A stretch of 64,000 nucleotides of DNA from Bdellovibrionota bacterium. Lineage in GTDB: Bacteria; Bdellovibrionota; FAC87; UBA2466; JACKAF01. Position numbers and translations under genes: made by a program. The stretch spans positions 128,245 to 192,244 of the forward strand of contig JAWKNY010000002.1 in assembly GCA_041391485.1 (NCBI GenBank), given 5' to 3'. This document shows, one piece after another, positions 1 to 64,000 of this stretch; positions within the stretch are counted from its first letter, which is position 1, and each line of letters begins with the position of its first letter. Under the pieces are notes generated by a model. It searched no databases. It was not told the origin of the DNA and saw nothing but the letters and a program-made list of their open reading frames with translations.

Positions 1-60
1 CGGTGACCAAAGCCCAATCGGAACTCTCAAAATTTGCCTTCGCCCAAGATGAAAAGTTCA

Positions 61-2244
61 TCAGCCAGCCTTCCTATATTGTTCCAGAAGAGGAGAGAGT
101 TCCTCTTGCGAGGGCACTTTCATCTCCAGCTGGCGCATTTTCTCTTCGATGGCGTGAACCATCGCGTTTAAAGTCGGGTCCATCGGCATATCAGGGTGCA
201 AGGTATGCGGGGGACAAATCTGGATGAGGGACTGGATCGCCGCCAAGGCCTCATGGAACTTGCCCGCAAGTTCAAGCTTGATGGCCTCCATGATCTTGCC
301 CCGCGTGGAGAGTTTCCACTCAATCACGGCAGGCGGGTGGTGCTCAAAAATTTCGTAAACCAGAGATTTCTTGGCTCGTCCCTTCAGCATGACATAGCCG
401 GCGGGCCGGTAGAACTGGTAGTCATGCTGGAGATCGATGAACTCCTTGGAACAGAGAATATCGACAGAAAATTGCCGTGTAATGGTCTCCAACCGGGAGG
501 CCACGTTTACCGGATCCCCTATCAAGGTGCGATCTATTTTGTGGTTGGATCCGAAATTGGCGGAAAGCATCGTACCGTGAGAGATACCCGTCCCAAACTG
601 CAGGAGTTCTTTATGCTGTTCAAAACGCTCACGATTCGCTGCTGAAAGATTCTTTCTCGTTTCGACAATCGCCTTTAAACAAGAAGTCGGATCCGAGAAC
701 TCAATCATCATCGCATCGCCGATAATCTTATCGACTCGGCCGCGCTCTGCATACACGGCATCGTTCACAATCTTGAAAAACTCGTTGATAGTTTTCTGGC
801 ACTCAAACGCCGAGTACGTCTCAAAAAAGGTTGTGTAGTTGTGCATGTCCATGAAAGTGATGGACTTGTTCAGGTTCCGGGGTTGGTACTGGAGCGGGTC
901 TTCCCCTCTGTCGAGTTCTTCCACAACATCAATACTCACAAAGGAACGGATTACCTGGTCTCTTCGTTTCAGGTTGGTAACCTTGTTTTCCAGCTCATCC
1001 ATTACTCGGAGCTTGTCCCTTTGTTCTTTGAGCTTGTCTTGCGTCACCACGTTGAGTTGCTGACCAGCGGCAAAGGCAAGTAGCAACGACTGGCAGAGCG
1101 TTCCGATGGGTAGTCCCCACGAATAAATGTAGCTGTGGTCCAAGGCGCCGGAAAGCCACGCCACAATGAGAAACGCTCCCAAGGTAAATGGAATCCACGA
1201 GAGCGCGTAATACAGGCTGATGTTGTTGCTGCGGTTGCGAGTCCACAGCACGACGCCTACCGACGGTAGGACCAACATATGGATGAGCGCAAAGAACCTT
1301 ACCGGGATCAGGGCGTACGCGCTATTGGTGGCAAAAACGGTGATGATGGTCAGAACATCCATCACAGGCAAAATCAAGAGTAGAGACTTGAGGCGGTCCT
1401 TTCCCGAAAAGTAGGGTTTCTTGGGAAAGAGGTCGAGCAAAGCCGCGGAAAAAAGATAAATGAAAAACAGTAGAATGGGGGCAGAAAGCGCCGACCACCA
1501 GAAGTCGGTATGAAAACCGAAAATCACATCAGGAAGGATGCCTTTGTGGTAGGAGCTAAACGAAACCGTGAAGTGAATGGTGGAAGCCAAAAACAACGAG
1601 TAGAAAAGGTAGGTACGGTTGGGATAAGTCACAAACAGGAAGATGTGATAAACCATCAAGAGCAGCAACCCACCAATGAGTGTGCAAAACACGGCCAAGT
1701 CGAAGTCAGTCTTTACCTCGTGCATCGGTAAGGAACGCGCCGCCGTTGCCAAAGAGTTGGATCGGCTTCGTACCGAGAAGTAACGGGTACTCTTTCCGGG
1801 CGGGACCTCAAACTTCAACGCGGGAACGCTCTCAAAGCGTTTCATGGGCAACGTCGAACCGACGGAATCCAGAAGTTTACCGGATTCGTCGTACGCGTGG
1901 ATCTGCTCCAGGAATACCGGATTGAACTCAAAAAAGACGGTGCGCGGAAGCTTCTCATCGTTGAGGAACTGGGCTTTCACCCAGGCCGTCGTGGTCTCCA
2001 GCCCAAAAGTTAGGTTGGCAGACTCCGGAACCGCCCAGCTCTGGGCTTTGCCAATAACATCCCCGATCGCAACGTCATTGGTCTCATCCAGAAAGTAGAG
2101 GATGTCCTCGTTTGTCTTTCTGTCCAGCGAATCGGTGACCTCGATCACGCGCGCTTCGGTTGTAGAGGCTGAAGGCGCACCCGCCCAAACCTGTAGGCAC
2201 AGCAGTAGCCATACTACTCCCAGGATTTTTTGCCCGAAGGTCAT
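61..2244 (-). CDS. 7TMR-DISM-type membrane sensor fused to class III adenylate/guanylate cyclase
   Basis: 727-aa ORF. Signal peptide MTFGQKILGVVWLLLCLQVWAGA, extracellular domain, about 7 hydrophobic helices and a coiled coil. Cyclase motifs ITFMDMHNYT, IGDAMMIEF, GDPVNVASRLE. Confidence 0.85.
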   Translation of the reverse strand: MTFGQKILGVVWLLLCLQVWAGAPSASTTEARVIEVTDSLDRKTNEDILYFLDETNDVAIGDVIGKAQSWAVPESANLTFGLETTTAWVKAQFLNDEKLPRTVFFEFNPVFLEQIHAYDESGKLLDSVGSTLPMKRFESVPALKFEVPPGKSTRYFSVRSRSNSLATAARSLPMHEVKTDFDLAVFCTLIGGLLLLMVYHIFLFVTYPNRTYLFYSLFLASTIHFTVSFSSYHKGILPDVIFGFHTDFWWSALSAPILLFFIYLFSAALLDLFPKKPYFSGKDRLKSLLLILPVMDVLTIITVFATNSAYALIPVRFFALIHMLVLPSVGVVLWTRNRSNNISLYYALSWIPFTLGAFLIVAWLSGALDHSYIYSWGLPIGTLCQSLLLAFAAGQQLNVVTQDKLKEQRDKLRVMDELENKVTNLKRRDQVIRSFVSIDVVEELDRGEDPLQYQPRNLNKSITFMDMHNYTTFFETYSAFECQKTINEFFKIVNDAVYAERGRVDKIIGDAMMIEFSDPTSCLKAIVETRKNLSAANRERFEQHKELLQFGTGISHGTMLSANFGSNHKIDRTLIGDPVNVASRLETITRQFSVDILCSKEFIDLQHDYQFYRPAGYVMLKGRAKKSLVYEIFEHHPPAVIEWKLSTRGKIMEAIKLELAGKFHEALAAIQSLIQICPPHTLHPDMPMDPTLNAMVHAIEEKMRQLEMKVPSQEELSPLLEQYRKAG

Positions 2245-2390
2245 GGTAAGGATAAGTCTCCAACGAGCTTATCGGCTTTTATTCTTAAGTACTTAAGCGA
2301 TTTGCGACGCGGTAAGCCACTCCAAAAGGCCCTACCGGCAAAGGTTTCCAGTCGCGGTGTCCCCCGCCATTCACCGAAACTAAATAAATT

Positions 2391-4609
2391 CTATTTGCCC
2401 GTGAGAAAATCGATGAGTTCCCCGAACTCCTGGGACCGCGTGTTGAGCGACACATCGACGACGACCTCCTGGTTTTCCTTCTCCAGGAACAGAACTTCTT
2501 CAAAGTGCGGGAGATCGTAGGTAATCGCCAGGTCGTGGGGCAGCGTGTACTTCCAATCATCGCCTTTCTTGTAGCTGTAAAGGCCCATTTCTACGCGCAG
2601 CTCAGTACGATCTTCGGTGTTCTGATCCGACTCGTCGTTCCCCTCGGGAAGCACCATGTGGGTGAGGCGCTTAGTGTAGGCCGCATCATCACAGCTGTAA
2701 AGCGGAGGAAACGCCTTCGGCGCGTACTCGGACTCCGCCTTGGCGTTCTTGCTTTGCGAAAGTAGCGCCACTCCGAGATAACGCACAATTCCACTATACG
2801 TATCCAGATTAAGCCCATCGTGTCCCGAACCCTTGGTGGCGTTAATAAACGGCTTCACCTTTTTCGCAAAGTCCTCGGACTCCTGGACCACAAAAAGTTT
2901 TGGTTCTTCAAACCCGCAGCGCGTGGACTTGCCAAGCTCGATGGCGGCCGCCGCCTGCCCGGTCTTTTGGGCGCTCGCCCCGTAGCTGGGAAACGCGTCC
3001 GGATCTTTGGAAGGGGTAGCGGTAAAAACCTTCTCGGAAATGACTTCTGTCTCTAGGTCTTTAATCTCGTCGAGATAGCTTTTGTTGCCATAGACCGGGG
3101 TACCGTCAATCACGACCAAGTTCACGTCTTGAACATTCACGTGCGCCACTAGGTTCGTGTACGGATTCGCGTTTGCCGAACGCGTGGCAATCAACGTCCC
3201 CATCGCTCCGACTTGGAGGGTCCCCACACCGTGTTCGCCTTTTTTCTCAAAACCGTAGTGATTCATGATTTGTGCGGGGTACTTGGTGACCATGTAGTAG
3301 AGCTCCTGGTCGCTGAAGAGCTTTTTGGAGAAACCGGATTTTACGACGTAGTTTCTGGCGAGTTTGAGTTCTTCTAATACGCCTTTGGAGCCGGTAGGCG
3401 TCCAGTCGGAACCAAGTGCTACCGTCACACCCGCTTTCTTCGCGGCCTCAACGTCCACCGTTTCCCCGTACAGTAGGAAGTTGGAGTACGGAGACCAAAC
3501 GAGCCCCATCTCATTCTTTGCCATCGTCTTGAAATCTTCGTCACGAAGCCCGACACCGTGGATGAAACTCACGCCCGGAATGGTCAAACCTGCCAAGCGC
3601 AAAACCTGAAACTCAGTCCAGTTATACGGATCTAAGCGGCGGCCCTCACCCAGATGCGTAATGAGCGCGGAGCGCCGAGCGCCCTGCAGTTCCACGTAGC
3701 GCTTGATAAACTCACTGTGCTGCTTCACTCCAAACACTTCCGTAAAGTAGTTGATGAAGGATTCTTCATCCGGTACTTCGCACTGCTTGCGTAGCGTTTT
3801 CTCACCCTTGAGGAGCCAATCGTACGACGCCTTTGTGTAAACGTTCTTCGTGGCCACTTCGGGTAAATCACCACAGTGATCTTTTAAGTACTTGACCACA
3901 GCCTTCCCGTAGCAGGTCCCTTCCCCGATGCAACCCAACTTCTCAATTACAGGACGGAGTTCGTTCCACAGAAAGTGAACGCGTTCAGGCTCGATGATGT
4001 CACCCGCTGAACTGATGGCTTTGCGCTTACTGATGTAGGCTCCGGTATCCTCCACCGAATGCACCGCAAATTTTTGTGGTTGAGCATGTGGCCCTGCAAA
4101 TAGGCAGTTCCCAGAACCATGGCTTGAAGCTCTGACCACCGGTACGCGGCCACTTGCGCCTCGGTCTTTGACGACCAAGGGTTCATGTTGTCCGACTGCA
4201 CCTGCTGGTAATTGGCCACTTTTTTGCGCCACTCAAAACGGTTCGCAAACTGCCCTTTGGCAGCGTCCCAGGTGGGCAGCATGTTTTGCTTATTGTGGCC
4301 GTGCAGGTCAATGAGGCCCGGATAGATCACGTCGTAACTGCGAGAGCCTTTGGGCTTTAACACCAAAACATCGGCCCCTTCTTTTTTGAGTGTCTTGCTT
4401 GTCTCTTCCACATCGTCCACTTCTTCGATGCGCTGGATGAGTCTATCGTCGACAAGCACATAACCCAAAACCGTACTCTCGGCGTCTTTTTCAAGGTACT
4501 CGCCCGGAATCTTTCCGATGAAGGCGGTGGGTTTGGCAACAGCAGCCGCTGTTAAAAGTGTTTCCGCAACAAAAGAGAGAATAAAACCGAAAGAAAACGC
4601 CCGACCCAT
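2391..4609 (-). pseudogene. secreted metal-dependent amidohydrolase, frame broken once (ORFs 3947-4609 and 2391-4232)
   Basis: The N-terminal ORF has a signal peptide and PGLIDLHGH (HxH). The C-terminal ORF continues the family (VALGSDW, NLVVIDGTPVYG). The frames swap between 4069 and 4087 at an AAAAATTT run on the coding strand. Confidence 0.75.
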
Positions 4610-4827
4610 ACGCCCCCCAAAACATGAAGTTACCTTTTTGCTATAGCGTGCGTCCTTTCATGCTGCAAGGTGTTGTCTCTTTAAAATTAAGAGCGACTAA
4701 GTTAGTCTTCGATATTAATGCGGTGAGTTAATAATTTTCGAGAGTCATTCTGCGAGTTTATTTTCGGACTGGAAAAGCGGATCGGAACGCAACTAGGAAG
4801 ATCTTTTTCTTCAAACCGAGCGTACTT

Positions 4828-6822
4828 TTACCAAAGCTTCAGACGATCCGCTGGGGCCAAGTACATCTTGTCGCCCGCCTTACAACCGTAAGCCTCATAA
4901 AAACCGGGTTGGTGTTTCAGAGGCTCGTTCACGCGCACATCGGTCTGGGCGTGGGGATCGGTCTTTAGCCGCCGTTCTCTTTCGGAGGGCCGCATAGTAC
5001 CGCACCAAGATCGGGCAAACTGCAAAAAGAAAGCTTTCTTGTCTTCCTCACTCCCCTTGCTTTCAGGGAAGGCAGCTTCGTAGGCGAAAGACAAACCCGT
5101 GACGTCCGCAATGTTTTCGCCGAGCGTGAGTTTGCCATCGTGGCCAGCCGCCGCGTACTGTTTGACGAGAACTTCGCCCAATGCATGAAACTTTTTAATG
5201 TCCCCTGCTGACATCCACTGTTTGAGATTTCCCATCTCGTCGTACTTCGCACCTTGATCATCAATCGCGTGACCCAGTTCGTGTCCTACCACCATGCCAG
5301 CACCGCCGAAGTTTGCCGCCTCCGGTGCAGTAGCATCATAAAATGGGTATTGAAGGATCCCCTGCAGCATCACAAACTTGTGATCAGCGGGGCTATAGTA
5401 CGCGTTCACGGTAAGCGGCCCCATCGACCACCGTTCCCGGTTGCGTGGTTTGCTAAATTCTTCAAGCGTCCGTTCCACCCATTGCTCCTGCCGAACCATG
5501 GAGTTTGCGATGGGAGCCTTCGGATCGTAGTTCGCTACCGGCAACAGATCCCACTCTTTCTCCGTCGTGGGCTTTACGAGCTGCATCTTCACCGACTCCA
5601 TCTTCTTTATCGCGCCCTTTTTTCCGCGCGCACTGAGCCAGTGGTTTTTCTTTAGGCGATTCACCATCGCCACCCGGACGCGATCGACAAGCGCGGCAAA
5701 CTTCTTTGTCGGGAAATCCGGATACAGTTCGTCAATGAGTTCTCGATCGAGTTCTTTTCCAAAGTTTCCCATGACGGAAAAGCTGCACCGCTCGGCCCGA
5801 ACCGGGCGGACTTCCGGCCCGCCTAGGTGCTTGTGACTAAAATCAAAACGCGCTTGGTAGTACTCGGGGTAAGCATCGTCCATATATGAGGAGAGGTCCC
5901 GGAAGAGATAAACATCCTTTAATGTATCGACCGGCGTGGTTTGTAGAAGCTTGTCCACTTCAGCAAAATTTTCGGCAAACAGATGCCGTACCAGTGTCTT
6001 GCCAGGTATCTTGGCGAGGGCCTCTTTCAGGGACAAAGACGGGTACTTTTTTAGAAGATCCTCACGCGAGATTAATAGCTTTTTTGAATACAGCTCACGC
6101 AACTCCGCCGGAAGGGGGTACGTAGCAGCCACCTTTTTTTCGAATTCCACCACCGCTTTGGCACGCGCCTCCGCATTCTCCAGTCCAATCGTGGTAAAAA
6201 ACTTCTGAACAAGTTCCGTAAAATCGGCGACTACTTCCGGCTTTTCGTAATAGCTCCGCTCGGGAAGCGTCATCAAAGGGCCGCTATCAAAATAGACATC
6301 GTAGATTTCCGAATTGTCCAAGTTGGAGAGGCGGCCGAACGACAAAAAAGCGTAATGAGGTCCCACGATGCGCGAGTCGACGAACTTCACGAAGGAGGCG
6401 GAATCTTTGTACGGGGCAATCTCTTTTAGCGTCGACTGAACGAGTCTTTTTTCCTCCGCCTTCCGAGCGGGAGCGTCCATGCAGGCCACGTAGTAGTTTC
6501 TGAGAGCTTTGGCTCCGGGTGTGAGTTGTGTGCGCGCACCCAGCTTCGCTAGATAATCCTTCTTATGTTCCAGAATGCGTTCAAAGGAATCATTTACCGC
6601 AAAGATGTGCCGGCTGCGATCCTCGCGCAGCTGAAAGCAGGCCAAGGCCTCAGAGCAAGCATAGTCGTAAAAATTGTCGCAGGGTTTTGCTGTCTCGCTA
6701 ACTTTGAATTCACGCTTGGCTGGAATGTCAGAAGTCTTGCAGGATTCAGAAGCCCCCTTGTCGCGTGTACACGCAATACAAAGGAGGGAAGCCAGGGATA
6801 AAACACGGATGAAACGCAGCAT
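4828..6822 (-). CDS. M13 family zinc metallopeptidase (neprilysin/PepO-like) lipoprotein
   Basis: 664-aa ORF. Lipobox-like LLCIAC, HELGHAID (HExxH) and GENIADVTGL (ENxADxGG). Confidence 0.9.
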   Translation of the reverse strand: MLRFIRVLSLASLLCIACTRDKGASESCKTSDIPAKREFKVSETAKPCDNFYDYACSEALACFQLREDRSRHIFAVNDSFERILEHKKDYLAKLGARTQLTPGAKALRNYYVACMDAPARKAEEKRLVQSTLKEIAPYKDSASFVKFVDSRIVGPHYAFLSFGRLSNLDNSEIYDVYFDSGPLMTLPERSYYEKPEVVADFTELVQKFFTTIGLENAEARAKAVVEFEKKVAATYPLPAELRELYSKKLLISREDLLKKYPSLSLKEALAKIPGKTLVRHLFAENFAEVDKLLQTTPVDTLKDVYLFRDLSSYMDDAYPEYYQARFDFSHKHLGGPEVRPVRAERCSFSVMGNFGKELDRELIDELYPDFPTKKFAALVDRVRVAMVNRLKKNHWLSARGKKGAIKKMESVKMQLVKPTTEKEWDLLPVANYDPKAPIANSMVRQEQWVERTLEEFSKPRNRERWSMGPLTVNAYYSPADHKFVMLQGILQYPFYDATAPEAANFGGAGMVVGHELGHAIDDQGAKYDEMGNLKQWMSAGDIKKFHALGEVLVKQYAAAGHDGKLTLGENIADVTGLSFAYEAAFPESKGSEEDKKAFFLQFARSWCGTMRPSERERRLKTDPHAQTDVRVNEPLKHQPGFYEAYGCKAGDKMYLAPADRLKLW

Positions 6823-6852
6823 GTCGGAAACGCCTTGGAAAAATGCTAAAGC

Positions 6853-8262
6853 TTAGTTGTACCCTTCGATACGCACGTTTCCAATATCATACTTTTTAAG
6901 CCTGCGATACAGAGTGGGCCGCGAAATACGGAGCTTCTTGGCCATCGCTTCCACGCTTCCAGTGTGTGACTTGAGCTGGTCTTCCAGAATCTTCTTTTCC
7001 AGGTGGCTCAAGTAGGTTTCCAAGCCGTACTCATAAAGAACTTCCGTATCCACTTCCGCCCCTACGCCCTGCGACTCAGAAAGCGGCTTCGGATCTTCAA
7101 AAGGACGGTAGCGATCGCTCAGGTGGCTGACCTCAATACGTTCCGCGGCTCGGGACATAATCACGAGGTACTCGACGGCATCGCGCAGCTCACGCACGTT
7201 GCCCTCTTCCCAATGGAACTTCTTGAACAACTCCACGATCTCCTCGTCATACGGCTTATCGTAACCGGCAAAAGCGTTTACAAAGTGTTCGAAGAGAACC
7301 TTGATGTCAGATTTGCGTTCACGCAGAGGGGGGATGTTGACCACCACCTGAGAAATGCGCGAATAAAGATCCTGGCGGAACTTTCCTTCCTCCACCATCT
7401 TCTTCAAATCACGGTTCGTGGCACAGAGTACCCGAACGTCCGCACGCCGTTTCTTGTCGTCCCCCAGACGGTAGTATTCCATCGAGTCTAAGAACGTGAG
7501 AAAGTTGGCCTGGGTTTCAAGCGGCATCTCTCCGATTTCATCGAGAAAGAGATCCCCGCCTTGGGCAAGTTCCACTAGCCCACGCTTGTCAGCGATGGCA
7601 CCGGTAAAAGCGCCCTTCTTATGGCCGAAAATCTGATCCTGAAACTGCTCGTTGTTCAAGCACGCACAGTTTACCTGCTCAAAGGGTCGCGCTTGGCCCT
7701 CTCGCTCAGCCACTACCTTGTTGGACAGCAACGCGAACGGAGTCTTCCCAACACCCGTTTCTCCGTAAAAGAGAATGCGCATGTCTTGGGCCTGTTGAAC
7801 CAATTGAATGGCCCGGCGGATCCCTTCGCTTTCGCCAACAAGCTGATTCGTCTCGACACTCTTGTCGAACGCGCGCTTGAGCACACGAAACTTTTTGGAA
7901 TCCGAGAAAACTTTGTTGAGTTTTAGATTGAGCGTGGCTTCGTCAAAAGGTTTTTCCAGGTAATCGTTCGCGCCCAGCTTCATGCACTTCACAACGGTGG
8001 GCACGTCTCTGAAACCAGACTCCATGATCGCGGGTTTCTCTGGGAAGCGCTTTTTAAATTCGACCAGAACCTGCGTACCATCGTGTTGCGGATCTTTCAG
8101 ATCGATATCAATGATGGCGCCGTCCAAGTCTTCTCTTTCGAGAATGGAAATTGCTTCCACATAATTGTGGGCTGGGTGCAGTTCATAGTTGCCCTTGAGC
8201 GCCAGCTCCATGACCTTAAGGAAAACCGGATCATCATCAAGAATCAGCAGATTTAGCTTCAT
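6853..8262 (-). CDS. sigma-54-dependent response regulator (NtrC family)
   Basis: 469-aa ORF. Receiver domain (LILDDD...IIDIDL), AAA+ Walker A GETGVGKT, GAFTGA sigma-54 contact motif, C-terminal Fis-type HTH (LRISRPTLYRRLKKY). Confidence 0.9.
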   Translation of the reverse strand: MKLNLLILDDDPVFLKVMELALKGNYELHPAHNYVEAISILEREDLDGAIIDIDLKDPQHDGTQVLVEFKKRFPEKPAIMESGFRDVPTVVKCMKLGANDYLEKPFDEATLNLKLNKVFSDSKKFRVLKRAFDKSVETNQLVGESEGIRRAIQLVQQAQDMRILFYGETGVGKTPFALLSNKVVAEREGQARPFEQVNCACLNNEQFQDQIFGHKKGAFTGAIADKRGLVELAQGGDLFLDEIGEMPLETQANFLTFLDSMEYYRLGDDKKRRADVRVLCATNRDLKKMVEEGKFRQDLYSRISQVVVNIPPLRERKSDIKVLFEHFVNAFAGYDKPYDEEIVELFKKFHWEEGNVRELRDAVEYLVIMSRAAERIEVSHLSDRYRPFEDPKPLSESQGVGAEVDTEVLYEYGLETYLSHLEKKILEDQLKSHTGSVEAMAKKLRISRPTLYRRLKKYDIGNVRIEGYN

Positions 8263-8472
8263 GGGTACCCCGTAGAGAGTGGGCCAAAAATAACGCCCGG
8301 CAATATACTAAACCCCCAATTTTAAAGCAAGTTCGCCTAACCTGCCGCGTAAGAAAATTCTTACTTAACCTCCAGATTTCTTTAGGGTTTTTGAAACATC
8401 CCGTCGTGACAAACTTGTGCTTTGGACCCATCGTTATAGCTTCTTTAGAGCTTTTCCAATTTAGGAGGATCT

Positions 8473-9294
8473 ATGCGCGCTTTGAGCAGGACGGCAGTAC
8501 TCTTGTTGGTATCCTTTTACGCAGCACTCGGAACGGCAGCCACCGAGCTGCGTATGAGCCAAACGATTTCGGTCAGCACTCTGGCGGGCGAGGCCTTCGC
8601 CGAAGACCTGGGACACTACACAGGTATTTCGGGCGCGAACGGCCTTTACCAGCAGATATCCGGCCCAGCCTGGGTAACGCTGACCTCAAAAGGCATCGTT
8701 TACGGAACGCCCTCTCTCGAAGACGTGGGCCTGAACAAGCTTTATGTGTCACTCGAATACGCAGGAAAGACGGAACTCTTTCTCGTCGAAATCGATGTGC
8801 GTCACCCGGATGAACTCCCTAGCCTCAGCTTCAACGCCAAGGTGGGGGATGTGTTTCTGAACGACCTTAGCCGAACGACTGGGATGGTCGGTCACTACAC
8901 CTTTGAAAACCTCCCGGCATGGCTGGAAGCGACTGGGGCCGGAGTGGTCGTTGGAAAGCCTAGCACTGCCGATTTGGGCGTACACCAATTCCAGGTCTAC
9001 GTGGACGGAACCGACCAGTCCTTCACGGTCCGCATCCAGGTGCTCCTTCAGGACCAGACCTACGCCCCGATGGCGGTAAAGGTAGGTCAGTTTGTTTCTA
9101 TCGACCTTCTCAAGGCCATCGGGCTGCAGGGACGTTACACGGTTTTCGCCCCTGTGTTTTTAAAGCTTAGCTCGTCGGGCGTACTCAGCGGCACACCTAC
9201 CCGGTTGGATGTGGGTGCGTACCGGATCTGGGTGGAGATCCGCCAAGGTCTGAAACTCTATCGTTACTACTTTGATCTAGTAGTGGAAAACTAG
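8473..9294 (+). CDS. secreted protein with three Ig-like (He_PIG/dystroglycan-type) repeats
   Basis: 273-aa ORF with signal peptide. Three repeats of about 85 aa share G-x-F-x-x-DL...G-x-Y...PAWL/VFLKL...G-x-x-x-G-T/K-P-x-x-x-D-V/L-G. RBS AGGAGG lies upstream of ATG 8473. Confidence 0.6.
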   Translation: MRALSRTAVLLLVSFYAALGTAATELRMSQTISVSTLAGEAFAEDLGHYTGISGANGLYQQISGPAWVTLTSKGIVYGTPSLEDVGLNKLYVSLEYAGKTELFLVEIDVRHPDELPSLSFNAKVGDVFLNDLSRTTGMVGHYTFENLPAWLEATGAGVVVGKPSTADLGVHQFQVYVDGTDQSFTVRIQVLLQDQTYAPMAVKVGQFVSIDLLKAIGLQGRYTVFAPVFLKLSSSGVLSGTPTRLDVGAYRIWVEIRQGLKLYRYYFDLVVEN

Positions 9295-9305
9295 CCTCTC
9301 CACTA

Positions 9306-9349
9306 GCGGCAGGTATTCGGCACGGGCCGGGTATCTGCCGCACTTTTTT
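9306..9349 (+). terminator. intrinsic terminator between convergent genes
   Basis: 16-bp stem GCGGCAGGTATTCGGC / GCCGGGTATCTGCCGC with loop ACGG (3 G-U pairs), followed by ACTTTTTTA. Confidence 0.6.
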
Positions 9350-10698
9350 ACCGCTTCGATCGCATCGTCACAAACTCTTCGGCGCTGGTTGGGTGAATTC
9401 CCACCGTCGCATCAAAGTCGTGTTTCTTCGCACCCGCTTTGATCGCAATCGCAACCCCTTGCACAATCTCAGGCGCGTCCGCTCCCACCATGTGGCAGCC
9501 CACCACTCGGTCGGACTTGGGATCCACGATCAGTTTCATGTAGGTCTTTTCTTGAATAGGGGATAGCGTGAACTTCAGCGCCCTAAACTGGCTTTCGTAA
9601 ACATCCACGTCCCCAAACTGGGATTTCGCTTCGGCTTCCGTCAAGCCCACCGTCGCTAGCGGGGGCTGAGAAAAGACGGCAGCGGGAATGTTTGAGTACT
9701 CCATCTTGAAATTCTTACCGTTGAAGAGATTTTCTGCGAGCAGAGTCCCTTCGCTTGTGGCCACAGGTGTCAGGTTTACCCGATCCGTACAGTCGCCAAT
9801 GGCATAAATACTCGGCACACTGCTCTGACTGAACTCGTTTACGAGGACTTCGCCCCGCTCACCCAGTTTTACGCCGACGGACTCCAAACCCAGATTTGCC
9901 GTATTGGGGGCGCGGCCCGTCGCCACAGAGCAAAACATCGGCTTCAAGTTCACTACCGTCGGAAAGCTTCATTTTTTTGGATTTTCCATGGGCTGAGATA
10001 TTCTCAATTGTCACACCCGTACGAAAGTGGATCCCCTTTTTCTCCAGCTCGGCTTGAAGATAAGCGCGCATTCCCTCGTCAAAACCCCGAAGAATTTTGT
10101 CGGCACGGATGATGACTTCGACCTCACTGCCAAAACCGTTCAGGATGCCCGCAAACTCGACGGCAATGAAGCCTCCTCCCGCAATGACAACTTTCTTGGG
10201 CTGCTCTTCCATCTCGAACATTTCGTTCGAGGTCACTCCCAGCTCAACACCCGGAATAGGCGCTTTAGTCGGACGGCCTCCGACGGCGACAACAATGTAC
10301 TTGGCAGTAAACGATTTGCCGTTCACTTCTACGGAGTTCGGTCCCGTCACCACCCCTCTTCCCGAAAATCTTTCGACCTTGTTCTTGGAAAGCATCCCTT
10401 CGTAGAGTCCGCTCAATCGGGAGATCTCCTTGTCGCGCCCGGCTTTGAGAGCTTTCCAATCAAAGGACGGCGCTTGGGTGGTCCAGCCATAGGATCGCAT
10501 CAACTCCACTTCGTCCGAAAAATGCGATCCGAGCACCATAAATTTTTTGGGAATGCACCCGCGGATCACGCAAGTTCCGCCGAAACGATCCGACTCGCAA
10601 ATGCCTACCCGAGCCCCTAGACCGCCCGACCAACGCGCGACACGAACGCCGCCAGAACCGCCACCTAAAACAAAAAGATCAAAGTCAAACTCGCTCAT
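9348..10698 (-). pseudogene. gor: glutathione-disulfide reductase, frame broken once (ORFs 9859-10815 and 9348-9953)
   Basis: N-terminal part has LFVLGGGSGG and the redox site GGTCVIRGCIPKK. C-terminal part has [15 protein letters not shown] and [12 protein letters not shown]. The frames swap at 9921-9935 (TTTT run). True start is probably ATG 10698 (MSEFDFDLFVLGGG). Confidence 0.85.
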
Positions 10699-10774
10699 GC
10701 TCTCTCCCTCGCCGGGTATACCGCACCAGGAATCAGGCGACAACGCCTTTGGCCCTGTGATAGCGTCTGCGATC

Positions 10775-11320
10775 ATGAGCGACAAACGCAATCCCTGGAA
10801 GACTCTCTCTACCAAAACGCATTACGACAACCCGTGGATTCGAGTGGATGAACACCAGGTCCTCAACGCTGCGGATAAACCAGCAATCTACGGAACCGTG
10901 CACTTCAAGAATTTAGCTCTCGGGATTGTGCCCATCGATAACGAAGGAAATACCTATTTGGTGGGCCAGTTCCGCTATCCACTGGATCAGTACTCTTGGG
11001 AAATTCCCGAGGGAGGCGGTGCTCTAGAAATAGAACCTCTTGTCAGCGCGAAGAGAGAGCTCAAAGAAGAGACAGGGATTACGGCGACGGAATGGAAGGT
11101 AATTCAGGAATTGCACCTTTCCAACTCCGCTACCGATGAACGCGCCATCATCTATCTGGCGACAGGACTCCGGTTTGGGGATTCGGCTCCAGAGGAGGAT
11201 GAGGCGCTTACGGTGAAGAAGCTCCCCCTGAAAAAAGCGTACGAGATGGTACTCAACGGTGAAATTACGGATGCTATCTCGGTGGTGGCGCTACTCCGCG
11301 CTCAAAGCTTAATGCACTAG
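10775..11320 (+). CDS. Nudix hydrolase (ADP-ribose pyrophosphatase-like)
   Basis: Nudix box GGGALEIEPLVSAKRELKEETGI. The N-terminus MSDKRNPWKTLSTKTHYDNPWIRV is typical of NudF-like proteins. The upstream 76 codons of the track ORF run antisense to gor and are discarded. Confidence 0.8.
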   Translation: MSDKRNPWKTLSTKTHYDNPWIRVDEHQVLNAADKPAIYGTVHFKNLALGIVPIDNEGNTYLVGQFRYPLDQYSWEIPEGGGALEIEPLVSAKRELKEETGITATEWKVIQELHLSNSATDERAIIYLATGLRFGDSAPEEDEALTVKKLPLKKAYEMVLNGEITDAISVVALLRAQSLMH

Positions 11321-12037
11321 TTTTTTCTGAAAACAGCCCATATAGCCCACTCGCAAACTATCCGTGTAAACAAAACTAAAGTCTTGGTGCACCCGTCTTT
11401 TAAAAACCGACGACCAAAAGGGCCAGGAGAAAAACTTGGGAATGCTGCCCCTAAACTCGAGCGGCTCCAGCCCGCATTCGCGCGCGAAGCTCTCTACTTC
11501 CTTTGGCTTTAAGAACAATTCATAAACGTGCACATTGGGAGGTGACTCTGGAAACCAGCGCAACGCCTCGATGGCAAGGAGGCGCGATGCCCAATTGCGG
11601 TTGAAGGTGGAGAACATCAGTTTGCCGCCGGGTTTCAACACTCTCGCCCCTTCGGCGAGCACTCTTCCGGGATCGTCCACATGCTCTAAAAAGTCCATCA
11701 GCAGCACCGCGTCGAACGAGTCGGATTCTAGCGGTAAATCAAAAGCATTCCCGTGAAGAAACTCAGTGCCGGGCACCCCTTGGTCGCGCGCCACTTTGAG
11801 CGAGTTTTCCGAAAGATCCACCCCGGTTACCGAAAAGCCTTCTTTCGCCAGCGGATTGGCGACGAGTCCTCCGCCACACGCGACATCCAGAACCTTTTGT
11901 CCGGCGCTCAGGTGCCGGCGGACAAAGTCTAACTTGATTCCGGATTCGGCCCGCAGCAATCCAATGGCGTGGCGATCCCCGTGGTACCACTGCTCGCCCA
12001 GCTCATCATAAAACGCGTTATTAACTTGTTCGCTCAT
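11309..12037 (-). CDS. class I SAM-dependent methyltransferase, UbiG-like
   Basis: 242-aa ORF. SAM motif VLDVACGGGLVANPLAKEG and a UbiG-like N-terminus (FYDELGEQWYHG). It overlaps the upstream membrane-protein gene by 17 nt, so it is the last gene of the PKS operon. Confidence 0.8.
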   Translation of the reverse strand: MSEQVNNAFYDELGEQWYHGDRHAIGLLRAESGIKLDFVRRHLSAGQKVLDVACGGGLVANPLAKEGFSVTGVDLSENSLKVARDQGVPGTEFLHGNAFDLPLESDSFDAVLLMDFLEHVDDPGRVLAEGARVLKPGGKLMFSTFNRNWASRLLAIEALRWFPESPPNVHVYELFLKPKEVESFARECGLEPLEFRGSIPKFFSWPFWSSVFKRRVHQDFSFVYTDSLRVGYMGCFQKKLVH

Positions 12038-12485
12038 GTTCTTTTCTCAAAGTGGGAACTAGCACCCACGCCGCCCATTGATAGATCGAAAAACCAAATA
12101 CGGCAAAAGGGAGACCTGTCCTAAAGAGAACCGCTTCCCCTTGCCACCACAGCCCCCCGGTCAAAAAGAGCAGAACGGGGTGATTCACGAAAAGAAGCGC
12201 GTGCAGCCAGTTTTCCGTGGGTTCGCAGCTATCCGTATGCACCCACTCATCTTTTGTGATGAGTAAGGCCGAAAAAATCGCCCCTCCTACGTAAACGTAC
12301 AACCACGGGAGTGTGGCTGGCGCAAAGGCCGGGACGCAGAGCACAGAACCAAAAACCAGAGAATCGGCGACATGCCCATAACTCTCAAAGCGCCGAAGGC
12401 CGCGTTTGCGATGAAACACCCCTTCATCCAGAGTCATCAGAAGCCCTTGGATGCCCCACGCGATTAAGCTTGCGTAAAAAAGCAT
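12021..12485 (-). CDS. uncharacterised 4-TM membrane protein in the type III PKS operon
   Basis: 154-aa ORF with four hydrophobic segments and conserved-looking polar residues (DEGVFHRKRG, GHVAD, KDEWVH, NWLH). Its start lies 3 nt after the PKS stop. No family recognised. Confidence 0.5.
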   Translation of the reverse strand: MLFYASLIAWGIQGLLMTLDEGVFHRKRGLRRFESYGHVADSLVFGSVLCVPAFAPATLPWLYVYVGGAIFSALLITKDEWVHTDSCEPTENWLHALLFVNHPVLLFLTGGLWWQGEAVLFRTGLPFAVFGFSIYQWAAWVLVPTLRKEHERTS

Positions 12486-12488
12486 GGC

Positions 12489-13556
12489 TCAGACTCTTTC
12501 CATTACCGAAGAAGCAAAGGTCAAACCGGGACCAAACGCCAAAGAAAGAATGCGATCCCCGCAGCGCACGTTGGGATCTTCTAACAGCTCATTCCATATA
12601 TAGGGCAACGAACACGAGGAGAGGTTGCCGCGCTCTTGCAGCACGCGATCGCTATGAGTCGTGCTTCCTGGTTTCAACTCCAAGGCTTCCGCGACCGCTT
12701 CAACGATGCGGGGCCCTCCGGGATGAATGGCAAAGTGATCGATTTCCGACAAGGATAAGTTCAAAGAGGCCAGAAATTCTTCCACATAGTCTCTCAAGGC
12801 ACCCACAATCTTTCTGGGAACTTCACGACTCAAGGTCATGCCAAAATTGCTCGACCCCAGTGTCCAGGTCATATCGCCCAGACTCTGTGGGAGCACCCGC
12901 TCCCTGGAACCGCACCACAGGAAGCCTTTACTGGGCTTCTCCGAAGTGACGTCGATGCGTGCAGCTCCATCGGCAAAAAGGGAGTTCACCACAATCTGCG
13001 TGGCCGACGCGCCATCGCTATCCAGATGCAAAGAGCAGAGTTCGACGAACAAGAGCGAAGCCGGCCCGTCGAGTTGCGTTGCCATGGAAAGCGCGGGAAT
13101 GGAAGCGTAACAACCCATGTGCCCCACGTGCCAAACACGCGCGTGCGACTCTTTCGCGCTCGTCAACTTCTGCAGGGCATTGGGCGAGGTATAGCCCGTG
13201 CATGAAACCTGAATCAGGTACTTGGCATCCAGGGCTCCGTCAAAAAGTTCGTTCGCCAAACGATCAGCCTCTCGTTCAAAAATACGCATGCGCGCCGCCA
13301 GCGAAGGCTGGCGTTCACCGTAGAGTTCCATCTCGTCCCAACGGGTGTGGCAGACATCATCGAGAATGACCTGGCGTTGACGGATTCGCGGATTTCCTAT
13401 CAAGCGCTCGTAAAGGTTGAGCGCACGTGCGGCCTCCGGATCCGGATGGCCTTCCGTTCTGAAGAGAATGCGGGCCATGAGCCAACGCAAGGTATCCTCT
13501 TGCGCGACAGCGAAGGGCATTACCGCGGGCCTGATTTTTGAAAGGTACCGGCTCAT
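12489..13556 (-). CDS. type III polyketide synthase (chalcone synthase-like)
   Basis: Cys-His-Asn triad contexts VSCTGYTSP, FAIHPGGPRIVEAV and GNLSSCSLPYIW, with C-terminal FGPGLT. Start is placed at ATG 13556 (MSRYLSKIRP), preceded by GAGG. Confidence 0.85.
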   Translation of the reverse strand: MSRYLSKIRPAVMPFAVAQEDTLRWLMARILFRTEGHPDPEAARALNLYERLIGNPRIRQRQVILDDVCHTRWDEMELYGERQPSLAARMRIFEREADRLANELFDGALDAKYLIQVSCTGYTSPNALQKLTSAKESHARVWHVGHMGCYASIPALSMATQLDGPASLLFVELCSLHLDSDGASATQIVVNSLFADGAARIDVTSEKPSKGFLWCGSRERVLPQSLGDMTWTLGSSNFGMTLSREVPRKIVGALRDYVEEFLASLNLSLSEIDHFAIHPGGPRIVEAVAEALELKPGSTTHSDRVLQERGNLSSCSLPYIWNELLEDPNVRCGDRILSLAFGPGLTFASSVMERV

Positions 13557-13660
13557 ACGTCCTCTAAAGCGCCCGCTTAGCCAGACGCATTCCGATCCCC
13601 AACCTATTCGCCTTTGCGCGAGGTGACAACTTCGCACGCTTTTGCTATTTCCATGCGTTC

Positions 13661-15574
13661 ATGAAAGCCCAAATCGTGCTTGAAAATGTGGGGATGCACT
13701 TCCCAAACCGCGTCCTTTTTGACGAGGTGAATTGGACCCTTTACGAAGGCATGCGCGTAACGCTGGCGGGGCGCAATGGCTGCGGCAAATCCACGCTCAT
13801 GCGCATTATGGCGGGCCGTTTGGACCCCCACGAAGGGCAACGCTCAATCGTTGGGGGGCGAAACCTCAAGCTGGGCTATCTCGACCAGAACCTGCTGGAC
13901 TCGGCAGTTATCGATACGCAGACACTGAAGGGGAGCAACCCTTCCGTAGTCGACTACGTCAAACACCGCATCCTTGAGACCAAAGCCGAGGAAGAAGCAG
14001 AGCAGGACTGGCAGATAGAGCGAGTTTTGGGCGGCCTTGGATTTGATAGCGCCAAGCAAAACGGCTCCATTCACGAGCTGAGTGGCGGGTGGTTGCTGCG
14101 CATGTTTATCGCTGGCGCCATCTTGAAAAAGCCGGACGTGCTGCTTCTGGATGAGCCCACGAACCATCTGGATCTTTCGTCGATTCAATGGATCGAGAAT
14201 TTCCTCACGAAGGAATACCAAGGGAGCTTGGTTCTGATTACCCATGACGTGGCGCTACAACGGCGGACGACGGATGCGCTAGCGATTGTACACGGCGCCC
14301 GCTTCTATTTTCGCAAGCACCAGAAAGATTACTTATCCTTCCGGGACTCCCTCGGGGAAGAAGCTGTCTTGCTCGAAAAAGGCTTGGAGCGCCTTCAAAA
14401 GAAGCACAAAGAGATCATGGAATTTGTGCAAAAGTACCGCGCCAAGGCCCGATCGGCGTCGCGCGCACAAAGCAAGCTAAAGAATGCTGAGGAAATTGAA
14501 GGCGAGATGAACGCTCTTAAGGAGCGCCTCTCTCAAATCCACGGCACTGCGTACAACCTGCGGTTTCGCTTCCGCTCGGAAAACCTCGGACCGAAGTTTC
14601 CTTTGATTCTGAACAACATCTCGTTTCGCTATGAAGAAGATGGCCCGCAGATCCTAAAAGGAATTAACCTGGACACGAAACGCGGGCAGAAGATCGCCAT
14701 CATCGGCGACAACGGGGCGGGAAAAACTACTTTACTGAATGTGATTGGGAGAAACCTCAAGCCCCAAACGGGCTCCGTAAAAACGGGCAAATGGGTGGAA
14801 ACGGGTTTCTTCGGGCAGCACCAACTCGATCAGCTTTCACTGGAAGATTCTCTTCTGGACAATCTCAAACAGTGTGTCGACAACGTCTCCCCCGATCAGC
14901 TTCGTGCGTGGCTCGGAGCCTTTGGTTTTTCGGGAACCGATGAAATTTCAAAACCCGCAAAAGTTCTTAGCGGAGGGGAAAGAGCGCGCCTCGCGTTGCT
15001 GCGTATTTTGGTGACCCCCGTCAACCTGATCCTGCTCGATGAACCGACCAACCACTTGGATATAGAAACCAAGGAGCTTCTGAAGTCTGCCATGCAGGAA
15101 TTCCAGGGAACCGTGGCTTTTGTTTCACACGATAGAGAATTCATCAGCTCCATCGCGGATCGCATTCTTTATCTGTCTCACGATCACGAACTCACCGATC
15201 ACATCGGAAACCTGGAGAGCTTTTTCGAAAAGTACCCGCACCTGGGCTCCCAGATGGACAAGCTAAAAAAGGAAGCCCCGAAGAAAGAAAGCGTTGGGCT
15301 CAGCTACGAAGAAAGAAAGCAACGCCGGAACCGCGCAAAGAGCCTGGAAAAACAGATTGGTACACTCGAAGAGGAAATTGACCAGCAGGGGAACGAGAAG
15401 AGCGCTCTGCAGGAAGAAGCTGATCAGGCAAGCTTTTACGCGCCGGAAAACGAAGGCCGACGCCAGGAAGTATTCGCACGGTTAACCGATTTAGAAAGTT
15501 CCATCACAAAAAAAATGATCGAGTGGGAAAGGCTCAGTTCGGAGCTGGAGTCGCTGGCTGAGGAACCGGCTTAG
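13661..15574 (+). CDS. ABC-F family ATPase (two ABC domains, no TM domain)
   Basis: 637-aa ORF. Walker A GRNGCGKST and GDNGAGKTT, signatures LSGGWLLR and LSGGERARLAL, charged coiled-coil C-terminus. Confidence 0.9.
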   Translation: MKAQIVLENVGMHFPNRVLFDEVNWTLYEGMRVTLAGRNGCGKSTLMRIMAGRLDPHEGQRSIVGGRNLKLGYLDQNLLDSAVIDTQTLKGSNPSVVDYVKHRILETKAEEEAEQDWQIERVLGGLGFDSAKQNGSIHELSGGWLLRMFIAGAILKKPDVLLLDEPTNHLDLSSIQWIENFLTKEYQGSLVLITHDVALQRRTTDALAIVHGARFYFRKHQKDYLSFRDSLGEEAVLLEKGLERLQKKHKEIMEFVQKYRAKARSASRAQSKLKNAEEIEGEMNALKERLSQIHGTAYNLRFRFRSENLGPKFPLILNNISFRYEEDGPQILKGINLDTKRGQKIAIIGDNGAGKTTLLNVIGRNLKPQTGSVKTGKWVETGFFGQHQLDQLSLEDSLLDNLKQCVDNVSPDQLRAWLGAFGFSGTDEISKPAKVLSGGERARLALLRILVTPVNLILLDEPTNHLDIETKELLKSAMQEFQGTVAFVSHDREFISSIADRILYLSHDHELTDHIGNLESFFEKYPHLGSQMDKLKKEAPKKESVGLSYEERKQRRNRAKSLEKQIGTLEEEIDQQGNEKSALQEEADQASFYAPENEGRRQEVFARLTDLESSITKKMIEWERLSSELESLAEEPA

Positions 15575-16621
15575 TATCCTCCAAACCTTTTTTGAGTTGC
15601 GTGCGCAACTGACCACAGGCCGCTGCCACATCGCGCCCCGGCTACGCCGGTAGGTCACCGTATAATACCGATCCATCAGTATTTTCTGAAAGCGCAGCAC
15701 GCGTTCTTCCGAAGGCCGCTTGAATTCCACAAACGGGTTTTCGTTGTAAGCGAGAAGATTAATCTTAACGGGGATACCCGCCAGAAGTTTCGCCAACCGA
15801 CGCGCGTCCTCATCTGAATCATTGATGCCATCGATAAGAAGGTATTCAATGGTGATGCGTTTGCGGCCTTTCAGACGCAGGTTGCGGCACACCGTCATCA
15901 ACTCTTCCAAAGGGTATTTTTGGTTGATGGGCATGATCTTAAGACGTTGCTCTTCTGTCGTTCCGTGAAGCGAAATGGCGAGCATTCCCAAATCATCGTC
16001 AATAAACTGCTGAATGACGGGCGTCACGCCGACCGTGGAAACCGTGATGTGTTTTTTCCCAATCTGAAAACCGTTGGGGTGCTGAAAGATCTGCAAGGCC
16101 TTTCGGACTTCCGTGTAATTATCGAAAGGTTCGCCCATTCCCATCACCACGATATTGGTGACGGGCTTGGGAGTCGGCACGGAGATGAGCTGATCCACAA
16201 TCTCCCAGCTCTTCATGTTGCGGATAAAACCCATATAGCCGGTAGCACAAAAGCGGCAGGCCATCTTGCAACCCACTTGCGTAGAGATGCAAAGGGTCGC
16301 CCGATCTTTGGCCGGGATGTAGACCGATTCCACTGTCTGGCCATCTTCCAAAGTAACCAGGTACTTGACCGTGCCATCCGCCGATTCGTGCGCAACCTCC
16401 ACCTTGAGCTTGGGCAAGGTAAAGCGGTGGGCCAACTCATCGCGGAAGGATTTGCTGAGATTGGTCATCTCGGAGAAATCCGACACCCGCTTCTGGTTAA
16501 TCCAAAGAAATAACTGTCGTCCACGGAAAGAGGAATGGCCCAGGCTCTCGGCAAGGCCTTCCAACTCCTCGATGGGAAGTCCTTTTAGAACGGGGCTACT
16601 ATTTTCGGCAGAAGCGAACAA
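15534..16621 (-). CDS. rlmN: 23S rRNA/tRNA m2A methyltransferase RlmN (radical SAM), C-terminal frameshift in this assembly
   Basis: Radical SAM motifs CKMACRFCATG and VMGMGEPFDN. The track ORF (15491-16621) turns to nonsense after RRSRG. Shifting frame at 15633-15640 (CCCC run) restores DVAAACGQLRTQLKK... and a TGA at 15534-15536. Confidence 0.85.
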
Positions 16622-17284
16622 TCAACACTCACTTATCACATTGGGCAAATGGTTCAGCAGATCGCCAAATTGCTTGAGCTGCTGAGAATTGGGAACTTGT
16701 ACACCACTTAAGCCATAACCCGCACCCAAAAAACTCACTCCCGCACGAAGCGCGCACTCCCGATCCACGTTGTGATCGCCCACAAACCAGGCCTGGTCAG
16801 GCTTGACCTGGAGCGTGTCCAGCACTTCCCAAATATGCTCCGGGTAGGGCTTGAAGCGGGTCACGGAGTCCGGGCCCGCGATGCGATCAAATTCAAACCC
16901 GGGCAGGTAGTGCTCGACCGATTTGACGGCCAAATCCGTGAGCCGGTTGGTCACAATCCCGAGCCTCACGCCTGGGTGGCGCCGCAACGACTCCAGCGTT
17001 TCGCGCACGCCGGGATACAGCTGGCCGACGAACTCAAACTCCCCGTAATGCTTGCGGTAGAGACCCACCAGATCCGACATCGCCATTTCGCCCGCCACGT
17101 CTTCGAGTGTGTTTTCCATCAGGTACTCAACGCCCTTACCGACGAAGGCGCCGATGGTGTCGTTCGCTAGAGGTGGCAAATCGTGCAAAACACGAATCTT
17201 GTTCACCACTCCCGCGATATCGGGAAGGCTATCAATGAGCGTACCGTCTAGGTCGAATAAAACTGCCAGAGATGTCAAAACCAA
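16622..17284 (-). CDS. HAD-superfamily phosphatase (phosphoglycolate phosphatase-like)
   Basis: 220-aa ORF. Motif I LFDLDGTLIDS, motif II IVTNR, motif IV VGDHNVDRE. It abuts the rlmN start. Confidence 0.75.
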   Translation of the reverse strand: MVLTSLAVLFDLDGTLIDSLPDIAGVVNKIRVLHDLPPLANDTIGAFVGKGVEYLMENTLEDVAGEMAMSDLVGLYRKHYGEFEFVGQLYPGVRETLESLRRHPGVRLGIVTNRLTDLAVKSVEHYLPGFEFDRIAGPDSVTRFKPYPEHIWEVLDTLQVKPDQAWFVGDHNVDRECALRAGVSFLGAGYGLSGVQVPNSQQLKQFGDLLNHLPNVISEC

Positions 17285-17379
17285 GCTCCCAGATAGAAAT
17301 GCCTATGTTTACCACTTTTTTCCTGGGCTTACAGCCGCATTCCTCACCGCGCGGCCGCCGAAAACCCCCTCTTGCGGCG

Positions 17380-19269
17380 ATGGCCCGAAAAAGCTACGTA
17401 GTCCCTGTGATTCGCTTTCTCCTACTCATAGGCGCGCTAGGAACGGCGCTGCAGGCCGCTGAACCGGCTCTGCACATGACGATCGTGGATTTCTCCACCT
17501 ACGATCGCTTTGACTCCGCGACGGCCGTGGAAAGTGTGGCCGTACCGGACCCCCGCTTTATCGCGGGGCCAGACGGTGTCATCCGAAAAGGTCCCACTCG
17601 GTTTGAGACAGAGCACGTTCTCTATCTAGGCTCCTTTAGGCTGCGCGACGGCAGCTTTTGTCCCACGGCCTTACTAACGGAACTGCAAGAGCCGGCGCTA
17701 AAAGCGATGCTGCAGGACGGGTACATCAGCAAAGTCCTATACGATGAAGTGGTGGAGAATGCCGACATCTGGGAACCCGGTCAGTTGCGCCTAGCGTACA
17801 CGTGGAGTGAGTTCACCTTCGCTGAAGCGCAGACGCTTTTTACGGACGGCATTCCATGGGACCGCGTGCTGCACGGCTCACAGGAACCCCTGCCCCATGT
17901 CGATCCCAAGGCACCTTGGAACCCGAAACAGGTCTGGGAATGGGAGACGAGCTGGCCGCGAAACCGGCCGCTTCGCATCGTGCGCTCGATGATGATGGCA
18001 GGCGTGGGCCAAGTGTTTGATCCGCTTACGGGTGAAAGAACGTTCAAACCGATGGCGTGGCAAAAGGCGGAAACCCACGCAGCCATCGCGAATCTGGATC
18101 GCAAGGCCTTCCCTTTTGTCGCCGAGTTCACACGTGCGCTCGGTTACGGCGGCCCGCTACCCGGAGACTCTTCTCAGGTGCACGGCGCTCTACTTAGTAT
18201 CTTGCAACACGAAGCCCGCATCCGCGGTTACCGCGAAAAAGATGTGTTTCTCTTTGCGCGCGCCTTCTCGCGGGGAAGGCTGGCCGTCTTTGAGTCCAAG
18301 TTCGCGGCGCGGAGGTTTACACCGGAGCTGAAGCACTTCTTTGAGCACGGGCCTCAAACAGCCGCCGAAAATTACCTGAACGCCGTCCCGCGAAACCGAG
18401 AAAAAATAAGCGATGCCGTCGTCATCGCCACTTGCCGCGAAACGGGAAAGGACTTCAAGCTTCAGGACTTCTCTGAACGCGTGTGGAAGATACGCGAGCT
18501 TTCCAAGTTTCAATTCACGCCCTGGCAAGCTTGGAAAGTCGTAGAAGACCTGTACGCCGAAATACGGCCAGCTTATCGACTCGCCGGTGGCCGGAGGGAC
18601 TTGAGTGCGTACCCCATCCTCATCATGAACGCCTCCCCCACCCCGCAAGCTTTTCTCTATGGGACTTTCGACGAATTGGGGCTTGAGGACGAAGAAGCCG
18701 CCAAAGCCATTTGGGAATATGTGCGGGAGTTCAGTACCTTTCTTACCGAACCCATGGGCAAAGGCTGGTTGGAGCCGCTGGCCACCACTGCCAAAGCAGA
18801 GGACCTCCAGTTCGGTGTGGGCATTTTCAATCTGGACGAGCGGGCGGCCCTAGCCGATCCGAACTACACCGCTGCGGTTCTCCTGGGCGTTCGGGACACC
18901 TACCTCGAACGTTTCGACTCCCCCAACCTCATGGTCCGAAGTGCCCTGCGCCAGACCGTGGATGAAGTGCGCCGGTTAAAAGGCTCCGGATCCCCGATGG
19001 CCCATTACGATCCCTTGGAGGCACTTGGCAGCTTTGATTACTTCGTGGGGAGCAGCAGCCCCGTCATCATCAAGCAGTTGGAGGCTCTAGGCGGGCGGCG
19101 CGTCGGACGCCCAAGCTGGCTAGGCGAAATGACCGGGGGAGAAAACGCCCGCGTCTTTGTGTTTTCCGAGCGCACCATCGCGGCTTTTGAGGTGCCCGGG
19201 CCCCGCCCGCTCCTAGAACCGAGCCCGTATAGCCGGGTCCTGCAGGTGCACGCAGGCGCCCATTTTTAA
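17380..19269 (+). CDS. secreted hypothetical protein (about 630 aa)
   Basis: Long ORF. Start is placed at ATG 17380, giving signal peptide MARKSYVVPVIRFLLLIGALGTALQAAEP. No family motif recognised. Confidence 0.5.
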   Translation: MARKSYVVPVIRFLLLIGALGTALQAAEPALHMTIVDFSTYDRFDSATAVESVAVPDPRFIAGPDGVIRKGPTRFETEHVLYLGSFRLRDGSFCPTALLTELQEPALKAMLQDGYISKVLYDEVVENADIWEPGQLRLAYTWSEFTFAEAQTLFTDGIPWDRVLHGSQEPLPHVDPKAPWNPKQVWEWETSWPRNRPLRIVRSMMMAGVGQVFDPLTGERTFKPMAWQKAETHAAIANLDRKAFPFVAEFTRALGYGGPLPGDSSQVHGALLSILQHEARIRGYREKDVFLFARAFSRGRLAVFESKFAARRFTPELKHFFEHGPQTAAENYLNAVPRNREKISDAVVIATCRETGKDFKLQDFSERVWKIRELSKFQFTPWQAWKVVEDLYAEIRPAYRLAGGRRDLSAYPILIMNASPTPQAFLYGTFDELGLEDEEAAKAIWEYVREFSTFLTEPMGKGWLEPLATTAKAEDLQFGVGIFNLDERAALADPNYTAAVLLGVRDTYLERFDSPNLMVRSALRQTVDEVRRLKGSGSPMAHYDPLEALGSFDYFVGSSSPVIIKQLEALGGRRVGRPSWLGEMTGGENARVFVFSERTIAAFEVPGPRPLLEPSPYSRVLQVHAGAHF

Positions 19270-19338
19270 AAATATTTTCATGCGTTTAGCAGAAATAGCC
19301 CCAGCCACGGCTCGCTTTGCGGATTTATTTTTTCGGAA

Positions 19339-19977
19339 GTGTCACAAGTTTTTTGTATAGTCGTCTTGGATAGTAGAGGACAGGGGTTAAAGTTGGCAAA
19401 ACAGCTGAGAAAATGGATTCGGCGACTCGTAAAAGGGGATCAAAGTGCGTTTGTACCCTTTTATGAAAAGACCGCTCCCGGCCTACTCCGCTTTTTGCTC
19501 TGGAAAACCAAAGGGGACCGCCCCCTTTCCGAGGATATTTTGCAAGAGTCGTACGTGCGCTTTCTAACCAATATCGAGAAACTCGAAGCCGTCGAGGATG
19601 TGGCGATTTACTCTTACATGCTCCGTATCGTGAAGCATTGCCTCATCGACAAGACCGTACGGGCCCCCCACCGCAAGCGCGAGCACGTCTCCATCGACGC
19701 GATGGTACTTTCTGACTCCAGCCAAATGAGACGCCAGGAGCGGGCCGTTGAAATGCGCGAGCTCTCTGCCGCAATGGAAAGTTTGAACGAAAAAGAATCT
19801 GAAATCATCTGGCTACGCGACGGCTTGGGCCTTTCCCATCGGGAAGTGGCGGATCAAGTTGGCATTACCGAACAAGCCTCGCGGCAAGCTTACCTTCGTG
19901 CAAAGAGATCGCTTATGGCAGAACTTGCTCCATCCATTTTAGAAGGAGGAACCTATGCGGCTTCTCCCGTGTCCTAA
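19339..19977 (+). CDS. ECF-type sigma-70 family sigma factor
   Basis: Region 2 (ILQESYVRFL...YMLRIVKHCLID) and region 4.2 HTH (GLSHREVADQVGITEQASRQAYLRAKRSL). The exact start is uncertain (GTG 19339 in the track). Confidence 0.8.
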   Translation: MSQVFCIVVLDSRGQGLKLAKQLRKWIRRLVKGDQSAFVPFYEKTAPGLLRFLLWKTKGDRPLSEDILQESYVRFLTNIEKLEAVEDVAIYSYMLRIVKHCLIDKTVRAPHRKREHVSIDAMVLSDSSQMRRQERAVEMRELSAAMESLNEKESEIIWLRDGLGLSHREVADQVGITEQASRQAYLRAKRSLMAELAPSILEGGTYAASPVS

Positions 19978-20488
19978 AGAAGAATGGTTGCTTCAGTATG
20001 TTTCTATCCGAAAGGATGTCCCAGTGGCTCGCCGTCTGCGGATTGCAGCGCACCTTCGGTCGTGCAAGCACTGTGCTACGAAACGTACGCTTATCGGCGA
20101 AAAACTCGAGGCCTATTTTTCACCTCCTGATATTACGTCTTCGCTATTGCGAGTCTACTCCCGCCTTCAGCAAGATGAGACATTGATTCTTAAGGGTTGG
20201 AAGCTGGGTGAAATCGCTCCCTCCCAACGCAAACAAAGTTCCATGCTCGCCAATGGCTGGGCCTTCCGCGGCGCTGTGGTCGCCGGCTTGGGCGCTTTGG
20301 CGGTGATTTTTGTGATGGCGGATCGCCAAGGGCTTCAAGAAAGCCAGGCCCAGCGCTTAGCGCAGGAAGATAGCCGTGACGTGCCTTTTGCGCAGATTCG
20401 ATTTGAAGATAAGAACCGCGTCCAGGTTCACTATATTAAGCCGGAGCTGGTACGCAGTGTAGAGTTTGAAACGACGGGTATGCGATGA
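19955..20488 (+). CDS. anti-sigma factor (zf-HC2, single TM)
   Basis: 177-aa ORF overlapping the sigma gene by 23 nt. H-x3-C-x2-C motif HLRSCKHC and a TM segment FRGAVVAGLGALAVIFVM. Confidence 0.65.
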   Translation: MRLLPCPKEEWLLQYVSIRKDVPVARRLRIAAHLRSCKHCATKRTLIGEKLEAYFSPPDITSSLLRVYSRLQQDETLILKGWKLGEIAPSQRKQSSMLANGWAFRGAVVAGLGALAVIFVMADRQGLQESQAQRLAQEDSRDVPFAQIRFEDKNRVQVHYIKPELVRSVEFETTGMR

Positions 20489-21396
20489 GAAGTAAGCTTT
20501 TAGTCTTTTGTACGATGGCCGCCAGCGTAGTGATGGCAGATGCTACTAAATCTCCAAACGCGCGCGAACAGTACACGGCCACCGTGCAGCTCATGATTGA
20601 TGAGCCAACACCGCAGCTGCTCAAGCGCTCGCAAAATTGCGGTTCAGGAGTTAGAGAACACCTTCAAAACCAGGCGAGAGTTGGAACTTAGCAGCTACGA
20701 TCTTCAGATTTCCCCTCCGGGAATTTGGTGCTACTAACGGTCGCTTCGGATCAAGACATACAATTACCGGTTCAAAACGCCCTCTCTTCAGTTATCAGCG
20801 GGATCGATGGAAAGGTTTGGGCGCGTGGACGAGCCGATCTTTTTCGCACGAACTTCACCCAGCCGGTGGAAGCGGCGTTAGAGATTGAGCTGGCCGATGT
20901 CGCCATGCCGGTAAACGTGGAGCCAGAAGCTCAGTCAGAGGCTGAAAACTCCATGGAAAAGATCCGGATCCAGCGGATGGTGGTATCGAATTTTCCGGTT
21001 AAAGACGTGATCCACACTTTAAAGGCGCATATCAGCCGGGACAAAGGGCAGACTCCTTTTGGGCATTCCATGGACCGATCCTGCCTGCAACGCTACGTCG
21101 ATTTTAGTTTTAACGAGTACAACGATAAAGAACCCAAAACCTTGGACAAGGTCCTTGAGGACCTGGCCGACTCGCTGAATATTAAGGTCAAAAATAAGGA
21201 CGGCTTCTACGTCTTCCAAGGCGCGTGCCCCCTCTTGCAAGAGCCGCGCACACCGACCAATATGCCCAATCCTTTCCAGACCGTTCCCGGCCTGAACCAG
21301 GATCCGGAGCTCAACAACGCGGCCTTCCGCCCCATGAACGGCATGGGCCAGCACTTCAACGTCCATATCCCACTGATGCCTCTGGGCAGGTGGTAG
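20485..21396 (+). pseudogene. secreted protein translationally coupled to the anti-sigma gene; frame interrupted (ORFs 20485-20691 and 20725-21396 share one frame, separated by TAG 20689-20691)
   Basis: ATGA overlap with the anti-sigma stop. Signal peptide MRSKLLVFCTMAASVVMADA. The downstream part contains an STN-like segment (LDKVLEDLADSLNIKVKNKDGFYVF). Confidence 0.45.
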
Positions 21397-21486
21397 GCAC
21401 GCGGAAAACCGGCCAAACCCCGATTTTCTACTTCCGTCCCGAACAATCCCCTGCTACAACAATGCCTTACAACGCCTCGTTGTGAT

Positions 21487-21563
21487 GCGGGACTAGCTCA
21501 GTTGGCTAGAGCGTCTCCTTGCCAAGGAGAAGGTCGCGGGTTCGAATCCCGTGTCCCGCTCCA
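21487..21563 (+). tRNA. tRNA-Gly (anticodon GCC), CCA encoded
   Basis: Cloverleaf read by hand: acceptor GCGGGAC/GTCCCGC, D arm GCTC-AGTTGGCTA-GAGC, anticodon arm TCTCC-TTGCCAA-GGAGA (GCC at 21521-21523), T arm GCGGG-TTCGAAT-CCCGT, discriminator T, CCA. Confidence 0.95.
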
Positions 21564-21572
21564 CTTTTACAC

Positions 21573-22451
21573 ATGAAATATCTCATCTACCGCATTTTAG
21601 GGAACGACCTTCCTTATCGCCACGGCCTGGGCCAAACTCTGCGCAATACTCAGTTTATCTTGAATCGTGAAGACCACGTTGGGCCCGCAAACCGCCGCTG
21701 GGTGCTGAATCGAATCTTTGACGCCAACATAGAGAACAAGCTCGTTCGCACCCTTGAGAAGCGAGGTGAAACCTTCGTTCGAATACCGTTTGAACAGGCG
21801 GTCTTTCGTGAAAAATTGGCAAGAGATCGTCAATCGGCTTTCGCTTATTTGACGAATGTCAACGCAGCACGAAACCTGGCACTAAGCGACGGACTAAAGA
21901 TTGCAGAATGGGTATTCCCATTCGACGGGTCGTGCATCGTCCCCAGAGCTGGAATTGTTGAATTGGAACTTGGCCTCTCTAACGTACAAACACCCTTGAT
22001 TGTCGTGCGAATGGCTCGCATTAGATCTTTTGCGAAGGTCAATCGACCTCCTGTCTTTACCGAAGAGGGCGTACCCACCGAAAAGTCCCTGGGGTTTTCA
22101 AGGAAGAGTCAGCTGCGTTTTGACGAGAACCGCATGTATGGAAAAGCCGATAAGGCAGCGTTATTGAATCAAATTGGCTTACCCGGACCCTGGAACACGT
22201 GGGCCGAGGCAGGTGAGGTTCCGAACTCCGCGGAAGCTTACACGGAATTCGGCTACATCGTTCGACTGCCCTCTGGAAATCGTTTTGCCGATTGGGGATA
22301 TTCGCGACGAAGGTATTTTCGGGAAGAGTGCTTTAACGCCACTCTGCGCTACGCCTCGCTGACAGATCGTGGCACATTCAAACTCAAGTGGAGACTGCGC
22401 GTATTTCTAAGAAATATATTGGCGTGGTGCGAACAACTGCTTCAGCTATGA
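21573..22451 (+). CDS. hypothetical protein, first gene of the glycan island
   Basis: Start is moved to ATG 21573 because the track ORF start overlaps the tRNA. Conserved-looking motifs YRILGNDLPYRHG, YLTNVNAARNLAL and WVFPFDGSC (possible DxD-like). Family not identified. Confidence 0.5.
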   Translation: MKYLIYRILGNDLPYRHGLGQTLRNTQFILNREDHVGPANRRWVLNRIFDANIENKLVRTLEKRGETFVRIPFEQAVFREKLARDRQSAFAYLTNVNAARNLALSDGLKIAEWVFPFDGSCIVPRAGIVELELGLSNVQTPLIVVRMARIRSFAKVNRPPVFTEEGVPTEKSLGFSRKSQLRFDENRMYGKADKAALLNQIGLPGPWNTWAEAGEVPNSAEAYTEFGYIVRLPSGNRFADWGYSRRRYFREECFNATLRYASLTDRGTFKLKWRLRVFLRNILAWCEQLLQL

Positions 22452-23576
22452 CGAATCAGGATTTCCGCATTCGGTTTTCTAACGGAAGCCGTAACTCGAT
22501 ACTTTTCGACCGGATGCCCTACGGCAATCATCATGATTGGCTTTTCGTACTCCTGAAGATCCAGACAATCCTTCAGGTCCTTCTCCACCAGCCGATCCAC
22601 GCAAAGGTTGAGGCAACAGGTGACAAGCCCCAAAGAATGCAAGGCATAAACTAGAGACATCGAAAACATGCCGCCATCGATCCAGCCCTGACGTCGCTCA
22701 CGAATACTAAAAAACGCGCGGGAATCACTCGTCACCAAAAGGAGACGCGTGACTCCATGTCCAAAGCCCCGATTACCGTTCTGAAAAGCCAGAGCGGCCT
22801 GGATGAATTGGGGATTTTTTAAATCGTGCAAAAACCAGGGTTGGCGATTGCAAACGGACGGTGATCGTTTGGCCATTCCAAGAGCCGAATCTATGAGGCT
22901 CATCGGATACCGGAGAGTCTGAAAAATCCCGCACACTGTGCCGGCAGTAAAACCAGGCCTTCAAATCTGCCCGAGCGTCCTTGAGAAAGTCCTCTCGGTT
23001 GATCTCCTGATAGCCACCGCCCTCTACCGCGTACGGCTTGCCCAGTAGAAGCCCGCACCGGGCTATCGCTTCGCGAAGATTGGTTTGAGCAATCCCGCCT
23101 TTTTCCTGGAAATCCGCATACCTCGTCAAGACCTGCAAAACCGTTCCGCACAGTTCGTGGGGTCCGTACTCCCTGATGTAGCGTTCAAGATCGCGGGCAA
23201 GGCCTTCTGAGACGCCCTCACCGAAGCCCGGCGCCCGTCCCGCAAACACAAGCGACTTTTCAAGTTTGTGGTACTCTTTGGTGAGTTTCGCGCGAAGATT
23301 GACTTCTGTCTCCACCATAAAAAATGGGGAAGCAAACTTGAAGTAACTTTCGATATCGTCCAAGTAAGTCAACAGGGCCCATCCTCCGTGCTTCCTGCAA
23401 AGGCCCCAAAAGCGCACCACAAGCCCAATAGAACTGAAAATCCGTTTTGAGAGAAGCCAATTTACCCAGACGCCGGGTTTCAAAACGCGAAGAATACTGC
23501 GCGGCTCTCTCTCGACGGGACGGGGAGCTGGTGTCTGTGAGTCAGCTGGCTGTTCTTCGATTCGCTTGGTCTCCAA
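22442..23576 (-). pseudogene. unknown N-terminal domain fused to a nitroreductase-family flavoprotein domain; frame broken once (ORFs 22773-23576 and 22442-22936)
   Basis: The upstream frame ends with CRHSVRDFSDSPVSDE. The downstream frame continues LIDSALGMAKRSPSVCNRQPW...IMMIAVGHP. Together these form the nitroreductase signature RxSxRxF...PV..E...I...A..APS..N.QPW. The junction is at 22895-22901. Confidence 0.7.
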
Positions 23577-24624
23577 CCTTATCTCCCCATTTCAATTGGT
23601 TTACGAGCTTTAGAGAGTCCTCCAGAAAACTCAAAGACTGGCTTCTCAACTTTCCCAAACGCTTCTGAATCGATCCATAGTCCAAATTATCAAACCACAA
23701 AACAGGTTGGCTGAAATCTTCCGGCGTAATAGGAATGCCAAGTTGTTGCAGCAATGCGTAGACTTTGTGGAAAGCATCCTTGCGATTTAGCCAAAGAATT
23801 TTCTTCCCTAGAATTAGCGAAAAAATAAAGGCGTGGTAGCGGTTTGTGACTACATGCGAACTTTGTGCGATGGCCTTCACCCATTCAGCGGGACCCGCAT
23901 CGCGGATGGCCTGAGTCTCTATAGAGCCCAGTCCATCCGCTTCAATGGCCCTCATGGGTAGCTGACAGCGTGCCTGCAAAGCTCTCACGGCAGTGCTCAT
24001 CTCCGGTTTATGTTGGAGTCGGGGAGTGTGTACCAGGATGTGCGCCTCTTTCAAATCGCCCGCTATCGAACTCCAATCAAAAAGTAGAGTGGGATCCAAA
24101 CATATTGAAACATCACCCGAGAAATGAGGAGCCACCAGATCTTGAGTGTGACGATCTCGAACAGAGATGCGATCAAATCGGGCGAGTAGTGGATAGGATC
24201 CTGGGTGCAAGGCTTTCGCGCCCGAGGCACTTGCCGCGTAGGCCACACGACGGGCTGGAGAGCGAACAAAGTCCAAGAAGAGGCTGGGATCGTAGCCATT
24301 CGCTCCGTCCGGATTCCAAATCTGGTCACTGCCCGCGATGTACAGGTCGTACTTTGTAAACTTAAGCTGATGCCTCGAATAGTAGGGAAACCCTCGTAGA
24401 CCCTTTAAGAAACCTTTGAACCGCGCCCGTCTGCGCCACTCGTGTAGGGATCGAGGGAACATTGGATTGAAATAGAATCGTCGAGTCCAAGCCGGGCGAT
24501 AGTCGATGATTTCCGCATTCATCCCGCGCTCACGAAGCACACGACACAGCGCATAGCTTTGAAGAACAGCTCCGTAATTCAGGGAATGGTGGAAGGTAAG
24601 AATACCGATGCGAGGAGCGGTCAT
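23542..24624 (-). CDS. polysaccharide pyruvyl transferase family protein
   Basis: 360-aa ORF. The N-terminus IGILTFHHSLNYGAVLQSYAL and IAGSDQIWNP are typical of the CsaB/WcaK-type pyruvyl transferase family. Confidence 0.8.
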   Translation of the reverse strand: MTAPRIGILTFHHSLNYGAVLQSYALCRVLRERGMNAEIIDYRPAWTRRFYFNPMFPRSLHEWRRRARFKGFLKGLRGFPYYSRHQLKFTKYDLYIAGSDQIWNPDGANGYDPSLFLDFVRSPARRVAYAASASGAKALHPGSYPLLARFDRISVRDRHTQDLVAPHFSGDVSICLDPTLLFDWSSIAGDLKEAHILVHTPRLQHKPEMSTAVRALQARCQLPMRAIEADGLGSIETQAIRDAGPAEWVKAIAQSSHVVTNRYHAFIFSLILGKKILWLNRKDAFHKVYALLQQLGIPITPEDFSQPVLWFDNLDYGSIQKRLGKLRSQSLSFLEDSLKLVNQLKWGDKVGDQANRRTAS

Positions 24625-24734
24625 GCGTACCTAACATTATGGCCGACCCCACGTCAGAAAGCGAATCTCAAGGTAGTTGAGACCCTCAAGATCTTTTATA
24701 ATTCAATAATCTCACCCGAAAAAAGGATCCCCCA

Positions 24735-26040
24735 ATGACTGATCTCAGCACGCCCTTTTTGGGCTTCGAACTTGAAAACCCCTGGTGCGTGGCATCCGCG
24801 CCCCCACGGCCACGGGCAAACTCATGGCCCAAGCTTTTGATGCGGGGTGGTCCGCCGCTGTGATGAAAACGGTGGGACCCGTGGAAGAGCCCATCGTGAA
24901 TGTCGCTCCGCGCATTCAGGCGATGAAGAAGTGGAAGCGTGAGATAGCCCTGCAAAACATCGAACTCATCACCGATCGCCGTCTCTCGGTTTGGCTTGAA
25001 GAGCTGAGGTTTTGCGCAAGCGCTACCCACGAAAAATGATCATTGGTTCAATCATGGCTCCCGGGCATGACATGCAGGCGTGGGCCCGGCTTGTTGAAGA
25101 AATGAACAAGGCCGGGTGCGACGCACTGGAGCTGAACCTCGGATGCCCACACGGAATGACCGAACGGGATATGGGTGCCATCTGCTCTCAGGACGCCGAG
25201 ATTGTTTTTAATATTGTGCAAACAGCGAAGAGTGTCTCCAAGATCCCCATCCTGACCAAACTCACTCCCAACGTAACCAACATCAAGGTGATGGCGGATG
25301 CAGCAAGAAAAGCAGGAACGGACGCCATTACGGTAATCAATACGGTCAACGGCATCATCGGAATCGATATTCGGAAACGTGAGCCGCTGCTTTCGGTAAA
25401 TGGGCTGACGGCCATAGGCGGAATCTCAGGAAACGCCGTCAAACCGGTCGGTCTCAAATGTGTGGCTGAATGCAAGCAGGCCACCGGACTTCCGGTCTCC
25501 GCTACAGGTGGCATATCGAGCTGGTCTGACGGTGTCGAATACCTTCTCATGGGAGCCGATCAGCTTCAGGTATGCAGTGAGATCATGATCCGTGGCTTTA
25601 AGATTATTCAACAGCTCAATAAGGGACTCGCTCGCTACATGGAAGAAATGGGATATAGCCGTCTGCAGGAAGTAAAAGGCGAACTCTATAAGAGCGTCAC
25701 CAGTTTTGAGACGCTCTTGAAAACGTCTTCCGCCGAAAAGGTGAAAGTAAACGAGGAAACCTGCACCGGATGCAAGCTCTGCGTGGTGGCATGCGAGGAC
25801 GCAGGCTATCACGCTCTCGCGATGAAGAGTGCGCCACCCTCACCGCGCACTTTGAAACCCCGGGAAGTTGCGGATGTCATCGTTCAAAATTGTACCGGTT
25901 GCAATCTGTGCGTCGCGGTCTGCCCAGTACCTGATTGCATGAGTCTCTATGACTCCAAGCAGACTTTTCCCTACGAGTTACACGCTAGCTACGCCGAAAA
26001 CACCCTAAGCTCCTCCGGCTCCAAAAAAGCCGCTGGATAA
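24735..26040 (+). pseudogene. dihydropyrimidine/dihydroorotate dehydrogenase-like FMN protein with C-terminal 2x[4Fe-4S] ferredoxin domain (PreA-like); two frame breaks
   Basis: Three frames read in series. The first gives MTDLSTPFLGFELENPWCVASAPP. The second gives TATGKLMAQAFDAGWSAAVMKTVG...NIELITDRRLSVWLEELR. The third gives LRKRYPRKMIIGSIM...LELNLGCPHGM...CTGCKLCVVACED...CTGCNLCVAVCP. Breaks are at CCCCC 24801-24805 and TTTT 25010-25013. Confidence 0.8.
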
Positions 26041-26048
26041 CTACCGCC

Positions 26049-26990
26049 ATGCCCAATCAAAACCTATCTATTTGTATCCCAACATACAAACGACCCGAGG
26101 TCTTAGCAGAGGGGCTTTCGTACTTAATTCCCTTCGCCAAAGAATTGGATATCGCCATCTTCGTGCAAGACGATGGCTCCCACGATCACACGCCCGATGT
26201 CGTTTCAAAATTGCAGGCGGAATACGAGCATCTCCACTTTAGAAGTTTGCCCGAGCGCCTGGGATACGATCGCAGCTTTCATCAATTGCTGACCTGGCCG
26301 ACAACGCGATACCGCTGGCTGCTGGGTGACTACAGTCGTATTCGCGGCGAATGGCTTGGGAAAATGCATGAGCTACTCACCGCTTCGCTGCCGCTCGACC
26401 TCGTCGTCGTGAACGGTGCGTATCGAATCAGGGGCCTCGCTTCGCAAGACTACGAAAGCGCGAACAAACTCTTACACGATCTCGGCTGGCACATGAGCTG
26501 GCTGAGCTGCTCCATCTACAGCGACCGCCTTGTGGAGAAAGCCGATTTCGAAACCTACTACGGCACGAACTTCGCTCACTTCTGTGCCATTTTTGACTAC
26601 CTGTCGCGGCGGCCGGTGCGGGTGAGATGGGAAGGGGAAAGCATCGTCTTCAATACCAAGCTTCCGCGAAAGCACTTCTATGAAGCCAAGACGATCCAAA
26701 TGTTCATCAACCGGTGGACGGAGGCCGTAATCTCCTTACCGCCAGCTTACTCTTTGAAAGAAAAGATCCACGCGCTTCGGGCCCATTCCCCGGCCACGAG
26801 AATGAATCGGTATAGAACCTTCATCGAGCATCGGGCCAACGGGAGCTACGACAGAGCAGTATTTAATGAGAATCGATGGCACCTATGGCTTGCCACTCCG
26901 CTATCCACGCGGAGGCTATCCTGGATTGCGCGCTCGCCGAGACTGCTCATGCGAACGTTGTCGAAATTAATGGGTTGGTTCAGTAACTAG
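26049..26990 (+). CDS. glycosyltransferase family 2-like protein
   Basis: 313-aa ORF. N-terminal LSICIPTYKRPEVL and an acidic motif VQDDGSHD. Confidence 0.65.
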   Translation: MPNQNLSICIPTYKRPEVLAEGLSYLIPFAKELDIAIFVQDDGSHDHTPDVVSKLQAEYEHLHFRSLPERLGYDRSFHQLLTWPTTRYRWLLGDYSRIRGEWLGKMHELLTASLPLDLVVVNGAYRIRGLASQDYESANKLLHDLGWHMSWLSCSIYSDRLVEKADFETYYGTNFAHFCAIFDYLSRRPVRVRWEGESIVFNTKLPRKHFYEAKTIQMFINRWTEAVISLPPAYSLKEKIHALRAHSPATRMNRYRTFIEHRANGSYDRAVFNENRWHLWLATPLSTRRLSWIARSPRLLMRTLSKLMGWFSN

Positions 26991-26994
26991 GAAT

Positions 26995-28317
26995 TTAGGC
27001 CGCAAGCGCGTGGAGCGAACCGAACTCAACAAGAGTCTCCTCCACGTACTTTAACATCTGCTCACTCAGCGTAGGCGAACACCCTAGGAAGAAGACCCGC
27101 TCAATGACCTGGTTGGCTAGAGGGTACTTTCGGAAATCATCCAATCCACTATAGGCGGGATGGCACAGGATATTTCCCCCAAAAAAGTTTCTTGTTTGGA
27201 TTCTTTTCGATTCGAGATGACGGACGATCTCATTCCTCATCGAAGCATTCGGGGCGACGATAGGGACCGCAAACCAACTGGTTCTCGCCTTGGGGTGCTC
27301 GTCGGGAACTTCGAATCCGGCTAGCCCGTCTTCGATCACGCTTTGCAGCCGATTCTTGATATCGATTCTTCGTCTAATAACCTCGGGTAACTTTGCAATT
27401 TGCACCAAACCGATACTTCCCTGAAGATCCAAAGGCTTTAAGTTGTAGCCGACATTTGAATAAACATAACGGTGATCCACGGTACACGCGACGGACGGGA
27501 GCCAGTTGGAAAACCGTTTTCCGCAAGTCCCATTCGGGAGCATGTTGTTTATTCCGCTACAATAACAATCGCGGCCCCAGTTGATCAAACTCCTGACCAC
27601 TTTTTCGAGTTCGCCGTCATTGACCGAAACCATACCGCCTTCACCCGTAGTGATGTGGTGGGCCGGGTAAAACGAGCAGGTAGAGGCGATGGCGTGGCTG
27701 CTCAGCGGCTTGCCATCCCACAAGGACCCTAAGCTATCGCACCCGTCCAGAACTAGCTCAATTCCGTGTTTCTTCGCCAACTGATCCAAACGGTCCATGT
27801 CGGGAGGGTTTCCTAGGCTCGGAGAAACCAGGATCGCACCGGTGTTCTTGTTGATCGCCGCCTCCACTTTGTCCAAATCAAAATTCAAATCGGACATTTG
27901 GATATCGACAAACTTGGGTCTCATCTGATTTTGTAATATCGGCGCAACGGAAGTGGGAAAACCTACGGCGGAAACAATGATTTCGGTTTTATCAGTCCAA
28001 CCCAAATACTTCTTAAGCGCACCGATCATCACCAAATTGGCGGAGGCTCCCCGAATTGGTCATGACTGATTTTTGGCCTCCACCACTTTCGAAAACTCAG
28101 CTTCAAAGCGACTGACCGCTTCGCCCGAGGCCAGCCATTTGCCCGCCAACAGAGATTCAATCGCTGCGACTACCTCCTCTTCATTCCAGAAGGGCCCGCC
28201 ATAGAGTACAGTGTCTTTTGCTGGATCGAATTCCTTCTTGCGCATGTTGTGCAAGTACGGAAACAGATCGTGCTCTTTTTTTAGAGCTTTCAGCCAGCTT
28301 TTAATTTTCTCTCGCAA
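26995..28317 (-). pseudogene. rfbH: RfbH/DdhC-type PLP/PMP-dependent sugar 3-dehydratase (DegT/DnrJ/EryC1 family); compensated double frameshift
   Basis: SFYPAHHITTGEGG, with His in place of the usual Lys, is the E1/RfbH hallmark. ORFs 28060-28317 and 26995-28035 share one frame, separated by a TGA. An 18-20 nt stretch in another frame reads SVMTNSGS. Breaks are at AAAAA 28070-28074 and GGGG 28049-28052 (coding strand). Confidence 0.85.
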
Positions 28318-29147
28318 TTGCAGATCTCCGTAATTGAGCTTTCAATCGAACGCGAAGGTTCGAAACCCAAAGCTCTTATTTTGGAAACATCGAGGTAAGA
28401 ATCCGTTACTTTGTCGTCCGCAGACTCAATTATTCGACTCTTGGACTTGAGCTGCATATGAGCCATGTCAATCAGGTTACGAAACAGGTACCTTTTGCCC
28501 GAACCAATATTGATAATCGAATTGAGTGGCGCGCTTAGTAAACAAAGGTCAAGCGCCCGAACTACATCTTCCACATGAAGATAGTCGCGAAAAAAGTTTC
28601 CCCCAGCGGACAAGGTAATGTCACGGTCGTGTGCCATTTCGGAAATCAAATACTGCAAAGCATTTTTTTCCTTAGACCATCTATCTGTAGGACCAATCAC
28701 GTTGGATAAGCGAAATATTCGATACGCTAAGCCAAAAGTTTCGCAGTACGTAATGAGAAGCTGTTCGGCGGTTCGCTTAGTCATTGAGTAAAAGCCCCGG
28801 GGCTGACAAGCAGACTCTTCCTTGGCAGGAAGGGCACAGTTCCCATACACAAACCAACTGGAAACAAAGTTGAAGACCCCGCCCGTTTCCCTAAACTCGG
28901 AAAGCGCTTCGAGTAGCACTCCAATATTCGTTTGGTAATCCAACGTGAGGTCAGAGAAGATATTCTGATTGTGTGTAGTGCTGATCAGGTAAAGAATCTG
29001 CTCAGACCGAGGAACGCGTTCCTTTTTTGGAATAGAAACCGTAGGAAGCGAAGACAAACGGCAAAACTCGCTCCCAATAAACCCTGTGGAACCAAAGACC
29101 GAAACTTTGCTGTCCCACTCTTCGCCTTTTGCTCTTTTACACGTCAT
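28290..29147 (-). CDS. NAD(P)-dependent sugar epimerase/reductase (short SDR, RfbS/RfbJ-sized)
   Basis: 285-aa ORF. Rossmann motif VFGSTGFIG and catalytic YSMTK (YxxxK). It overlaps the rfbH start by 28 nt. Confidence 0.75.
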   Translation of the reverse strand: MTCKRAKGEEWDSKVSVFGSTGFIGSEFCRLSSLPTVSIPKKERVPRSEQILYLISTTHNQNIFSDLTLDYQTNIGVLLEALSEFRETGGVFNFVSSWFVYGNCALPAKEESACQPRGFYSMTKRTAEQLLITYCETFGLAYRIFRLSNVIGPTDRWSKEKNALQYLISEMAHDRDITLSAGGNFFRDYLHVEDVVRALDLCLLSAPLNSIINIGSGKRYLFRNLIDMAHMQLKSKSRIIESADDKVTDSYLDVSKIRALGFEPSRSIESSITEICNCERKLKAG

Positions 29148-29342
29148 CTCGCCCTAGTTATCGTCGGTAAAACCCTTAGTCTGAAGGCAAAGACAAGCGG
29201 ACCTAAACCATTGAATTAGTGTAGAAAGCCGGTGGTTTTCGCTTCTTTGATCAACAAGCAACCCAGCGCAGCGCGGCATTGCCCCAGTGCGTCATCCCTG
29301 GCTCTGGTATAATGGAGGCCATCGCACGCGATAGATTTTTCT

Positions 29343-30230
29343 TTGTTCTCTAAGATTTCAAGGCCACTAGTGAAAACGAGCGTTCTCATTCTGAACTGGA
29401 ATAGCTCAGACGAAACAATCCGACTACACAGCGAAATCAAAAAGCTGAACGCCGGCTTCAACGTTACCGTTATCGACAACAGTTCGAGGCCCAAGGACCA
29501 GGAAAACCTTAGGCGCCACATTCCCAGCGAAGATTTCATTCAATCAGGTAAGAACCTAGGCTACTCGTGGGGTAACAACTTCGGCCTTAGAAAGGCCATC
29601 GAAAACGGTTACGACTGTGCCTGCATCCTGAACCCCGACATCCTGATAAAAGACAATTTCATCTCCCCTTTGGTGAGCCAATTGGAGACAAACCCTCAGA
29701 TCGCAGCAATTGGTCCACGAGTTTGTTACCGGGAGCGCGAGGATACTATCTATTCAGATGGAGGCGTCGTTGATCTAAGCGGAGGTTTTCATACACGCCA
29801 CCAGCACTACAACAAGCCCGTCTCGGAAGTCCCGGCTAAGGTACGGGACGTAGACTATGTCCATGGCGGCGCAATGCTTCTGAATCTCAAAGCAGTCAAA
29901 GACGTCGGCCTTTTGGATGAAAGTTTGTTCATGTATTTCGATGAAGTGGAGTGGTGCCTTAGAGCGAAGCAGGCAGGGTGGCGCCTAGTGGCGGACCCTC
30001 GAGTCACGGTATTCCACCTCACCAGTCCGAAGGGCCCTGCTTATCACTTCTACATGGTTCGAAATAGGATTTGGGTGGCAAAACGCTTTGGCCGGGGCCG
30101 CCCGACCCTGACTTGTGTGGCCCGCGACTTGTATTACGAACTCAGGCAGAACCTAGCCCGGGCGAAGTGGCCCGGTAACCACTTCATGAGCCGAATTCGA
30201 GGATTCCTCAGCGGACTTTTATCTCAGTAG
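29343..30230 (+). CDS. glycosyltransferase family 2 (rhamnosyltransferase-like)
   Basis: 295-aa ORF with SVLILNWNSSDETI, VIDNSS and MYFDEVEWCLRA. Confidence 0.8.
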   Translation: MFSKISRPLVKTSVLILNWNSSDETIRLHSEIKKLNAGFNVTVIDNSSRPKDQENLRRHIPSEDFIQSGKNLGYSWGNNFGLRKAIENGYDCACILNPDILIKDNFISPLVSQLETNPQIAAIGPRVCYREREDTIYSDGGVVDLSGGFHTRHQHYNKPVSEVPAKVRDVDYVHGGAMLLNLKAVKDVGLLDESLFMYFDEVEWCLRAKQAGWRLVADPRVTVFHLTSPKGPAYHFYMVRNRIWVAKRFGRGRPTLTCVARDLYYELRQNLARAKWPGNHFMSRIRGFLSGLLSQ

Positions 30231-30240
30231 TCTTCTTACT

Positions 30241-31134
30241 TCAGCGGCCAAATAGCCGCGACAAACGGGATACTCCACCACTCAGAACCCGAAAGACCCG
30301 ACTATAGCGATTCAAATAACGAAATCGCAGTTTCCAATTCAGGTACAGGAAGTGTTTCTTGAAAAGAATATACTCGAAGGCGGGAAATTCATCCCTCTTG
30401 CTCGTTTGAGTTGTTTGCTGAGCGTGCAACCGATACTTAACTAGCGGACGATCGATTATTCCGATTCTGTACTTCCTAAGAACACGTGTGTAAAATTCCA
30501 TGTCCAGCAGCTGGGAAAGTTGCTCGCTAAAAAGACCCACGTCCGAAAAAACTTCTTTTCGGATCAAGGCCGCCATCGGTTCCCCCACTTTGTTGACTGG
30601 AGACATTACTATGGCGTCCGAGCCTAGGATTTCCTTGTCCAAAAAGCCGATACCGTTTTCACGCTTGAGCTTCACATCTTTCTGCAGATCGCCGTACTTT
30701 TCAATCCAACCTTTGGCGTTCACATCGTAGTTCTCGTCAACCAGAATCACGCGCTTTGAGGCAACCATCCCCATCTGGGGATGTTCTTCAAGTACCCGTA
30801 CCATCTCTTCAACACAGCGCGGTTCGAGAAGATCATCTTGAAAAAGAAATTTGATGTACTTGCCCTTGGAAAGTTCAATAGCATTATTCCAGTTGGCCCC
30901 CATGCCTCGGGGTTCGTGCACGTGTAGCACAAAGGGGATTTTTGCTTCACTTTTATGCCGCTCAACGATGGCACGCGTTCCATCAGTGGAATTGTCATCA
31001 GACACAATAATTTCGAGATTGGGGTAGGTCTGATCCAGGGCCGATCGAATCGCTAGATCGAGAAACTCCGCACCGTTTCGAGTTGGGATACAGATGGAAA
31101 CTAGCGGAAAGTTTTTATTCGTGGTCATTGCCAT
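30241..31134 (-). CDS. glycosyltransferase family 2
   Basis: VSICIPTRNGAEFLDLAIRSALDQTYPNLEIIVSDDNSTDGT. Start is placed at ATG 31134 (MAMTTNKNFPL). The track start 31188 would overlap the upstream gene by 32 nt. Confidence 0.8.
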   Translation of the reverse strand: MAMTTNKNFPLVSICIPTRNGAEFLDLAIRSALDQTYPNLEIIVSDDNSTDGTRAIVERHKSEAKIPFVLHVHEPRGMGANWNNAIELSKGKYIKFLFQDDLLEPRCVEEMVRVLEEHPQMGMVASKRVILVDENYDVNAKGWIEKYGDLQKDVKLKRENGIGFLDKEILGSDAIVMSPVNKVGEPMAALIRKEVFSDVGLFSEQLSQLLDMEFYTRVLRKYRIGIIDRPLVKYRLHAQQTTQTSKRDEFPAFEYILFKKHFLYLNWKLRFRYLNRYSRVFRVLSGGVSRLSRLFGR

Positions 31135-31156
31135 GCCTACACACTTGAGAATCCGA

Positions 31157-33151
31157 TTAGCCTGCCTTAAGGAGCTTGTAGCACTCATTCAACTGTCGCG
31201 CGTGCTCTGCGGGCTCTAAACCTAAACCAAAATCCGTGGTGACCGTCAGGCCTTGGACAGTGCGGGCGCAGGTTTCCCAGTCTCCCGGTGCGGTGTGCTT
31301 GCTGATTTCATGAACAAAGTTTCCAGCAAAACGCTTCTTCAGGTAGCTCGAATACGTACCTTTGGACACAATCACCGGCTTGCCGTGGGAGAGAGCAAGA
31401 AATGGGATGCCTGAATTGGTAATGCGGTCATGGAGCACGGTAAGAGCGTCACATTGATCCACCAAATAAGTGACTTCCGAATCTTGTACGTAACGAAGAA
31501 TGAGGAGAAGGCGGTCCGGATACACTTTTTGCAAGTCCAGAAGTTCGTCGACGTTACAACGATCCACACCGGCCACAATCATTGACGCCGAACTCTCCTG
31601 CAAGATTCCCCGGATGCGATTTAGGGATTTGTAGGGACGTAGAAGGCCCAGGGCTAACAAGAGAGGTTCTTTTCGCGCACGAACTCTTTGAATCCACGCG
31701 TCCCAGTGCACCCGCCCGTCCAAGGCGAGCGTTTGGGGCTTTCTAGGGAAGATTGGATGGGACAGCTCCTCGGTTCGGAGCATCGCTCTAGGAAAATAGC
31801 GTCGGATATAACGGGCGTCGCGGGGATTTAGGACGAAGACCTTGTGGGCAAACCGAAAGAGAAAAGCCCTGAGGAATCGATCCAGATGGGCCGGAGGCGC
31901 TTCATGAGGCGTAATATTGTGAATCGTCCAAATGAGTCGTCTACCTCGGAGTCTTCCCGAGAGAACTCCGAACACAAAGCCCGCTAGCCGCCAAAAGGGA
32001 TGGGGCCCGCCGATTGCATGTTCGTACCACTGGACATGCAGAATATCGTATTGACCCGCGACGGAACGAGAACTGGAAATCTTGGTGCAGTCAGGTAGGT
32101 TTCCTTCTAAAACGGTAGGGTAGGCAGATTTGTTGTACTTCGGGTAAAGATGGACCCTACGCTTGGGTCTTAGGATCTTGGCTCGCGTCCTAGGAAACAG
32201 CGCAAGCCCCGCAAGGTGCCTTAGCGTGTAAGGTCGAACCCCCGGATGAGTCACCGCATAGAAGACCAGTCGAACAATACCCCAAGGAAGTTCCGCAAAA
32301 GCCGCCGCCTTTTTGTAGTCGAACCGACCATAGCCAAAATTGCCCAAAGCCGTCCCAAAGAAACGGTTCAATAGATAGCGTTGTAGGTGACCGAGTTTTT
32401 CGTATCTCGGGCCAAAGTTGTTCGCCTTTCTTGCAGCACTTGCTGGCGACCCACCCTTTCCTATTCTTGAATGTGTGTCGGGAAAGTTTCCATCTAAAAG
32501 CCCTGCTTCAAAAGGTAGGTCGAGAAACTTGCAAATGCGCTCCAACTCTTGGCCGGGGCTCTGGCAAAGACTTTCGTAGGAGACCACGAGAACGGAATCC
32601 GGAATACTCTTTGCGTAGAGACTCATCTCGTTGTTCATCCGCACCCACTCCTGTAGGGCTAAGTGGGCACTGAGCAACTTTGAACTCTCGTGATCTTCGA
32701 CAAGGCTCGTTCTTCGGTGACTCCCCTCAGCGACGTCTCGACCGTCCCGTATAAAGTGGATAATCTTCTGCCGCGGCAGAACCTTCATCAACGCTTCAAA
32801 GCCACTCTTACTCTCGGGAGCGTGGAGAATCAGGAAGTCTTTCTCCTGGTTCGCCAAATACTGCTTAAAAACGTGTGTGAGCAACTGCTGGACTTCGGCG
32901 CACAGGAAGTCGTCGTTCACGCCGGCTAAGCTTCCGCCGGGCCCTTGCGCACTCTGCAAAAAATCCAGAAACGCCCCCAAAGAATGACGGCTTTCCGCAT
33001 CGTAGATCCACGGTGTTTGAGGCGCTGTTGCGATCTTGGAATGACGGGACAGCAGATCACACAGGATCGCTGACCCACTTCCGGGAGCAGAAAAAATAGT
33101 CGCAATGCGGCACAGACTCGGCATACTCTCGACATTCCATCGGAATTCCAA
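31157..33151 (-). CDS. fusion protein: N-terminal sulfotransferase domain plus C-terminal GT4-like glycosyltransferase domain
   Basis: 664-aa uninterrupted ORF. PAPS-binding-like motifs FSAPGSGSAIL (5'-PSB) and IHFIRDGRDVAEGS (3'-PB). The second half resembles GT-B/GT4 (RLIWTIHNITPHE ... GIPFLALSHGKPVIVS). Confidence 0.7.
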   Translation of the reverse strand: MEFRWNVESMPSLCRIATIFSAPGSGSAILCDLLSRHSKIATAPQTPWIYDAESRHSLGAFLDFLQSAQGPGGSLAGVNDDFLCAEVQQLLTHVFKQYLANQEKDFLILHAPESKSGFEALMKVLPRQKIIHFIRDGRDVAEGSHRRTSLVEDHESSKLLSAHLALQEWVRMNNEMSLYAKSIPDSVLVVSYESLCQSPGQELERICKFLDLPFEAGLLDGNFPDTHSRIGKGGSPASAARKANNFGPRYEKLGHLQRYLLNRFFGTALGNFGYGRFDYKKAAAFAELPWGIVRLVFYAVTHPGVRPYTLRHLAGLALFPRTRAKILRPKRRVHLYPKYNKSAYPTVLEGNLPDCTKISSSRSVAGQYDILHVQWYEHAIGGPHPFWRLAGFVFGVLSGRLRGRRLIWTIHNITPHEAPPAHLDRFLRAFLFRFAHKVFVLNPRDARYIRRYFPRAMLRTEELSHPIFPRKPQTLALDGRVHWDAWIQRVRARKEPLLLALGLLRPYKSLNRIRGILQESSASMIVAGVDRCNVDELLDLQKVYPDRLLLILRYVQDSEVTYLVDQCDALTVLHDRITNSGIPFLALSHGKPVIVSKGTYSSYLKKRFAGNFVHEISKHTAPGDWETCARTVQGLTVTTDFGLGLEPAEHARQLNECYKLLKAG

Positions 33152-33297
33152 GAGCCCCCCTTGAAGTTCAATTACCTACACGCGCATGCGGTTTGGCGGC
33201 ACGCGTTAAGGCGCCGCGAGCAATACTAAATCTCGTCTCCGCGGCGCTACGACTTGCCAGTGATCGGAGGGGGAGTAGAATCTAAAAAACTCGGGGA

Positions 33298-34476
33298 ATG
33301 AGAATGAACACGATGCGTCTCGCAGGGCTACTAATCCTTTGGATACTTGTTTTCCCGGTTCTTGGCGGGGCTGAAGAAAACACCGCACCTCCCCAAAGCC
33401 AGTCGGAGGCACCCGCCGCAGAAAGCACAGACGTCCCGCCAGCTCGGACAGCTGCTAACTCCCCGTGGACATTAACCGGTGCTATTTTCAAAGATCAACA
33501 GACGCCACCTTTCTCGCTCGGAGCCTGGCTTCAAGTCGGGTACACGACCCGGTCCGACGGCGTCTTTGACACGCACCCCGGTTATATCGACTTGCAGCAA
33601 GCTTGGGTTTTCCTGGAAAGAAAGGCAGACGGGCGAAACGGCGTGGATTTTGGCGGACGAGTAGACTTTGTTTACGGCACCGACGCGCAGAACATATAGT
33701 CTTTTGGTAATCCGCCAGGTCGCTTTGATTTCATGACTGGTTGGAGCAACGGAGTTTACGGGGCGGCCCTCCCCCAACTCTATCTCGAAGTCGCGCACCG
33801 GGATTTAAGTGTGAAACTCGGCCACTTTTTTACACTCCTTGGTTACCAGGTAGTTCCCGCCACCGGAAACTTCTTCTACAGTCAGCCCTTCACCTTTAAT
33901 TTTGGGGAGGCGTTTACTCACACAGGCGCTTTGGCAACGTACGCGGCAAGTGAGCGTGTTGAGGTCTACGCAGGTTACACCCTTGGTTGGGATACCGGAT
34001 TCGCCCAACTCAACGGAGGATCGAACTTCCTGGGAGGGGCAAAAGCTCAGCTCTCCGATCAGTTGAGCCTCACCTACATCACCACTTGGGGGAACCTGGG
34101 TTGGATTGGGTCCGGCTATTCGCACAGCCTAGTTGCCGATTGGCAAATCAATGAGAACTGGGAGTACGTTTTACAGACGGACCTCGACTCCACCACTTAC
34201 ACTGGCTACGGCGGCACGGGCTACAACGCCATCGGAATCAACCAGTATCTTTACCATACTCTAAACGCGCAATTTAAAGCCGGCGGCCGCTTTGAATGGT
34301 GGAGGGCAAATAGTGTTTCTCACTTTGCATTCACAGCGGGACTCAATTGGTTGCCCATCCCGAACGTACGGCTGCGGCCCGAATTGCGGTACCAGTGGAT
34401 CGCCGGAAGTTCCAACCCTATAGGGATTCCTAACAATACCTGGATACTCGGAATTGACGGCATCGTAAGCATCTAG
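33298..34476 (+). pseudogene. BBP7-type outer-membrane beta-barrel porin with an in-frame TAG (33697-33699)
   Basis: ORFs 33298-33699 and 33733-34476 share one frame. Signal peptide present. YGTDAQNI*SFGN...ALPQLYLEVAHRDLSVKLGHFFTLLGYQVVPATGNFFYS...FTHTGALATY is continuous across the stop. Confidence 0.65.
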
Positions 34477-34568
34477 GACTACGCCTCGGTATAGCCGCAA
34501 GAGACAGCGCAGGACTTGCCAGCCATCTGCTGCTGCGTGTAATCAAAAAGAAACCCCGGAGAAAATAG

Positions 34569-35591
34569 ATGGGTACTGAAACCCCTTTGGAAATCCTTGT
34601 CATAGGTGCCGGTCCAGCAGGGCTTAGCGTTGCTGCAGAGGCCGCGTACCACGGTTTTAAATCCATCTTGGTTCTCGAAAAAGGATCGGACCACAATCAA
34701 ACCGTACGGCAGTACTACCCCGAGGCCAAGCGCGTGGACGCAGAATACAAGGGGCAGGAGGCCGTCTGTGCGGGAGTTTTCTGTTTTAGAGATACGACAA
34801 AGCAAGGTTTCCTCGAGCACATCGACCGGTTGATGCGATCGTATGAGTTCACGGTAGCGTACGACGTGAACGTAGACTCGATCAAAAAGCGCCGCGACGG
34901 GGTCTTCTCAGTGACCGGCTCTGATGGAAAAGAATACCTGGCCCAGCACGTGGTTGTGGGCGTAGGGAGAATGGGTAAACCAAACCGGCCCGATTTTTTT
35001 TCACAGATTCCAGCAAGTGTACGCAAGGAAGTAAGATTTGACGTTCAAAACCTCAATCCGGAAGGGAAACGGGTTTTAGTAGTCGGGGGTGGCAATACCG
35101 CCGTAGAGTTCGCTCTTAGTTTAGCCCCTAAAGCAGAAGTCAGTCTCTCCTACAGAAAAAATGAGTTCACTCGCCTCAATCCCATGAACAAACAGCTCCT
35201 CGAGGAAGATGAACAAAAAGGGCTCATGAAAGTCTTGAGAGGTACTAACGTTACTGCGGTTCAGGAAAAAAATGGCAAGCCGCTCGCTATCTTTGCGGAG
35301 CGGGAAGAAATGGAGTTTGACCACATCATATTCGCTATTGGCGGAAGCAGCCCAGCGGCCTTCTTGCAGAATGCGGGCATTGAGCTCGACGAACGCAAGA
35401 ACCCAAAGCTTAACGAGTGGCTTGAGACAAACGTCGGAAATCTATTCGTAGCGGGTGAGTTGTCCGTCCCCCAAGGCAAAGGCTCTATAATTGTAAGCTT
35501 CAACTCCGGTGAAACGGTGGTTGAGGGCATCATGCGCAAGCTCGGTCGGGAGCGAAAGCCCGAAATCGTCAGCTTTGTGCCACTTCCCTAG
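34569..35591 (+). CDS. FAD/NAD(P)-dependent oxidoreductase, thioredoxin-reductase-like (YpdA-type)
   Basis: 340-aa ORF with two dinucleotide motifs: ILVIGAGPAGLSVA and VLVVGGGNTAVEFA. Confidence 0.8.
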   Translation: MGTETPLEILVIGAGPAGLSVAAEAAYHGFKSILVLEKGSDHNQTVRQYYPEAKRVDAEYKGQEAVCAGVFCFRDTTKQGFLEHIDRLMRSYEFTVAYDVNVDSIKKRRDGVFSVTGSDGKEYLAQHVVVGVGRMGKPNRPDFFSQIPASVRKEVRFDVQNLNPEGKRVLVVGGGNTAVEFALSLAPKAEVSLSYRKNEFTRLNPMNKQLLEEDEQKGLMKVLRGTNVTAVQEKNGKPLAIFAEREEMEFDHIIFAIGGSSPAAFLQNAGIELDERKNPKLNEWLETNVGNLFVAGELSVPQGKGSIIVSFNSGETVVEGIMRKLGRERKPEIVSFVPLP

Positions 35592-36335
35592 AGAGTTTTC
35601 TTTGACTGATTTGTAGAATACGAAGATTCCGACGAAGATAAGAAATACAGAGAAACCTTTCTTTAGGGCGTCATGAGAAACACGCTGCCCCACCGCGCCG
35701 CCTACAAAAATCCCGATAAGCGTTAGCCCCGCAAAACCCCCGACAAATAGCCAGGGGATGGAAAGCGTTCCCGAATAACCGACAACGCCTGCCACCGAAT
35801 TCATTGCGATAATCGCGAGAGAAGTTCCAACGGCGGCCTTCATGGGTAGGCCAGCTAGAAGTACCAACGTAGGAACCAGTACAAACCCTCCGCCGACCCC
35901 AACCAGCCCCGTAAAAACACCGACCGATACCCCGAGCAGGGCAAGCGTGACAGGACTCTCGGCTCCCTTTTCCTTGGCGGGGCGATCCGCGAACATTAAA
36001 ACTGCAGCGACAAGCATGGTTACCGAAAAGAGGATCAATTGAAACGCGCCACTGAGATAAGGAGAGAGGAAGCGGGAACTCAGAAAGGCGCCCAACATGG
36101 AAAAGCCACCAAAAAAGAATCCCGTCTTAATTCGTACATTCCCTAGTCGCCAGTGCTGCACGCTTCCGGCGAAAGCCGCGACTCCAACCACAGCAAGGCT
36201 CATCGCAATAGCGTCCTTGGGTGAATAATCAAAGGCATAGACCAGCACGGGCACGGTGAGAATCGATCCGCCTCCACCAATCATTCCCAACGAAAGTCCA
36301 ATGACAACGGCAGCTATGTATCCGAACACATGCAT
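35442..36335 (-). CDS. TauE/SafE family sulfite/anion exporter
   Basis: Start at ATG 36335 (TAATG overlap with the upstream stop). GMIGGGGSILTVPVLVY and repeated Gly-rich helices. The last 50 or so codons run antisense through the 3' end of 34569-35591. Confidence 0.8.
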   Translation of the reverse strand: MHVFGYIAAVVIGLSLGMIGGGGSILTVPVLVYAFDYSPKDAIAMSLAVVGVAAFAGSVQHWRLGNVRIKTGFFFGGFSMLGAFLSSRFLSPYLSGAFQLILFSVTMLVAAVLMFADRPAKEKGAESPVTLALLGVSVGVFTGLVGVGGGFVLVPTLVLLAGLPMKAAVGTSLAIIAMNSVAGVVGYSGTLSIPWLFVGGFAGLTLIGIFVGGAVGQRVSHDALKKGFSVFLIFVGIFVFYKSVKENSLGKWHKADDFGLSLPTELAHDALNHRFTGVEAYNYRAFALGDGQLTRYE

Positions 36336-36856
36336 TAATGATCCCGGTTCCAAGGCATCACTTGCAATACTTTCGCAAGTCCGCAAAAGCCGCTTAGTCC
36401 CGCAAAAGTCAAACCTGCACCCACAGCGGCCGGCAAAACCCACCAGGCGGGGCTCACGAAGTGAGAAAGGAGCGTGCCAGACAGCACCAAGCTTCCCGCC
36501 GTGAAGAGAACTTGCCGCTGAATGGAGAGGCTGGATTTCTTTCCCTTTGAGGTGGGCAAACCGGCGCGTTTCCAAGCCGAAAAACCACCGTCGACTTCAT
36601 AAATGTCCTTGAATCCGTGTGATTCCAAAAGCTCACGCGCCTTTGCCGATCGCATGCCACTTTGGCAGCTCAACAAAATGGGCCCGTTCTTTGGAAACTC
36701 ATCAAGACGTTTATTAATTTCCGGAAGCGGAATACATTTAGAGGCCGGAATGAAACCGGCCTTGAATTCATCTTCGCTTCTTACGTCCACAAAACAGACC
36801 TCACCTTCGCGAGAATCCAGATAGTTTTTTGCCTGCTGAGAGGATAGTTTTGACAT
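36335..36856 (-). CDS. rhodanese domain protein with C-terminal DUF2892 (YgaP-like) membrane domain
   Basis: Active-site loop SCQSGMRSAKA (CxxGxR[ST]). The C-terminal two-helix segment ends in GFCGLAKVLQVMPWN. Start is ATG 36856 with AGGA upstream. Confidence 0.85.
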   Translation of the reverse strand: MSKLSSQQAKNYLDSREGEVCFVDVRSEDEFKAGFIPASKCIPLPEINKRLDEFPKNGPILLSCQSGMRSAKARELLESHGFKDIYEVDGGFSAWKRAGLPTSKGKKSSLSIQRQVLFTAGSLVLSGTLLSHFVSPAWWVLPAAVGAGLTFAGLSGFCGLAKVLQVMPWNRDH

Positions 36857-36858
36857 TC

Positions 36859-37565
36859 CTAAGCTCCTTGTAGTTGCCCGCAATTCATATTTGCGGGAAC
36901 AGAAATTTTTATTTTCTTTGGATCCGCCAAATCTAACGCATCCATAATTTTCACAAACTCCTGTAGCGTCTGACCAACCGGAATCCTCGCATTGAACTGC
37001 ATCTCTTCTCCGATACTACTAGCCGTCTGACCGCGGTAATCATGCGCGGGGTATACTTTTGTGCTCTTAGGAAGTTTGTAGAGCTTCTCCATGATGCTAT
37101 GAAAAGCTTCTCGGAAGAACCTTGCTGAAAATCCGTTCTTCCGTTTCCCCGAATGAGGAGCGCATCCCCAGTAAAAACCATCCCTTCAACATAATAGCTT
37201 GTACAACCGTCGGTATGACCCGGTGTCGACAAGGCTCTCAACGAAAAGGGGCCAAAAGAGACGGTTTCCCCGTCCGCGATGTTGACGCTCGCGCAATCCA
37301 CCTTAGCGCCCGCGCCAACCACGGTTTTCGCTCCCGTCAGTTCGCGAATCTTGCCCGCTCCTGTGACGTGGTCAGCGTGCACATGCGTATCCAACGCATA
37401 CTTTAGTTTGAACCCCAACTGTTCCACCAACTTGAGATCCCGCTCCACGTTTTCTAATACAGTGTCTATCAGAACCGCTTCGCGACTTTCCGTATCCGCC
37501 AGCAAGTAGGTATAAGTGAACGATTCGGCGTCGAAGAGTTGCCGAAAAAACAGTTTGTCATTCAC
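36859..37565 (-). pseudogene. persulfide dioxygenase (ETHE1-like MBL-fold), frame broken once (ORFs 36951-37565 and 36859-37092)
   Basis: THVHADH, PGHTDG and FTGDALLIRGNGRTDFQQGSSEKLF, then in the other frame HSIMEKLYKLPKSTKVYPAHDY. The junction is at 37099-37106 (TTTT run). Confidence 0.85.
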
Positions 37566-37687
37566 GATGGGCCTCCTTTCGTTTCTTACGCCCTAAGCTC
37601 TACTTTCATTTAATCAAGGAATGCGCCTAAGAAACATGACGGAGGTCATATTGAGGGTCGATTTTAAGTGGCTGTTATGACAAGATT

Positions 37688-38335
37688 TTAATGCGGCGAG
37701 GCGCATTCCAACAGGGCTTCTCGTTGGACAATGTCGATCTTTCGCCCCTTCTGGCGGATGAGTCCTTCTGCCTCAAAGGCAGCGAGCGTCCGGATGACCG
37801 TCTCGGTCGTCGTCCCACAAAAGTCCGCAATCTCACGCCGAGTCCAAGAGTGCGCCGGGTGCACGGCCTTGAGATAGAGTAGTCCATCGGCAACTCGTTC
37901 ACTTACTTGCCGATCCGTCAGGAAGCCCAACCACAGCTCGGCGCGCCCCAGTTCTTTTGCAAGTTTCTCCGCGATCCCCAACGGAAACTCAGGATACTTT
38001 TTGCAAAGTGATAGGACATCCGCTTTAGGAAACAGCCTGCACTCAACAGGATCCAGCGCCAAGGAGTTTGCGTGGTAAGTCTCTCCGGCAAACAGGGAAC
38101 GGTGACCAAAGTACTGGCCAGCTTTAAAGAGTCGCACCAGGCGCTCCCGCCCGGAGTTGGACACGGTCACCAAACCTACGAGGCCTTTTTCCAAGCAATA
38201 AATTCCGGCAGGCTCATCCCCGTTGCGGTAGAGGTAGTCACCTTTTTTGAACTGCTTTCGTACGCTACATTTCTCCAACTGCTCCATAATTTCAGGAGAA
38301 ACTCCGCTACAGAGCGTGGGTGCATTCTTTTCCAT
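37688..38335 (-). CDS. Crp/Fnr family transcriptional regulator
   Basis: cNMP-binding-like beta-roll (GDYLYRNGDEPAGIYCLEKGLVGLV) and a C-terminal HTH (TRREIADFCGTTTETVIRTL). Start is probably ATG 38335 (MEKNAPT); the track start TTG 38371 is also possible. Confidence 0.8.
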   Translation of the reverse strand: MEKNAPTLCSGVSPEIMEQLEKCSVRKQFKKGDYLYRNGDEPAGIYCLEKGLVGLVTVSNSGRERLVRLFKAGQYFGHRSLFAGETYHANSLALDPVECRLFPKADVLSLCKKYPEFPLGIAEKLAKELGRAELWLGFLTDRQVSERVADGLLYLKAVHPAHSWTRREIADFCGTTTETVIRTLAAFEAEGLIRQKGRKIDIVQREALLECASPH

Positions 38336-38433
38336 ATTCAAAGCGTAGCATTCCCAACGTCTAAGCGACAACGAGATGTATGGGCTTTACGAACTCGTCC
38401 GGCTACTTTAATAGGATACTCTAGGAGACGATT

Positions 38434-38847
38434 TTGCGAAGTTTTACCTATCTATTACTGGGTTTCATCCTGGCCGGCTGTGCTGCGCCGGCGAGTCTAG
38501 AAAACACTTCAGTTCCCGTGCATGGGAAGTTAAAGCTAACGGACTCGGACATCGCAAAACTGGAACTGGCGAGCGAACCCTCATCCAAAAAACAGAGTGT
38601 GACGCTATCTCACTTGGGCACCTATAGTTGCCATTTGGGGAAGTGTGAGAGCCAAAGTGATAGCCGGAACGGCCACAACGTGAAGGTGTCATTTGATCAC
38701 CCTTCGATCGTGGCCTTCAAACAGCTTCAAGAGAAGGCCCGGAGCACGGGAAAGACAGCAACCGAAACGGGAGAGGCAACGGAAGTTACCTGCTCCGCGA
38801 AAGAGTGCCTGCTGACTTTTATCGCCCCGGCCCAAATCCAAGAATAA
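38434..38847 (+). CDS. hypothetical lipoprotein
   Basis: 137-aa ORF with lipobox LLGFILAGC. No family recognised. Confidence 0.5.
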   Translation: MRSFTYLLLGFILAGCAAPASLENTSVPVHGKLKLTDSDIAKLELASEPSSKKQSVTLSHLGTYSCHLGKCESQSDSRNGHNVKVSFDHPSIVAFKQLQEKARSTGKTATETGEATEVTCSAKECLLTFIAPAQIQE

Positions 38848-38972
38848 GACGCGCGCCTCAGAAAAATAAATGACGCTATATGTCATCCTTTATTTCATGG
38901 CAGCTTTGGGTTTTAGAACCTGAGCCGTTTGACAAGGTGTCGTGACTCCGCTTTCGTCAAAGAGGGGGGAGT

Positions 38973-40010
38973 ATGAGACAACTAGCTTCTATTTTATTTG
39001 CCGCCGTTTTTTCCGTAACCAGTCTAAGCCAAGCAGCCGCGTGCTTTGGCTACCAGAGTACACAAGGTCCTTGCGTGAAGGGCGCGACCGTCGTTGAACG
39101 AGACGATCGCTTCTACGTTTTCGGACACAGCAAATGCCAAAGCGGCACCCGCCTCCCCGGTTCTTTTGCGCCGGTAGAAAGCCAATGTGAGGCCATCCAA
39201 TATGCAGCGGTATATGATGCGGACAGAAAGTTTATTGCCACCCTTCCGAAAGCGAACGCACCCTCTGCACGTTACAAGCCGCTTGCAGTAAATACAAAGA
39301 GTGGCATCTTTCTTTGGGGCGGGCTTATATCGGAAAAACATGGCATGCTAAGTTCCGATCGCCCCGCGAGCGGAGGTGCCTATTTTGATGTCGCAAAGAA
39401 CGAATGGCGGGAAATGAATCTCTTAGGCGCTCCACCTAATGAGTCGGCTACCTATATCATCTGGCGCGGCGCCAACACTTACTACAAAACGAACTCGGAA
39501 TTCGAACTGGGATCGGTGGGAGATACCGTAAGTGTTCGTTTTGCCCGGCGCTTTAGCAGATCGCAAACAGGCGATCCTTGTGAGTTCCAATATGATGTCG
39601 CCCTCAATCGCTGGGAAATGATCCGAGGCTGGAAGGAGACGGGCTTTACCTATACGGGAGAAGAATTAATTCTCCCCGCTCCCAGTGAGCCTGAGGCCAA
39701 GAGCTTTTACCTGGTATACGTCCCTAGCGGTTTTAAAGTCGATAAGCTCACAATAAAAGCCTCGACGGCCGAAACTTTCAATGCAGAGATCACTCTGCCC
39801 GGCGGAAAGGCCTTCACGATTAGCGCCCGCAACTCGCTGTATGGTTTTAAGTACGAAAACTTAAAATCACTCCTAGAAGAGGTCTCTGGAAAAGATGCGG
39901 GTGGCACGTGGAAAGTCAGACTCTTTAGCGCCAAAGACAGGATAAAGCTGGGAAAACCAACAATCCCTGGTTACATCGCTTTTACCCTCTACGAGCACCT
40001 GGATGACTAA
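38973..40010 (+). CDS. secreted hypothetical protein, C-terminal P-domain-like (proprotein-convertase-type) beta-sandwich
   Basis: 345-aa ORF with signal peptide and strong RBS GAGGGGGGAG. The C-terminal GGTWKVRLFSAKD...GYIAFTLYE loosely resembles P-domain motifs. This assignment is weak. Confidence 0.45.
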   Translation: MRQLASILFAAVFSVTSLSQAAACFGYQSTQGPCVKGATVVERDDRFYVFGHSKCQSGTRLPGSFAPVESQCEAIQYAAVYDADRKFIATLPKANAPSARYKPLAVNTKSGIFLWGGLISEKHGMLSSDRPASGGAYFDVAKNEWREMNLLGAPPNESATYIIWRGANTYYKTNSEFELGSVGDTVSVRFARRFSRSQTGDPCEFQYDVALNRWEMIRGWKETGFTYTGEELILPAPSEPEAKSFYLVYVPSGFKVDKLTIKASTAETFNAEITLPGGKAFTISARNSLYGFKYENLKSLLEEVSGKDAGGTWKVRLFSAKDRIKLGKPTIPGYIAFTLYEHLDD

Positions 40011-41152
40011 GCCAAAGGAAGTACCGCCCCTGCAGCAATACTTTTCTCAGATGGGGCCGCCGCGTTTACGCCCGTCGCAAACTTGAAGTAATTCAGCACC
40101 GCAATGCCTGTATAGGTAACGGGAATGTAGTGAAAACCTCGGCGGATCAAAAACAACGCCCACCTTGCGGCAAATTTGCCCGAGATAAGGCCGGGTCCCA
40201 TCCGCGAGGTAAACGCGGCTGGGCAGATGTGACGGTAGATAAAATCATTGTCTCGGTAGTAGTGACGCGCGTAGCGGGCGTAGGCGCCTTTGGAAGCCTT
40301 ATAGATCTTTAAGTCTGCATTTCCCCAGTGAGAGTGGGATTCAATTTCCGATCCCACCGCCCAGACCTCGACCGGAAACCGGCGGCCTTTCGCGGCTTTC
40401 TTAAAGCGTTCAATCAGCGCAACAAACGAGTCACAATTGGCCTGCATCGCATGTTCAACCTTGGAACCATGCGCGAGGACCAAGATGTCCGTTTCTGGCA
40501 AGACTGCTTCAATTTTGGAGTAGTCCTCGTACGTCCAATCGCTGCCGAAAGAAAAGGTAAGGATAGATTTTACCCCGGCCTTTTCTAAACACTCCACCAT
40601 GCCCGAGCCAAAAGATCCGGAAGCTCCCGTGATGGCCACCCGGCGTCCTTCCAATGGACAACCTGTTCCCGCTATCCAGTCGAAGAGGCGCAGCATGGAT
40701 CCCATGTACTGATCGGGGTAAACGTGATGAAGCGCGTGGTACTTGGGCCCAACCATCGAACCTGGGCCCGGCTGGGGGAGTATCTCAAAACGCACGTGGT
40801 TGATGTCCCGCCCGCGCAGATAAACAGCCCCAACAAAGGTCCCGGTATGCACCAACACGACAAGGACAACAGCCAATGGTTCAAAAAAGAAAAGCCCCAA
40901 GAGCGTCCCCAAAACGTGCGTCAGGTACTCGGGAATAAGATGATAAACAAGATTGCCCCGGACCTTTTCCTCATGAAAATCCAAAGCCATATCCAAAAAA
41001 TCGTGGTGCGCTTGGTGTAGGGTGGCCCCAAAACGTAGAAGTCGGGACTTGGAGCGCGCGAAACGGTGCAACGCAAAATGGACTATGTCAAAAAGGAAGG
41101 TCCCAATCGCATAAAGCACGAAACCTTGGACCGCCACCGTGAGCCAATACAT
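40007..41152 (-). CDS. bifunctional fatty-acid hydroxylase/sterol-desaturase-like membrane domain plus short-chain dehydrogenase domain
   Basis: His boxes HFALH, HQAHHDF and HALHHVYP in the N-terminal TM half. The C-terminal half has VAITGASGSFGSG (Rossmann). Confidence 0.75.
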   Translation of the reverse strand: MYWLTVAVQGFVLYAIGTFLFDIVHFALHRFARSKSRLLRFGATLHQAHHDFLDMALDFHEEKVRGNLVYHLIPEYLTHVLGTLLGLFFFEPLAVVLVVLVHTGTFVGAVYLRGRDINHVRFEILPQPGPGSMVGPKYHALHHVYPDQYMGSMLRLFDWIAGTGCPLEGRRVAITGASGSFGSGMVECLEKAGVKSILTFSFGSDWTYEDYSKIEAVLPETDILVLAHGSKVEHAMQANCDSFVALIERFKKAAKGRRFPVEVWAVGSEIESHSHWGNADLKIYKASKGAYARYARHYYRDNDFIYRHICPAAFTSRMGPGLISGKFAARWALFLIRRGFHYIPVTYTGIAVLNYFKFATGVNAAAPSEKSIAAGAVLPLA

Positions 41153-41259
41153 ACTCTTCCGCCTCGCTTAGACGAGCCGAATGTAGCATAGGCCTGGGGA
41201 AAACGCCTAGCAAACGGGCACCCTTTACATTTTTATTGGCCAGCAGTACTGTCCCACCC

Positions 41260-41610
41260 ATGAAACCCATCGATTGGCATTATCACCGCAAGGGTTGAAT
41301 GACCTGCAAGCGCGCGGAAGAGTTTCTTTCGCAAGAAAAGATACCGGTCACTACCCAAGTCGACGCAAAGAAGGAGCGCATTGGTGCGAAAGACGCCGTC
41401 AAGCTCGCTCGCTCTGCCGGTGAATTATGGGTCGCCAAGGGCAAGAAGTTCCTCCACTTCAATCTAAAAAAGGACAAGCTCACCGACGCTGAACTTGAAA
41501 AAGTACTCCTCGGACCTTCCGGTAACCTGCGCGCTCCCACGCTGCGCAAAGGCAACGAGCTTTTCGTGGGTTTTCACCCGGAAGCGTTCAAACCTCGCCT
41601 GCTCCAATAG
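41260..41610 (+). CDS. ArsC/Spx/YffB-like thioredoxin-fold protein with an in-frame TGA (41296-41298) at the first position of the CxxC motif; candidate selenoprotein or point-mutated gene
   Basis: ATG 41260 gives MKPIDWHYHRKG-TGA-MTCKRAEEFLSQEKIPV...LGPSGNLRAPTLRKGNELFVGF. The track ORF starts at ATG 41299, immediately after the TGA. Confidence 0.55.
41314..41332 (+). promoter_or_regulatory. hairpin 16 nt downstream of the in-frame TGA (possible bacterial SECIS)
   Basis: GCGGAAG-AGTTT-CTTTCGC: a 7-bp stem (one G-U pair) with a 5-nt loop containing GU. Confidence 0.3.
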
Positions 41611-41723
41611 CTCTTTCGACTGTAGATTTTTCCACTGACGCGTAGCGGTTCCTCAAACACAAACTTGTGCCTACACTCCGGCCAACGTAGCGGCAACTGG
41701 GGCCGCTTGGGTCTGGGGGGAAC

Positions 41724-42998
41724 ATGGGGCAGCTTCGGTTTGTACTATTAGGATGGGTTTGTCTTTCGCTTTCGGCTTTGGGAGTGCCAAAGAACTACCG
41801 CACATTCCTGGAAGCGCTCCGCGCAGATTCCGCCATGGACGAGGACGGAGACAACTTCTCCTTTGTTGATTTAAAAGAGCTCATCGAAAGCCGTGATCTG
41901 CGAAATGTGGAAGACGTACTGCCCCTACTTCCCGAAAACTTGCGCACTCATTTTGTTCTCATCGAAGACTCCAAAAGCCTACAAGGAGCCACAGAAAAAA
42001 ATCCCCGAGCGGTGCTCTACGCTCGGCGTGGGCGTTTCGTTCTCACATTCAACGGAGACCCAACTCAACGCGGGTACCGATCCCTCGAAATGATGGAGTA
42101 CCAGGAGGACAGTCATTCCTACGAGTTTAGACGGATCGACTTTCCACAAAGCGGCCCCGCTGTATTCTCGGAAGCCAATCCCAAACGGTGCCAAGGTTGT
42201 CATCAAAACCCGGCGCGGCCTAACTGGGGGCGTTACCCCTTTTGGCCCGGAGCCGTCGGGGAGAAAGACTCCCTGGATGACAGAGCGCGAGCCAAGTTTA
42301 ACCGGTTTATTCGCGATGGTGCCACCCACCCACGTTACCGTCACTTAAAACGCGCTGAAAACTTGGCTGCGATTGAAGCCCAAACACTAAAATTCACGCC
42401 GGCCTTTGAGCTAGACGTACTGTACGACATCATTGATGAAGACCGGCTCTCTCACTGGATTCAGCAAACAGAATCCTACGAAACATACAAATACGCGATC
42501 TTGGCGGCGCTCGTAGACTGCGACAGTCTGGTGGACTTTATTCCCAGCTCATCTGTTCACGGTGGAGCGGCACAGATGTCGGTCCTGCTCCGCGATACCA
42601 AGCAAGTATTGAGCGCTATTCCTGAACCCAACAAGCGCCTGCTGGATGAACTTGAGTACCGTATTACTGCAAATGTACGCTACGTGTTTGAAAGACGAGG
42701 CATCTCGATCCGATCGTGGGCAAAATCTTTCGAAACGGAGTACCTCATGACAACCGTTTCTGGTGTCTTCTTTGAGAACATCGCCTGGAAACTGCGCAAC
42801 TCGGATACGGAGCTTGAAGCCGTTCCGTTCGAGTACGCCTCTCTCTTACGGCATTACGGCCGCATTCAATTCCCCACTCTTTATAAAGAGGAGGATGCCG
42901 CTAACATGCGCCGCAGTTGCGCCAATTTAAAGCAACAAAGCCTTGCGTCTTTTTCCAGCGCGGCCACCCGGAAAAGCGCACGGGACGCGGGTTTTTAG
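41724..42998 (+). CDS. secreted protein with a single CxxCH haem-binding motif
   Basis: 424-aa ORF with signal peptide. CQGCHQNPARPNWGRYPFWPG. No further family assignment. Confidence 0.5.
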   Translation: MGQLRFVLLGWVCLSLSALGVPKNYRTFLEALRADSAMDEDGDNFSFVDLKELIESRDLRNVEDVLPLLPENLRTHFVLIEDSKSLQGATEKNPRAVLYARRGRFVLTFNGDPTQRGYRSLEMMEYQEDSHSYEFRRIDFPQSGPAVFSEANPKRCQGCHQNPARPNWGRYPFWPGAVGEKDSLDDRARAKFNRFIRDGATHPRYRHLKRAENLAAIEAQTLKFTPAFELDVLYDIIDEDRLSHWIQQTESYETYKYAILAALVDCDSLVDFIPSSSVHGGAAQMSVLLRDTKQVLSAIPEPNKRLLDELEYRITANVRYVFERRGISIRSWAKSFETEYLMTTVSGVFFENIAWKLRNSDTELEAVPFEYASLLRHYGRIQFPTLYKEEDAANMRRSCANLKQQSLASFSSAATRKSARDAGF

Positions 42999-43060
42999 CC
43001 GGACCATTGACGGTCGGCATCCGAACTGCTGTGCTGGGCGCACTTCACAGGAGGTGTCCC

Positions 43061-43672
43061 ATGTACCGATCCCCCATCCTCGGACTATGCGCTCTCGTCT
43101 TCAGCGCATCCACATTCGCAGTAGAGCCAGAGCTTTTTGCGGACAGCCAACCCAATCGAGGCAACGTGGTCGCTGTTCGGCGCGACGTTCGACCGTGGCA
43201 TCTCGATCTTCTTGGCCCGTGCAAACGCGATCTGTCTAGCTGGAAGCAGAGTAAGCCACAGTCACATGTCTTTGCATATTGCCGAGTCTCCAATGTAGTC
43301 CCCAAGAATGTAGAGAAGGCGGGACTTCAATTCCACCAGGAGGGCATTTCTCTCTCCGAGACGGTGAACATCGGAAAGTACAAGATCGTAGTTGAGGCGC
43401 GCATGGAAAGCGGCACCACTTTAAGGCTGGACGGCTGGCTATACAACTTCGAGTACAGTTCCTATTCAGGAACGGATTCCGAACAAGCCAGCGCCAAACA
43501 GTACTTTGCGAGCGCGGTGGAGAGTGCAATTTCCAAATGGAAGTCCAAAAACACGCCGCTCGTTCACTACTCTTTGTCCTACAGCACGCGAAATGACTTT
43601 CAATTCGATGGAACGGCGTCTGGCGAAGGCGGCGAAAAGCGGCTTTATTCCACTTTTGACAAAGAAGAGTAA
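43061..43672 (+). CDS. secreted hypothetical protein
   Basis: Start at ATG 43061, preceded by AGGAGG. Signal peptide MYRSPILGLCALVFSASTFAVEP. The upstream part of the track ORF overlaps the previous gene. Confidence 0.5.
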   Translation: MYRSPILGLCALVFSASTFAVEPELFADSQPNRGNVVAVRRDVRPWHLDLLGPCKRDLSSWKQSKPQSHVFAYCRVSNVVPKNVEKAGLQFHQEGISLSETVNIGKYKIVVEARMESGTTLRLDGWLYNFEYSSYSGTDSEQASAKQYFASAVESAISKWKSKNTPLVHYSLSYSTRNDFQFDGTASGEGGEKRLYSTFDKEE

Positions 43673-43950
43673 GACCGGGAACGGATCATACAGAATACGT
43701 TCAGGTCTTCCCGCTATTCCTGGGGAATACTTGGCCACTCAAGGGCTTAGTCCCCCTAAAACAAGGTGTACACTTTATAGCCTAACGCTGTTCGTATTCG
43801 TCGCAGGTTCAACCCCGCTTCCCGCACGAAATGGAGCCCTCCGGTCCAAAGCCCAAGAAGACAGGTGGAATACGCCTCCAAAAGCCAAGAATTTGTGCCT
43901 GCGTAACTAGGCCCGCCCTTTGCATTCTTAATAAGTGAAACCAGAGGTCA

Positions 43951-45639
43951 GTGTTAAAAAGGGGTTCGGGAACGGTGACAAGGCTGTCCCACATTCTACT
44001 TCTCTTTATATGTTGGTCCTACGCACCCGCGTGGGCGGTGGAAGAACCCACCAAATTGCACGACACTGCGCGAGGCGTAGGGGAAGCCCAAGATACGGGT
44101 ACCGGCACGAGCCCCAGCACGAAGGGCGACGAAGACACGCAGAAAGACGAAGATCCCAAGGAAAAACTGCGCCGACGCGCCAAAGATCTGGCCAATAAAC
44201 TTGTTAATGCCGAAGCGCTCAAGAGCGGCGAAGGAAAATCCGCTGAAGAAAGGTCCAAAGCCGCCAACGAAGACTCCGACAACATGGGTGACTTCATCGG
44301 AGAGGTGAAAGGCGAGGACGGCAAGTTCGACGAAGAGTTCGCAACAGCGGCCGACGAAGTCCTTACCGAGATCCAGACCGATCTCCAAACTCGACTCGAC
44401 AGTTTGCCACCAGGCCCCTCACCTGAGCGCACGGAGCTGCAAGCTCAGCTGGGGCGTGTTGCCGCGCTTCAAGGTTTTATTACGAACAACGCGCCGCCGG
44501 GAAGCGCCCTGGCACGCGGTCCTTCTGGCGGCACCGGCAGCACAGTTGCGACGGGCACAACGCCCGCGGGCACTTCCACGAATTCGAACGGCAGCACCTT
44601 GGACATTGCTGGCAAGTCAGGCGGCACATCCGATCCGGGTAAAGGCACTGGCAACAGTCAGGTCGCCGCCAATCAAAGCAGCACCAGCCAACCCCTCAAG
44701 AGTTTGCCTTTACCTTCTACGGCTTCTACGACTTCTACGACTTCTACGACAACAACACCGCAAGCATCGCAACCTGCAGTCGCACAGTCGCCACCGCAAT
44801 CGACTAAGAATGCACAGCCGACCAAAAAGCCCGTTGCGACGCCTCCTACTATCTATACGGCAGCAGTGGACAAAGCGACTCAAGCTATCAAGGCTTTGGA
44901 AACAAGCTTCTTCGGACCCAAGGATTCGGTCAAATCCGAAACTCCGAAAACCGAAGTGGCGAGTGCTCCCAAAACAAAAGAAGGTGTGGTCACCGCCAGA
45001 GAGTCCACCAAACAACGGCCCACTGCGGAGCCGCCAAAGGCCTTCACGCCTCCCGCTCTAAAAACAGTCGTCGCGAGTGTCAGTCCGAGCACGGCTAACT
45101 CCAACGGCACGGGCGGTTCTTCGACTGCGTTTACAGGCGATGAAACTTTCGACTTCAATAAGATTGAGTCGTCGCCTCCGGCCCCCATTGTGGCGGCAGG
45201 GGCAAGGCCTTACGCACCCGAGGCTCCTCGCGGTGTAACTACCATTGAGCAGGAATTCTTTGAGCCCACAGCAACCACCTCGCTAAATAGCAAACCGGTG
45301 GTTGAAGTCGCTAGCACGCCCGAGGCGACGGAAAACTCGGACGTAGTTTCCTTGCGCACGGTTGCCAGCTCTAGGGGCGCGCTACGTGAGTTTGCGAGCG
45401 AAATGAAAAAGGGTTTGGATAATCTGAAGGAACGCCTCACCCAGGAAAGCGAACCGGAACCGGAGACGACTTCGATTTCGGACGCTCGCCCTGTTACTCC
45501 GGCGAAACCCTCAACGAGCTCTGCTACTCTGGAAACGCAGATGGCGAGCACGCCCAGTACCGCCGAAGCCAAGCCCGGCGGATCCGTCCTCCAATTCATG
45601 AACCTCATGAAACAGAAAGCCCAGGAAAACCCCGTCTAG
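43951..45639 (+). CDS. secreted low-complexity Ser/Thr/Pro/Ala-rich protein
   Basis: 562-aa ORF with GTG start and signal peptide LSHILLLFICWSYAPAWA. Acidic coiled N-terminal part, then long S/T/P/A/G tracts. Confidence 0.55.
   Translation: MLKRGSGTVTRLSHILLLFICWSYAPAWAVEEPTKLHDTARGVGEAQDTGTGTSPSTKGDEDTQKDEDPKEKLRRRAKDLANKLVNAEALKSGEGKSAEERSKAANEDSDNMGDFIGEVKGEDGKFDEEFATAADEVLTEIQTDLQTRLDSLPPGPSPERTELQAQLGRVAALQGFITNNAPPGSALARGPSGGTGSTVATGTTPAGTSTNSNGSTLDIAGKSGGTSDPGKGTGNSQVAANQSSTSQPLKSLPLPSTASTTSTTSTTTTPQASQPAVAQSPPQSTKNAQPTKKPVATPPTIYTAAVDKATQAIKALETSFFGPKDSVKSETPKTEVASAPKTKEGVVTARESTKQRPTAEPPKAFTPPALKTVVASVSPSTANSNGTGGSSTAFTGDETFDFNKIESSPPAPIVAAGARPYAPEAPRGVTTIEQEFFEPTATTSLNSKPVVEVASTPEATENSDVVSLRTVASSRGALREFASEMKKGLDNLKERLTQESEPEPETTSISDARPVTPAKPSTSSATLETQMASTPSTAEAKPGGSVLQFMNLMKQKAQENPV
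44714..44749 (+). repeat. 4 tandem copies of the 9-nt unit CTTCTACGR inside the S/T-rich gene
   Basis: cttctacgg cttctacga cttctacga cttctacga, read directly. It encodes the STASTTSTTSTT tract. Confidence 0.8.
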
Positions 45640-45828
45640 AAAAAGGACGCACCTTTTCCCAACTGTCCCCAAAATTAAGCAATTGTATTCATTTAAGTAA
45701 TCTTTCATAATAAACGCGCCCAAGCGGTGACACTTAATGATGCATTGCATTTAGTATAGAGAATTGCTATCGATTTTGGCTTATTGCCAAGCCAGAGCGG
45801 CAAACGCTGGTGGAGGAGTTCAAAAACT

Positions 45829-47769
45829 ATGTCTTCAAAAAAATCGGGGGGCGCTTTCACCCCTTACGTACCCGCTTCAAAAGATATTCCGGAAGTCACC
45901 GCACGCGCGGTGATCTTGGGAATCTTGTTGGGCATTGTTTTGGGCGCGGCCAACACTTACCTCGGCCTCTACGCCGGAATGACAGTCTCAGCGTCGATTC
46001 CTGCAGCGGTTATCTCGATGGGAATTCTCCGCGGTCTTTTGAAACAAGGCACGATCCTCGAGAACAACATCGTGCAAACGATGGCGTCGACGAGTGAGTC
46101 GCTGGCGGCGGGAGTTATTTTTACGGTCCCCGCTCTTATCCTTACTGGCGCTTGGCACAAGTTTCATTACGTACCGGCAACGCTCATCTGTATTACGGGC
46201 GGTCTGCTCGGCATTTTGTTCATGATCCCGCTGCGCCGATCACACATCGTGGAAGATCAGGATCTCACCTTCCCGGAAGGCGTGGCGTGTGCAGAAGTTT
46301 TGAAGAGTGGTGAAGAAGGGGCGGGCAGCGCCAAGTACCTTTTTTACTCCATCTTTGCGGGAGCGCTGCTGAAGTTCCTCACGGCGGGTACCAACCTGGT
46401 AAAAGGTGCCGTTGAATGGGCCTGGGGAGTTGGCAAAACTGGATTTTATTTTGGTACGGATGTCTCGGCAGCCCTTCTCGGCGTTGGTTACATCATCGGC
46501 TTTAACATCGCCGCCCTCATGATGCTCGGTGGCCTTATCGCCTGGACCGTGGCACTCCCGATCATGGGAGCCACCGGTAATGGAATCGAAGGCGAGCTGA
46601 TGGATTGGTTCTGGACGAACTGGAGCACCAAAATCCGCTATATGGGCGTCGGCGCCATGATCGTTGGCGGCATTTGGTCCATTATCAGCATCCGAGACGG
46701 CATTAAGTCCGGCTTGAAAGAGGCTCTCGTGGGTTACAAAGAAGCGGGTGGCAAGGTAGCAAGCAAGCTACTTCGCACAGACGTGAACATGGATCAGAAG
46801 CACATTCTGCTTCTGCTCATCCTCACCACGATCGCAATCTTTGGCCTCTACCTCCAAATGATCCACGCCCCTATCGCGATTAAGCTTGGGCTGACTTCCA
46901 TCTCTACCCTAGCGATGGTGGTACTGTCCTTCTTCTTTGTGGCGGTAGCGAGCTACATCGTGGGCTTGGTGGGTTCTTCTTCTTCGCCTGTTTCTGGCAT
47001 GACGATTTGTGCGATTCTCGCTACGGGTGGCTTGCTTCTACTCGCGAGAAAGTTTCTTCTCAGCCAAGGTATCGCGCTTGGAGAAATGGCTTTTATCACA
47101 GCCACTCTAGGCGTAGCCGGCGTTGTCTGCTGTGCGACTTGCACGGCGGGTGATATTTCGCAGGATCTGAAAACCGGTTACATCCTGGGCGCGACACCCA
47201 AACGTCAGCAATGGATGGAAGTGGTCGCGGCCATCATCCCGTCGCTAGTAATCGTCCCGGTGCTTATCGTGCTCAACGAAGTGTACGGAATCGGAACGGG
47301 TGAGCCGGGTTCGCTCAAAGCCCCTCAGGCAACCTTGTTTGCAAACCTGGTGAGCGCCCTCTTCACGGACAAGGAAATCCCTTGGTTCTTTGTGGAGGTG
47401 GGTGCAGCCGTAGGTGTGGGCATCATCATCATGGACCTGGTGCTCAAGAAAATCGGTTCTTCCTTCCGCATGCCCATCATGGCGGTGGCTGTAGGTATTT
47501 ATCTGCCGCTGACGCTGTCGACCCCGATTTTTATCGGTGGCATCATTGCAGCGATGATGAGTGAGCGTCGTGGAGACACGGATCGCGGAACGCTTTTCGC
47601 CTCCGGTCTGATCGCGGGCGAGGCCATTATCGGTGTCGTTTTGGGAGCAGTGATTTACTTCGGTAAGGACGTGTTCCCGCTAGCGTTGGGACCCGGTTCG
47701 GACATGCTATCCGTTGCCGTATTCGCAGCGATGGCGTTCGTGCTCTACCGAGTCGCGAAATCGAGCTAG
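45829..47769 (+). CDS. OPT family oligopeptide transporter
   Basis: About 646 aa from ATG 45829. TPYVPASKDIPEVTARAVILGILLGIVLGAANTYLGLYAGMTVSASIPAAVISMGIL is a typical OPT N-terminus. Many TM helices. Confidence 0.9.
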   Translation: MSSKKSGGAFTPYVPASKDIPEVTARAVILGILLGIVLGAANTYLGLYAGMTVSASIPAAVISMGILRGLLKQGTILENNIVQTMASTSESLAAGVIFTVPALILTGAWHKFHYVPATLICITGGLLGILFMIPLRRSHIVEDQDLTFPEGVACAEVLKSGEEGAGSAKYLFYSIFAGALLKFLTAGTNLVKGAVEWAWGVGKTGFYFGTDVSAALLGVGYIIGFNIAALMMLGGLIAWTVALPIMGATGNGIEGELMDWFWTNWSTKIRYMGVGAMIVGGIWSIISIRDGIKSGLKEALVGYKEAGGKVASKLLRTDVNMDQKHILLLLILTTIAIFGLYLQMIHAPIAIKLGLTSISTLAMVVLSFFFVAVASYIVGLVGSSSSPVSGMTICAILATGGLLLLARKFLLSQGIALGEMAFITATLGVAGVVCCATCTAGDISQDLKTGYILGATPKRQQWMEVVAAIIPSLVIVPVLIVLNEVYGIGTGEPGSLKAPQATLFANLVSALFTDKEIPWFFVEVGAAVGVGIIIMDLVLKKIGSSFRMPIMAVAVGIYLPLTLSTPIFIGGIIAAMMSERRGDTDRGTLFASGLIAGEAIIGVVLGAVIYFGKDVFPLALGPGSDMLSVAVFAAMAFVLYRVAKSS

Positions 47770-49921
47770 TTGCCCGGATTCAAGAAGAACGGGTAAGCAC
47801 TGACCTCGGTCACAACCGGGGCTTCAGGTTTCGGGAAGCGCCAGCTACGCACGCGAGAGACAATACAGTTTTGAAGCGTGCTGTCACCGACGGTGCTCGA
47901 AGCGACCCCGGCAAACGACACGATCCCGTTGGGCTGAATCGTAAACTGCACCACCACTTTACCGCGTAAAGACGGGTTGCGGCGTCGGGCGGATTCGTAA
48001 CACTGACGGATCTCCCCACGGTGCTGGTTTACAATTCTGTTGATGACGTCTTTAGGAAGACCTGAAAGCACCTGAACGTTTTCGGAAACGACGCTCACAC
48101 TGTGCTCGCCTTTTTGCCCCAGTCGACCGGGCCCTTGAATGCCTTCGCCGATCCCATCGCCCGACTGGCCACCACCGATACCCTTGGTGGAAGGACCGTC
48201 GATACCGATCGTATTGCCGCCGCCGCCAACCTCGACCCCTTTAAGGCCTTTACCAGCAGCGCCGCCCGTGACCGTGCCACGCGAGGAGCGTAGACCTTTG
48301 TCAAAGGCGTCCACACCCGTTTCGGTGTCCATCATCTCTTTGAGGTTCTTCTTGAGACTGCTCTTGTTGAAAGCCTCAAGTAGACCCACCTTCTTCACAG
48401 TCTTGGCGTCCACCACTTTGCGCTGGGGCTTCGGCTTGAAACTGGCTTGTCCGCCTGCTTGGCTTGCGATTTTTGTTCCTTCGGTTTCTCCTTGGGAACT
48501 GTTTCTGCAGGCTTGCTCGCCCGAGCTTCAGGTTCCTTGGCCTTGGCTCCGCCGCCACTCTTAGAACCTGCCTCTTGCGGCGTGGCCTTGGGCTGGACCA
48601 AATCAGGAATCTTCGGACGCTTTTTGATAACAATCTTTGCAAAGCGTTCGGGAATCATTTCAATGGTAACCGGCTTGGGTTCGGGAACGAACATCAGGCC
48701 AAATATCATGAAGAAAAACAGCAACGCGGAGCTGATCATCGTACGGAGAAGCAGACGATCCCGATCAAACAACGGCGCCGGGCGAATACGCGGGGCGGGC
48801 TTCACGTAAAGAACGAAGAAATTGATTCTGCCGATGCTAAGTTTGGCAAAATCGTCGCGACGCAGCGGCAAACGAAAGTAGTTGCCATAGCGCTTCACGA
48901 ACTTCTCTTCCTGCAAATCTTTTAGCGAATAGATCTTATCGCGTGCACGCACGGTCCCGCTCATGTCGTCCGTAAACGCGAGGTACGTAATTCCGTCTTC
49001 TTCGATCGTAATGAGCGGAAACTCGTCGGGTATCCCTTCGCTCGGAATCACATAGTGACTCTTGGGGCTCTCGCCTACCGTAAGTACTACGGGGTCCACG
49101 TAGTTGGACACATCAAGAATGTGATCGCCCCACAAGGCCGTTACTTCCAACTCTTGAGCGTGCTCCGGGAGTTCGAAAGCGGTCTCAAGCTCTTCGGGCA
49201 AGACATCATCGTCACCATGCCGTGAACGGCGATCGGCAATGCGTCTTTCCAAGCTTGTAATATCAAAAACTCTTCTGTCCCCACGTCGGCGCTGGCCAAC
49301 CCGGCGTTCCCATTCACGATCGCCTCTGCGATCGACTCCGCTACGGCGTTCGGGTTCCGAATCCGGCGGTCCTTGGGTCGGAGTACTACGACGTTCTCCA
49401 TCGCGTTGCTCGATGCGTCGTTCCCCATCACGGCGGTCTTGGAGGCGTTTCTCGTCGGGAAAAGCGTCACGCTTGCGGCGTTCGGTGCGCTTTCGACGTT
49501 CCCCATCACTCGCACGGGCGGGTGCCGGATCAATATTAACCTGGGTGGCTTCGCCGTCGAAGGTGCTGTCTGCGCTCGCTGCGGCGATAGGGGTGGGTCG
49601 ACCCGATCCTTTTTCGATAATCAGCTCAGCGAATCCCAAGCGAATGCGGTCGCCAACTTTCAACTTAGCTTCAATCACCTTCTTGTCATTGACGAAGGTA
49701 CCGTGGCTGCTCGCTAGATCGGTGATGGTTAACTCGTTCCCGCGAACTTCAATCAAAGCGTGGATGCGCGAAACCCTGGGATCGTCGATCCGCACGTCCG
49801 CAGACAAGATGCGGCCCAAAACGATCTTCTCTTTAACGAACTCTGCGGTGAAGAGTACCTTACCGCCATCGCCAAGCAGGTCGAGTCGAACTGGAAATGT
49901 TGAAGAAGCCTGAGCTTCCAT
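47766..49921 (-). pseudogene. FHA domain / single TM / Pro-Lys linker / AgmX-PglI (TonB-C-like) C-terminal domain protein, GltG/NfsG-like; frame broken once (ORFs 48395-49921 and 47766-48416)
   Basis: FHA motifs GRILSADVRIDDPRVSRIHALI...SSHGTFVND. The C-terminal domain reads INRIVNQHRGEIRQCYE...GKVVVQFTIQPNGIV...WRFPKP. The frames swap at 48438-48446 within the Lys/Pro linker. Confidence 0.75.
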
Positions 49922-49972
49922 AGGCTAAAGCCCGCCGGTTAAAGGGTTTTATTCGCTTTAGGGAGAGGAGTC

Positions 49973-50287
49973 TTAATGCTGAATTCTGGCTGAATCGACC
50001 ACTTCCGCGTCAAAGTTCTTGCGGATGCGGATGATTGTACGGCCTTTGACCCCTTGGATATTAGAAATATAAGATCCGCTGGGTCGCTTGAAGAGACCTT
50101 CAATGTCAGCCCCTTCGAAGTCGTACGTGTTCTTCTTCTTATACTTTACCGTCGTGCCGTCAGAGCGCTTTTCAATGACGTAATCACCCTTGGAGCGACG
50201 ACTCTTTGTCTTGCCTTTTTCAGCAAAAACAAACGGCGTTAGCAGTGATGAAAGTACCAAGATGCTTAAACCAAATTTTCTGATCAC
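49973..50287 (-). CDS. small secreted protein in the GltF/NfsF position
   Basis: 104-aa ORF with signal peptide and motif YDFEGADIEGLFKRPSGSYI. Assigned by position in the cluster only. Confidence 0.45.
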   Translation of the reverse strand: MIRKFGLSILVLSSLLTPFVFAEKGKTKSRRSKGDYVIEKRSDGTTVKYKKKNTYDFEGADIEGLFKRPSGSYISNIQGVKGRTIIRIRKNFDAEVVDSARIQH

Positions 50288-50352
50288 TGCTTACCTCCAG
50301 TTCCACGAACTGAGGCGACAGAAGTATAAAAAGACACCTCTCTCTTTATCCC

Positions 50353-51227
50353 TTATCGCCACTTTTGAATGAGTTCCTGAGCTTTTGCGGTCTGTTTTCC
50401 GCCTGCTTGGACGTAGCGCAGCAACATGTCGGCTGCTAGCTTAGGCTGGTTCAGACGGTTCCCCAATAAAATCCCATTGTTATACAGTACCGAAACGGCA
50501 TTGGGGTGCTGTCCAAGAAAGTCCTCATAGACCGATCGGGCGGAATCAAATTGGCCTAGAGCCTCAAGCGCCGCCCCACGGCCCAGCACCGCATCTTCAA
50601 AACCCTTGTCGCGGTCCAAAGCCCGCACAAAGGCCCGCTCGGCGTCGGCATAACTCGCGCTCTCCAGGTAGAGCGCCCCCAGATTGACGAGTGGGGCCGC
50701 AATCGGGGGATCGGCGTCCGCCGCTTTCTCAAAGTAAGCAATGGCCTGAAAACGCTCGCCGTCTTTGAGAGCCATCATTCCAAGATTATTGAAAAGCATC
50801 GACTTCCAGGCAAATCGGTCGTCTTTCTCCAACTTCTCAAAGAAGTATTTCGCTAGATCCTTGCGGTTTCGGCGTAAATGAAACACGCCGAGCAAGAACG
50901 CGGCGCGAGTCTCCTGTGGGTGCTTTTGCAGAAAGGCCTTGATCTTGGCCCCGGCTTCGTTGGTACGTCCCGCCGCATCGAGCAAGGAGAGGTACTCCAA
51001 ATAACTGTCCGTATCGGTCTCGAAACTGCTTTTAAACGCTCCAGTCTATCCAAAACCATGCGGCGATCCGCACGGTAGCTGTTGGAGTAACTCCCTTCCA
51101 ACCAGGCAAGGTAACGCATGGGATCGTTCTGCGTGCGCGAGTTTGAGCTGGTACTGGTACCCGATCCCGTTGGCGTGCTCGAACAAGCTGCCAAGAGTCC
51201 CAAGCAGAGCAACGCTGCATACTTCAT
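50353..51227 (-). pseudogene. TPR lipoprotein (GltE/NfsE-like position); frame broken once (ORFs 50853-51335 and 50353-51000)
   Basis: Start ATG 51227 gives lipobox MKYAALLCLGLLAACSS. After ...RMVLDRLER the sense continues in another frame (FKSSFETDTDSYLEYLSLLDAAGR..., then TPR repeats). The junction is at 51028-51045 (TTTAAAA). TAATG overlap with the upstream stop. Confidence 0.6.
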
Positions 51228-54200
51228 TAGAAAGTACCCCCTAAATTTCCCCAACGGGTCGTCCAATACGCTGGCTGCGGGAGCAGCCCCGACGGCGTGA
51301 CGTCTTTGTCGTTCTGTGCCAGATAGGTACGGCACTTCTGGACGTAATTCGATGCCACATGAAATTCCACCGCTTTGGTTTTGCAGAGCTGGGCCAGCTC
51401 CTTTGCACGCGTTTCGTACGGCGCCACAAACTCGCCTTCCAATGTCTTCAGTTGCGCTTCCAACTCTTTGCGCTGGGCCCCTTTGTACGCGTTAGGAACT
51501 TCAATCGAGCGATAGGCTTTCACAAAGTCCGCATAAGCCATGGCGCGTTCCGACAGCGCTGCCACACCCCACTCCGGTTCGCCAAGCGCGACGATCTTCT
51601 CATAGTCCGCATCCAGCTTCTTGAGAGACGCCTGCTTCTGCTTCAAATTGCTCACAAGGCGGGCGGGTGGTAACCGCAATTTGAGTCGTTCATAAGCCGT
51701 TTTTTGCGGTTCAACTTTTACGAAATTTGCTTCTGCGACATATTTCGCATCAGAACCAAATGAGCTCAAGTTCAATTGTCCGCGTGTAATGCTGCCAATC
51801 TTGGCAAGGGTCTGCTCTCTATCGCGTTTACGCCCATACGTCCCATACAAGTCCGCGAGCTTCCCAAGTAAACCGACTCGTTCCGCCAACGTCGCTGCCT
51901 GATTGGAGAGCTGAGTATAAATCTCAGCCACCTTGCGCCAGTTGCCACTCTTTCGATAAAGCTCAGCCTCGCTGAGCTGGATGTCCTTTCGTTCTTTGGC
52001 GTTTGGTCGTGCCGTCGCTAGATACTTTCCGTACAGCTTCAGAGCCTTGGAATTCTGTCCAAGTACCTCGGCAAATACCGCTGCGTTATAGAGCGCGCTC
52101 TTCGCTTGTGGATCCTTCGGGCTTTTCTCGGCAAACCGCTCATAGAGATTTTGTGCGGTTTCAAAATCATAACCCTCTTCAGATTTCTTGGCCTGAAGCA
52201 ATGTTAGGCGCGTGTTGTACTCGTGGTTTGGGTACTTTTGCATGAACAGCTTCGTCACTTCCGATTGACGAGCCACGTTCTGAGTCTTCTCATACGTAAC
52301 CACTGAGTTGTAGAGAGCTTGCTCTGCCAACTTTCCTTTAGGATTGGACCGGTAGTAATTGTAATAAGCGTCTCCGGCTTTCTCCCAGTCCTCGTCCTTC
52401 TCAAATTTCTCAATGGTCTTAAAGCCAATCTGATCCTGGAAGGAACGCATTTCGGTACGGAATTTCGTGTCTCCCAGATCGGATTCATTGGCGAAGGAAC
52501 CCGCGGCTACTCCAAGCGAAGCGTAGTCCTTATTAATGTTGTAGATATCCAATAGCAAGTGCGCGGAAGTCACGGCACTCTTATGCTTGGGGTACTTGGT
52601 CGATATCTCTTTGAAAATCGGAGCCGCTTTTTCAAAGTGGTGGTAGCGGTAGTAGATCCCCGCAATACGGAACTTCACATCCACCGATCGCTTGAACTTC
52701 GAGTAGTTGGACAGATAAAACTCAGACACTTCGATGAAGCGCTTCTCCCCTTCAGGGATTTCCATCCGCTCAAACTTGTTTTCCTGGCGTTCTTGTTTGG
52801 TAAACCGCTTAACCTTCGAATTTGCCGTCAGCTGATCCACCGCCAGCAGAGCGTTGTACGCCGCCTCTTCCGCGAGTTTATCCTTGGGCGGATTCTTGGC
52901 GATCACCATATAACGATCCGCAGCGGGCAAGAACTTCCCTTGTTGGTAGAGAATCTCGGCTTGGTAGAAAACCAATTTCCTTCGATCCGGGTGACTCGGG
53001 AAAGCTTTTGCTACGGCATCATAGAGTTCAAGGCCGTACCCGTAGAAGAATTTCTTTTTAGACTTTTGCGCCGTCCGATGAAAGAAGTAAGCGGCATTCG
53101 TACTATCCTTGCGTAAGGATTCCAGCTTATCCTTTGCAGCGTCCTCATCCTTAGATAACCACCGACGTGCCCAGTCCGATTCCTCACCGTACTTTTGGAG
53201 AGCCAGAACCAAACCGCCAACGGCTTCCTTGTTTTCGCCCTGACGCATGTGGGACTCGTAGATCTTCATGGCGTACTCTGGGCCTTCAAGAGAGTCGTCG
53301 AACTTACTCAGAAGCTTCTTATGGGCCTGAATGGAAGCATTACCCTGCGCGCGATTGTGGACGGACTCGGCGATAAGCTTCAACTTCTCGTACGCCTCTT
53401 CTTCTCCGAGCACCTTCTTGTAGTAATCAAAGGCTTCGTCGACCTTCCCGGCGTCGGCGTAAAACAACGCTAAGTCGTTCACCGCTTGCTCGCGCAGATT
53501 GAATTTCAGTTTCTCCTTGGACCCTTCCAACTTCTCGACAACCTTTTGCATGTTCGCAAGCGCCAGGGAAGATTGCCCGAGGTTCAATTGGCACCACGCT
53601 ATTTTGTAAAGTGCGTAGTCGGCGAGATCCGAATCTTTTCTTCGCAGGATGGTCTGGTATTTGCCCAGAGCTTGAGCGAACTTTTGGTTGTCGAAGTAAA
53701 AATCGGCCAAAACCAAGATCGCTTCGTCGTACTTCCGGCTTCTAGGGTAGGAGCGAACCAATCTTTCGAGGTAAGCCGCTCCCTTTTGCGTGCGGCCGTA
53801 CTCCAGGTTTACAAAGCCCAAGAAGTACAAGACCTCGTCCATTCGAGGGTGACGCGGGTACTCGCGCTCCAGCCGAGTGAGCGTTTCCAAAGCTCTGGTC
53901 AGGTAGCGCTTGGAGCGCCGGGTATCCATCTTAGGAGCTTTTTTACCCTTTTCCCCGGCCGCTTTAGCTTTGTCGAATTCTTCAAGCTGCGTGTTGTACA
54001 TTTCAAGTTCATGGAAGTTGAGCTCCATGTACTTTTCCGTGTACAGCTGGCCCAATCGTAAGAGGACGTTGTCCCGATTCTTCGCATACCCCGAGGCTAA
54101 TTCCTGGCGTAGCAGCTTGATCGCCTGATCCCGACGGGCTGTCAGAAAGGTCTGCTTCTCAAAAAGGTACTTCTGCGTATCCACCGAAGGACTTTTGGCT

Positions 54201-54415
54201 TCACGCTTACCGGCCGCGATGGAGAATTTTTTCCCGCTGAAGGTAAGATTCGCCTGTGGAATCTGCAAGTTCTCCTTGCTTGGCGGCAAGGAAAAATACT
54301 CGTCGTCTTTGGCGGTCGCAACACCCGAAAAAAGTAGGATCAAGAGTAGGACCGTCGCCCGCAGACTAGTCGACGCAAGAACTTTCTGTTGTGTAAACAT
54401 AACTTCCAAGCTCAT
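51227..54415 (-). CDS. large TPR-repeat protein, GltD/AgmU/NfsD-like
   Basis: About 1060 aa from ATG 54415 (or 54400). Signal peptide ...LRATVLLLILLFSGVATA. TPR-like repeats throughout. Size and position match AgmU-type proteins. Confidence 0.7.
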   Translation of the reverse strand: MSLEVMFTQQKVLASTSLRATVLLLILLFSGVATAKDDEYFSLPPSKENLQIPQANLTFSGKKFSIAAGKREAKSPSVDTQKYLFEKQTFLTARRDQAIKLLRQELASGYAKNRDNVLLRLGQLYTEKYMELNFHELEMYNTQLEEFDKAKAAGEKGKKAPKMDTRRSKRYLTRALETLTRLEREYPRHPRMDEVLYFLGFVNLEYGRTQKGAAYLERLVRSYPRSRKYDEAILVLADFYFDNQKFAQALGKYQTILRRKDSDLADYALYKIAWCQLNLGQSSLALANMQKVVEKLEGSKEKLKFNLREQAVNDLALFYADAGKVDEAFDYYKKVLGEEEAYEKLKLIAESVHNRAQGNASIQAHKKLLSKFDDSLEGPEYAMKIYESHMRQGENKEAVGGLVLALQKYGEESDWARRWLSKDEDAAKDKLESLRKDSTNAAYFFHRTAQKSKKKFFYGYGLELYDAVAKAFPSHPDRRKLVFYQAEILYQQGKFLPAADRYMVIAKNPPKDKLAEEAAYNALLAVDQLTANSKVKRFTKQERQENKFERMEIPEGEKRFIEVSEFYLSNYSKFKRSVDVKFRIAGIYYRYHHFEKAAPIFKEISTKYPKHKSAVTSAHLLLDIYNINKDYASLGVAAGSFANESDLGDTKFRTEMRSFQDQIGFKTIEKFEKDEDWEKAGDAYYNYYRSNPKGKLAEQALYNSVVTYEKTQNVARQSEVTKLFMQKYPNHEYNTRLTLLQAKKSEEGYDFETAQNLYERFAEKSPKDPQAKSALYNAAVFAEVLGQNSKALKLYGKYLATARPNAKERKDIQLSEAELYRKSGNWRKVAEIYTQLSNQAATLAERVGLLGKLADLYGTYGRKRDREQTLAKIGSITRGQLNLSSFGSDAKYVAEANFVKVEPQKTAYERLKLRLPPARLVSNLKQKQASLKKLDADYEKIVALGEPEWGVAALSERAMAYADFVKAYRSIEVPNAYKGAQRKELEAQLKTLEGEFVAPYETRAKELAQLCKTKAVEFHVASNYVQKCRTYLAQNDKDVTPSGLLPQPAYWTTRWGNLGGTF

Positions 54416-55841
54416 CTTCCCAGTATTCTCCCTGAAAGGGCCAGTAGTGGTAACCGGCAAAAACTTTGGTTTCAACGTCCGTAACTCTCTTCGCAGGCAA
54501 GCCTTTGCTCTTCTCGATGAGCTCTTTCTCGCCGGTGATAATCTCAACTTTTAGGTAGTTCGCTTGCTCACGCTGCGCTTGTAACTGACGAAGGTGCCGT
54601 GAGTGGATGGACTGTAGGTCCTTACCCACACGAGCGCTAATATAATTAATGACCTTGTCCAAGGTCTCCTTGATGGAGTTGATTGTCTTCATCCGAGCAA
54701 AAACGCCAAGACGCATGCGCTCTTCGCGGAGTAAGTCTCTGACTTTCAGATCGTGGCTGATCCCGGGGTCGCGATCAATCACGCTGGTGTACGCACGGTT
54801 CAGTCCCGCCTTTCGCGTATAGGCGTTGAAGAACGCCATGGGGCTATCCAAAACAGTTTTCTCTTTTTCCATCGCGCGAAGGATGGGATCGTAAATCTCA
54901 AAAAACTCGTTCAGCGTCCGGCGCATCTCTTCGTATTTGCAAAGGGCAAAGAGGATCGTGGCCTTCAGGACGTACGCTTCACCCACCAAACTTTCTCTAT
55001 AAAAAGGAGAAGTCAGCGTATGCAGGTTCCCGAGTGAAACCGTGGAATCGTTCATGCGCATCAACGGCCAGCTGGCCTCGAGCAAGACATCCAACCAGAA
55101 CGGTGAGCCGCTGGTGAAACGCGCAAAAGCTTCGATGGACGCTTCCAATTTTCCGCGAGAGTACAAGGACCGAGCCAGGTTTAGTTTAGCCAGGTCCTCC
55201 ATCACATCCGATCCGCGCTTGTTCGCTGAAAGCTGCGCCACTTTGTTGAAGTAGACGATCGCGTCGTTGTAGTCCTTTTTTCGCGTGGCGATGACGCCGA
55301 GATAGAAGAGCGCCTTTAGATAGAACTGACTTTCTGGATTCACCGATTTCAAACGGCTTTCGGCGGCTTTGAAATTATTCTCATTGTAATGGTGCACGCC
55401 AGCGGCGTAGTGGACCATGTGGTTGAGTTCTTGAGGGATGTAAGCACCGGGAAGTCTAACGACGAGCTTACCCACTCGGTCTACAAGATTGAGCCGATCC
55501 ATAATAACAACGGCGTTCTTGATGGCCTTTCCATATACCGCTTTGTTCTTGGGGTCCGGCTTGAGCAGGACCATGCGGAAAGACCGGTAAGCGGAAAAAT
55601 AGTAGCCCAGTTCGTAGAGCGCCAACCCTTGATAGTAGTAGCTAAGATTGCGATCGCTAACAGACCTAGCACCCAGAATAGCCTGATCGAAGTAGGTAAC
55701 TGCATCGCGCATCTTTCCGGACTCAAAGGCGCGCTTGCCGCGTTCCAAAGAATCCGAAGCGGCGTAAAGATTCGCCGTAAGGCTTAGCCCCAACAGCAAG
55801 CCGATGGAGTATTGCTTTAATGATGGCTTCATAGTTTTCAT
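54366..55841 (-). CDS. TPR-repeat periplasmic protein, GltC/NfsC-like position
   Basis: 491-aa ORF with signal peptide MKTMKPSLKQYSIGLLLGLSLTANLYAAS and TPR-like repeats. ATGA overlap with the upstream gene. Confidence 0.6.
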   Translation of the reverse strand: MKTMKPSLKQYSIGLLLGLSLTANLYAASDSLERGKRAFESGKMRDAVTYFDQAILGARSVSDRNLSYYYQGLALYELGYYFSAYRSFRMVLLKPDPKNKAVYGKAIKNAVVIMDRLNLVDRVGKLVVRLPGAYIPQELNHMVHYAAGVHHYNENNFKAAESRLKSVNPESQFYLKALFYLGVIATRKKDYNDAIVYFNKVAQLSANKRGSDVMEDLAKLNLARSLYSRGKLEASIEAFARFTSGSPFWLDVLLEASWPLMRMNDSTVSLGNLHTLTSPFYRESLVGEAYVLKATILFALCKYEEMRRTLNEFFEIYDPILRAMEKEKTVLDSPMAFFNAYTRKAGLNRAYTSVIDRDPGISHDLKVRDLLREERMRLGVFARMKTINSIKETLDKVINYISARVGKDLQSIHSRHLRQLQAQREQANYLKVEIITGEKELIEKSKGLPAKRVTDVETKVFAGYHYWPFQGEYWEDELGSYVYTTESSCVD

Positions 55842-56524
55842 CCGGGCATCTTGGGTAGCCAGAAACTGAGTGAGGCAGAGATCGTAAAGTTACTCCGGAG
55901 GCCCGTGCCGTCGGAGCTGGTTTCTTGGTAAATGTAGTTACGAAAATCAATACGCAAGGAAACCCACTCCCTAAAGAAGGCGCGGATACCGATTCCTGGA
56001 TAAAAGGTGAAGTAATCGTGCAAATCTGTTTTCGCGATTCCAACCCCGAGCGCTAGGAAGGGTTCTACGTAGACAATCCAACGCGAAAACGTGGCCATTT
56101 TTCCGTACCAGGGCGTAAGCTGAATCCCAGCACTTCCCACCAGTACCAGATTCTGAATCTGGGGGCGGATGTCCGGGTTGTTCACGTTGTTAATGTCTTC
56201 GGTGAAGCTGCTCAAAAAATTCTTGGTGTAGATGAAGTTCGCTTCCGTCGCAAAGGCGTCACTCCAATGCAGAGTGTAACCAAAGCCGCTGGTGAGGGTG
56301 CGACGAATCGTACCGAACGGGATCCCCCCCAAAGAGACCGGCGTAAGTTCGTGCCGCCATTCTTTGCGGGTGTACTTTTTCTGAACCGCAATCACTTCGC
56401 GATTGGGAATCGTCCCAATCTCTTCGAGTTGCTTTTCAATGAGGTTTTCATCCGCCGTGGCAAACGCGCAAAAACACACGAGAGCGGCGGCGATACCACG
56501 GAAGAGTTGTTTTGATAAATGCAT
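55838..56524 (-). CDS. outer-membrane beta-barrel protein, GltA/B-NfsA/B-like
   Basis: 228-aa ORF with signal peptide. Alternating aromatic/hydrophobic strands and a C-terminal ...FTISASLSFWLP consistent with a small OM barrel. Confidence 0.65.
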   Translation of the reverse strand: MHLSKQLFRGIAAALVCFCAFATADENLIEKQLEEIGTIPNREVIAVQKKYTRKEWRHELTPVSLGGIPFGTIRRTLTSGFGYTLHWSDAFATEANFIYTKNFLSSFTEDINNVNNPDIRPQIQNLVLVGSAGIQLTPWYGKMATFSRWIVYVEPFLALGVGIAKTDLHDYFTFYPGIGIRAFFREWVSLRIDFRNYIYQETSSDGTGLRSNFTISASLSFWLPKMPG

Positions 56525-56793
56525 AAAAATAAAGAGTTATTGGAGCGGCGCGCCGCTTAGCCCCCACCGGGAGCTGGGAAGTCTGGAACGCCAAGTATTA
56601 TTATATCGCTAGCAACCGCAAGAATCACATGGGTTCGCGGGTTTTTTGGTCTTGCTTTCGGGACGCGTTACGCTATATTTTTTAGCTAGTATGCAGCGAG
56701 CCTTTCTGCGAAATTTACCTTCCTTTTGCCAAACCCACACTACAAGCGCGTCATGACCTTGGCTTCGGCTTACCTGACGCGATTTATTGATTC

Positions 56794-58728
56794 ATGAAAG
56801 TTCATATTACTTTACCAGATGGAACTCAGCGGGAGTTTGAGCGCGGCGTCACGTCGCTAGACGTGCTAAAAACTCTAGGCCGACGCCTAGAAAAAGACGC
56901 TCTTGCCGCCGTACTCAACGGAAAAACCGTGGATTTGACGCTTCCTATCGAGGCGGACGCAAGCTTCAAGGTCATCACGCGCGACAGCGCCGAGGGCCTG
57001 GAGATTTTGCGCCACTCAACGGCGCACCTTTTGGCACACGCCGTCAAGGAGCTGTACCCCAAGTCGCAAATCACCATTGGCCCGGTGACCGAAGACGGCT
57101 TTTACTACGATATTTCATACTCGGACCAATTTACTCCTGACGATCTCGCGAAGCTGGAAAAGCGGATGCAGGAGATCGTAAAACGGGATTACCCGGTCAG
57201 CCGAAAGATCTGGCAGCGCGACGAAGCGGTCGCCTTTTTTAAGGGCCAGGGAGAACTCTACAAGGCTGAAATAATTCAGGATTTGGATTCATCCGAAACG
57301 ATAAGCACCTACCAGCAGGGCGACTTTGTCGATCTCTGCCGAGGCCCGCACGTGCCCAATCTAGGACGGCTGGGGAAGTTCAAGTTGCTCTCGGTGGCCG
57401 GCGCCTACTGGCGTGGCGACGAGAAGAACGAGATGCTCCAACGCATCTACGGAACCGCCTTTCCAGATCAGAAGTCTTTGGATGAGCACCTGCACCGGCT
57501 TGAAGAGGCCAAGCGCCGCGATCACCGCAAACTGGGTCCGGAAATGGAGCTTTTCAGCTTCCTTCCTATTTCTCCAGCGATGGCATTTTTCCAGCCCAAA
57601 GGCACGACTTTGTACCTGACTCTGCTCGAATTTGTGCGCAAAGAGATGAATGCCCTCGGGTACCAGGAAGTCGCCTGCCCGCAGCTGATGACAGTAGACC
57701 TGTGGAAAACGAGCGGTCACTGGGAACACTTTAAAGACAACATGTTTGTCACCGGCCACCACCACACCGAGGCCGAAGAGAACTGGATGGGCCTAAAACC
57801 CATGAACTGTCCCGGTCACGCGGCGTTCTTCAAAACAAAGAAGCACAGCTACCGAGAGCTTCCCATTCGTTTTGCCGAGTTTACAAAGGTCCACCGCGAT
57901 GAGCGCGCGGGCGTGACTCACGGGCTTTTCAGAACGCGTACGTTTAGCATCGACGACGGCCACGTTTTTTGCACAGAAGATCAAGTTGCGGATGAGGTGC
58001 AACGCACGCTCGACCACACCTTGCGCATTTACAAGGCCGTGGGATTTAACGACGTGGAAATCAAGCTTGCCACACGTCCCCCAAGCTCGCTTGGCACAGA
58101 CGAGATGTGGGAGCGGTCCATTGGTGTGCTTGCCAACTGCTTGAAAAAAGCAGGGGTGGAATACGAAGTACTGGACGGCGAAGGGGCGTTTTATGGCCCG
58201 AAGATTGAATTCCACGTGCGCGACAGCCTCAACCGGCGTTGGCAGTGCGGAACGATTCAGTACGATCCGAACTTGCCGGAGCGTTTTGATCTCGAGTACG
58301 TCGATTCCGACGGGCAATCCAAACGTCCGGTCATGATCCACCGGGCCGTTTTGGGGAGCTTCGAAAGATTTTTGGGAATCCTCATTGAGCACCACGGCGG
58401 CCATCTGCCGCTCTGGCTGGCACCCACCCAGGTGGTGGTCATCAGCCTAACGGGCGATCAGATTCCCTATGCAGAAGAGATTGGAAAGTTTTTGAATAAT
58501 TTGGGCGTTCGGCACGAACTCGATACCCGCAACGAAAAGCTGGGGTACAAGATCCGCGAAGCCCAACTCAAGCGTGTCCCCTTGATGGTGATACTGGGAA
58601 AAAAAGAAGAGGAGGCAAAGGTCCTCTCCGTCCGAAAGCACGACGGCGAGAATTTGCAGAACCTCACTCTGGACGCGTTCAAGGAATACTTATCACCCCA
58701 ACTTGTTCCAGGAGGAATGGACCATTAG
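56794..58728 (+). CDS. thrS: threonine--tRNA ligase
   Basis: 644-aa ORF. TGS domain, HSTAHLLAHAV, class II motifs (FRTRTFSIDDGHVF, GAFYGPKIEF). Confidence 0.97.
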   Translation: MKVHITLPDGTQREFERGVTSLDVLKTLGRRLEKDALAAVLNGKTVDLTLPIEADASFKVITRDSAEGLEILRHSTAHLLAHAVKELYPKSQITIGPVTEDGFYYDISYSDQFTPDDLAKLEKRMQEIVKRDYPVSRKIWQRDEAVAFFKGQGELYKAEIIQDLDSSETISTYQQGDFVDLCRGPHVPNLGRLGKFKLLSVAGAYWRGDEKNEMLQRIYGTAFPDQKSLDEHLHRLEEAKRRDHRKLGPEMELFSFLPISPAMAFFQPKGTTLYLTLLEFVRKEMNALGYQEVACPQLMTVDLWKTSGHWEHFKDNMFVTGHHHTEAEENWMGLKPMNCPGHAAFFKTKKHSYRELPIRFAEFTKVHRDERAGVTHGLFRTRTFSIDDGHVFCTEDQVADEVQRTLDHTLRIYKAVGFNDVEIKLATRPPSSLGTDEMWERSIGVLANCLKKAGVEYEVLDGEGAFYGPKIEFHVRDSLNRRWQCGTIQYDPNLPERFDLEYVDSDGQSKRPVMIHRAVLGSFERFLGILIEHHGGHLPLWLAPTQVVVISLTGDQIPYAEEIGKFLNNLGVRHELDTRNEKLGYKIREAQLKRVPLMVILGKKEEEAKVLSVRKHDGENLQNLTLDAFKEYLSPQLVPGGMDH

Positions 58729-59338
58729 ACGCTTCAGACCAAGAGAAAAAGAGGATGAAATCCGCATTAACCACCGGATCCGGGTACGCGAGGTACGCTT
58801 GATCGGTGCCGACGGCTCTCAGCTCGGCATCATGGAGACCCGCAAGGCCTTGGAAATGGCCCAGAATTTGGGGCTGGACCTCTGCGAAGTCTCTCCCAAA
58901 GCCAAGCCGCCGGTTTGCAAGATCCTCGACTACGGGAAGTTCAAGTACGAGCAAAAGAAGAAAAAGAGCGCAGCGAAGAAGAAGCAGGCGGTCACTACAC
59001 TGAAAGAAGTGCAGTTCCGTCCCCGCACCGACACCCACGACATCGACTACAAGGTACGCAACATTCTGCGTTTTTTGGAGGAAGGCAACAAGGTCAAGGT
59101 CTCCATCCGTTTCCGCGGACGTGAAATGGCCCACACCGACATCGGGCACGATCTGGTCAAAAAGATCGTGGAACGCGTCGGCGAGGCGGGCGTCATGGAC
59201 CAGCGCGCCAAGATGGAGTCCCGAGTCCTCTCCTTCACGCTTAGCCCGAATCCCAAGGCTAAAAAGCCCAAAAAGCCGGCCGCTACGACCCCTCCGGGGA
59301 AGCCGGAAGAAGGGGCTCAGCCAGCCGGATCGGCTTAG
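58724..59338 (+). CDS. infC: translation initiation factor IF-3, probable ATT start
   Basis: IRINHRIRVREVRLIGADGSQLGI...PPVCKILDYGKFKYE...RFRGREMAH. ATT at 58724 lies 8 nt downstream of GGAGG and overlaps the thrS TAG. The track start is TTG 58703. Confidence 0.9.
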   Translation: MRRFRPREKEDEIRINHRIRVREVRLIGADGSQLGIMETRKALEMAQNLGLDLCEVSPKAKPPVCKILDYGKFKYEQKKKKSAAKKKQAVTTLKEVQFRPRTDTHDIDYKVRNILRFLEEGNKVKVSIRFRGREMAHTDIGHDLVKKIVERVGEAGVMDQRAKMESRVLSFTLSPNPKAKKPKKPAATTPPGKPEEGAQPAGSA

Positions 59339-59359
59339 GGCCGCCGTCGTCAACTTTCA

Positions 59360-59387
59360 TTGACAAGGCGCGGGCTTTGAGTATTGT
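59360..59387 (+). promoter_or_regulatory. sigma-70-like promoter upstream of rpmI-rplT
   Basis: TTGACA (59360-59365), a 16-nt spacer, then TATTGT (59382-59387). Confidence 0.4.
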
Positions 59388-59543
59388 GTCCCGATAGGCA
59401 AAAAAGACGCTTGCGTCTTGGAACACTTTGTAGGGGCGTTCCCCCACGGTGCAGTGCCAAATACTTAAGCAATTTCAATCTCTTACCTGATTAGGGTGAG
59501 AGGCTGCGGAAGCGATTTAGAAGAAGGCGAGCGGAGTTTCACG

Positions 59544-59738
59544 ATGCCCAAGATAAAGACAAAATCCAGCGCGAAGAAGCGGTTCAAGATGACAGGCTCT
59601 GGCAATGTCAAACGGGCAAAGGCGAGTCTCTCCCATCTTTTGAACCACAAGCCGTCCAAGCGTACCCGAAGACTGCGTCAAATGACTTTGGTGGACGACG
59701 CGGATATTGCTCAAGTTAAGCGAATGTTGGTAAAGTAA
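59544..59738 (+). CDS. rpmI: 50S ribosomal protein L35
   Basis: MPKIKTKSSAKKRFKMTGSGNVKRAKA... (64 aa). Start is moved to ATG 59544. Confidence 0.95.
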   Translation: MPKIKTKSSAKKRFKMTGSGNVKRAKASLSHLLNHKPSKRTRRLRQMTLVDDADIAQVKRMLVK

Positions 59739-59762
59739 CTATTTGAAAAGAGTTTTTTTCTT

Positions 59763-60119
59763 ATGCCTAGAGTAAAGCGGGGTCCCGCTGGCAGGACCAA
59801 AAGAAAGAAGATCCTTAAACGAGCCGAAGGTTTTGTAGGAAGCGCTGGTAATGTGCTTAAGATGGCGCGGGAATACACCCAGCGTGCAGATCGCTTCGCT
59901 TATAGGGATCGTAAGCAACGTAAGCGCCACATGCGTGCGTTATGGCAAACACGAATTAATGCTGCGTGCAGGCTTCACAATCTGAGCTACTCAAAGTTTA
60001 TTTCTGGTCTAAAGAAGGCAAATATTGAATTGGATCGCAAGATTCTTTCCGAGATTGCCATACTTCATCCAGATCATTTCACTCGGCTTGTGGAGTTCGC
60101 GCGGCCTCAGGCTGCATGA
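59763..60119 (+). CDS. rplT: 50S ribosomal protein L20
   Basis: MPRVKRGPAGRTKRKKILKRAEGF...YRDRKQRKR (118 aa). Confidence 0.95.
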   Translation: MPRVKRGPAGRTKRKKILKRAEGFVGSAGNVLKMAREYTQRADRFAYRDRKQRKRHMRALWQTRINAACRLHNLSYSKFISGLKKANIELDRKILSEIAILHPDHFTRLVEFARPQAA

Positions 60120-61099
60120 TCGACGACATCCAACGCATTCGGGACGAAGCCCGAAATAAGCTCTCCAGTGTGGACGACCTAACAGAGTTGGACCGCCTTC
60201 GCGTTCAATATCTGGGCAAAAAGGGCGTGGTCACCGCTGCCCTCAAGCAACTCAAGGATCTCACTCCGGAACAACGCAAAGAAATCGGTGCGGTAGTCAA
60301 TGAGACCCGCGACGATTTGGAATCCCGCTTTGAGATGAAGCGCCTGGATATCAAGCGCAGTGATTTGGAGAAAGAGCTCTCTCGCACTGAGCCTTTGGAC
60401 GTCACTCTCCCTGGACAGTACGCCGTTCCCGCAGGTTCGCAGCACCCTGTCCACCGGGTCATTGATGAGATGGTCGGTATTCTACGTAAAGTAGGCTTCT
60501 CGATCGCCACCGGCCCTGAAATCGAAACTGAATATTACAATTTTGAAGCGCTCAACACACCCGAGTCACACCCGGCGCGTGACGTGCAAGACACGTTCTA
60601 CGTTCAGTCGCCCATCCTTCTACGCTCCCATACCTCTCCGGTTCAGGTGCGTACCATGAAGGCCATCGATCCGCCGGTACAAATCATTTCCTTCGGGCGT
60701 GTCTACCGAGCCGACTACGATCACACGCACACACCCATGTTCCACCAGATGGAAGGCTTACTCGTCGATGAGGATGTCTCTTTGGCGGACTTGAAGGGCG
60801 TGATGCATTACCTGATCCGCGAACTCTTTGGTAAGCGTGCAATCCGTTTTCGCCCAAGCTTTTTCCCGTTCACCGAACCCAGCGCTGAAGTGGACATGCA
60901 GTGGAACGACGGTTGGCTTGAAATCGGCGGCTGCGGCATGGTGCACCCGAACGTTTTAGAAGCCGCAGGCTACAACCCGGATCGGTACATGGGTTTTGCT
61001 TTTGGAATGGGCATCGAAAGAATTGCGATGCTTAAGTACGGGATCGACGATCTACGCTCCCTCTTCGAGAACGACTACCGCATGTTGGAGCAGTTCTGA
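60116..61099 (+). CDS. pheS: phenylalanine--tRNA ligase alpha subunit
   Basis: 327-aa ORF. HPARDVQDTFY, LRSHTSPVQVR, FGRVYRADYD, FPFTEPSAEVD, GMGIERIAMLKYGI. Confidence 0.97.
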   Translation: MIDDIQRIRDEARNKLSSVDDLTELDRLRVQYLGKKGVVTAALKQLKDLTPEQRKEIGAVVNETRDDLESRFEMKRLDIKRSDLEKELSRTEPLDVTLPGQYAVPAGSQHPVHRVIDEMVGILRKVGFSIATGPEIETEYYNFEALNTPESHPARDVQDTFYVQSPILLRSHTSPVQVRTMKAIDPPVQIISFGRVYRADYDHTHTPMFHQMEGLLVDEDVSLADLKGVMHYLIRELFGKRAIRFRPSFFPFTEPSAEVDMQWNDGWLEIGGCGMVHPNVLEAAGYNPDRYMGFAFGMGIERIAMLKYGIDDLRSLFENDYRMLEQF

Positions 61100-63533
61100 T
61101 GCTACTCTCGCTGAACTGGCTAAAAGACTATCTATCCAAACAAGATATTAAGATTAATGCCAAAGACCTCGCCGAAAAGCTCACGATGCGAGGGCTTGCG
61201 GTGGAAAGAATTTCGAGTGGCACTCGAGGCCTCGATAACGTGGTGGTGGGGACGATTGAGAAAATCGAAAAGCACCCCAACGCCGATCGTTTGCAGGTAA
61301 CGCAGGTACGAGTTTCGAACGAACCCCATGCAGAAGTTCTGCAGATCGTCTGTGGCGCAAAGAATATCGCCGAAGGCGACATCGTTCCCGTTGCCTTGGT
61401 GGGGGCCGTGCTTCCTGGCGATCTTAAGATTAAGAAGTCCAAGATTCGCGGAGTGGAATCCAGTGGGATGCTCTGCTCCGGACGCGAGCTAGAAATCTCG
61501 GAAGATTCTGACGGAATTCTCAAGCTTCCTAAACACAGCACAATCGGGCAACCACTTGCGCGTCTTTTGGGATCAGACGACGTTCTTTTGGAGTTTGATT
61601 TAACCGCAAACCGAGGCGACTGCCTGTCGGTATTGGGACTTGCGCGGGAAATTTGTCCCGTATTGAAAACGCGCTTGCGCGACCCCAAACCCCCTCGTTT
61701 TAAGAATTCCAACCACCGCACTTCCGCCATCGTAAAAGTGGAAGTTGAGGACAAGGACGTGTGCCCGCGCTATGTCGCGCGTGTCATCGACACGCTAAAG
61801 GTCACCGAAAGTCCTGACTGGATCAAACAGCGTTTGAAAACGGTGGGCATTCGCCCCATCAACAACATCGTCGACATCACGAACTTCGTCATGCTCGAGT
61901 ACGGGCAGCCACTGCACGCCTTTGATCTGCGGCGGATCGAATCCGGCGGCATCAAGATCGGGCGCTGTGACAAGACCATGGAATTTGAGCTGCTCAACGG
62001 CGAGCGCGTCCTGCTTGAACCTGGGGATATCCTCATCAAGGACGGCGACCGACCGATCGCGCTAGCGGGCATCATGGGCGGTGCGAACACCCAGATCGAA
62101 AACGACTCGACCAGCATCCTTCTTGAAAGCGCCTGCTTTGACGCCACTCAGATCCGCAAAACGGCAAAGCGCTTGAACCTGCACACAGATTCTTCAAAGC
62201 GCTTCGAGCGGGGCATCGACATCGAAGGGGTGAACCGCGCCAGTGAACGCGCGGCCGCCTTGTTGCGCGATAGTTTTGAAGCCAATGTCTACCACCCGCC
62301 TACGGACACGAATCCGGAGCCGGCAAAACCTCGGTCTTTTGCCGTCGATATGCGAGACATTCGACGTATCACCGGGCTCTACAACCTGTCGCCAGAGAAG
62401 GCGACCGATTTGCTGGATTCCATTGGCATCCCCACGCACAAGCGCTCGACGAATATTTTTATCGTGAAGCCGCCTAGCTTCCGAAACGATCTGGAAAAGA
62501 GCATCGATATCGTGGAAGAAGTCGCACGCCTGATAGGCTACGATACGATTCCGGAACGCTACCCGTTTTCCACCGCGCCCTTTGATACGTACCACGATCC
62601 GATTTATGAGTTTGAACGCAGAGCCCGCACTCTGCTGGCGCAGCTGGGTTTGCGCGAGACCATCCAGTACAGTTTTACTTCCGAAGCAACGCTCATCAAG
62701 TACGGCGCCCACTCGGACAGCTTGATTAAGCTGCAAAATCCCATCAGCGAAGAATTCAAGGTCATGCGTCCAAGCTTGCTGCCAAGTCTCCTGGAGACCT
62801 ATCTCTACAACAAGAACCGCCGCAGTGAAGGGCAGCGATTGTTTGAGGTTGCACGCGCGTACGAAAAAGACGAAAGCAACTCGGAGACGAACGCTAAAGA
62901 AACCCTATGGGCTGCGGGACTCTTGTCGGGCAATACGCTTCAAGAAAGCTGGCGCAAGAACGGCGAGAAAATCGATTTCTACTACGGAAAAGGCTTGGTA
63001 GACATCCTCGTGCGACAACTGTCCACGGTTTATCTTGCTTACGAGAATTCTCGGGATAGTAAGCTTCTGCACCCGCACCGAAGCGCCTCCCTCAAGCTGG
63101 GCCTAAACACGGTCGGCTACGTCGGCGAAGTGCACCCGTACATCCGCGAGCAAGTTTTGGAAACGCATGATTCGGTAGTACTGTTTGAACTGAACCTGGA
63201 TGCGTTACGCAAGTATGAACGCAAAGGCGTCCACTTCAAAACACCGTCTCGTTTCCCGGCGGTAGATATCGATATTGCTATCGTCTGTGACAAATCGCTC
63301 ACCAGTCAGGCCCTGATCGAAGCGATCAAGTCCGATGGATCCGATCTTCTTGAAAGTGCACGCGTCTTTGACATCTACGAAGGCGAAAATATTCCGATGG
63401 GAAAAAGAGCGTCGCGTTCCACCTTTCCTTCGTTTCCAAGGATCGTACTTTGGAAGAACATGAGGTTACGGAACTGCGTGACAAGATTGTCAAAGGACTT
63501 GAAAGCAAGTACTCCGCGCAACTCCGCGCCTAG
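61099..63533 (+). CDS. pheT: phenylalanine--tRNA ligase beta subunit, C-terminal frameshift in this assembly
   Basis: tRNA-binding domain (HPNADRLQVTQV), B3/4 and B5 domains. The track ORF tail after IPMGK is nonsense. A 1-nt correction at GGGAAAAA 63399-63406 restores GKKSVAFHLSFVSKDRTLEEHEVTELRDKIVKGLESKYSAQLRA and a TAG at 63531-63533. Confidence 0.95.
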
Positions 63534-63635
63534 CCTCAACCTCCACACGACACAACGCTTCCAGCGCGCAGCTCCATGAGACACTCTGCCCCAATGGTAT
63601 AATAGGGCCGTTTAGTTCCCAGCTTGGAGGCCCAC

Positions 63636-64000
63636 ATGGCAAAGACACCCTCGAACGGCAACGATTTCATGCTTCCCGAACCACACGAAAAATTGGCGGC
63701 CAAGTTCATCTTGGACGCGATCGAAAAAAAGAGAAAGGCGGCGCAACAGGAACTCAGCACCGAGGTCCCGGCTGAAGAGCCGGAACTGCGCGTGGAAACT
63801 GCAGAGGAACCCGACGAACCCGAGTCCCAAAGCGAGTTTGCCGATCTGGGGAAATCACCCGAGGAGTCTACGGTCCAAGCTTTGCCAGAGATTGAACTGA
63901 ACAAGAAGTACTTCCGAATCGGTGAAGCCGCTGAATTGTTAGGGGTAGAACCGTATGTGTTGCGCTACTGGGAGAGCGAGTTTTCCGGTATCCGTCCCAT
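63636..64000 (+). CDS. MerR family transcriptional regulator (5' part; runs off the window)
   Basis: I translated this myself from ATG 63636, preceded by GGAGG. An acidic N-terminal region is followed by KKYFRIGEAAELLGVEPYVLRYWESEFSGIRP, a MerR HTH. It is absent from the ORF track because the frame stays open to the window end. Confidence 0.75.
   Translation, partial: MAKTPSNGNDFMLPEPHEKLAAKFILDAIEKKRKAAQQELSTEVPAEEPELRVETAEEPDEPESQSEFADLGKSPEESTVQALPEIELNKKYFRIGEAAELLGVEPYVLRYWESEFSGIRP

Follow-up and report, generated by a model that had tools for sequence, protein, structure and literature searches.

A recurrent three-gene cassette of a type III polyketide synthase, an unclassified membrane protein and a UbiG-like methyltransferase, predicted to make a phenolic membrane lipid

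Three adjacent minus-strand genes in a 64,000-nucleotide stretch of a Bdellovibrionota genome (the whole of which we call the window) encode a type III polyketide synthase (PKS), a small integral membrane protein and a UbiG-like methyltransferase (MT), and together they most likely make a methylated phenolic membrane lipid. The reading that we prefer, and which we hold to fall somewhat short of an even chance, is that of a self-contained cassette for such a lipid, in which the membrane protein would be a new metal-dependent tailoring enzyme, with ring oxygenation as its likeliest activity, and the MT would O-methylate the ring. We found no description of the cassette in the literature on type III PKSs (Bdellovibrio, Chlamydiae, UbiG, Bdellovibrionota), on ArsB/ArsC, on polyketide and Bdellovibrio quinones or on Geothrix limicola. 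The features of the locus are as follows.

12489..13556, minus strand: type III PKS, 355 aa (ORF list, ORF span 12489..13637; NCBI product MEZ4749479.1)
12021..12485, minus strand: integral membrane protein of an unclassified family, 154 aa (ORF list)
11309..12037, minus strand: UbiG/Coq3-like class I SAM-dependent O-methyltransferase, 242 aa (ORF list; UbiG in NCBI)
13557..13660, no strand: divergent intergenic region and presumed operon promoter, 104 bp from the PKS start to the ABC-F start

The PKS start was placed at the ATG at 13556, within the longer minus-strand reading frame and preceded by an AGAGGA Shine-Dalgarno sequence, and NCBI calls identical products of 355, 154 and 242 aa. The TGA stop of the PKS gene is followed by 3 nt and then by the ATG of the membrane-protein gene, within which the ATG of the MT gene lies 17 nt from the end; the ORF coordinates agree with the initial annotation of this DNA, which had described a compact three-gene minus-strand operon with 3 nt between the first two genes and 17 nt shared by the next two. 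The limits of the operon are set by a divergent ABC-F gene starting at 13661 (plus strand) and a convergent NUDIX gene ending at 11320 (plus strand). A scan of the locus for sigma-70 promoters and terminators gave nothing above shuffled expectation, and because no sigma-70 consensus match was seen, the operon promoter is presumed from position only to lie in the 104-bp divergent gap.

Relatives of the membrane protein were sought in 185,579 species genomes and are present in at least 354 of them. Neighbourhoods were taken from the best 80 loci of other genomes, 79 of which were evaluable. The trio is found in identical order and strand in 70 of the 80 fetched loci, a repetition that places the arrangement far beyond chance, with the PKS next to the membrane protein on its upstream side in 77 of the 79 evaluable loci and the MT next to it on its downstream side in 74. 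Co-occurrence with type III PKS genes in other genomes had been named beforehand as a test, and these 77 loci, which span several phyla, bear it out. Hosts of the cassette belong to the Bdellovibrionota/Oligoflexia, Myxococcota, Acidobacteriota, Chlamydiota, Verrucomicrobiota, Elusimicrobiota and Fibrobacteria. The proteins of the trio correlate in their pairwise distances (r = 0.87-0.92), and the membrane protein is as conserved as its enzymatic neighbours (mean pairwise identity 48%, vs 44% and 52% for the two enzymes). No other conserved neighbours surround the cassette in the fetched loci, and searches of plasmid and phage collections with tblastn gave no match to the membrane protein, so there is no sign of a mobile vehicle.

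The PKS of the window, a member of the chalcone/stilbene synthase superfamily, matches Pfam Chal_sti_synt_C (2.4e-16, above the cut-off); the N-terminal Pfam domain of type III PKSs gave no match in this protein at E<=0.1, which we attribute to divergence. There are 127 type III PKS matches to it in the PDB, with aligned residues 46-349 for 1u0m and 82-355 for 3vs9, and the best sequence match is Azotobacter ArsC (3vs9/3vs8, 1.9e-33). Among 61 PKS sequences, comprising that of the window and full-length orthologues from the fetched loci, Cys149 (HMGCYAS), His278 (AIHPGG) and Asn311 (RGNLSS) are each invariant (61/61), and the intact Cys-His-Asn triad noted in the initial annotation is thereby extended to the family. 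Equally invariant (61/61) is Trp231, which occupies the W/G position separating 3vs9 from 3vs8; at this position ArsB Trp281 and ArsC Gly284 constitute the switch between resorcinol and pyrone (PMC6274091). The window PKS is predicted to be an ArsB/ArsC-like alkylresorcinol synthase, and where the product had been proposed as a methylated alkylresorcinol or alkylpyrone, the invariant ArsB-type Trp favours the former over the latter. A DpgA identity was rejected (101 bits vs a cut-off of 425).

The membrane protein had been placed outside the ICMT, UbiA and flavin-hydroxylase families, and indeed the window protein has no Pfam (E<=0.1) or NCBIfam match, with Pfam searches of 97 family members at E<=10 returning only scattered noise (DUF1600, BTP, Gaa1 and others) and no consistent match. 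When 1.84 billion representatives were searched exhaustively with an HMM, a small and closed family of only 317 clusters emerged, the best 150 of which show no tie to a known family. Structure prediction followed by Foldseek, proposed earlier as a check on this protein, yielded a confident AF2 model (pLDDT 94.1, pTM 0.88) and no PDB match below E = 1 (the best, TIPE2, with E = 1.4 and TM 0.43, is not meaningful); the only hit of a profile search of PDB sequences is a designed helix bundle at a non-significant E = 0.37. Four helices had been counted initially; hydropathy, the distribution of Lys and Arg and the AF2 model instead give five hydrophobic membrane segments. From the K/R-rich loops and the C-terminal fusion to a cytoplasmic enzyme seen in other genomes (see below) we infer an N-out/C-in topology, which would put the polar cluster of the protein at the cytoplasmic face.

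This cluster is made up of invariant His, Asp, Glu, Lys and Arg residues; His, Asp and Glu had already looked conserved in the single sequence. The family has 22 invariant columns, rich in His and carboxylates (5 His, 3 Asp, 3 Glu) and forming stripes on helix faces, and they include D20, H25, R28, E34, H38, D41, K78, D79, E80, H83, E91, H95 and H102. The arrangement DE-x2-3-H-x7-8-E-x3-H occurs twice and would lie on the inner faces of four helices. It resembles the di-iron E...ExxH signature of ferritin-like and AOX proteins, a likeness to be read together with Foldseek, which finds no such fold, and with a half-vs-half hhalign comparison, which aligns both motif copies with P = 0.03 only; the repeat is one of motif level, and for this reason we claim no internal duplication. 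Among known families, ICMT/PEMT was rejected for lack of a Pfam domain (at the thresholds given above for the window protein and the 97 members) and of a structural match, UbiA because the window protein lacks PF01040, and the membrane di-iron fatty-acid hydroxylases and desaturases because PF04116 and PF00487 are absent and the conserved motifs, DE-x2-3-H and E-x3-H, differ from His boxes (HX3-4H, HX2-3HH). The family carries a metal-site-like His/Asp/Glu cluster outside any known family or fold, and may bind metal.

In-frame fusions of the membrane protein to the MT were evident in 7 of the 80 loci, from 5 phyla, and in at least 10 of the best 150 of the 317 clusters (defined at 50% identity); the isolate Geothrix limicola Red804 is one carrier. 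The membrane protein is N-terminal, and in some fusions its last helix lies only a few residues from the MT domain. Such intimacy, like the 17-nt gene overlap in the window, would be expected if the membrane protein were a non-redox subunit of the MT, binding the alkylresorcinol head group, perhaps deprotonating the phenol through His/Glu, and presenting it to the SAM domain, with a plain alkylresorcinol methyl ether as product; the pair would then be a split functional analogue of the bpsAB-like ICMT-type membrane methyltransferases. The known alkylresorcinol and alkylpyrone methyl ethers need no hydroxylase and the cassette has no reductase partner, both in keeping with this scenario. However, five complete Bdellovibrio genomes carry the PKS and a membrane protein in which every invariant residue is kept, with no adjacent MT, and the homologue P0230 keeps the polar cluster with a separate C-terminal UbiA domain (PF01040, 6.6e-14) in place of the MT; UbiA is an integral membrane enzyme that needs no anchor. 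The persistence of the cluster in both settings points to a function independent of the MT, and 5 invariant His with 6 invariant carboxylates exceed what head-group binding normally needs. We consider the subunit scenario somewhat unlikely. This one membrane-protein/UbiA-prenyltransferase fusion stands directly after a PKS of the same family, at a locus (L081) that is a single 2.2-kb contig. The relatives of the P0230 UbiA domain in the Bacteroidota (three loci) have no PKS, and this branch is uninformative on the cassette.

The initial annotation had suggested tailoring, anchoring or export for the middle gene, and the recurrent MT fusions with the one UbiA fusion favour a role as tailoring enzyme or partner over export. 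A small polytopic membrane protein beside a lipid-producing PKS could in principle export or flip the phenolic lipid to the outer leaflet or the outer membrane; against this, its conserved residues are placed at the cytoplasmic face and not along a trans-membrane path, its fusion partners are tailoring enzymes of the cytoplasm and the membrane, and Foldseek finds nothing that resembles an SMR, MATE, RND, ABC or flippase fold, leaving export very improbable. Less remote, and yet improbable in our view, is other chemistry: the protein might convert a PKS intermediate, as a metal-dependent hydrolase, decarboxylase or cyclase, or draw fatty-acyl starters from membrane lipids. Membrane hydrolases, too, typically have an invariant His/Asp/Glu/Lys/Arg/Cys cluster at the membrane interface, and the cassette lacks dedicated starter-unit genes (FAAL, ACP, type I FAS), which the ars and ftp clusters do carry. 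The fusion partners, MT and prenyltransferase, act after ring formation, however, with no fusion to the PKS, and no hydrolase family or fold resembling the protein was found.

Under our preferred reading, the ArsB-like PKS would, by homology, extend a fatty-acyl starter with malonyl-CoA and close the ring by aldol cyclisation to a 5-alkylresorcinol, which would then enter the inner membrane. At the cytoplasmic surface of that membrane the five-helix protein would present its invariant His/Asp/Glu cluster and act catalytically, probably by oxygenating the ring, taking the place of the flavoprotein hydroxylase in the srs, pkq, hid and agq operons. The MT would be kept close to the membrane protein, through coupled translation of the two or, as in many genomes, through their covalent fusion, and would O-methylate the (hydroxylated) ring to give a methoxy-alkylphenol or a methoxy-alkyl(hydro)quinone. 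An alkylresorcinol-derived lipid would in this way be tailored by a complex bound to the membrane.

Several observations bear on the oxygenation step. Pfam, NCBIfam, a PDB profile search and Foldseek all fail to link the membrane protein to a known oxygenase or metalloenzyme, its internal repeat is of motif level only, and the cassette encodes no electron-donor partner; the UbiG-like MT could moreover methylate a resorcinol hydroxyl directly, as in bpsAB-type systems, in which case a hydroxylase would not be needed. An O2-dependent step would also be hard to reconcile with those hosts that may be anaerobes (Elusimicrobiota, Fibrobacteria, some Acidobacteriota), and the literature on Geothrix limicola offered nothing usable about oxygen physiology. 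On the other side, tblastn with E. coli UbiH and UbiI, a search that very distant flavoproteins may escape, found no UbiH/UbiI-like flavin monooxygenase within ~8 kb of the cassette in 81 loci or anywhere in the window, whereas known analogous operons carry one (PMC10896814; PMC9927152).

The MT was recognised as UbiG-like from the outset and does match Methyltransf_11 (1.6e-27) and, with 118.1 bits against a cut-off of 102.95, the UbiG model TIGR01983; NCBI names it UbiG. It could be argued on this basis that it is the genuine ubiquinone UbiG of the organism and that its adjacency to the PKS is coincidental, the more so as Bdellovibrio bacteriovorus has on one occasion been reported to contain UQ-8 (Spain et al. 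2016, cited in PMC13386864). The score is, however, only about 39% of the 303.6 bits of E. coli UbiG, to which the protein is 34% identical over 157 residues, and orthologues from other cassettes reach 125-163 bits. The MT is tied to the PKS and the membrane protein in 74 of 79 loci and is often fused to the latter, and no ubi gene is conserved beside the cassette in the fetched loci. A 2026 survey found no UQ pathway in the Bdellovibrionota and judged the UQ-8 report genomically unsupported (PMC13386864). Genuine UbiG identity was rejected on the low TIGR01983 score, the PKS context and hosts reported to lack the UQ pathway, and we regard coincidental adjacency as extremely improbable; the "UbiG" annotation is probably wrong, and the enzyme is probably the phenolic-lipid methyltransferase of the cassette. 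Fold and family are nevertheless those of UbiG/Coq3.

Comparison with described systems shows related enzymes in different combinations. The agqABCD cluster of Actinoplanes missouriensis joins a type III PKS, a hydroxylase, an O-methyltransferase and a UbiA-like prenyltransferase to make alkyl-O-dihydrogeranyl-methoxyhydroquinones; the L081 variant described above recalls it, but the agq hydroxylase is a separate soluble monooxygenase and the window has no prenyltransferase. In Azotobacter vinelandii arsABCD, starters come from the dedicated type I fatty acid synthases ArsA and ArsD, and the cluster has, to our knowledge, neither a methyltransferase nor a membrane protein of the window type; the likeness lies in the PKS, for which ArsC is the closest relative of solved structure and whose Trp is as at ArsB Trp281. 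In Bacillus subtilis bpsAB a type III PKS is combined with membrane-associated methylation, and there, as in the Negativicutes clusters, the MT is a single ICMT-like integral membrane enzyme, whereas the window pairs, and other genomes fuse, a soluble UbiG-like MT with a separate membrane protein that lacks an ICMT/PEMT signature. Both of these systems lead to alkylpyrone or alkylresorcinol methyl ethers (for the Negativicutes, PMC9827899).

A comparable layout is seen in the alkylresorcinol-to-alkylquinone operons srsABC of Streptomyces griseus and pkqABC of Mycobacterium smegmatis and Streptomyces sp. MNU77 (PMC9927152), which likewise have three genes, a PKS with the Trp281-type determinant, an MT and one further tailoring gene, and whose products are long-chain phenolic lipids or quinones that reside in the membrane. 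Their third gene encodes a soluble flavoprotein oxidoreductase/hydroxylase and their hosts are Actinomycetota, whereas the window cassette, found in Gram-negative phyla, has a five-helix membrane protein with no FAD-binding or other Pfam domain. The picocyanobacterial hidABC (hierridins) and the planctomycetal mtr-fdo-t3pks are also conserved tricistronic cassettes that occur in many species, in which the PKS makes pentadecyl- and heptadecyl-resorcinols for tailoring by an MT (PMC10896814), but their order is MT, FAD-dependent oxidoreductase, PKS, with the oxidoreductase in the middle instead of a membrane protein.

A bolder form of the proposal, which we think improbable, is that the five-helix protein represents a novel class of metallo-oxygenases integral to the membrane and that the cassette leads to a polyketide-derived methoxy-benzoquinone, a redox lipid that resembles ubiquinone but is independent of the Ubi pathway. 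If true, its hosts would be phyla that lack this pathway (Bdellovibrionota, Myxococcota, Chlamydiota, Acidobacteriota), and the orphan "UbiG" homologues that underlie the contested report of ubiquinone in Bdellovibrio would be accounted for.

Phenolic lipids made by type III PKSs make cysts and spores harder, change tolerance to antibiotics and, in mycobacteria and Streptomyces, act as alternative respiratory quinones. The cassette, a recurrent module and not a one-off, widens this biology to include predatory bacteria, myxobacteria, environmental chlamydiae and acidobacteria, with a putative tailoring component outside every known protein family or fold. It also matters for annotation: MTs of this family clear the UbiG cut-off narrowly in lineages without a ubiquinone pathway, and others besides that of the window are likely to have been named UbiG when they are most likely PKS-cassette enzymes. 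Direct experimental entry points to this module are offered by the complete genomes of Bdellovibrio and by natural membrane-protein/MT fusions such as that of Geothrix limicola Red804.

Three ORFs on the minus strand of the window span 11309-13637, and they and their immediate neighbours are arranged as follows.

13637 (outer end), with an in-frame ATG at 13556, minus strand: type III PKS, 355 aa, AGAGGA ahead of the ATG
12021-12485, minus strand: membrane protein, 154 aa
11309-12037, minus strand: UbiG-like methyltransferase, 242 aa
starting at 13661, divergent to the PKS gene: ABC-F ATPase gene, an operon limit
ending at 11320, plus strand: convergent NUDIX hydrolase gene, an operon limit

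NCBI places the PKS start at the same ATG (MEZ4749479.1). Between the TGA of the PKS gene and the start codon (ATG) of the membrane-protein gene lie 3 nt, and the methyltransferase ATG sits 17 nt within the membrane-protein ORF; as ORF positions, starts, gap and overlap all agree, the initial annotation was correct in describing and placing three packed minus-strand genes with a 3-nt gap and a 17-nt overlap. The limits of the operon are clear, with the divergent ABC-F gene on one side and, on the other, the convergent NUDIX gene, whose end overlaps the methyltransferase gene by its final 12 nt (11309-11320), with no terminator-like structure between the two.

Other features of the window are recorded here in their own right. 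A pyridine-nucleotide-disulfide oxidoreductase (glutathione-reductase-like; 9348-10815, minus strand) is split into two overlapping ORFs, one with Pyr_redox_2 (9859-10815) and one with the end of Pyr_redox_2 plus Pyr_redox_dim (9348-9953). It is a single intact ORF (1995-3533) in L001, the closest related locus, and the split is due to a frameshift or pseudogene, or else to misassembly. A 273-aa secreted-looking protein with repeated He_PIG putative Ig domains (8473-9294, plus strand) is encoded beside a sigma-54 response-regulator activator gene (6853-8262, minus strand). A 381-aa protein about 27 kb from the cassette (40007-41152, minus strand) carries an N-terminal FA_hydroxylase domain (PF04116, 1e-7), of the membrane di-iron hydroxylase/desaturase type. 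Judged from the translations, a run of ORFs at about 23500-33200 has N-termini like those of family-2 glycosyltransferases and sugar-modifying enzymes, which suggests a polysaccharide biosynthesis cluster; the lowest GC of the window coincides with this run (0.48 at 28-30 kb versus about 0.53).

When 185,579 species were scanned, each represented by a single genome, 354 genomes proved to encode a relative of the membrane protein, and the 80 best loci were fetched. Going by their record titles, about 55 of these 80 are from Bdellovibrionota, Bacteriovoracia and Oligoflexia included, with eight from Myxococcota, six from Chlamydiota, five from Acidobacteriota, a single locus under each of the labels Verrucomicrobia, Elusimicrobiota and Fibrobacteria, and a few loosely labelled or unclassified metagenome-assembled genomes. 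Searching them by tblastn with the three proteins of the window recovered the order PKS, membrane protein, methyltransferase in 70 of the 80, with all three genes on the same strand. The membrane protein does co-occur with type III PKS genes elsewhere, the PKS lying immediately upstream in 77 of 79 evaluable loci, and the methyltransferase immediately downstream in 74 of 79. Two loci, L013 (8001-9171) and L056 (7977-9141), have the membrane protein and methyltransferase without a PKS within ~8 kb upstream; a RelA/SpoT-like gene precedes the pair in L056. The adjacent methyltransferase is missing from five complete Bdellovibrio sp. HCB genomes (L017, L025, L035, L057, L075; about 6865-9330), which keep the PKS and a 166-aa membrane protein with a C-terminal extension, and in which a convergent, opposite-strand aldo-keto reductase gene takes the place of the methyltransferase. 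Since clustering of all flanking ORFs yielded no other shared family beyond close relatives, the cassette is exactly three genes. Across 46 complete loci, the pairwise distances of its three products correlate at r = 0.87-0.92, a level reached by 0 of 500 permutations, which is consistent with inheritance of the three genes as a unit. Plasmid and phage collections contained no relatives of the membrane protein. Carriers of the cassette that can be cultured include Bdellovibrio sp. HCB strains, Oligoflexus tunisiensis Shr3 and Geothrix limicola.

A single ORF encodes both membrane protein and methyltransferase in seven of the 80 fetched loci: L005 (Elusimicrobiota), L034, L038 (Geothrix limicola Red804), L079 (Acidobacteriota), L045 (Kofleriaceae), L061 (Parachlamydiales) and L078 (Bdellovibrio). 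Twelve proteins in the 150 best 50%-identity clusters of homologues are at least 300 aa long, and 11 of the 12 carry the membrane domain N-terminal to a UbiG-like domain. Ten of these 11 fusions are 385-420 aa long and match the methyltransferase over almost its full length; the homologues P0151 (304 aa) and P0237 align to just part of it. Linker lengths vary between fusions, suggesting several independent fusion events. One homologue, P0230, has a UbiA-family prenyltransferase domain (PF01040, 6.6e-14) as its fusion partner instead of the methyltransferase; its gene (870-2168 of the 2.2-kb contig L081) directly follows a type III PKS of the same family (3-869), although as a single observation this variant is anecdotal.

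The methyltransferase is a class I SAM enzyme (Methyltransf_11, 1.6e-27). Among proteins of solved structure E. coli UbiG is its nearest relative (4kdc, 1.4e-23; 34% identity across 157 residues), and the UbiG-like character first assigned to it is borne out by TIGR01983. Its 118.1 bits pass the cut-off of 102.95, which is why NCBI names it 'bifunctional ... UbiG'. E. coli UbiG itself scores 303.6 bits and cassette orthologues from seven other lineages 125-163 bits, so that the cassette family lies just above the cut-off. The fixed association with the cassette, the frequent fusion and the low model score argue for a paralogous enzyme, predicted to methylate phenolic lipids. The ubiquinone pathway is essentially limited to Pseudomonadota and one Desulfobacterota class according to a 2026 survey, and a single report of UQ-8 in Bdellovibrio bacteriovorus has only three ubi homologues behind it and no genomic support (PMC13386864). 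Because the hosts belong to lineages reported to lack this pathway, the UbiG assignment that the window's enzyme and its seven orthologues only just earn on TIGR01983 is probably a systematic over-annotation, and orphan "UbiG" calls of this kind very likely stem in part from the cassette methyltransferase.

The PKS matches Pfam Chal_sti_synt_C (2.4e-16) as well as ACP_syn_III_C. DpgA, the best NCBIfam match, was rejected as its identity because 101 bits is below the cut-off of 425. Its best matches among PDB sequences are 3vs9 (1.9e-33) and 3vs8 (1.2e-31), the G284W mutant and the wild type of Azotobacter vinelandii ArsC, followed by mycobacterial Pks11/Pks18 and S. coelicolor THNS. The Cys-His-Asn triad is intact, as had been noted, Cys149, His278 and Asn311 being invariant among 61 full-length family sequences, the window's included. 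Equally invariant in this set is Trp231, which aligns with the sole site of difference between 3vs9 (Trp) and 3vs8 (Gly); Trp here (ArsB Trp281) steers aldol cyclisation to alkylresorcinols, and Gly (ArsC Gly284) leads to alkylpyrones (PMC6274091). From this one well-studied determinant we infer that the product would be an alkylresorcinol.

The membrane protein has no Pfam or NCBIfam match, and no Pfam family came up consistently when its 97 aligned relatives were all scanned at E<=10. The 168 relatives returned by a word-indexed search are each about 145-160 aa long and lack Pfam domains. When 1.84 billion representatives were searched exhaustively with a profile, only 317 clusters reached E<=1e-3, 274 of them at E<=1e-10; the family is small and closed, without visible remote relatives. 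Alignments of 34 and 97 members have 24 and 22 invariant columns, respectively, among them D20, H25, R28, E34, H38, D41, K78, D79, E80, H83, E91, H95 and H102, with E21 and C87 nearly invariant. By simple helical arithmetic the invariant residues stripe one face of each helix. Hydropathy gives five hydrophobic segments, instead of the four helices originally proposed, as well as two stretches of strong polarity, at residues 20-41 and 77-95; a confident AlphaFold2 model built from the family alignment (pLDDT 94.1, pTM 0.88) places helices at residues 2-28, 32-54, 59-76, 79-86, 89-114 and 119-142. Lys and Arg are concentrated in the two polar stretches and the C-terminal tail (family means 4.3, 2.0 and 2.4, versus 0-0.55 in the remaining loops). 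This distribution and the naturally occurring fusions, which place a cytoplasmic enzyme at the C-terminus, point to five segments with an N-out/C-in topology, which would put the invariant polar cluster at the cytoplasmic membrane surface. The motif pairs D20-E21-x3-H25 ... E34-x3-H38 and D79-E80-x2-H83 ... E91-x3-H95 resemble a binuclear metal-carboxylate signature. Three tests gave no support for real homology behind this likeness: hhalign of one half against the other for an internal repeat aligned the motifs only at P = 0.03, Foldseek of the model against the PDB returned nothing below E = 1, and a profile search of PDB sequences hit only a designed helix bundle (E = 0.37, non-significant).

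In the known bacterial counterparts, a type III PKS that forms resorcinols is accompanied by a methyltransferase and by a flavoprotein oxidoreductase or hydroxylase, as in srsABC and pkqABC, which yield alkyl-benzoquinones (PMC9927152), and hidABC and a planctomycetal operon, which yield hierridin-type lipids (PMC10896814). Here, unlike in srsABC, pkqABC and hidABC, the sole third partner is the membrane protein, and no UbiH/UbiI-like flavoprotein was found within ~8 kb in any of 81 loci, nor in the whole of the 64-kb window. The membrane protein is conserved on a par with the two enzymes (48% versus 44% and 52%), and its polar cluster is unbroken both where UbiA is the fusion partner and where, as in the five Bdellovibrio genomes, no methyltransferase is adjacent. 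The main rival explanation casts the protein as a non-redox membrane subunit through which the lipid is presented to the methyltransferase, the pair being a split analogue of ICMT-type methyltransferases; the lack of oxygenase homology and of a reductase partner keeps this a plausible alternative. Our preferred reading is a metal-dependent tailoring enzyme of a new kind, with ring oxygenation as its most plausible activity: the protein is the sole third partner, is as conserved as the enzymes, and has a metal-site-like cluster, predicted to lie where the phenolic head group would sit and retained whatever the partner. UbiG/Coq3-type enzymes normally methylate ortho-oxygenated phenols, and such an oxygenase would make a substrate of this kind.

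No description of the cassette or of the membrane-protein family was found in the literature searched. The cassette departs from the known type III PKS phenolic-lipid operon in its third component, which has no known family or fold; the overall interpretation of the operon is both supported and sharpened, and the role of the middle gene is experimentally tractable. The probable over-annotation of UbiG is relevant to the contested report of UQ-8 in Bdellovibrio, and the cassette itself is widespread in Gram-negative phyla where type III PKS phenolic lipids are unstudied.

Follow-up and report, generated by a model that had tools for sequence, protein, structure and literature searches.

A pyruvyl transferase (PT) gene that lies between genes for two different flavoprotein reductases, a nitroreductase (NTR) and a PreA-like protein, raises the question of whether either reductase acts on the product of the transferase. 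An earlier interpretation of this DNA, made from the sequence alone (the sequence-only reading), had proposed by analogy with MurA/MurB that one or both reductases convert a pyruvyl or enolpyruvyl substituent into an O-lactyl group on a sugar. We find support for the NTR half of this proposal and evidence against the PreA half. In the reading that we prefer, to which we assign a probability of about 0.6, two unrelated things lie side by side, a PT–NTR module that would make a lactyl ether and a stranded PreA, and the frame changes in the two reductase genes are assembly errors.

An ORF check of the window (the whole 64,000-nucleotide stretch of Bdellovibrionota bacterium DNA that was analyzed) found the three genes where the sequence-only reading had placed them (Table 1). 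A GGGAGA Shine-Dalgarno-like motif lies 5 nt upstream of TTG 23576, the start of the longest NTR ORF, and this start produces the same-strand overlap of 35 nt with the PT stop that had been described earlier. The divergent arrangement of PT and PreA is likewise as described, with the PT start at 24624 and the PreA ATG at 24735. The neighboring ORF, p310, has no family match by profile scan and no homologue across 80 NTR loci. A family scan found neither wzx nor wzy in the 21.5- to 33-kb part of the window.

Table 1. Features of the PT locus, with positions in the window
Feature	Position	Strand	Description
tRNA-Gly(GCC)	21487–21563	+	Found by ARAGORN; left edge of the p310-NTR-PT block
p310	21573–22451		ORF beside tRNA-Gly in the p310-NTR-PT block
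Long-form nitroreductase (NTR)	22442–23576	-	~377 aa when read through; two ORFs, one frame change
NTR N-terminal domain	22947–23393	-	~150 aa, conserved; predicted all-helical bundle
Pyruvyl transferase (PT)	23542–24624	-	360 aa, intact, PF04230; upstream of and overlapping the NTR gene
Intergenic region PT/PreA	24625–24734		110 nt, divergent
PreA orthologue	24735–26040	+	Dihydropyrimidine dehydrogenase FMN/2x[4Fe-4S] subunit; two -1 frame changes

PT and the long-form NTR are a gene pair conserved over many bacterial phyla. Among 80 NTR loci, drawn from Cyanobacteria, Proteobacteria, Planctomycetes, Verrucomicrobia, Firmicutes, Actinobacteria, Bacteroidetes, and others, 74 have a PT in the retrieved flanking sequence (10 kb at most), and in 52 the PT is on the same strand and ≤350 nt from the NTR gene. 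Only 2 of the 80 loci have full flanks and no PT. (These counts depend on the method of detection: tblastn alone found 33 PTs and an iterated profile found 74, all of which were then confirmed with Pfam.) PT is the commonest neighbor family of the NTR, followed by GT4 (40 loci) and Wzx (35 loci). The neighborhood statistics thus bear out the pairing of PT with nitroreductase on which the sequence-only reading was built. A tblastn search also found, on an E. coli plasmid, a PT partnered with an NTR of the long-form family, while blastn with a low-GC NTR gene gave no match in E. coli genomes. When the E. coli plasmid NTR was used as the query, there was no Klebsiella protein among the best 120 matches, and relatives were found in Aeromonas, Vibrio, Shewanella, and Flavobacterium. 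The NTR of a same-genus genome was considered as the orthologous locus and rejected, being only 25 to 44% identical and in a different context.

The C-terminal ORF piece of the window NTR matches PF00881 (36.9 bits versus a cutoff of 23.5). When repaired at one frame change, the protein can be aligned with 15 homologues through the junction and contains their invariant RHSxR, PSVCNRQ, QNGNxGF, and ERxQxWxDGG motifs; its RHSVR and PSVCNRQ correspond to the FMN-binding motifs of the nitroreductase superfamily (RxSxR and PSxxNxQ). The repaired gene has all the defining features of the long-form, PT-associated family (N-domain, NTR domain, and adjacent PF04230 gene), for which more than 1,100 homologues were found. 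A homologue model superposes on NTR structures with a TM score of up to 0.84 on target length; the folds closest to it include those of AlbA, a cyclodipeptide oxidase, and of iodotyrosine deiodinase, and PDB sequence matches to the NTR include 4qlx, an NTR-fold enone reductase. The sequence-only reading had seen no recognizable motif in an N-terminal domain of ~200 aa. Sequence searches of Pfam and the PDB indeed gave no match to this domain, but the conserved part is shorter (~150 aa), and its alignment has invariant D, H..EK, and GG positions. AlphaFold models of the domain by itself and of a full-length homologue have pLDDT values of 87 and 94, respectively, and a fold search of the PDB with the prediction found no match (best E value 0.72, TM of 0.4 or less). 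Based on these models, the N-domain is a predicted helical bundle with no solved relative.

The window PT matches PF04230 over profile positions 1 to 278 of 280 (117 bits versus a cutoff of 25.3; E = 1.9e-33). It aligns full-length to two E. coli PTs, that of O124 (E = 9e-23) and the NTR-partnered one of the plasmid (E = 2e-23), whereas its match to WcaK is local, covering 52 residues. In a PT tree, the window PT and the O124 PT belong to one clade (starred). NTR-partnered PTs also occur in a second deep clade, where the ketal-forming WcaK nests on a long, unreliable branch, and this WcaK-containing clade accounts for about half of the PTs adjacent to an NTR. Since NTR partners are found in both clades, PT subfamily alone does not predict the product. 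The second PT of the source genome has no obvious reductase neighbor on inspection by eye.

Where a reductase gene adjoins PT, the published data on serotypes point to an O-lactyl (1-carboxyethyl) product and not to a ketal. Among 79 Klebsiella K loci, a nitroreductase gene is found in K22 and K37 only, together with a PT unique to both (PMC4616057). These genes, the PT wclZ and the "nitroreductase" HG127 (a candidate member of the long-form family), are given no function as a pair in that survey, in which K22, K37, and K66 are listed with PT genes and yet have no pyruvylated capsule. According to PMC13123978, 4-O-[(S)-1-carboxyethyl]-GlcA is a constituent of the K22 capsule, from which that of K37 is distinguished only by an acetyl group. 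The pair is thus found only in the two K types whose capsules have this lactyl ether and no ketal. None of the papers searched connects PT plus nitroreductase to lactyl ethers.

The second line of evidence comes from the genes for glucolactilic acid in E. coli O124, Shigella dysenteriae 3, and S. boydii 17 (PMC5643014, PMC7685785), where, as in the window, genes for a PF04230 protein and a flavoprotein reductase adjoin each other within a polysaccharide cluster. What sets E. coli O164 apart from O124 is that glucolactilic acid has been lost through a frameshift in wfeP (PMC7685785). We compared six RefSeq O124/O164 clusters over 2.5 kb comprising an FrhB-like flavoprotein gene and the PF04230 gene that directly follows it. 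The only difference is a T6/T5 indel in the PF04230 gene, which is split in three genomes and intact in three. From this natural frameshift, we infer that wfeP is the PT gene of the O124/O164 cluster, which would mean that in the O124 system loss of a PT from the same clade as the window PT removes the lactyl ether. The partner enzymes differ, since that of O124 is an FrhB-like Fe-S flavoprotein of 460 aa and that of the window is a nitroreductase. Because a sister of the O124 PT is paired with an NTR on the E. coli plasmid, the comparison suggests that NTR and FrhB-like reductases are interchangeable beside PTs. We rejected classification of the window itself as an O124-type glucolactilic-acid pair: the PT clade is shared, but the reductase is an NTR, and the O124 cluster carries the wzx and wzy genes that are missing from the scanned part of the window island. 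The genes wfeP and its neighbor were reportedly described as the glucolactilic-acid genes of O124, S. dysenteriae 3, and S. boydii 17 by Senchenkova et al. in 2006.

By analogy with these systems, the probable role of the PT–NTR pair is to attach a lactic-acid ether to a surface sugar. PT and NTR would be co-transcribed and probably translationally coupled, as a two-enzyme module of polysaccharide loci. The PF04230 enzyme would move an enolpyruvyl group from PEP onto a sugar hydroxyl. With electrons from NAD(P)H, the FMN nitroreductase domain would then reduce the C=C bond of the enol ether, so that an O-(1-carboxyethyl)/lactyl ether (glycolactilic acid) would form in place of the cyclic ketal that is usual for pyruvate. 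The helical N-domain probably influences how the substrate or a partner is bound. The same chemistry, enolpyruvyl transfer from PEP followed by flavin-dependent reduction to a lactyl ether, is that of MurA/MurB in UDP-MurNAc synthesis, but the proteins are not homologous: the PT belongs to PF04230 instead of having the EPSP-synthase fold, and the fold of the NTR is that of FMN nitroreductases, unlike the FAD-binding fold of MurB. Membership in MurA/MurB was rejected on a Pfam scan of the three proteins, which gave only PF04230, PF00881/PF14512, DHO_dh, and Fer4 families. A precedent within the nitroreductase superfamily is the reduction of dehydro-F420-0, in which FMN enzymes (the FbiB C-terminal domain or stand-alone F420 NTR enzymes) turn a PEP-derived enolpyruvyl group into a lactyl group (PMC8498797). 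FbiB acts on another substrate and lacks the helical N-domain that the window NTR has, and the window NTR is not itself an FbiB C-terminal dehydro-F420-0 reductase (TIGR03553, 23.6 bits versus a cutoff of 249.55). For the family as a whole, we put at even odds the broader proposal that long-form NTRs, with their PF04230 partners, are dedicated enol-ether reductases for the lactyl (1-carboxyethyl) ethers found outside murein, in bacterial capsules, O-antigens, and cyanobacterial exopolysaccharides, a MurA/MurB-like two-step route reinvented with unrelated folds and with reductases exchangeable for FrhB-like ones.

An unlikely alternative is an ordinary pyruvate ketal as the PT product, with another job for the NTR, as an AlbA- or McbC-type dehydrogenase/oxidase, in keto-sugar reduction, or as a non-redox scaffold acting through its helical domain. 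The chemical versatility of the NTR fold, with AlbA and iodotyrosine deiodinase among its nearest relatives, and the placement of about half the NTR-adjacent PTs with WcaK are compatible with this alternative. It does not account well for the Klebsiella serotypes, which have the pair and the lactyl ether without a ketal, or for the replacement of NTR by an FrhB-like reductase beside closely related PTs, one of which (O124) is genetically tied to a lactyl group. The association of the NTR is, moreover, specific to PT and not to any one sugar-nucleotide pathway.

The sequence-only reading had treated both reductases as single intact proteins, having repaired them without mention. As assembled, neither is intact. 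The NTR gene consists of overlapping ORFs in different frames (22773 to 23576 and 22442 to 22936), with one extra base (+1) near 22897-22898, in a CC dinucleotide rather than a long homopolymer. PreA is in frame 0 from 24735 and shifts at a C5 run (24801 to 24805) and again at a T4 run (25010 to 25013), so that its open frame spans residues 92 to 435 only; both shifts are single-base losses in homopolymers. When the shifts are read through, each of the two proteins can be aligned with its family over the full length. We estimated the error rate of the assembly by orthologue comparison with a same-genus genome: 23 of 118 orthologues are frame-broken (0.21 changes per kb), and rpoC has a compensated double shift. 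Because about one gene in five is broken genome-wide, the three frame changes in NTR and PreA are most likely assembly or sequencing errors. It is improbable that they are genuine and that NTR and PreA are pseudogenes, leaving the module dead in the source bacterium. Such decay would agree with the local density of three frame changes in 3.6 kb (~4 times the genome background; Poisson estimate, P ~0.04), with the position of the NTR shift outside any long homopolymer, and with the loss of all pathway partners of PreA. However, breakage of 19% of conserved orthologues, including rpoC, cannot be biological, the PreA shifts are of the homopolymer type, and the repaired proteins keep the invariant residues of their families.

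The third gene appears from sequence comparison to be a true PreA, the stranded relic of a pyrimidine-catabolism operon. The PreA-like character and two 4Fe-4S clusters recognized earlier are confirmed by a DHO_dh domain and a Fer4_21 dicluster domain. Like E. coli PreA, the frame-repaired protein scores above the NF006183 equivalog cutoff (436 bits versus 335, residues 1 to 411). It is 74 to 80% identical to orthologues in relatives, which lie directly downstream of a class-III aminotransferase gene in 10 of 10 relatives examined and inside a pyrimidine operon in 7 or 8 of the 10. This operon encodes methylmalonate-semialdehyde dehydrogenase (MMSDH), dihydropyrimidinase, a C-N hydrolase, the aminotransferase, PreA, and an NCS1 permease; the other five genes are absent from the source genome, and PreA is the sole survivor. 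In contrast to E. coli PreT/PreA, no PreT is adjacent to PreA, either in the window or in the relatives' operons. The earlier remark that no preT or pyrimidine gene lies near the window PreA is therefore correct. The sequence-only reading also held that a location beside preT and pyrimidine genes in relatives would mark the adjacency as accidental, and of these the pyrimidine genes are there and an adjacent PreT is not. One relative has the order RlmN-ECF-anti-sigma-p223 ... aminotransferase-PreA, and the p310-NTR-PT block beside tRNA-Gly stands where the relative carries the upstream genes of the operon. With those five genes lost and the block and glycan genes now flanking PreA, its divergent pairing with PT is best read as an accident of genome rearrangement. 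Substitutions give no clear sign of PreA decay (11 changes, mostly conservative, at 252 positions invariant among relatives). The fuller version of the earlier proposal, in which PreA was recruited to the glycan pathway as a second reductase or electron-input module for PT/NTR, is very improbable: it could draw on the retention of this one operon gene between glycan genes, on its little-changed sequence, and on the Fe-S flavoprotein nature of FrhB-like PT partners, but a PreA-like gene is present in 0 of 80 NTR loci, the window gene is a close orthologue of pyrimidine-operon genes with two frame changes in 1.3 kb, and it is transcribed divergently from PT.

One-third of the apparent trio is thus probably a genomic accident, and no gene call in this assembly should be relied on until its indel errors are repaired. 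As immunodominant groups, lactyl-ether sugars (glycolactilic acids) occur in several O-antigens and capsules, among them those of E. coli O58, O69, O124, O146, and O150, of Shigella dysenteriae 3 and 5, and of Klebsiella K22/K37. To our knowledge, what has been established of their enzymology goes no further than two Shigella genes, named on genetic grounds. If PT plus nitroreductase is a general lactyl-ether synthase, this two-gene signature would predict lactylated versus pyruvylated glycans from sequence. It would also correct "pyruvyl transferase" annotations, such as those behind the K22/K37/K66 discrepancy of the Klebsiella survey, and it would provide a compact enzymatic route to muramic-acid-like sugars.

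The three genes at this site and their neighbor p310 are listed in the table below. The pyruvyl transferase (PT) gene is intact, while both reductase genes flanking it, one encoding a long-form nitroreductase (NTR) and the other a PreA-like protein, contain frame changes. The sequence-only reading described the genes and their spacing correctly, including the 35-nt overlap of PT and NTR, which matches the sequence, and the 110-nt gap between the PT start and the ATG of the PreA-like gene, but it left out the broken frames. What it called a "nitroreductase fusion" is not a single open reading frame (ORF). One extra base near 22897-22898 separates the two NTR ORFs, the first of which ends in ...RHSVRDFSDSPVSDE and the second of which carries on as LIDSALGMAKRSPSVCNRQPW. 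A GGGAGA motif lies 5 nt before the NTR start codon (TTG, 23576). The PreA-like gene has lost one base in a C run (24801-24805) and another in a T run (25010-25013); the sole long ORF listed for this region is 25012-26040, and tblastn matches with the proteins of ten relatives break at both frame-shift points.

Coordinates of the PT gene and its neighbors (window positions)
Feature	Position	Strand	Remarks
PT ORF	23542-24624	-	intact; PF04230 match at 117 bits
NTR gene, downstream of PT	22773-23576 and 22442-22936	-	two overlapping ORFs; frames differ
PreA-like gene	24735 (ATG) to 26040	+	two single-base losses
p310 (~292-310 aa)	21573-22451	+	directly after tRNA-Gly

To estimate the error rate, the assembly that contains the window was compared with a same-genus genome, using 118 of the latter's intact ORFs (250 aa or longer). 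The matches to 23 of these ORFs contain frame changes (30 in 141 kb; 0.21 per kb), and the genes affected include some that are 98% identical. In the same assembly, rpoC (C6:10276-14232, genome G000) has a compensated double shift, and rpoB is intact. The assembly is 82% "complete," compared with 95% or more for relatives of equal size, which probably reflects frame changes. Such a pattern across the assembly is the hallmark of indel sequencing errors. Real inactivation of the NTR and PreA-like genes would be in keeping with the local density of 3 changes in 3.6 kb, which is about four times the genome mean, but we rank it below error and consider sequencing errors the better bet for all three frame changes. 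Elsewhere in the window (26995-29539, minus strand, and 33298-34476, plus strand), Pfam matches to DegT/RfbH-like, SDR, and BBP2 porin proteins begin well inside the profile, and there is a short ORF just upstream of each gene; these look like more frame breaks of the same kind. Every ORF call in the window needs a frame-aware reading, and experiments would be poorly served by this error-ridden PT-NTR copy.

The expectation that PT and nitroreductase genes are paired in other genomes was borne out in 80 NTR-encoding loci drawn from one-genome-per-species contigs of many phyla. With an iterated PT profile, 74 of the 80 loci proved to have a PT, in every case verified as PF04230. In 52 of the 80, the PT is within 350 nt of the NTR gene on the same strand (downstream in 38, upstream, as in the window, in 13, and overlapping the NTR match in 1). 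No PT was found in six of the 80 loci, four of which have an incomplete flank. PT is the commonest neighbor family, followed by GT4 (40 loci), Wzx flippase (35), GT2 (22), and Wzc (19), making the pair a module of polysaccharide gene clusters. Within the lineage of the present organism, the pair occurs in 3 of 40 relatives, a sporadic presence that is as expected for accessory glycan genes. The p310 gene is convergent with the NTR gene, and the two overlap by 10 nt; the p310 product matches nothing in Pfam or NCBIfam, and the 80 loci contain no homologue of it.

The PreA-like gene has a different history. Read through both shifts, its product reaches 436 bits against the PreA equivalog model (cut-off, 335). 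Orthologues with 74 to 80% identity are present in 23 of 36 same-order genomes, but not in the two closest relatives. PreA directly follows a class-III aminotransferase gene in all ten loci examined, and in seven to eight of the ten the order is MMSDH, dihydropyrimidinase, C-N hydrolase, aminotransferase, PreA, and NCS1 nucleobase permease (L102:178-6487 in one relative; equivalents in L103 to L111), which is a reductive pyrimidine-catabolism operon. The sequence-only reading held that the adjacency to PT would be accidental if PreA sits beside preT and pyrimidine genes in relatives. The pyrimidine genes are there, but no PreT was found adjoining PreA in the ten loci, and PreA in this order may work with another electron-input partner. 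The other five operon genes lack orthologues in the genome of the present organism. In one relative, RlmN, ECF sigma, anti-sigma, and p223 genes lie a few kilobases from aminotransferase-PreA, in the same order as in the window, and PreA is therefore ancestral at the site; in the window, tRNA-Gly, p310, NTR, and PT occupy the place of the relative's upstream operon genes. Judging by gene order, it was the glycan genes that moved next to PreA, and the divergent pairing with PT is an accident. Substitutions at positions invariant among relatives are few and mostly conservative; if PreA is decaying at all, the onset is recent. The pyrimidine-operon context in relatives and the absence of PreA from all 80 NTR loci argue against a role for this gene in a lactyl pathway.

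The repaired NTR protein has more than 1,100 homologues of 320 to 380 aa, always annotated simply as "nitroreductase family protein." Alignment shows a conserved N-terminal region of ~150 residues (motifs D..RF, YHxIEKGL, PRxGFG, and GG) and, in the nitroreductase domain, invariant RHSxR, PSVCNRQ, QNGNxGF, and ERxQxWxDGG. For the closest full-length homologue, AlphaFold confidently predicts (pLDDT 94) a bundle of helices and, after it, a classic nitroreductase fold. PDB matches by fold or sequence cover the nitroreductase domain only, and the sequence matches include an enone reductase of this fold. The earlier remark that the N-domain has no recognized motif, which came with a proposal to predict and compare its structure, agrees with the result for the domain modelled alone (pLDDT 87), which has no significant PDB fold match (best E value, 0.72; TM score, 0.4 or less). 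Against NCBIfam, NTR gives only sub-threshold matches, to BluB and the FbiB C-terminal domain.

No paper found by literature search states the product of a PT-NTR module, but published serotype tables agree with one another. Among 79 Klebsiella K loci surveyed, only K22 and K37 have a nitroreductase gene, and both also carry a PT unique to these two types (PMC4616057). K8, K22, K37, and K66 have PT genes, yet their capsules are not pyruvylated (PMC4616057). In K66, which is listed as nonpyruvylated, a "coenzyme F420 hydrogenase" gene adjoins PT (PMC4616057); this is the version of the PT-reductase pair with an FrhB-type (Fe-S flavoprotein) reductase. PMC13123978 describes the K22 capsule as [quoted passage not shown] and gives O-acetylation as the sole difference between the K37 and K22 capsules.

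According to an O-antigen review, E. coli O164 lacks glucolactilic acid, the lactyl-ether sugar of O124, because of a wfeP frameshift (PMC7685785). We reached the O124/O164 cluster via an E. coli plasmid that carries a wzx-NTR-PT fragment between IS elements; the gene order of the cluster is wzx, FrhB-like flavoprotein gene, PF04230 gene, and GT genes. Of six RefSeq E. coli genomes carrying this cluster, three have an intact PF04230 gene, and in the other three a T6-to-T5 change at gene nucleotide ~394 to 399 splits the gene (L140:8148-9283 versus L141:2647-3783). This fits the published O164 frameshift, and we infer that wfeP is the PT-family gene. The plasmid, p30COLEC-2 (NZ_CP070932.1, a 34-kb IncN/IncX2 record), has its polysaccharide-locus fragment (L139:10393-14668) between IS903B and IS1A, with wzx, long-form nitroreductase, PT, GT-A, second PT, and GT2 genes. 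Among the matches listed, the closest relatives of its NTR are from Aeromonas, Vibrio, and Shewanella.

The O124 PT and the NTR-partnered plasmid PT can each be aligned to the window PT from end to end (E value, about 1e-23); the ketal-forming WcaK shares only a short local match with it. A tree of 79 PTs groups the window PT with both E. coli PTs in a starred clade of 32 rows. These two E. coli PTs are sisters despite their unlike partners (FrhB-like for O124 and NTR for the plasmid), which suggests that the two reductase types replace each other. NTR-partnered PTs also form another deep clade. WcaK lies within it on a very long branch, so the product cannot be read off from the clade alone.

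In the mechanism we propose, the PF04230 enzyme would use PEP. Addition of a second hydroxyl to the enolpyruvyl or oxocarbenium intermediate would give a ketal, while hydride transfer from a flavin reductase to the enol-ether C=C would instead give a lactyl ether. MurA/MurB likewise form a lactyl ether by enol-ether reduction, and the PEP-derived enolpyruvyl group of dehydro-F420-0 is reduced by nitroreductase-superfamily enzymes (PMC8498797). The wording of the O-antigen review, "synthesis of UDP-D-GlcpLA," suggests a putative reaction at the nucleotide-sugar level. Based on the serotype-level correlations and the genetically defined O124 analogue, which has another reductase, the PT-NTR product is likely a lactyl ether. 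The proposal that one or both reductases make an O-lactyl sugar was on the right lines for the nitroreductase but mistaken about PreA. The PT-NTR pair of the window is one more case of a very widespread module.

Follow-up and report, generated by a model that had tools for sequence, protein, structure and literature searches.

Spx of Bacillus subtilis is a redox-sensing regulator that binds RNA polymerase, and in Escherichia coli fdhF the SECIS hairpin is part of the coding sequence, directly 3′ of the UGA, and carries G(U) in its apical loop. Proteins resembling arsenate reductase have entered the catalogues of selenoproteins more than once: 'ArsC-like' was listed among the bacterial selenoprotein families in 2006 (PMC1794560), the Global Ocean Sampling analysis gave both 'Arsenate reductase (ArsC) 1, UxxS' and 'Arsenate reductase 2, cd03032, UxxC' (PMC2398784), and a table in a 2022 review has 'Arsenate reductase-like protein, COG1393, UxxC' (PMC9312934). 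A conserved G in the loop of the bacterial SECIS is likewise stated (PMC1794560). The window analysed here, a 64-kb stretch of DNA from a Bdellovibrionota MAG, very probably carries another such protein at 41260–41610 on the plus strand, a 116-residue selenoprotein of NCBIfam family NF041106 (ArsC_rel_Se_1) within the ArsC/Spx/YffB superfamily, in which UGA is recoded as selenocysteine (Sec). NF041106, together with the papers on 'ArsC-like' and UxxC families, supports the suggestion of the initial annotation that proteins of this kind form a known selenoprotein class.

The full coding sequence (41260..41610, plus strand) comprises 116 codons and a TAG stop, with UGA read as Sec13. ATG 41260 opens MKPIDWHYHRKG, whose 12 codons (41260..41295, plus strand) encode strand beta-1 and the HRKG turn and are followed by the in-frame TGA at 41296..41298; immediately after it, ATG 41299 opens MTCKRAEEFL... 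in the frame that ends at TAG 41608–41610. The read-through product is MKPIDWHYHRKG-U-MTC..., in which the UGA provides U13 of U-M-T-C and the TGC at 41305..41307 (plus strand) encodes Cys16, the partner residue in UxxC, which is shared by 90% or more of the aligned proteins. The positions of both ATGs, the TGA, the stop and the downstream hairpin, as given in the initial annotation, all proved exact when re-checked. The 12 N-terminal codons are left out of the GenBank CDS: a search of protein collections, which yielded 92 candidates, found that the 103-aa ORF from ATG 41299 is an exact match to MEZ4749509.1, which is encoded on a 257,261-nt contig of a Bdellovibrionota MAG and bears the name 'ArsC family (seleno)protein'. 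In two sister MAGs its counterparts, MCB0418248.1/MCB9253746.1 and MCB0403711.1, likewise have a deposited length of 103 aa, under the name 'hypothetical protein', and the upstream codons and the TGA were confirmed in the DNA for the sister-MAG counterpart on a 795-kb contig (L001).

With Cys substituted for the TGA, the read-through protein scored 141.2 bits against NF041106, for which the cutoff is 85, and its residues 4–110 aligned with positions 1–107 of the 107-position profile, that is, over the full length. The 103-aa ORF alone was also above this cutoff at 113 bits, covering profile positions 12–107 only. For the Pfam ArsC family (PF03960, cutoff 24) the read-through form passed with 26.7 bits, whereas the 103-aa form remained under the cutoff with 19.1 bits. 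The Spx/MgsR model TIGR01617 gave 32.2 bits and did not reach its cutoff of 75.05, and among the NCBIfam hits of the read-through protein there was no match at E ≤ 1 to an arsenate-reductase equivalog model. The codon at 41296–41298 stands at the first position of the U/C-x-x-C motif, where NF041106 has Sec or Cys, and the locus combines the marks of a selenoprotein gene, namely an in-frame UGA, coding conservation on both sides of it and homologues with Cys.

A scan of species-representative genomes returned more than 470 relatives, and the best 80 were kept for comparison. The initial annotation had placed Sec at the first Cys of a CxxC that follows a beta-strand, and had proposed that the orthologues be aligned to look for Cys or Sec at this column. 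Among the best 80 of the more than 470 relatives, the codon aligned to TGA 41296 is TGA in 67, TGC in 11 and TGT in 2, with no other codon present, which gives 67 Sec and 13 Cys forms. Full-length homologues of 114–125 aa read DW[HY]YHRNGC-x-T-C, with the Cys of HRNGCxTC exactly in the TGA column. The strand motif before the TGA, [IV]DWxYHRxG, is conserved in frame: W-7 and R-3 occur in all 67 Sec forms among these 80, D-8 and G-1 in 63 of the 67 each, and an ATG lies 11–14 codons 5′ of the TGA in 56 of the 67. After U, the same 67 sequences have Thr in 29 cases, Val in 11 and Met in no more than 7; most members could therefore not restart at a second Met. Going by record titles, the Sec forms come from Planctomycetota, 'Deltaproteobacteria', Binatia, Verrucomicrobiales, Rokubacteria/Methylomirabilia, Acidobacteriota, Gemmatimonadota, Obscuribacterales, the cultured myxobacterium Minicystis rosea (Myxococcota) and a Bdellovibrionaceae MAG.

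This last MAG, Bdellovibrionaceae bacterium HK-STAS-BDEL_A-1 (JACKAF010000001.1), holds L001, the closest relative of the window gene, with 87% DNA identity over the region and the TGA also present. The two genes differ in 47 of 117 codons, 43 synonymously and 4 non-synonymously, which marks strong purifying selection on the gene. The 12 codons ahead of the TGA contain 3 synonymous and 0 non-synonymous differences, while only 24 of the 40 nt 5′ of ATG 41260 are identical and indels appear further upstream. The longest identical run, at 41314..41358 (plus strand, codons 19–33), shows zero differences and begins exactly at the hairpin described below; a run of that length anywhere in the gene has p = 0.011 by permutation test. 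Such a run shows constraint on synonymous sites in the place where an RNA element would be expected.

The SECIS-like hairpin, GCGGAAG(A)-GUU-(U)CUUUCGC (41314..41332, plus strand), starts 16 nt after the TGA. In the RNAfold structure, 41314–41321 pairs with 41325–41332 to form a stem of 8 bp including one G-U, from G41314-C41332 to A41321-U41325, and the apical loop GUU (41322–41324) lies at +27 to +29 counted from the U of UGA, or 24–26 nt past the UGA. The bSECISearch model sets a distance window of about 16–37 nt between the UGA and the loop, and the element at 41314–41332 has the stem, the loop G and the distance of a bacterial SECIS. Taken alone, the window hairpin is equalled or bettered by 13 of 200 dinucleotide shuffles (z = -1.42); as a single-sequence fold it does not go beyond chance, and its significance comes only from comparison. 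The typical stem-loop of the Sec forms is GCGCAAGA-GUU-UCUUGCGC at +19..+37, and a sub-group of them has CCCAGG-AGUU-CCUGGG, one register off. At the hairpin site, at least 6 consecutive bp are found in 63 of the 67 Sec forms versus 0 of the 13 Cys forms, and GU stands at +27/28 in 61/67 versus 4/13; the mean local MFE is -10.0 kcal/mol for Sec forms and -3.6 kcal/mol for Cys forms (Mann-Whitney p = 1.7e-8; all three among the best 80 of the more than 470 relatives). The hairpin, which the initial annotation had seen at the place of a bacterial SECIS, is conserved and specific to Sec forms, and it behaves as expected of such an element. A possible lower helix (41300..41350, plus strand), pairing UGACC 41300–41304 with GGUCA 41346–41350, is predicted in the MFE structure; it is identical in L001 and not consistently present in the other loci. 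Rfam has no family for the element, either in a permissive scan of 40800–42000 or in a gathering-threshold scan of the window, which returned only a tRNA-Gly.

As the stem overlaps a conserved peptide with near-palindromic codons, A-Q-E-F-L-A, each sequence was recoded synonymously as a test. With uniform codon choice, the mean z was -2.5 for the 67 Sec forms and -0.2 for the 13 Cys forms, and the natural sequence ranked within the top 5% of its own synonymous recodings in 56/67 Sec and 0/13 Cys forms (best 80 of the more than 470 relatives). When family codon usage, in which the hairpin signal is already present, served as the null, the mean z of the Sec forms was -1.7 and the window hairpin ranked only at 7%. 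Compensatory changes are seen in the Sec forms at pair 21-35 (GC 49, CG 9, UG 3, UA 2, AU 1), and pair 26-30 is AU in 33 and GC in 16. Pair 22-34 is CG in 62 and GU in 2, both GU cases being the window and its sister L001, where a Gln-to-Glu change on one side and an Ala-to-Ser change on the other have occurred together. The observed covariation score was reached in 0 of 500 column shuffles; however, a slide control shifted by -2 gave a covariation of 0.200 compared to 0.228 in register, so the covariation count alone is weak, and it is the contrast between Sec and Cys forms and the synonymous-codon test that carry the argument. RNAalifold on the 67 Sec forms gave a weak consensus of 4 pairs at -1.33 kcal/mol, because two stem registers, with 3-nt and 4-nt loops, coexist. 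The contrast extends to the codon that holds the loop G, which encodes Glu or Gly (GAG/GGG) in Sec forms and Asp or Ala in Cys forms, and the loop G is supplied in 65/67 Sec versus 4/13 Cys forms (again among the best 80 of the more than 470 relatives).

With regard to the Sec machinery, a search of the 64-kb window with ARAGORN gave no tRNA-Sec, and tblastn with E. coli SelA, SelB and SelD gave no real match, either to the window or to the 80 loci with their flanks, the lone SelB match (37 bits, L062) not being counted as real. Bdellovibrio bacteriovorus, the best-studied member of the phylum, has selD and ybbB and no Sec decoding (PMC1273633), so taxonomy gives no assurance of Sec decoding here. 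A window-wide scan for in-frame TGAs beside Cys, Ser or Thr residues was too noisy to inform, with 79 sites listed. One of these, a 'C-U-L' at 16622–16624 on the minus strand, was rejected as a Sec candidate: it is simply the point where a HAD-phosphatase-like gene stops and an RlmN-like gene follows in the same frame.

Pfam places next to the selenoprotein gene a divergent gene with a fatty-acid-hydroxylase domain, a Crp-family regulator, a protein of metallo-beta-lactamase fold, a TauE exporter and an OPT transporter, and a pyridine nucleotide-disulphide oxidoreductase lies about 6 kb upstream. Several neighbours have no Pfam hit, among them the protein encoded directly downstream, which has a hydrophobic N-terminus, and one has a sub-threshold Kelch-repeat match; none of the 10 neighbouring ORFs scanned carries an arsenic-resistance Pfam domain. 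Across the 80 loci (best 80 of the more than 470 relatives) there is no conserved neighbour family, so gene context offers no hint of function; the largest real neighbour clusters are those of 11 loci in related Planctomycetes, and any larger ones consist of antisense or low-complexity ORFs. Speculatively, a promoter could lie at 41223..41252 (plus strand), made up of a CTTTACATTTTT block (TTTACA 41224–41229), a 17-nt spacer and TACTGT 41247–41252. The CTTTACATTTTT block and a TAnnnT hexamer at equal spacing are common to L001, in surrounding DNA that has diverged, and a promoter ending 7 nt before ATG 41260 would, equally speculatively, make the mRNA leaderless. A consensus promoter scan called no promoter for the selenoprotein gene, and a terminator scan found none after it and one terminator-like site on the minus strand inside the CDS.

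The deposited record suggests a simpler reading, in which the true product is the 103-residue protein from ATG 41299 and the TGA merely ends a meaningless short upstream ORF. This ORF was chosen by the gene callers for MEZ4749509.1 and for two sister MAGs, it lies above the NF041106 cutoff by itself, and its ATG has AAGGG 5 nt upstream, as the initial annotation had observed in offering a truncated protein as a competing explanation. We regard this reading as extremely unlikely. The AAGGG is present, but it sits where the K and G of the conserved HR[KNP]G motif are encoded, and the 103-residue product would be without profile positions 1–11, and with them strand beta-1 and the first of the redox residues. 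In-frame conservation of the 12 upstream codons extends over 67 sequences from many phyla, 60 of which have no Met after the TGA, and identity with L001 collapses only 5′ of ATG 41260. The initial annotation had also named, as a finding that would speak against a selenoprotein, orthologues that start at the second Met and lack the N-terminal strand; the relatives instead retain the strand. Its other competing explanation was a read error or a TGY-to-TGA substitution in an error-prone contig. Such an error of sequencing or assembly, or a recent mutation, would make this a Cys-form gene or a fresh pseudogene, and the idea draws on the errors possible in MAG contigs and on the TGC or TGT found at this column in 13 of the best 80 relatives. 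This is vanishingly unlikely, as the TGA recurs in the independent MAG L001 and in 66 other species representatives, and the window carries the hairpin of 63 of the 67 Sec forms, which no Cys form has. The TGA and the mostly synonymous divergence in L001 (43 synonymous against 4 non-synonymous differences) effectively rule out a read error and a fresh pseudogene.

Two further readings accept the read-through or the hairpin and explain it differently. The UGA could be decoded as something other than Sec, either under a reassigned code (Trp or Gly) or by near-cognate read-through with Cys or Trp after loss of the Sec machinery, and the failure to find that machinery in the 64-kb window, as well as the lack of Sec decoding in B. 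bacteriovorus, would be in line with this. We consider it extremely improbable: TGA is a normal stop in the window, where it closes 11 of the 39 ORFs of 250 codons or more, which rules out a global reassignment, and the homologues without TGA invariably carry Cys at this column, with no case of Trp or Gly. Moreover, the Sec-form hairpin has been kept in the window through the double change from C-G to G-U, and zero synonymous divergence from L001 in the hairpin region would be unexpected if the element were unused. That the TGA has been kept, the hairpin compensated and the synonymous sites frozen in each of two independent MAGs argues for an element in use. It is also very unlikely that the hairpin is a by-product, with no RNA function, of the peptide A-Q/E-E-F-L-A/S, whose codons (GCN CAR GAR UUY CUN GCN) come close to a palindrome. 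The stem does overlap conserved residues, and the similar covariation at slide -2, the weak RNAalifold consensus and the 7% rank of the window hairpin under the family-usage null are all in favour of such a by-product; against it, synonymous recodings of the Sec forms fold far more weakly, with 56/67 natural sequences at or below 5%, and the Cys forms show no excess. Where Cys forms encode similar peptides (AQDFL, TQAFL), the pairing always stays below 6 bp, the choice of Glu or Gly over Asp or Ala provides the loop G in 65/67 Sec versus 4/13 Cys forms, and the zero-divergence run against L001 falls exactly at the hairpin.

Returning to the NF041106 selenoprotein, we used an AF2 model of a Cys homologue, P0005 (53–54% identical), as a proxy for the read-through protein. 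The model, with a mean pLDDT of 93.7, has a strand at residues 3–9, a turn, and C13 at the N-terminus (N-cap) of a helix at 14–25; as modelled, C13 occupies the classical CxxC position of the thioredoxin fold. The nearest PDB folds are Spx (6gho, 1z3e), YffB (1rw1) and 'ArsC-related' structures, with a TM of about 0.5 and 20–24% identity. The best PDB sequence matches are 2m46 and 1rw1 (E = 0.004–0.02), within a range of 0.004–0.05 for YffB/ArsC-related entries. These neighbours and the PF03960 score support the thioredoxin fold of ArsC/Spx/YffB type that had been recognised in the initial annotation.

From these features we infer the insertion of Sec, the binding of SelB and the redox chemistry, and the proposed recoding steps follow the established bacterial Sec pathway. 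Translation would begin at ATG 41260, the UGA at 41296–41298 would be recoded as selenocysteine, and the hairpin at 41314–41332, with its loop GUU, would recruit SelB-GTP-Sec-tRNA(Sec) to the ribosome. Judging by fold and motif, Sec13 would attack as the nucleophile and Cys16 would resolve, in a selenenylsulfide cycle, and the product would probably act as a stand-alone oxidoreductase of the thiol/selenol-disulfide type. Nothing in the evidence points to arsenate as a substrate of the window protein, or to binding of RNA polymerase as in Spx. That NF041106 is an uncharacterised selenoenzyme subfamily with a substrate of its own, distant from Spx, YffB and ArsC, is unlikely, although the TM of only about 0.5 to known folds, the beta-hairpin in the middle region and the presence of Sec in most members (67 of the best 80) suggest this idea; nothing points to a new biochemical activity for the family.

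The selenoprotein gene is almost certainly real, and it belongs to a family already known and curated by NCBI; the public record is wrong only in the start of the CDS. The finding leaves current understanding unchanged, and its main value is the correction of an annotation, as MEZ4749509.1 is without its first 13 residues, including the predicted catalytic Sec. Since short CDSs have been deposited for both the window MAG and the sister MAGs, the selenoproteome of the lineage is under-counted. The 67 Sec and 13 Cys forms also offer a clean comparative picture of a SECIS written into coding sequence, in which the contrast reaches as far as the choice of residue, Glu or Gly (GAG/GGG) being taken over Asp or Ala for the loop G. 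An NF041106 member here would also imply Sec decoding in a Bdellovibrionota lineage, and the selenoprotein predicts this trait in the JACKAF01 lineage, unlike in B. bacteriovorus.

Compared with known systems, the hairpin resembles the SECIS of E. coli fdhF in that both lie in the CDS 3′ of the UGA, at a fixed distance and with an apical G(U); the two have no sequence similarity. Among proteins, B. subtilis Spx (1z3e, 6gho) is the best structural neighbour, with its CxxC at the same N-terminal place, but the relationship is distant, with about 21–24% identity, a TM of about 0.5 and a TIGR01617 score below the cutoff, and the beta-hairpin in the middle of the P0005 model (strands 55–60 and 63–68) is not seen as such in the Spx matches. 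YffB (PA3664, 1rw1), 2m46 and 2kok are like the window protein in fold and size; as aligned, the motif of YffB and of the Brucella protein 2kok contains one Cys (C-D-T-M), and that of 2m46 is a full CxxC, C-T-T-C. The glutaredoxin-coupled ArsC of the plasmid R773 type has Pfam PF03960 in common with the window protein, which differs in lacking an equivalog match and, at its locus, an ars-operon context. The ArsC-like UxxC selenoproteins of Zhang, Gladyshev and co-workers have the thioredoxin fold of the ArsC/Spx superfamily with Sec first in UxxC, and computational searches identified them by Sec/Cys pairs and a bacterial SECIS downstream. Matched by description, their UxxC family would be the same as NF041106 or a sister subfamily; the second ArsC family described is UxxS, unlike the UxxC of the window protein. 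With NF041106 itself the window protein has in common the U/C-x-x-C position and the GPSGNLRAP and VGF motifs, and nothing substantive differs, as only the deposited start of the CDS at Met14 drops the Sec codon and strand beta-1.

In the alignment of related loci (A2), codon 9 after U (window 41320-41322) encodes Glu or Gly (GAG/GGG) in the Sec forms, and this codon supplies the loop G of the Sec-form hairpin. The Cys forms mostly have Asp or Ala at the same position; the three exceptions carry Gly, Glu or Ser. The amino-acid choice at codon 9 appears to be dictated by the RNA element. The usual GCGCAAGAGUU hairpin is missing from three Sec-form loci, all in Planctomycetota (L053, 2269-2316; L067, 3034-3081; L068, 3034-3081), where the encoded peptide is S/A-D-A/D-F-L-E/A. 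L053 and L067 have instead a long stem of up to 14 bp, whose apical 3-nt loop, CCU, contains no G, and the local fold of L068 is weaker. These three loci may represent a different SECIS class within the same family.

Both forms of the gene occur among Obscuribacterales/Melainabacteria MAGs, with Cys at four loci (L013, L014, L061 and L070) and Sec at two (L035 and L060), which suggests Sec/Cys switching inside one order; the hairpin is not kept in these four Cys forms. The record titles of three other related loci look unreliable as organism labels, namely Klebsiella pneumoniae for L023 (CAMBFS010000010.1), Enterobacteriaceae for L036 (CAYTVL010000001.1) and Alcaligenaceae for L031 (CAZQXG010000005.1), the gene copies having been compared for L023 and L036 only. 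The gene in L023 differs very little from the one in L022, a 'Deltaproteobacteria' MAG, and the L036 copy is closely related to those of L018 and L025, from 'Deltaproteobacteria'/Binatia MAGs.

The deposited GenBank CDS (MEZ4749509.1, 103 aa) starts at Met14 and lacks the Sec codon and strand beta-1 (window 41260-41298), despite which it bears the '(seleno)protein' family name. The same 103-aa ORF is a 'hypothetical protein' in two sister MAGs (MCB0418248.1/MCB9253746.1 and MCB0403711.1). Upstream of ATG 41260, the CTTTACATTTTT block (window 41223-41252) is common to the window and the sister MAG locus L001, and the DNA surrounding it has diverged. The block reads as a candidate promoter, TTTACA and TACTGT separated by a 17-nt spacer, which ends 7 nt before the ATG; the second hexamer is TAGTCT in L001. 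No Shine-Dalgarno sequence is visible before ATG 41260, and a consensus promoter scan made no call at 41223-41252. This segment may be the promoter of a leaderless mRNA.

Elsewhere in the window, two same-frame ORFs at 15491-17284 (-) are separated by a single TGA (16622-16624), giving ISEC-TGA-LFAS. The junction resembles a 'CU' selenoprotein site, a reading that was rejected: here the TGA terminates a HAD-phosphatase-like gene, and an RlmN-like radical-SAM gene comes immediately after it, both identified by eye from the translation. Directly 3' of the gene under study lie three consecutive ORFs (41724-42998, 43058-43672 and 43951-45639, +), none of which gave a Pfam match; by eye, the N-terminus of the first is hydrophobic and signal-peptide-like.

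Finally, the AF2 model of P0005, a Cys homologue of the gene product, has a predicted beta-hairpin in the middle of the protein (residues 55-68, strands 55-60 and 63-68), equivalent to window 41422-41463. Since this model reaches a TM of only about 0.5 against the structures of Spx, YffB and ArsC, the subfamily is, on the predicted fold, a structurally distant branch of the ArsC/Spx/YffB superfamily.

Follow-up and report, generated by a model that had tools for sequence, protein, structure and literature searches.

A conserved six-gene Glt/Nfs-like cluster in a Bdellovibrionota genome probably encodes the transducer half of a surface machine, with candidate motors encoded elsewhere

Glt-type machines are the motors of bacterial "focal adhesions", and the debate over how they pass force across the periplasm still relies on models. 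In Myxococcus xanthus, GltH–K are required for gliding. The Agl-Glt system of this organism comprises gltA–K and aglRQS (PMC3169522, PMC11761067), and its GltG has been described as an FHA domain followed by another, FHA-like one, then a TM helix and finally a TonB-CTD-like domain (PMC11761067). The aglRQS genes are unlinked in M. xanthus and are common to Glt and Nfs, which borrows them (PMC3169522, PMC3858216); members of this family normally have no motor encoded next to them. Bdellovibrio bacteriovorus glides and carries several Glt-like sets without GltH–K, with four complete gliding operons and two smaller ones in strain HD100 (PMC3169522, PMC9140294). As a system of a kind known in Bdellovibrio relatives since 2011, the locus described below adds little in principle; what it defines is a compact orthologue group conserved across a whole class.

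The window, that is, the whole 64-kb stretch of DNA analysed, carries six glt-like genes packed on the minus strand at 47766-56524, with open reading frames at the positions given in a first-pass annotation of the same DNA. The two tight junctions reported there, an ATGA shared by the barrel stop and the gltC start (55838-55841) and a TAATG between gltD and gltE (51227-51231), were both read in the sequence, and the adjoining OPT transporter gene proved to be convergent, its stop codon overlapping that of GltG within the string CTAG. The features are as follows.

55838..56524, minus strand: GltB-like outer-membrane (OM) barrel gene, 228 aa
54366..55841, minus strand: GltC-like TPR gene, 491 aa
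51227..54415, minus strand: GltD-like large TPR gene, 1062 aa from ATG
50353..51230, minus strand: GltE-like lipoprotein gene, split into 50853-51230 and 50353-51000
49973..50287, minus strand: GltF/CglF-like secreted protein gene, 104 aa
47766..49921, minus strand: GltG-like gene, split into 48395-49921 and 47766-48416
45784-47769, convergent to the operon: OPT transporter gene, beyond the GltG end
56525..56793, no strand assigned: intergenic region between the divergent operon and thrS, probable promoter and leader
contig C2:42435-45089, about 130 kb from the glt-like cluster: orphan unit barrel-TolQ-TolR-TolR

The gene order was that of the verified Myxococcales gltA-B-C-D-E-F-G-H cluster and recurred in at least 29 related species: 29 loci are complete, and nine more with the same order run into contig ends. 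This supports the proposed colinearity with the Glt/Nfs A/B-C-D-E-F-G arrangement. Each product except GltE matched its counterpart by blastp, with 23–37% identity to the Myxococcales Glt proteins. The equivalog scores of GltC, GltE, CglF and GltG all lay far under the NCBI cut-offs, which makes the products distant homologues of the M. xanthus proteins rather than orthologues, and these low scores and identities mean that function is not confidently transferable. The reference Myxococcales gltA–H cluster scored 607 against a cut-off of 450 for GltC, 101 against 90 for CglF, 119 against 70 for CglE and 619 bits against 650 for GltG.

With Agl-Glt, the locus has in common its GltB-, C-, D-, F- and G-like genes and a putative gltE, arranged alike, the domain architecture of GltG, an unlinked candidate motor and MglA. 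It differs in its single barrel in place of the GltA and GltB pair, in a GltD that is not a lipoprotein, in the failure to find GltH, in GltJ matches confined to the tail domain, and in the cytoplasmic linker of GltG, which carries a conserved (D/E)RR tract where M. xanthus has an acidic Ala/Pro linker. Like the nfsA–H cluster of M. xanthus (Wartel et al. 2013, PMC3858216), it forms one colinear A..G block in which neither a motor gene nor counterparts of I, J and K were seen, and it would presumably draw on a TolQR-type motor supplied in trans. Unlike Nfs, it is missing the second barrel and H, has no link to sporulation or to an exo polysaccharide locus, and encodes a GltD from a separate, class-specific clade, whereas Nfs is a recent duplicate internal to the Myxococcales. 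With the HD100 clusters (Bd0828-0838; PMC3169522, PMC9140294) it shares the phylum, several Glt-like sets per genome, MglA, an apparent lack of GltH, I, J and K, and PilZ or second-messenger links near paralogous sets. However, the two organisms belong to different GTDB classes, this GltC being at most 31% identical to those found elsewhere in the phylum, and the orthologue group defined here is single-copy, always motor-less and class-universal (a GltC orthologue in 37 of 37 genomes of the class).

At the outer-membrane end of the system, the barrel carries a signal peptide and exceeded the threshold of TIGR04565 OMP_myx_plus (85.8 bits, cut-off 60); this match was the only one in the genome, giving one copy and not a pair. 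In blastp, Myxococcales GltB was the better match (5e-19) and GltA the weaker one (3.6e-9), which places the barrel nearer to GltB within the GltA/GltB/NfsA/NfsB family. The GltC-like product, a predicted periplasmic TPR protein, matched NF033756 at E=5.1e-40 (137.8 bits, under the equivalog cut-off of 450) and verified Myxococcales GltC at 1.4e-27. The large TPR protein aligned with the D-position protein of the verified gltA–H cluster over 1040 of its 1062 residues (E=2.9e-54, 23% identity), a likeness specific to GltD beyond generic TPR, as the annotation had supposed; NCBIfam holds no GltD model, and true GltD likewise matches YbgF-type TPR models only. This AgmU-like protein has a signal peptide and no lipobox, and a phylogenetic tree placed it in the class-specific clade mentioned above. 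We regard it as a putative large periplasmic TPR scaffold.

The likeness of the fourth product to GltE did not exceed a generic TPR resemblance. Its gene starts at 51230 and encodes the lipobox LLAAC; the product matched NF033758 at E=1.5e-14 (54 bits against 225), generic TPR models scored alike, and blastp at 1e-3 gave no match to true Myxococcales GltE. Its identity is supported mainly by its position after gltD, the lipobox and the fusion of the GltD C-terminus to GltE in 10 of 33 orthologous loci. These natural fusions fit the prediction that GltE binds GltD at its C-terminus (PMC11761067) and offer independent support for that contact as a lead. The GltF/CglF-like protein matched the CglF model NF033764 (E=4.6e-13, 49 bits, cut-off 90) and verified Myxococcales GltF, also of 104 aa (1.1e-7).

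The GltG-like protein consists, in order, of an N-terminal FHA domain (Pfam FHA, 2.9e-19), the (D/E)RR tract, a second FHA-like domain, a TM helix, a Pro/Lys linker, a Gly-rich stretch and a TonB-C-like AgmX/PglI tail. The GltG model NF033760 matched its N part at E=2.2e-37 and its C part at 1.1e-42 (129 and 147 bits, cut-off 650), and the tail reached 103 bits with AgmX/PglI NF033768 (cut-off 40), which bears out a specific resemblance to GltG beyond a generic FHA protein. In the AlphaFold model of a 97%-identical orthologue, three folded domains accompany the TM helix: the N-terminal domain matched FHA folds best, the central domain had FHA domains as its top PDB matches (E 1e-3 to 1e-2, probability up to 1.0), and the remaining domain was TonB-CTD-like. 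The protein is a predicted inner-membrane transducer. Its (D/E)RR tract is conserved and includes the invariant block RRVFDITSLERRI-DRR; as a conserved Arg-rich cytoplasmic tract missing from Myxococcus, it constitutes a further lead.

Both split genes had been attributed to assembly frame breaks. Alignment to intact orthologues located a 1-nt deletion near 51021 in the gltE-like gene (intact orthologue, 289 aa) and another near 48438 in the gltG-like gene (intact orthologue, 718 aa). Two breaks among six genes might instead point to real pseudogenising mutations in a decaying, non-functional cluster. However, the gltE orthologue is intact in loci L007 and L011, gltE and gltG are both intact in two close relatives at 91–94% protein identity, and the two halves of each broken gene retain 90–96% identity to intact orthologues. 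Moreover, the same type of break affects essential or conserved genes of this genome (pheT, tolB and ruvB), and the tolQ-like gene on contig C36 is also broken. Given single-base gaps against intact orthologues and the similarly broken pheT, ruvB and tolB, we take both breaks to be assembly errors and the operon to be functional, and consider decay very improbable.

The window contains no MotA/TolQ/ExbB-family gene, in line with the reported absence of AglRQS; the genome has six, all of them elsewhere, and no motor gene occurred within 10 kb of the 29 complete and 9 cut related loci. The suggestion that the motor is encoded elsewhere gained support from a search of the genome for aglR/Q/S and mglA, which recovered MglA and three TolQ+2xTolR sets of the AglRQS pattern (C24:31244-32871, C2:42435-44146 and one on C36). 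The C2 set belongs to the orphan unit, whose MotA_ExbB protein and two ExbD proteins each have a TM Asp and which was syntenic in all five relatives. Phylogenetic profiling across the 37 genomes of the class found the orphan-unit TolR in 36, the C24 motor in 13 and clear matches to the C36 motor in 2; both the glt-like module, followed by its GltC orthologue, and the orphan motor are single-copy and universal in the class, although two near-universal units co-occur here and unrelated universality would look identical. On this phylogenetic profile only, the unlinked barrel-TolQ-TolR-TolR unit is the most probable motor for the cluster, giving a candidate dedicated motor chosen by co-occurrence. 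MglA (C12:73397-74044) has a P-loop and a TVPGQ motif and scored 27.5 bits with Pfam Arf (cut-off 22.3); no MglB adjoined mglA on C12. The best GltH/CglE match in the genome reached 22.9 bits against a cut-off of 70, and the GltJ model matched nothing beyond the tail that GltG-like proteins have in common. Absences are provisional, since this Bdellovibrionota MAG is 81.6% complete.

Homology, gene order, domain architecture and candidate motors are all present, and we favour, with a probability of about 0.6, the reading that the six genes form one operon encoding, in this member of the Bdellovibrionota, the transducer half of a surface machine of the Agl-Glt/Nfs type, the part that spans the envelope. 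With protein contacts inferred from the M. xanthus model, GltG would sit in the inner membrane, where its TM helix and membrane-proximal FHA-like domain would dock on a TolQ/TolR-type proton channel encoded elsewhere. Its long Pro/Lys linker would span the periplasm, and its TonB-like tail would bind the GltD scaffold, to whose C-terminus GltE would attach. GltF may act as the bridge to GltC, which would couple the assembly to the single GltB-like OM barrel, and proton flow through the motor would thereby set outer-membrane and surface components in motion. In this uncultured organism the function would most likely be surface gliding as in B. bacteriovorus, and the reduced system could serve as a simpler model of the machine if a cultured member exists.

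The same machine, with its TolQR-like motor, could instead have a non-gliding use in handling a surface polymer, in prey attachment or invasion, or in envelope maintenance, which we consider a serious but lesser possibility. Nfs itself is a colinear, motor-less paralogue employed in spore-coat assembly (PMC3169522, PMC3858216), the core complex occurs in non-gliders according to Luciano et al. (PMC3169522), and a module and motor that are single-copy and universal in a class would fit housekeeping too; the gliding model also has against it that only one GltA/B-type barrel was found, that the gliding-essential GltH was not, and that GltJ appeared as tail-domain matches only. On the other hand, the "expanded" parts that Luciano et al. 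tied to gliding, a GltA/B-type barrel and GltF, are present, as is MglA, and B. bacteriovorus, whose gene set is reduced in the same way, does glide (PMC3169522). A bolder version of the favoured reading, in which the universal single-copy set of 6+4 genes and MglA would amount to a minimal yet complete surface motor of the Agl-Glt type, working without GltA, H, I, J and K, the (D/E)RR tract of GltG being a lineage-specific cytoplasmic docking or regulatory element that replaces the GltI/GltJ/AglZ platform, strikes us as unlikely.

The Tol-Pal and TonB-ExbBD systems bear a more general resemblance, in that a TolQ/TolR-type channel drives a TM protein with a Pro-rich periplasmic linker and a TonB-C-like domain, and the TPR partner of Tol-Pal (YbgF/CpoB) is also similar. 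The cluster might accordingly be read as a generic accessory of that type, YbgF/CpoB-like TPR proteins with a TonB-like protein and a superficial likeness to Glt, since GltD and GltC match YbgF/BamD-type TPR models and the GltG tail weakly matches TonB_C. We give this almost no credence: OMP_myx_plus and the AgmX/PglI tail exceeded their cut-offs, the GltC, GltG and CglF models matched at E 1e-13 to 1e-42, the GltD alignment to true GltD is full-length, and the gene order is that of glt/nfs. Furthermore, the partner proteins (GltC, D and F, the barrel and a putative GltE) and the cytoplasmic FHA domains are specific to Glt, and an ordinary tolQRA-tolB locus (C10) and exbBD (C16) exist separately from the cluster.

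The intergenic region between the operon and thrS probably holds a promoter and leader. It had no match in Rfam, and a consensus promoter scan gave nothing above chance. A TATAAT lies near 56597-56602, and a GC palindrome occupies 56544-56557. The region is 90% identical to the corresponding DNA of two relatives, whose cluster-region DNA, mostly coding, is about 80% identical.

The six tightly packed minus-strand genes described in the first-pass annotation were all recovered at window positions 47766-56524, and both reported junctions, ATGA and TAATG, were read in the sequence.

Genes of the cluster, 47766-56524, in order of transcription
Barrel gene, minus: 228-aa product with a signal peptide; its stop shares ATGA (55838-55841) with the next start
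GltC-like gene, minus: TPR protein of 491 aa; the gene runs over the next start
GltD-like (AgmU) gene, minus: TPR protein of ~1060 aa; its stop has TAATG in common with the lipoprotein start
GltE-like gene, minus: lipoprotein starting MKYAALLCLGLLAAC, a lipobox; frame change after ~70 codons
GltF/CglF-like gene, minus: small secreted protein of 104 aa
GltG-like gene, minus: FHA domain, hydrophobic helix, Pro/Lys-rich stretch and TonB-like end; frame change near 48438

The OPT transporter gene noted downstream lies on the plus strand and converges on gltG; the two stop codons overlap in the palindrome CTAG (47766-47769), so that no terminator can fit between them. Scanning the operon interior for consensus promoters and terminators gave no signal above chance. 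The intergenic region between thrS and the operon (56525-56793) is 90% identical to that of relatives, compared to ~80% for their aligned DNA across the cluster region. A 60-nt block within it is fully conserved, and it also carries a TATAAT and the palindrome GCGGCGCGCCGC; an Rfam search of this region returned no match.

The frame breaks reported in two of the genes correspond to single-base losses: compared to intact orthologues of 289 and 718 aa, the window is 1 base short near 51021 and 1 base short near 48438, and the halves of each broken gene are 90-96% identical to the intact orthologue. A third break in the same 23 kb, seen by comparison with the intact orthologue, falls near the 3′ end of pheT (63399-63411), an essential gene encoding the phenylalanyl-tRNA synthetase beta subunit, and tolB (contig C10), ruvB (C2:48127-49166) and a tolQ-like gene on contig C36 of the same genome are also split. 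Indels are thus abundant in this assembly, and the breaks are best read as errors of that kind.

Pfam detected only TPR, FHA, weak barrel and weak TonB_C signals in the six products. NCBIfam assigned the barrel to OMP_myx_plus (85.8 bits, above the cut-off of 60) and identified the C-terminal end of the last gene as an AgmX/PglI tail (103 bits, above the cut-off of 40). The 491-aa protein matched the GltC model (E=5e-40) and the 104-aa protein the CglF (= GltF) model (E=4.6e-13). Both halves of the last gene matched the GltG model, one at its N-terminal part (E=2e-37) and the other at its C-terminal part (E=1e-42), and the lipoprotein matched the GltE model (E=1.5e-14), where generic TPR models scored equally well. 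Because every equivalog score fell far under its curated cut-off, the products are distant homologues. NCBIfam has no GltD model that either the window protein or a true GltD could match; we therefore used GltG to locate a verified gltA-H cluster in the Myxococcales, choosing the genome by a score of 617-619 bits against the GltG model and examining the GltG surroundings, and compared it directly with the window. Searching by profile for proteins named AgmU or GltD gave no helpful annotations. Another Myxococcales locus, L050, was dropped as a yardstick, having proved only a divergent "core complex".

Window products against the yardstick, a bona fide gltA-B-C-D-E-F-G-H cluster (yardstick NCBIfam score and cut-off; E value of the direct comparison)
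A/B: two OMP_myx_plus barrels in the yardstick; window barrel 7e-16 (pairwise 5e-19 to GltB, 3.6e-9 to GltA)
C: yardstick GltC 607 bits, cut-off 450; window C 1.4e-27
D: yardstick protein of 1240 aa, likewise matching YbgF-type TPR models only; window D 2.9e-54 over 1040 residues
E: yardstick GltE 209 bits, cut-off 225
F: yardstick CglF 101 bits, cut-off 90; window F 1.1e-7
G: yardstick GltG 619 bits, cut-off 650; two halves of window G 1e-23 and 3.6e-15
H: yardstick CglE (= GltH) 119 bits, cut-off 70

The window proteins matched their counterparts in the same order (barrel, C, D, F, G), which bears out the proposed colinearity with A/B-C-D-E-F-G. Since window D and G match true GltD and GltG rather than generic TPR and FHA proteins only, the Glt/Nfs interpretation stands. 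The cluster is a distant, class-specific orthologue group of this family.

Conservation of the module was examined using a GltD genome scan with the narrow alignment A2, the wide alignment A1 being too diverse. The closest GltD proteins (91-94% identical) come from MAGs labelled Bdellovibrionales or Bdellovibrionaceae, and ~40 further matches from Bdellovibrionota and "Pseudobdellovibrionaceae" MAGs. All six genes occur in the same order in 29 loci at 40-60% identity, and contig ends truncate a further 9 loci. GltC orthologues were present in 37/37 species of the GTDB class (49-59% identity; 96% in a same-genus genome), with identity outside the class of no more than 31%; GltC-like genes occur in 161 of 200 sampled genomes across the phylum, often several per genome. 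Phylogenetic placing of the AgmU-like protein, proposed in the first-pass annotation, put it in a fully supported class-specific clade whose sister is a paralogue from the same genome, with the true Myxococcales GltD in another clade.

GltD and GltE form a single ORF of 1273-1332 aa in 10 of the 33 orthologous loci (L016, L020, L021, L026, L028, L029, L034, L035, L038 and L039), the GltE part having lost its signal peptide and lipobox. These natural fusions are consistent with the predicted binding of GltE to the GltD C-terminus (PMC11761067) and lend independent support to a D-E contact. In the source genome, a third GltD-GltE fusion protein, of 1299 aa, is encoded at C13:69729-74038, and a small ORF upstream of it, PilZ-like by eye, hints at cyclic-dinucleotide control.

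The source genome is a 3.46-Mb MAG in 44 contigs, 81.6% complete. GltH/CglE, reported absent from the window, was not found anywhere in this 81.6%-complete assembly either, and the window barrel is its sole OMP_myx_plus protein. The proposed mglA search recovered MglA with the family's TVPGQ motif, with no MglB next to it. This complement agrees with that of B. bacteriovorus, for which Luciano et al. described several "expanded core" sets lacking GltH, I, J and K (PMC3169522). At C24:20800-32871 lies a second Glt-like set, which has a motor of its own; its members are a PilZ-like protein, a fusion of 1447 aa that resembles GltC and GltD, a CglF-like protein and a GltG-like protein devoid of the N-terminal FHA.

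No MotA/TolQ/ExbB-family gene occurs within the window, and no AglRQS-like gene within 10 kb of the module in related loci, including one on a 2.98-Mb contig. The first-pass suggestion of a motor encoded elsewhere held up in the search for aglR/Q/S: of six MotA/TolQ/ExbB loci in the genome, three are ordinary and three combine a single TolQ-like protein with two TolR-like proteins (the AglRQS pattern), the conserved TM Asp being present in each.

MotA/TolQ/ExbB loci of the genome, by contig
C10: ordinary, tolQ-tolR-tolA-tolB
C5: ordinary, motAB
C16: ordinary, exbBD
C24:31244-32871: AglRQS pattern, set (i), ~3.5 kb downstream of the second, barrel-less Glt-like set
C2:42435-44146: AglRQS pattern, set (ii), preceded by a 247-aa putative barrel; no Glt gene nearby; same contig as the cluster, ~130 kb away
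C36: AglRQS pattern, set (iii), followed by a third AgmX/PglI-tail protein; TolQ-like gene riddled with frame breaks

Among 37 species of the class, the module (scored by its GltC orthologue) was present in all 37 and set (ii) in 36, including 28/28 high-quality genomes, the single miss being a 73%-complete genome. Given their patchy distribution, set (i) (13/37) and set (iii) (2 clear matches) cannot be the general partner, leaving set (ii), its four genes adjacent in 5/5 relatives examined, as the best candidate. Co-occurrence of two universal units is trivial, and the Tol or Exb channels of the ordinary loci are also conceivable partners; because a within-class profile does not separate the module from any other universal unit, we only infer that set (ii) is the partner motor. 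Motors unlinked to the envelope genes are usual in the Glt/Nfs family: aglRQS of M. xanthus lies apart from both glt clusters, and the nfsA-H complex, itself motor-less, is driven by it as well (PMC3169522, PMC3858216).

Set (ii) with its barrel forms a conserved four-gene unit beside yebC-ruvCAB (C2:42435-45089). The 247-aa putative OM beta-barrel gave sub-threshold OMP_b-brl, OmpW and PagL matches and, showing no sequence similarity to GltA, B, H or the window barrel, was not called a Glt barrel. In the relative with the 2.98-Mb contig, the TolR orthologue of this unit (G023:C4:2921625-2922156) is broken by several stops or frame changes, reflecting either motor decay in that species or long-read indel errors.

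While homology, gene order, domain architecture and candidate motors were read from the genomes, the mechanism is transferred from M. xanthus (PMC3169522, PMC11761067). Protons flowing through a TolQ5-TolR-TolR channel would act on GltG, whose linker would cross the periplasm and whose tail would bind GltD; GltE would bind the GltD C-terminus, GltF would bridge GltG and GltD to GltC, and GltC would engage the barrel. The most likely output is surface gliding, as in B. bacteriovorus, with non-motility surface transport of the Nfs kind a conceivable alternative. The machine type is already known, and the cluster adds to it a distant class-specific orthologue group.

The structure of GltG was predicted from its intact, 97%-identical orthologue, with 26 orthologues in the input alignment.

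Predicted GltG architecture, model residues
10-105: N-terminal beta-sandwich
114-240: largely disordered
250-375: confident all-beta domain
389-410: TM helix
420-620: disordered
620-715: alpha/beta domain

A structure search with the full model retrieved FHA domains, and a separate model of the central domain (pLDDT 86.5) matched almost only FHA domains (E 1e-3 to 1e-2), the match level reported for the M. xanthus "central FHA". The same architecture has been published for M. xanthus GltG (PMC11761067), where the AglR pentamer is contacted by the TM helix together with the central FHA, and GltD is the binding partner of the TonB-CTD.

Window positions 49205-49510 (GltG residues ~138-240) encode a (D/E)RR tract with 11 [DE]RR motifs in ~100 residues, modelled mostly as disorder with two short helices. 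The tract is kept in 31/31 full-length GltG orthologues examined, with the invariant block RRVFDITSLERRI.DRR.R..DDD.LPEE. A true Myxococcales GltG lacks [DE]RR motifs altogether; in place of the tract it has an acidic Ala/Pro linker.
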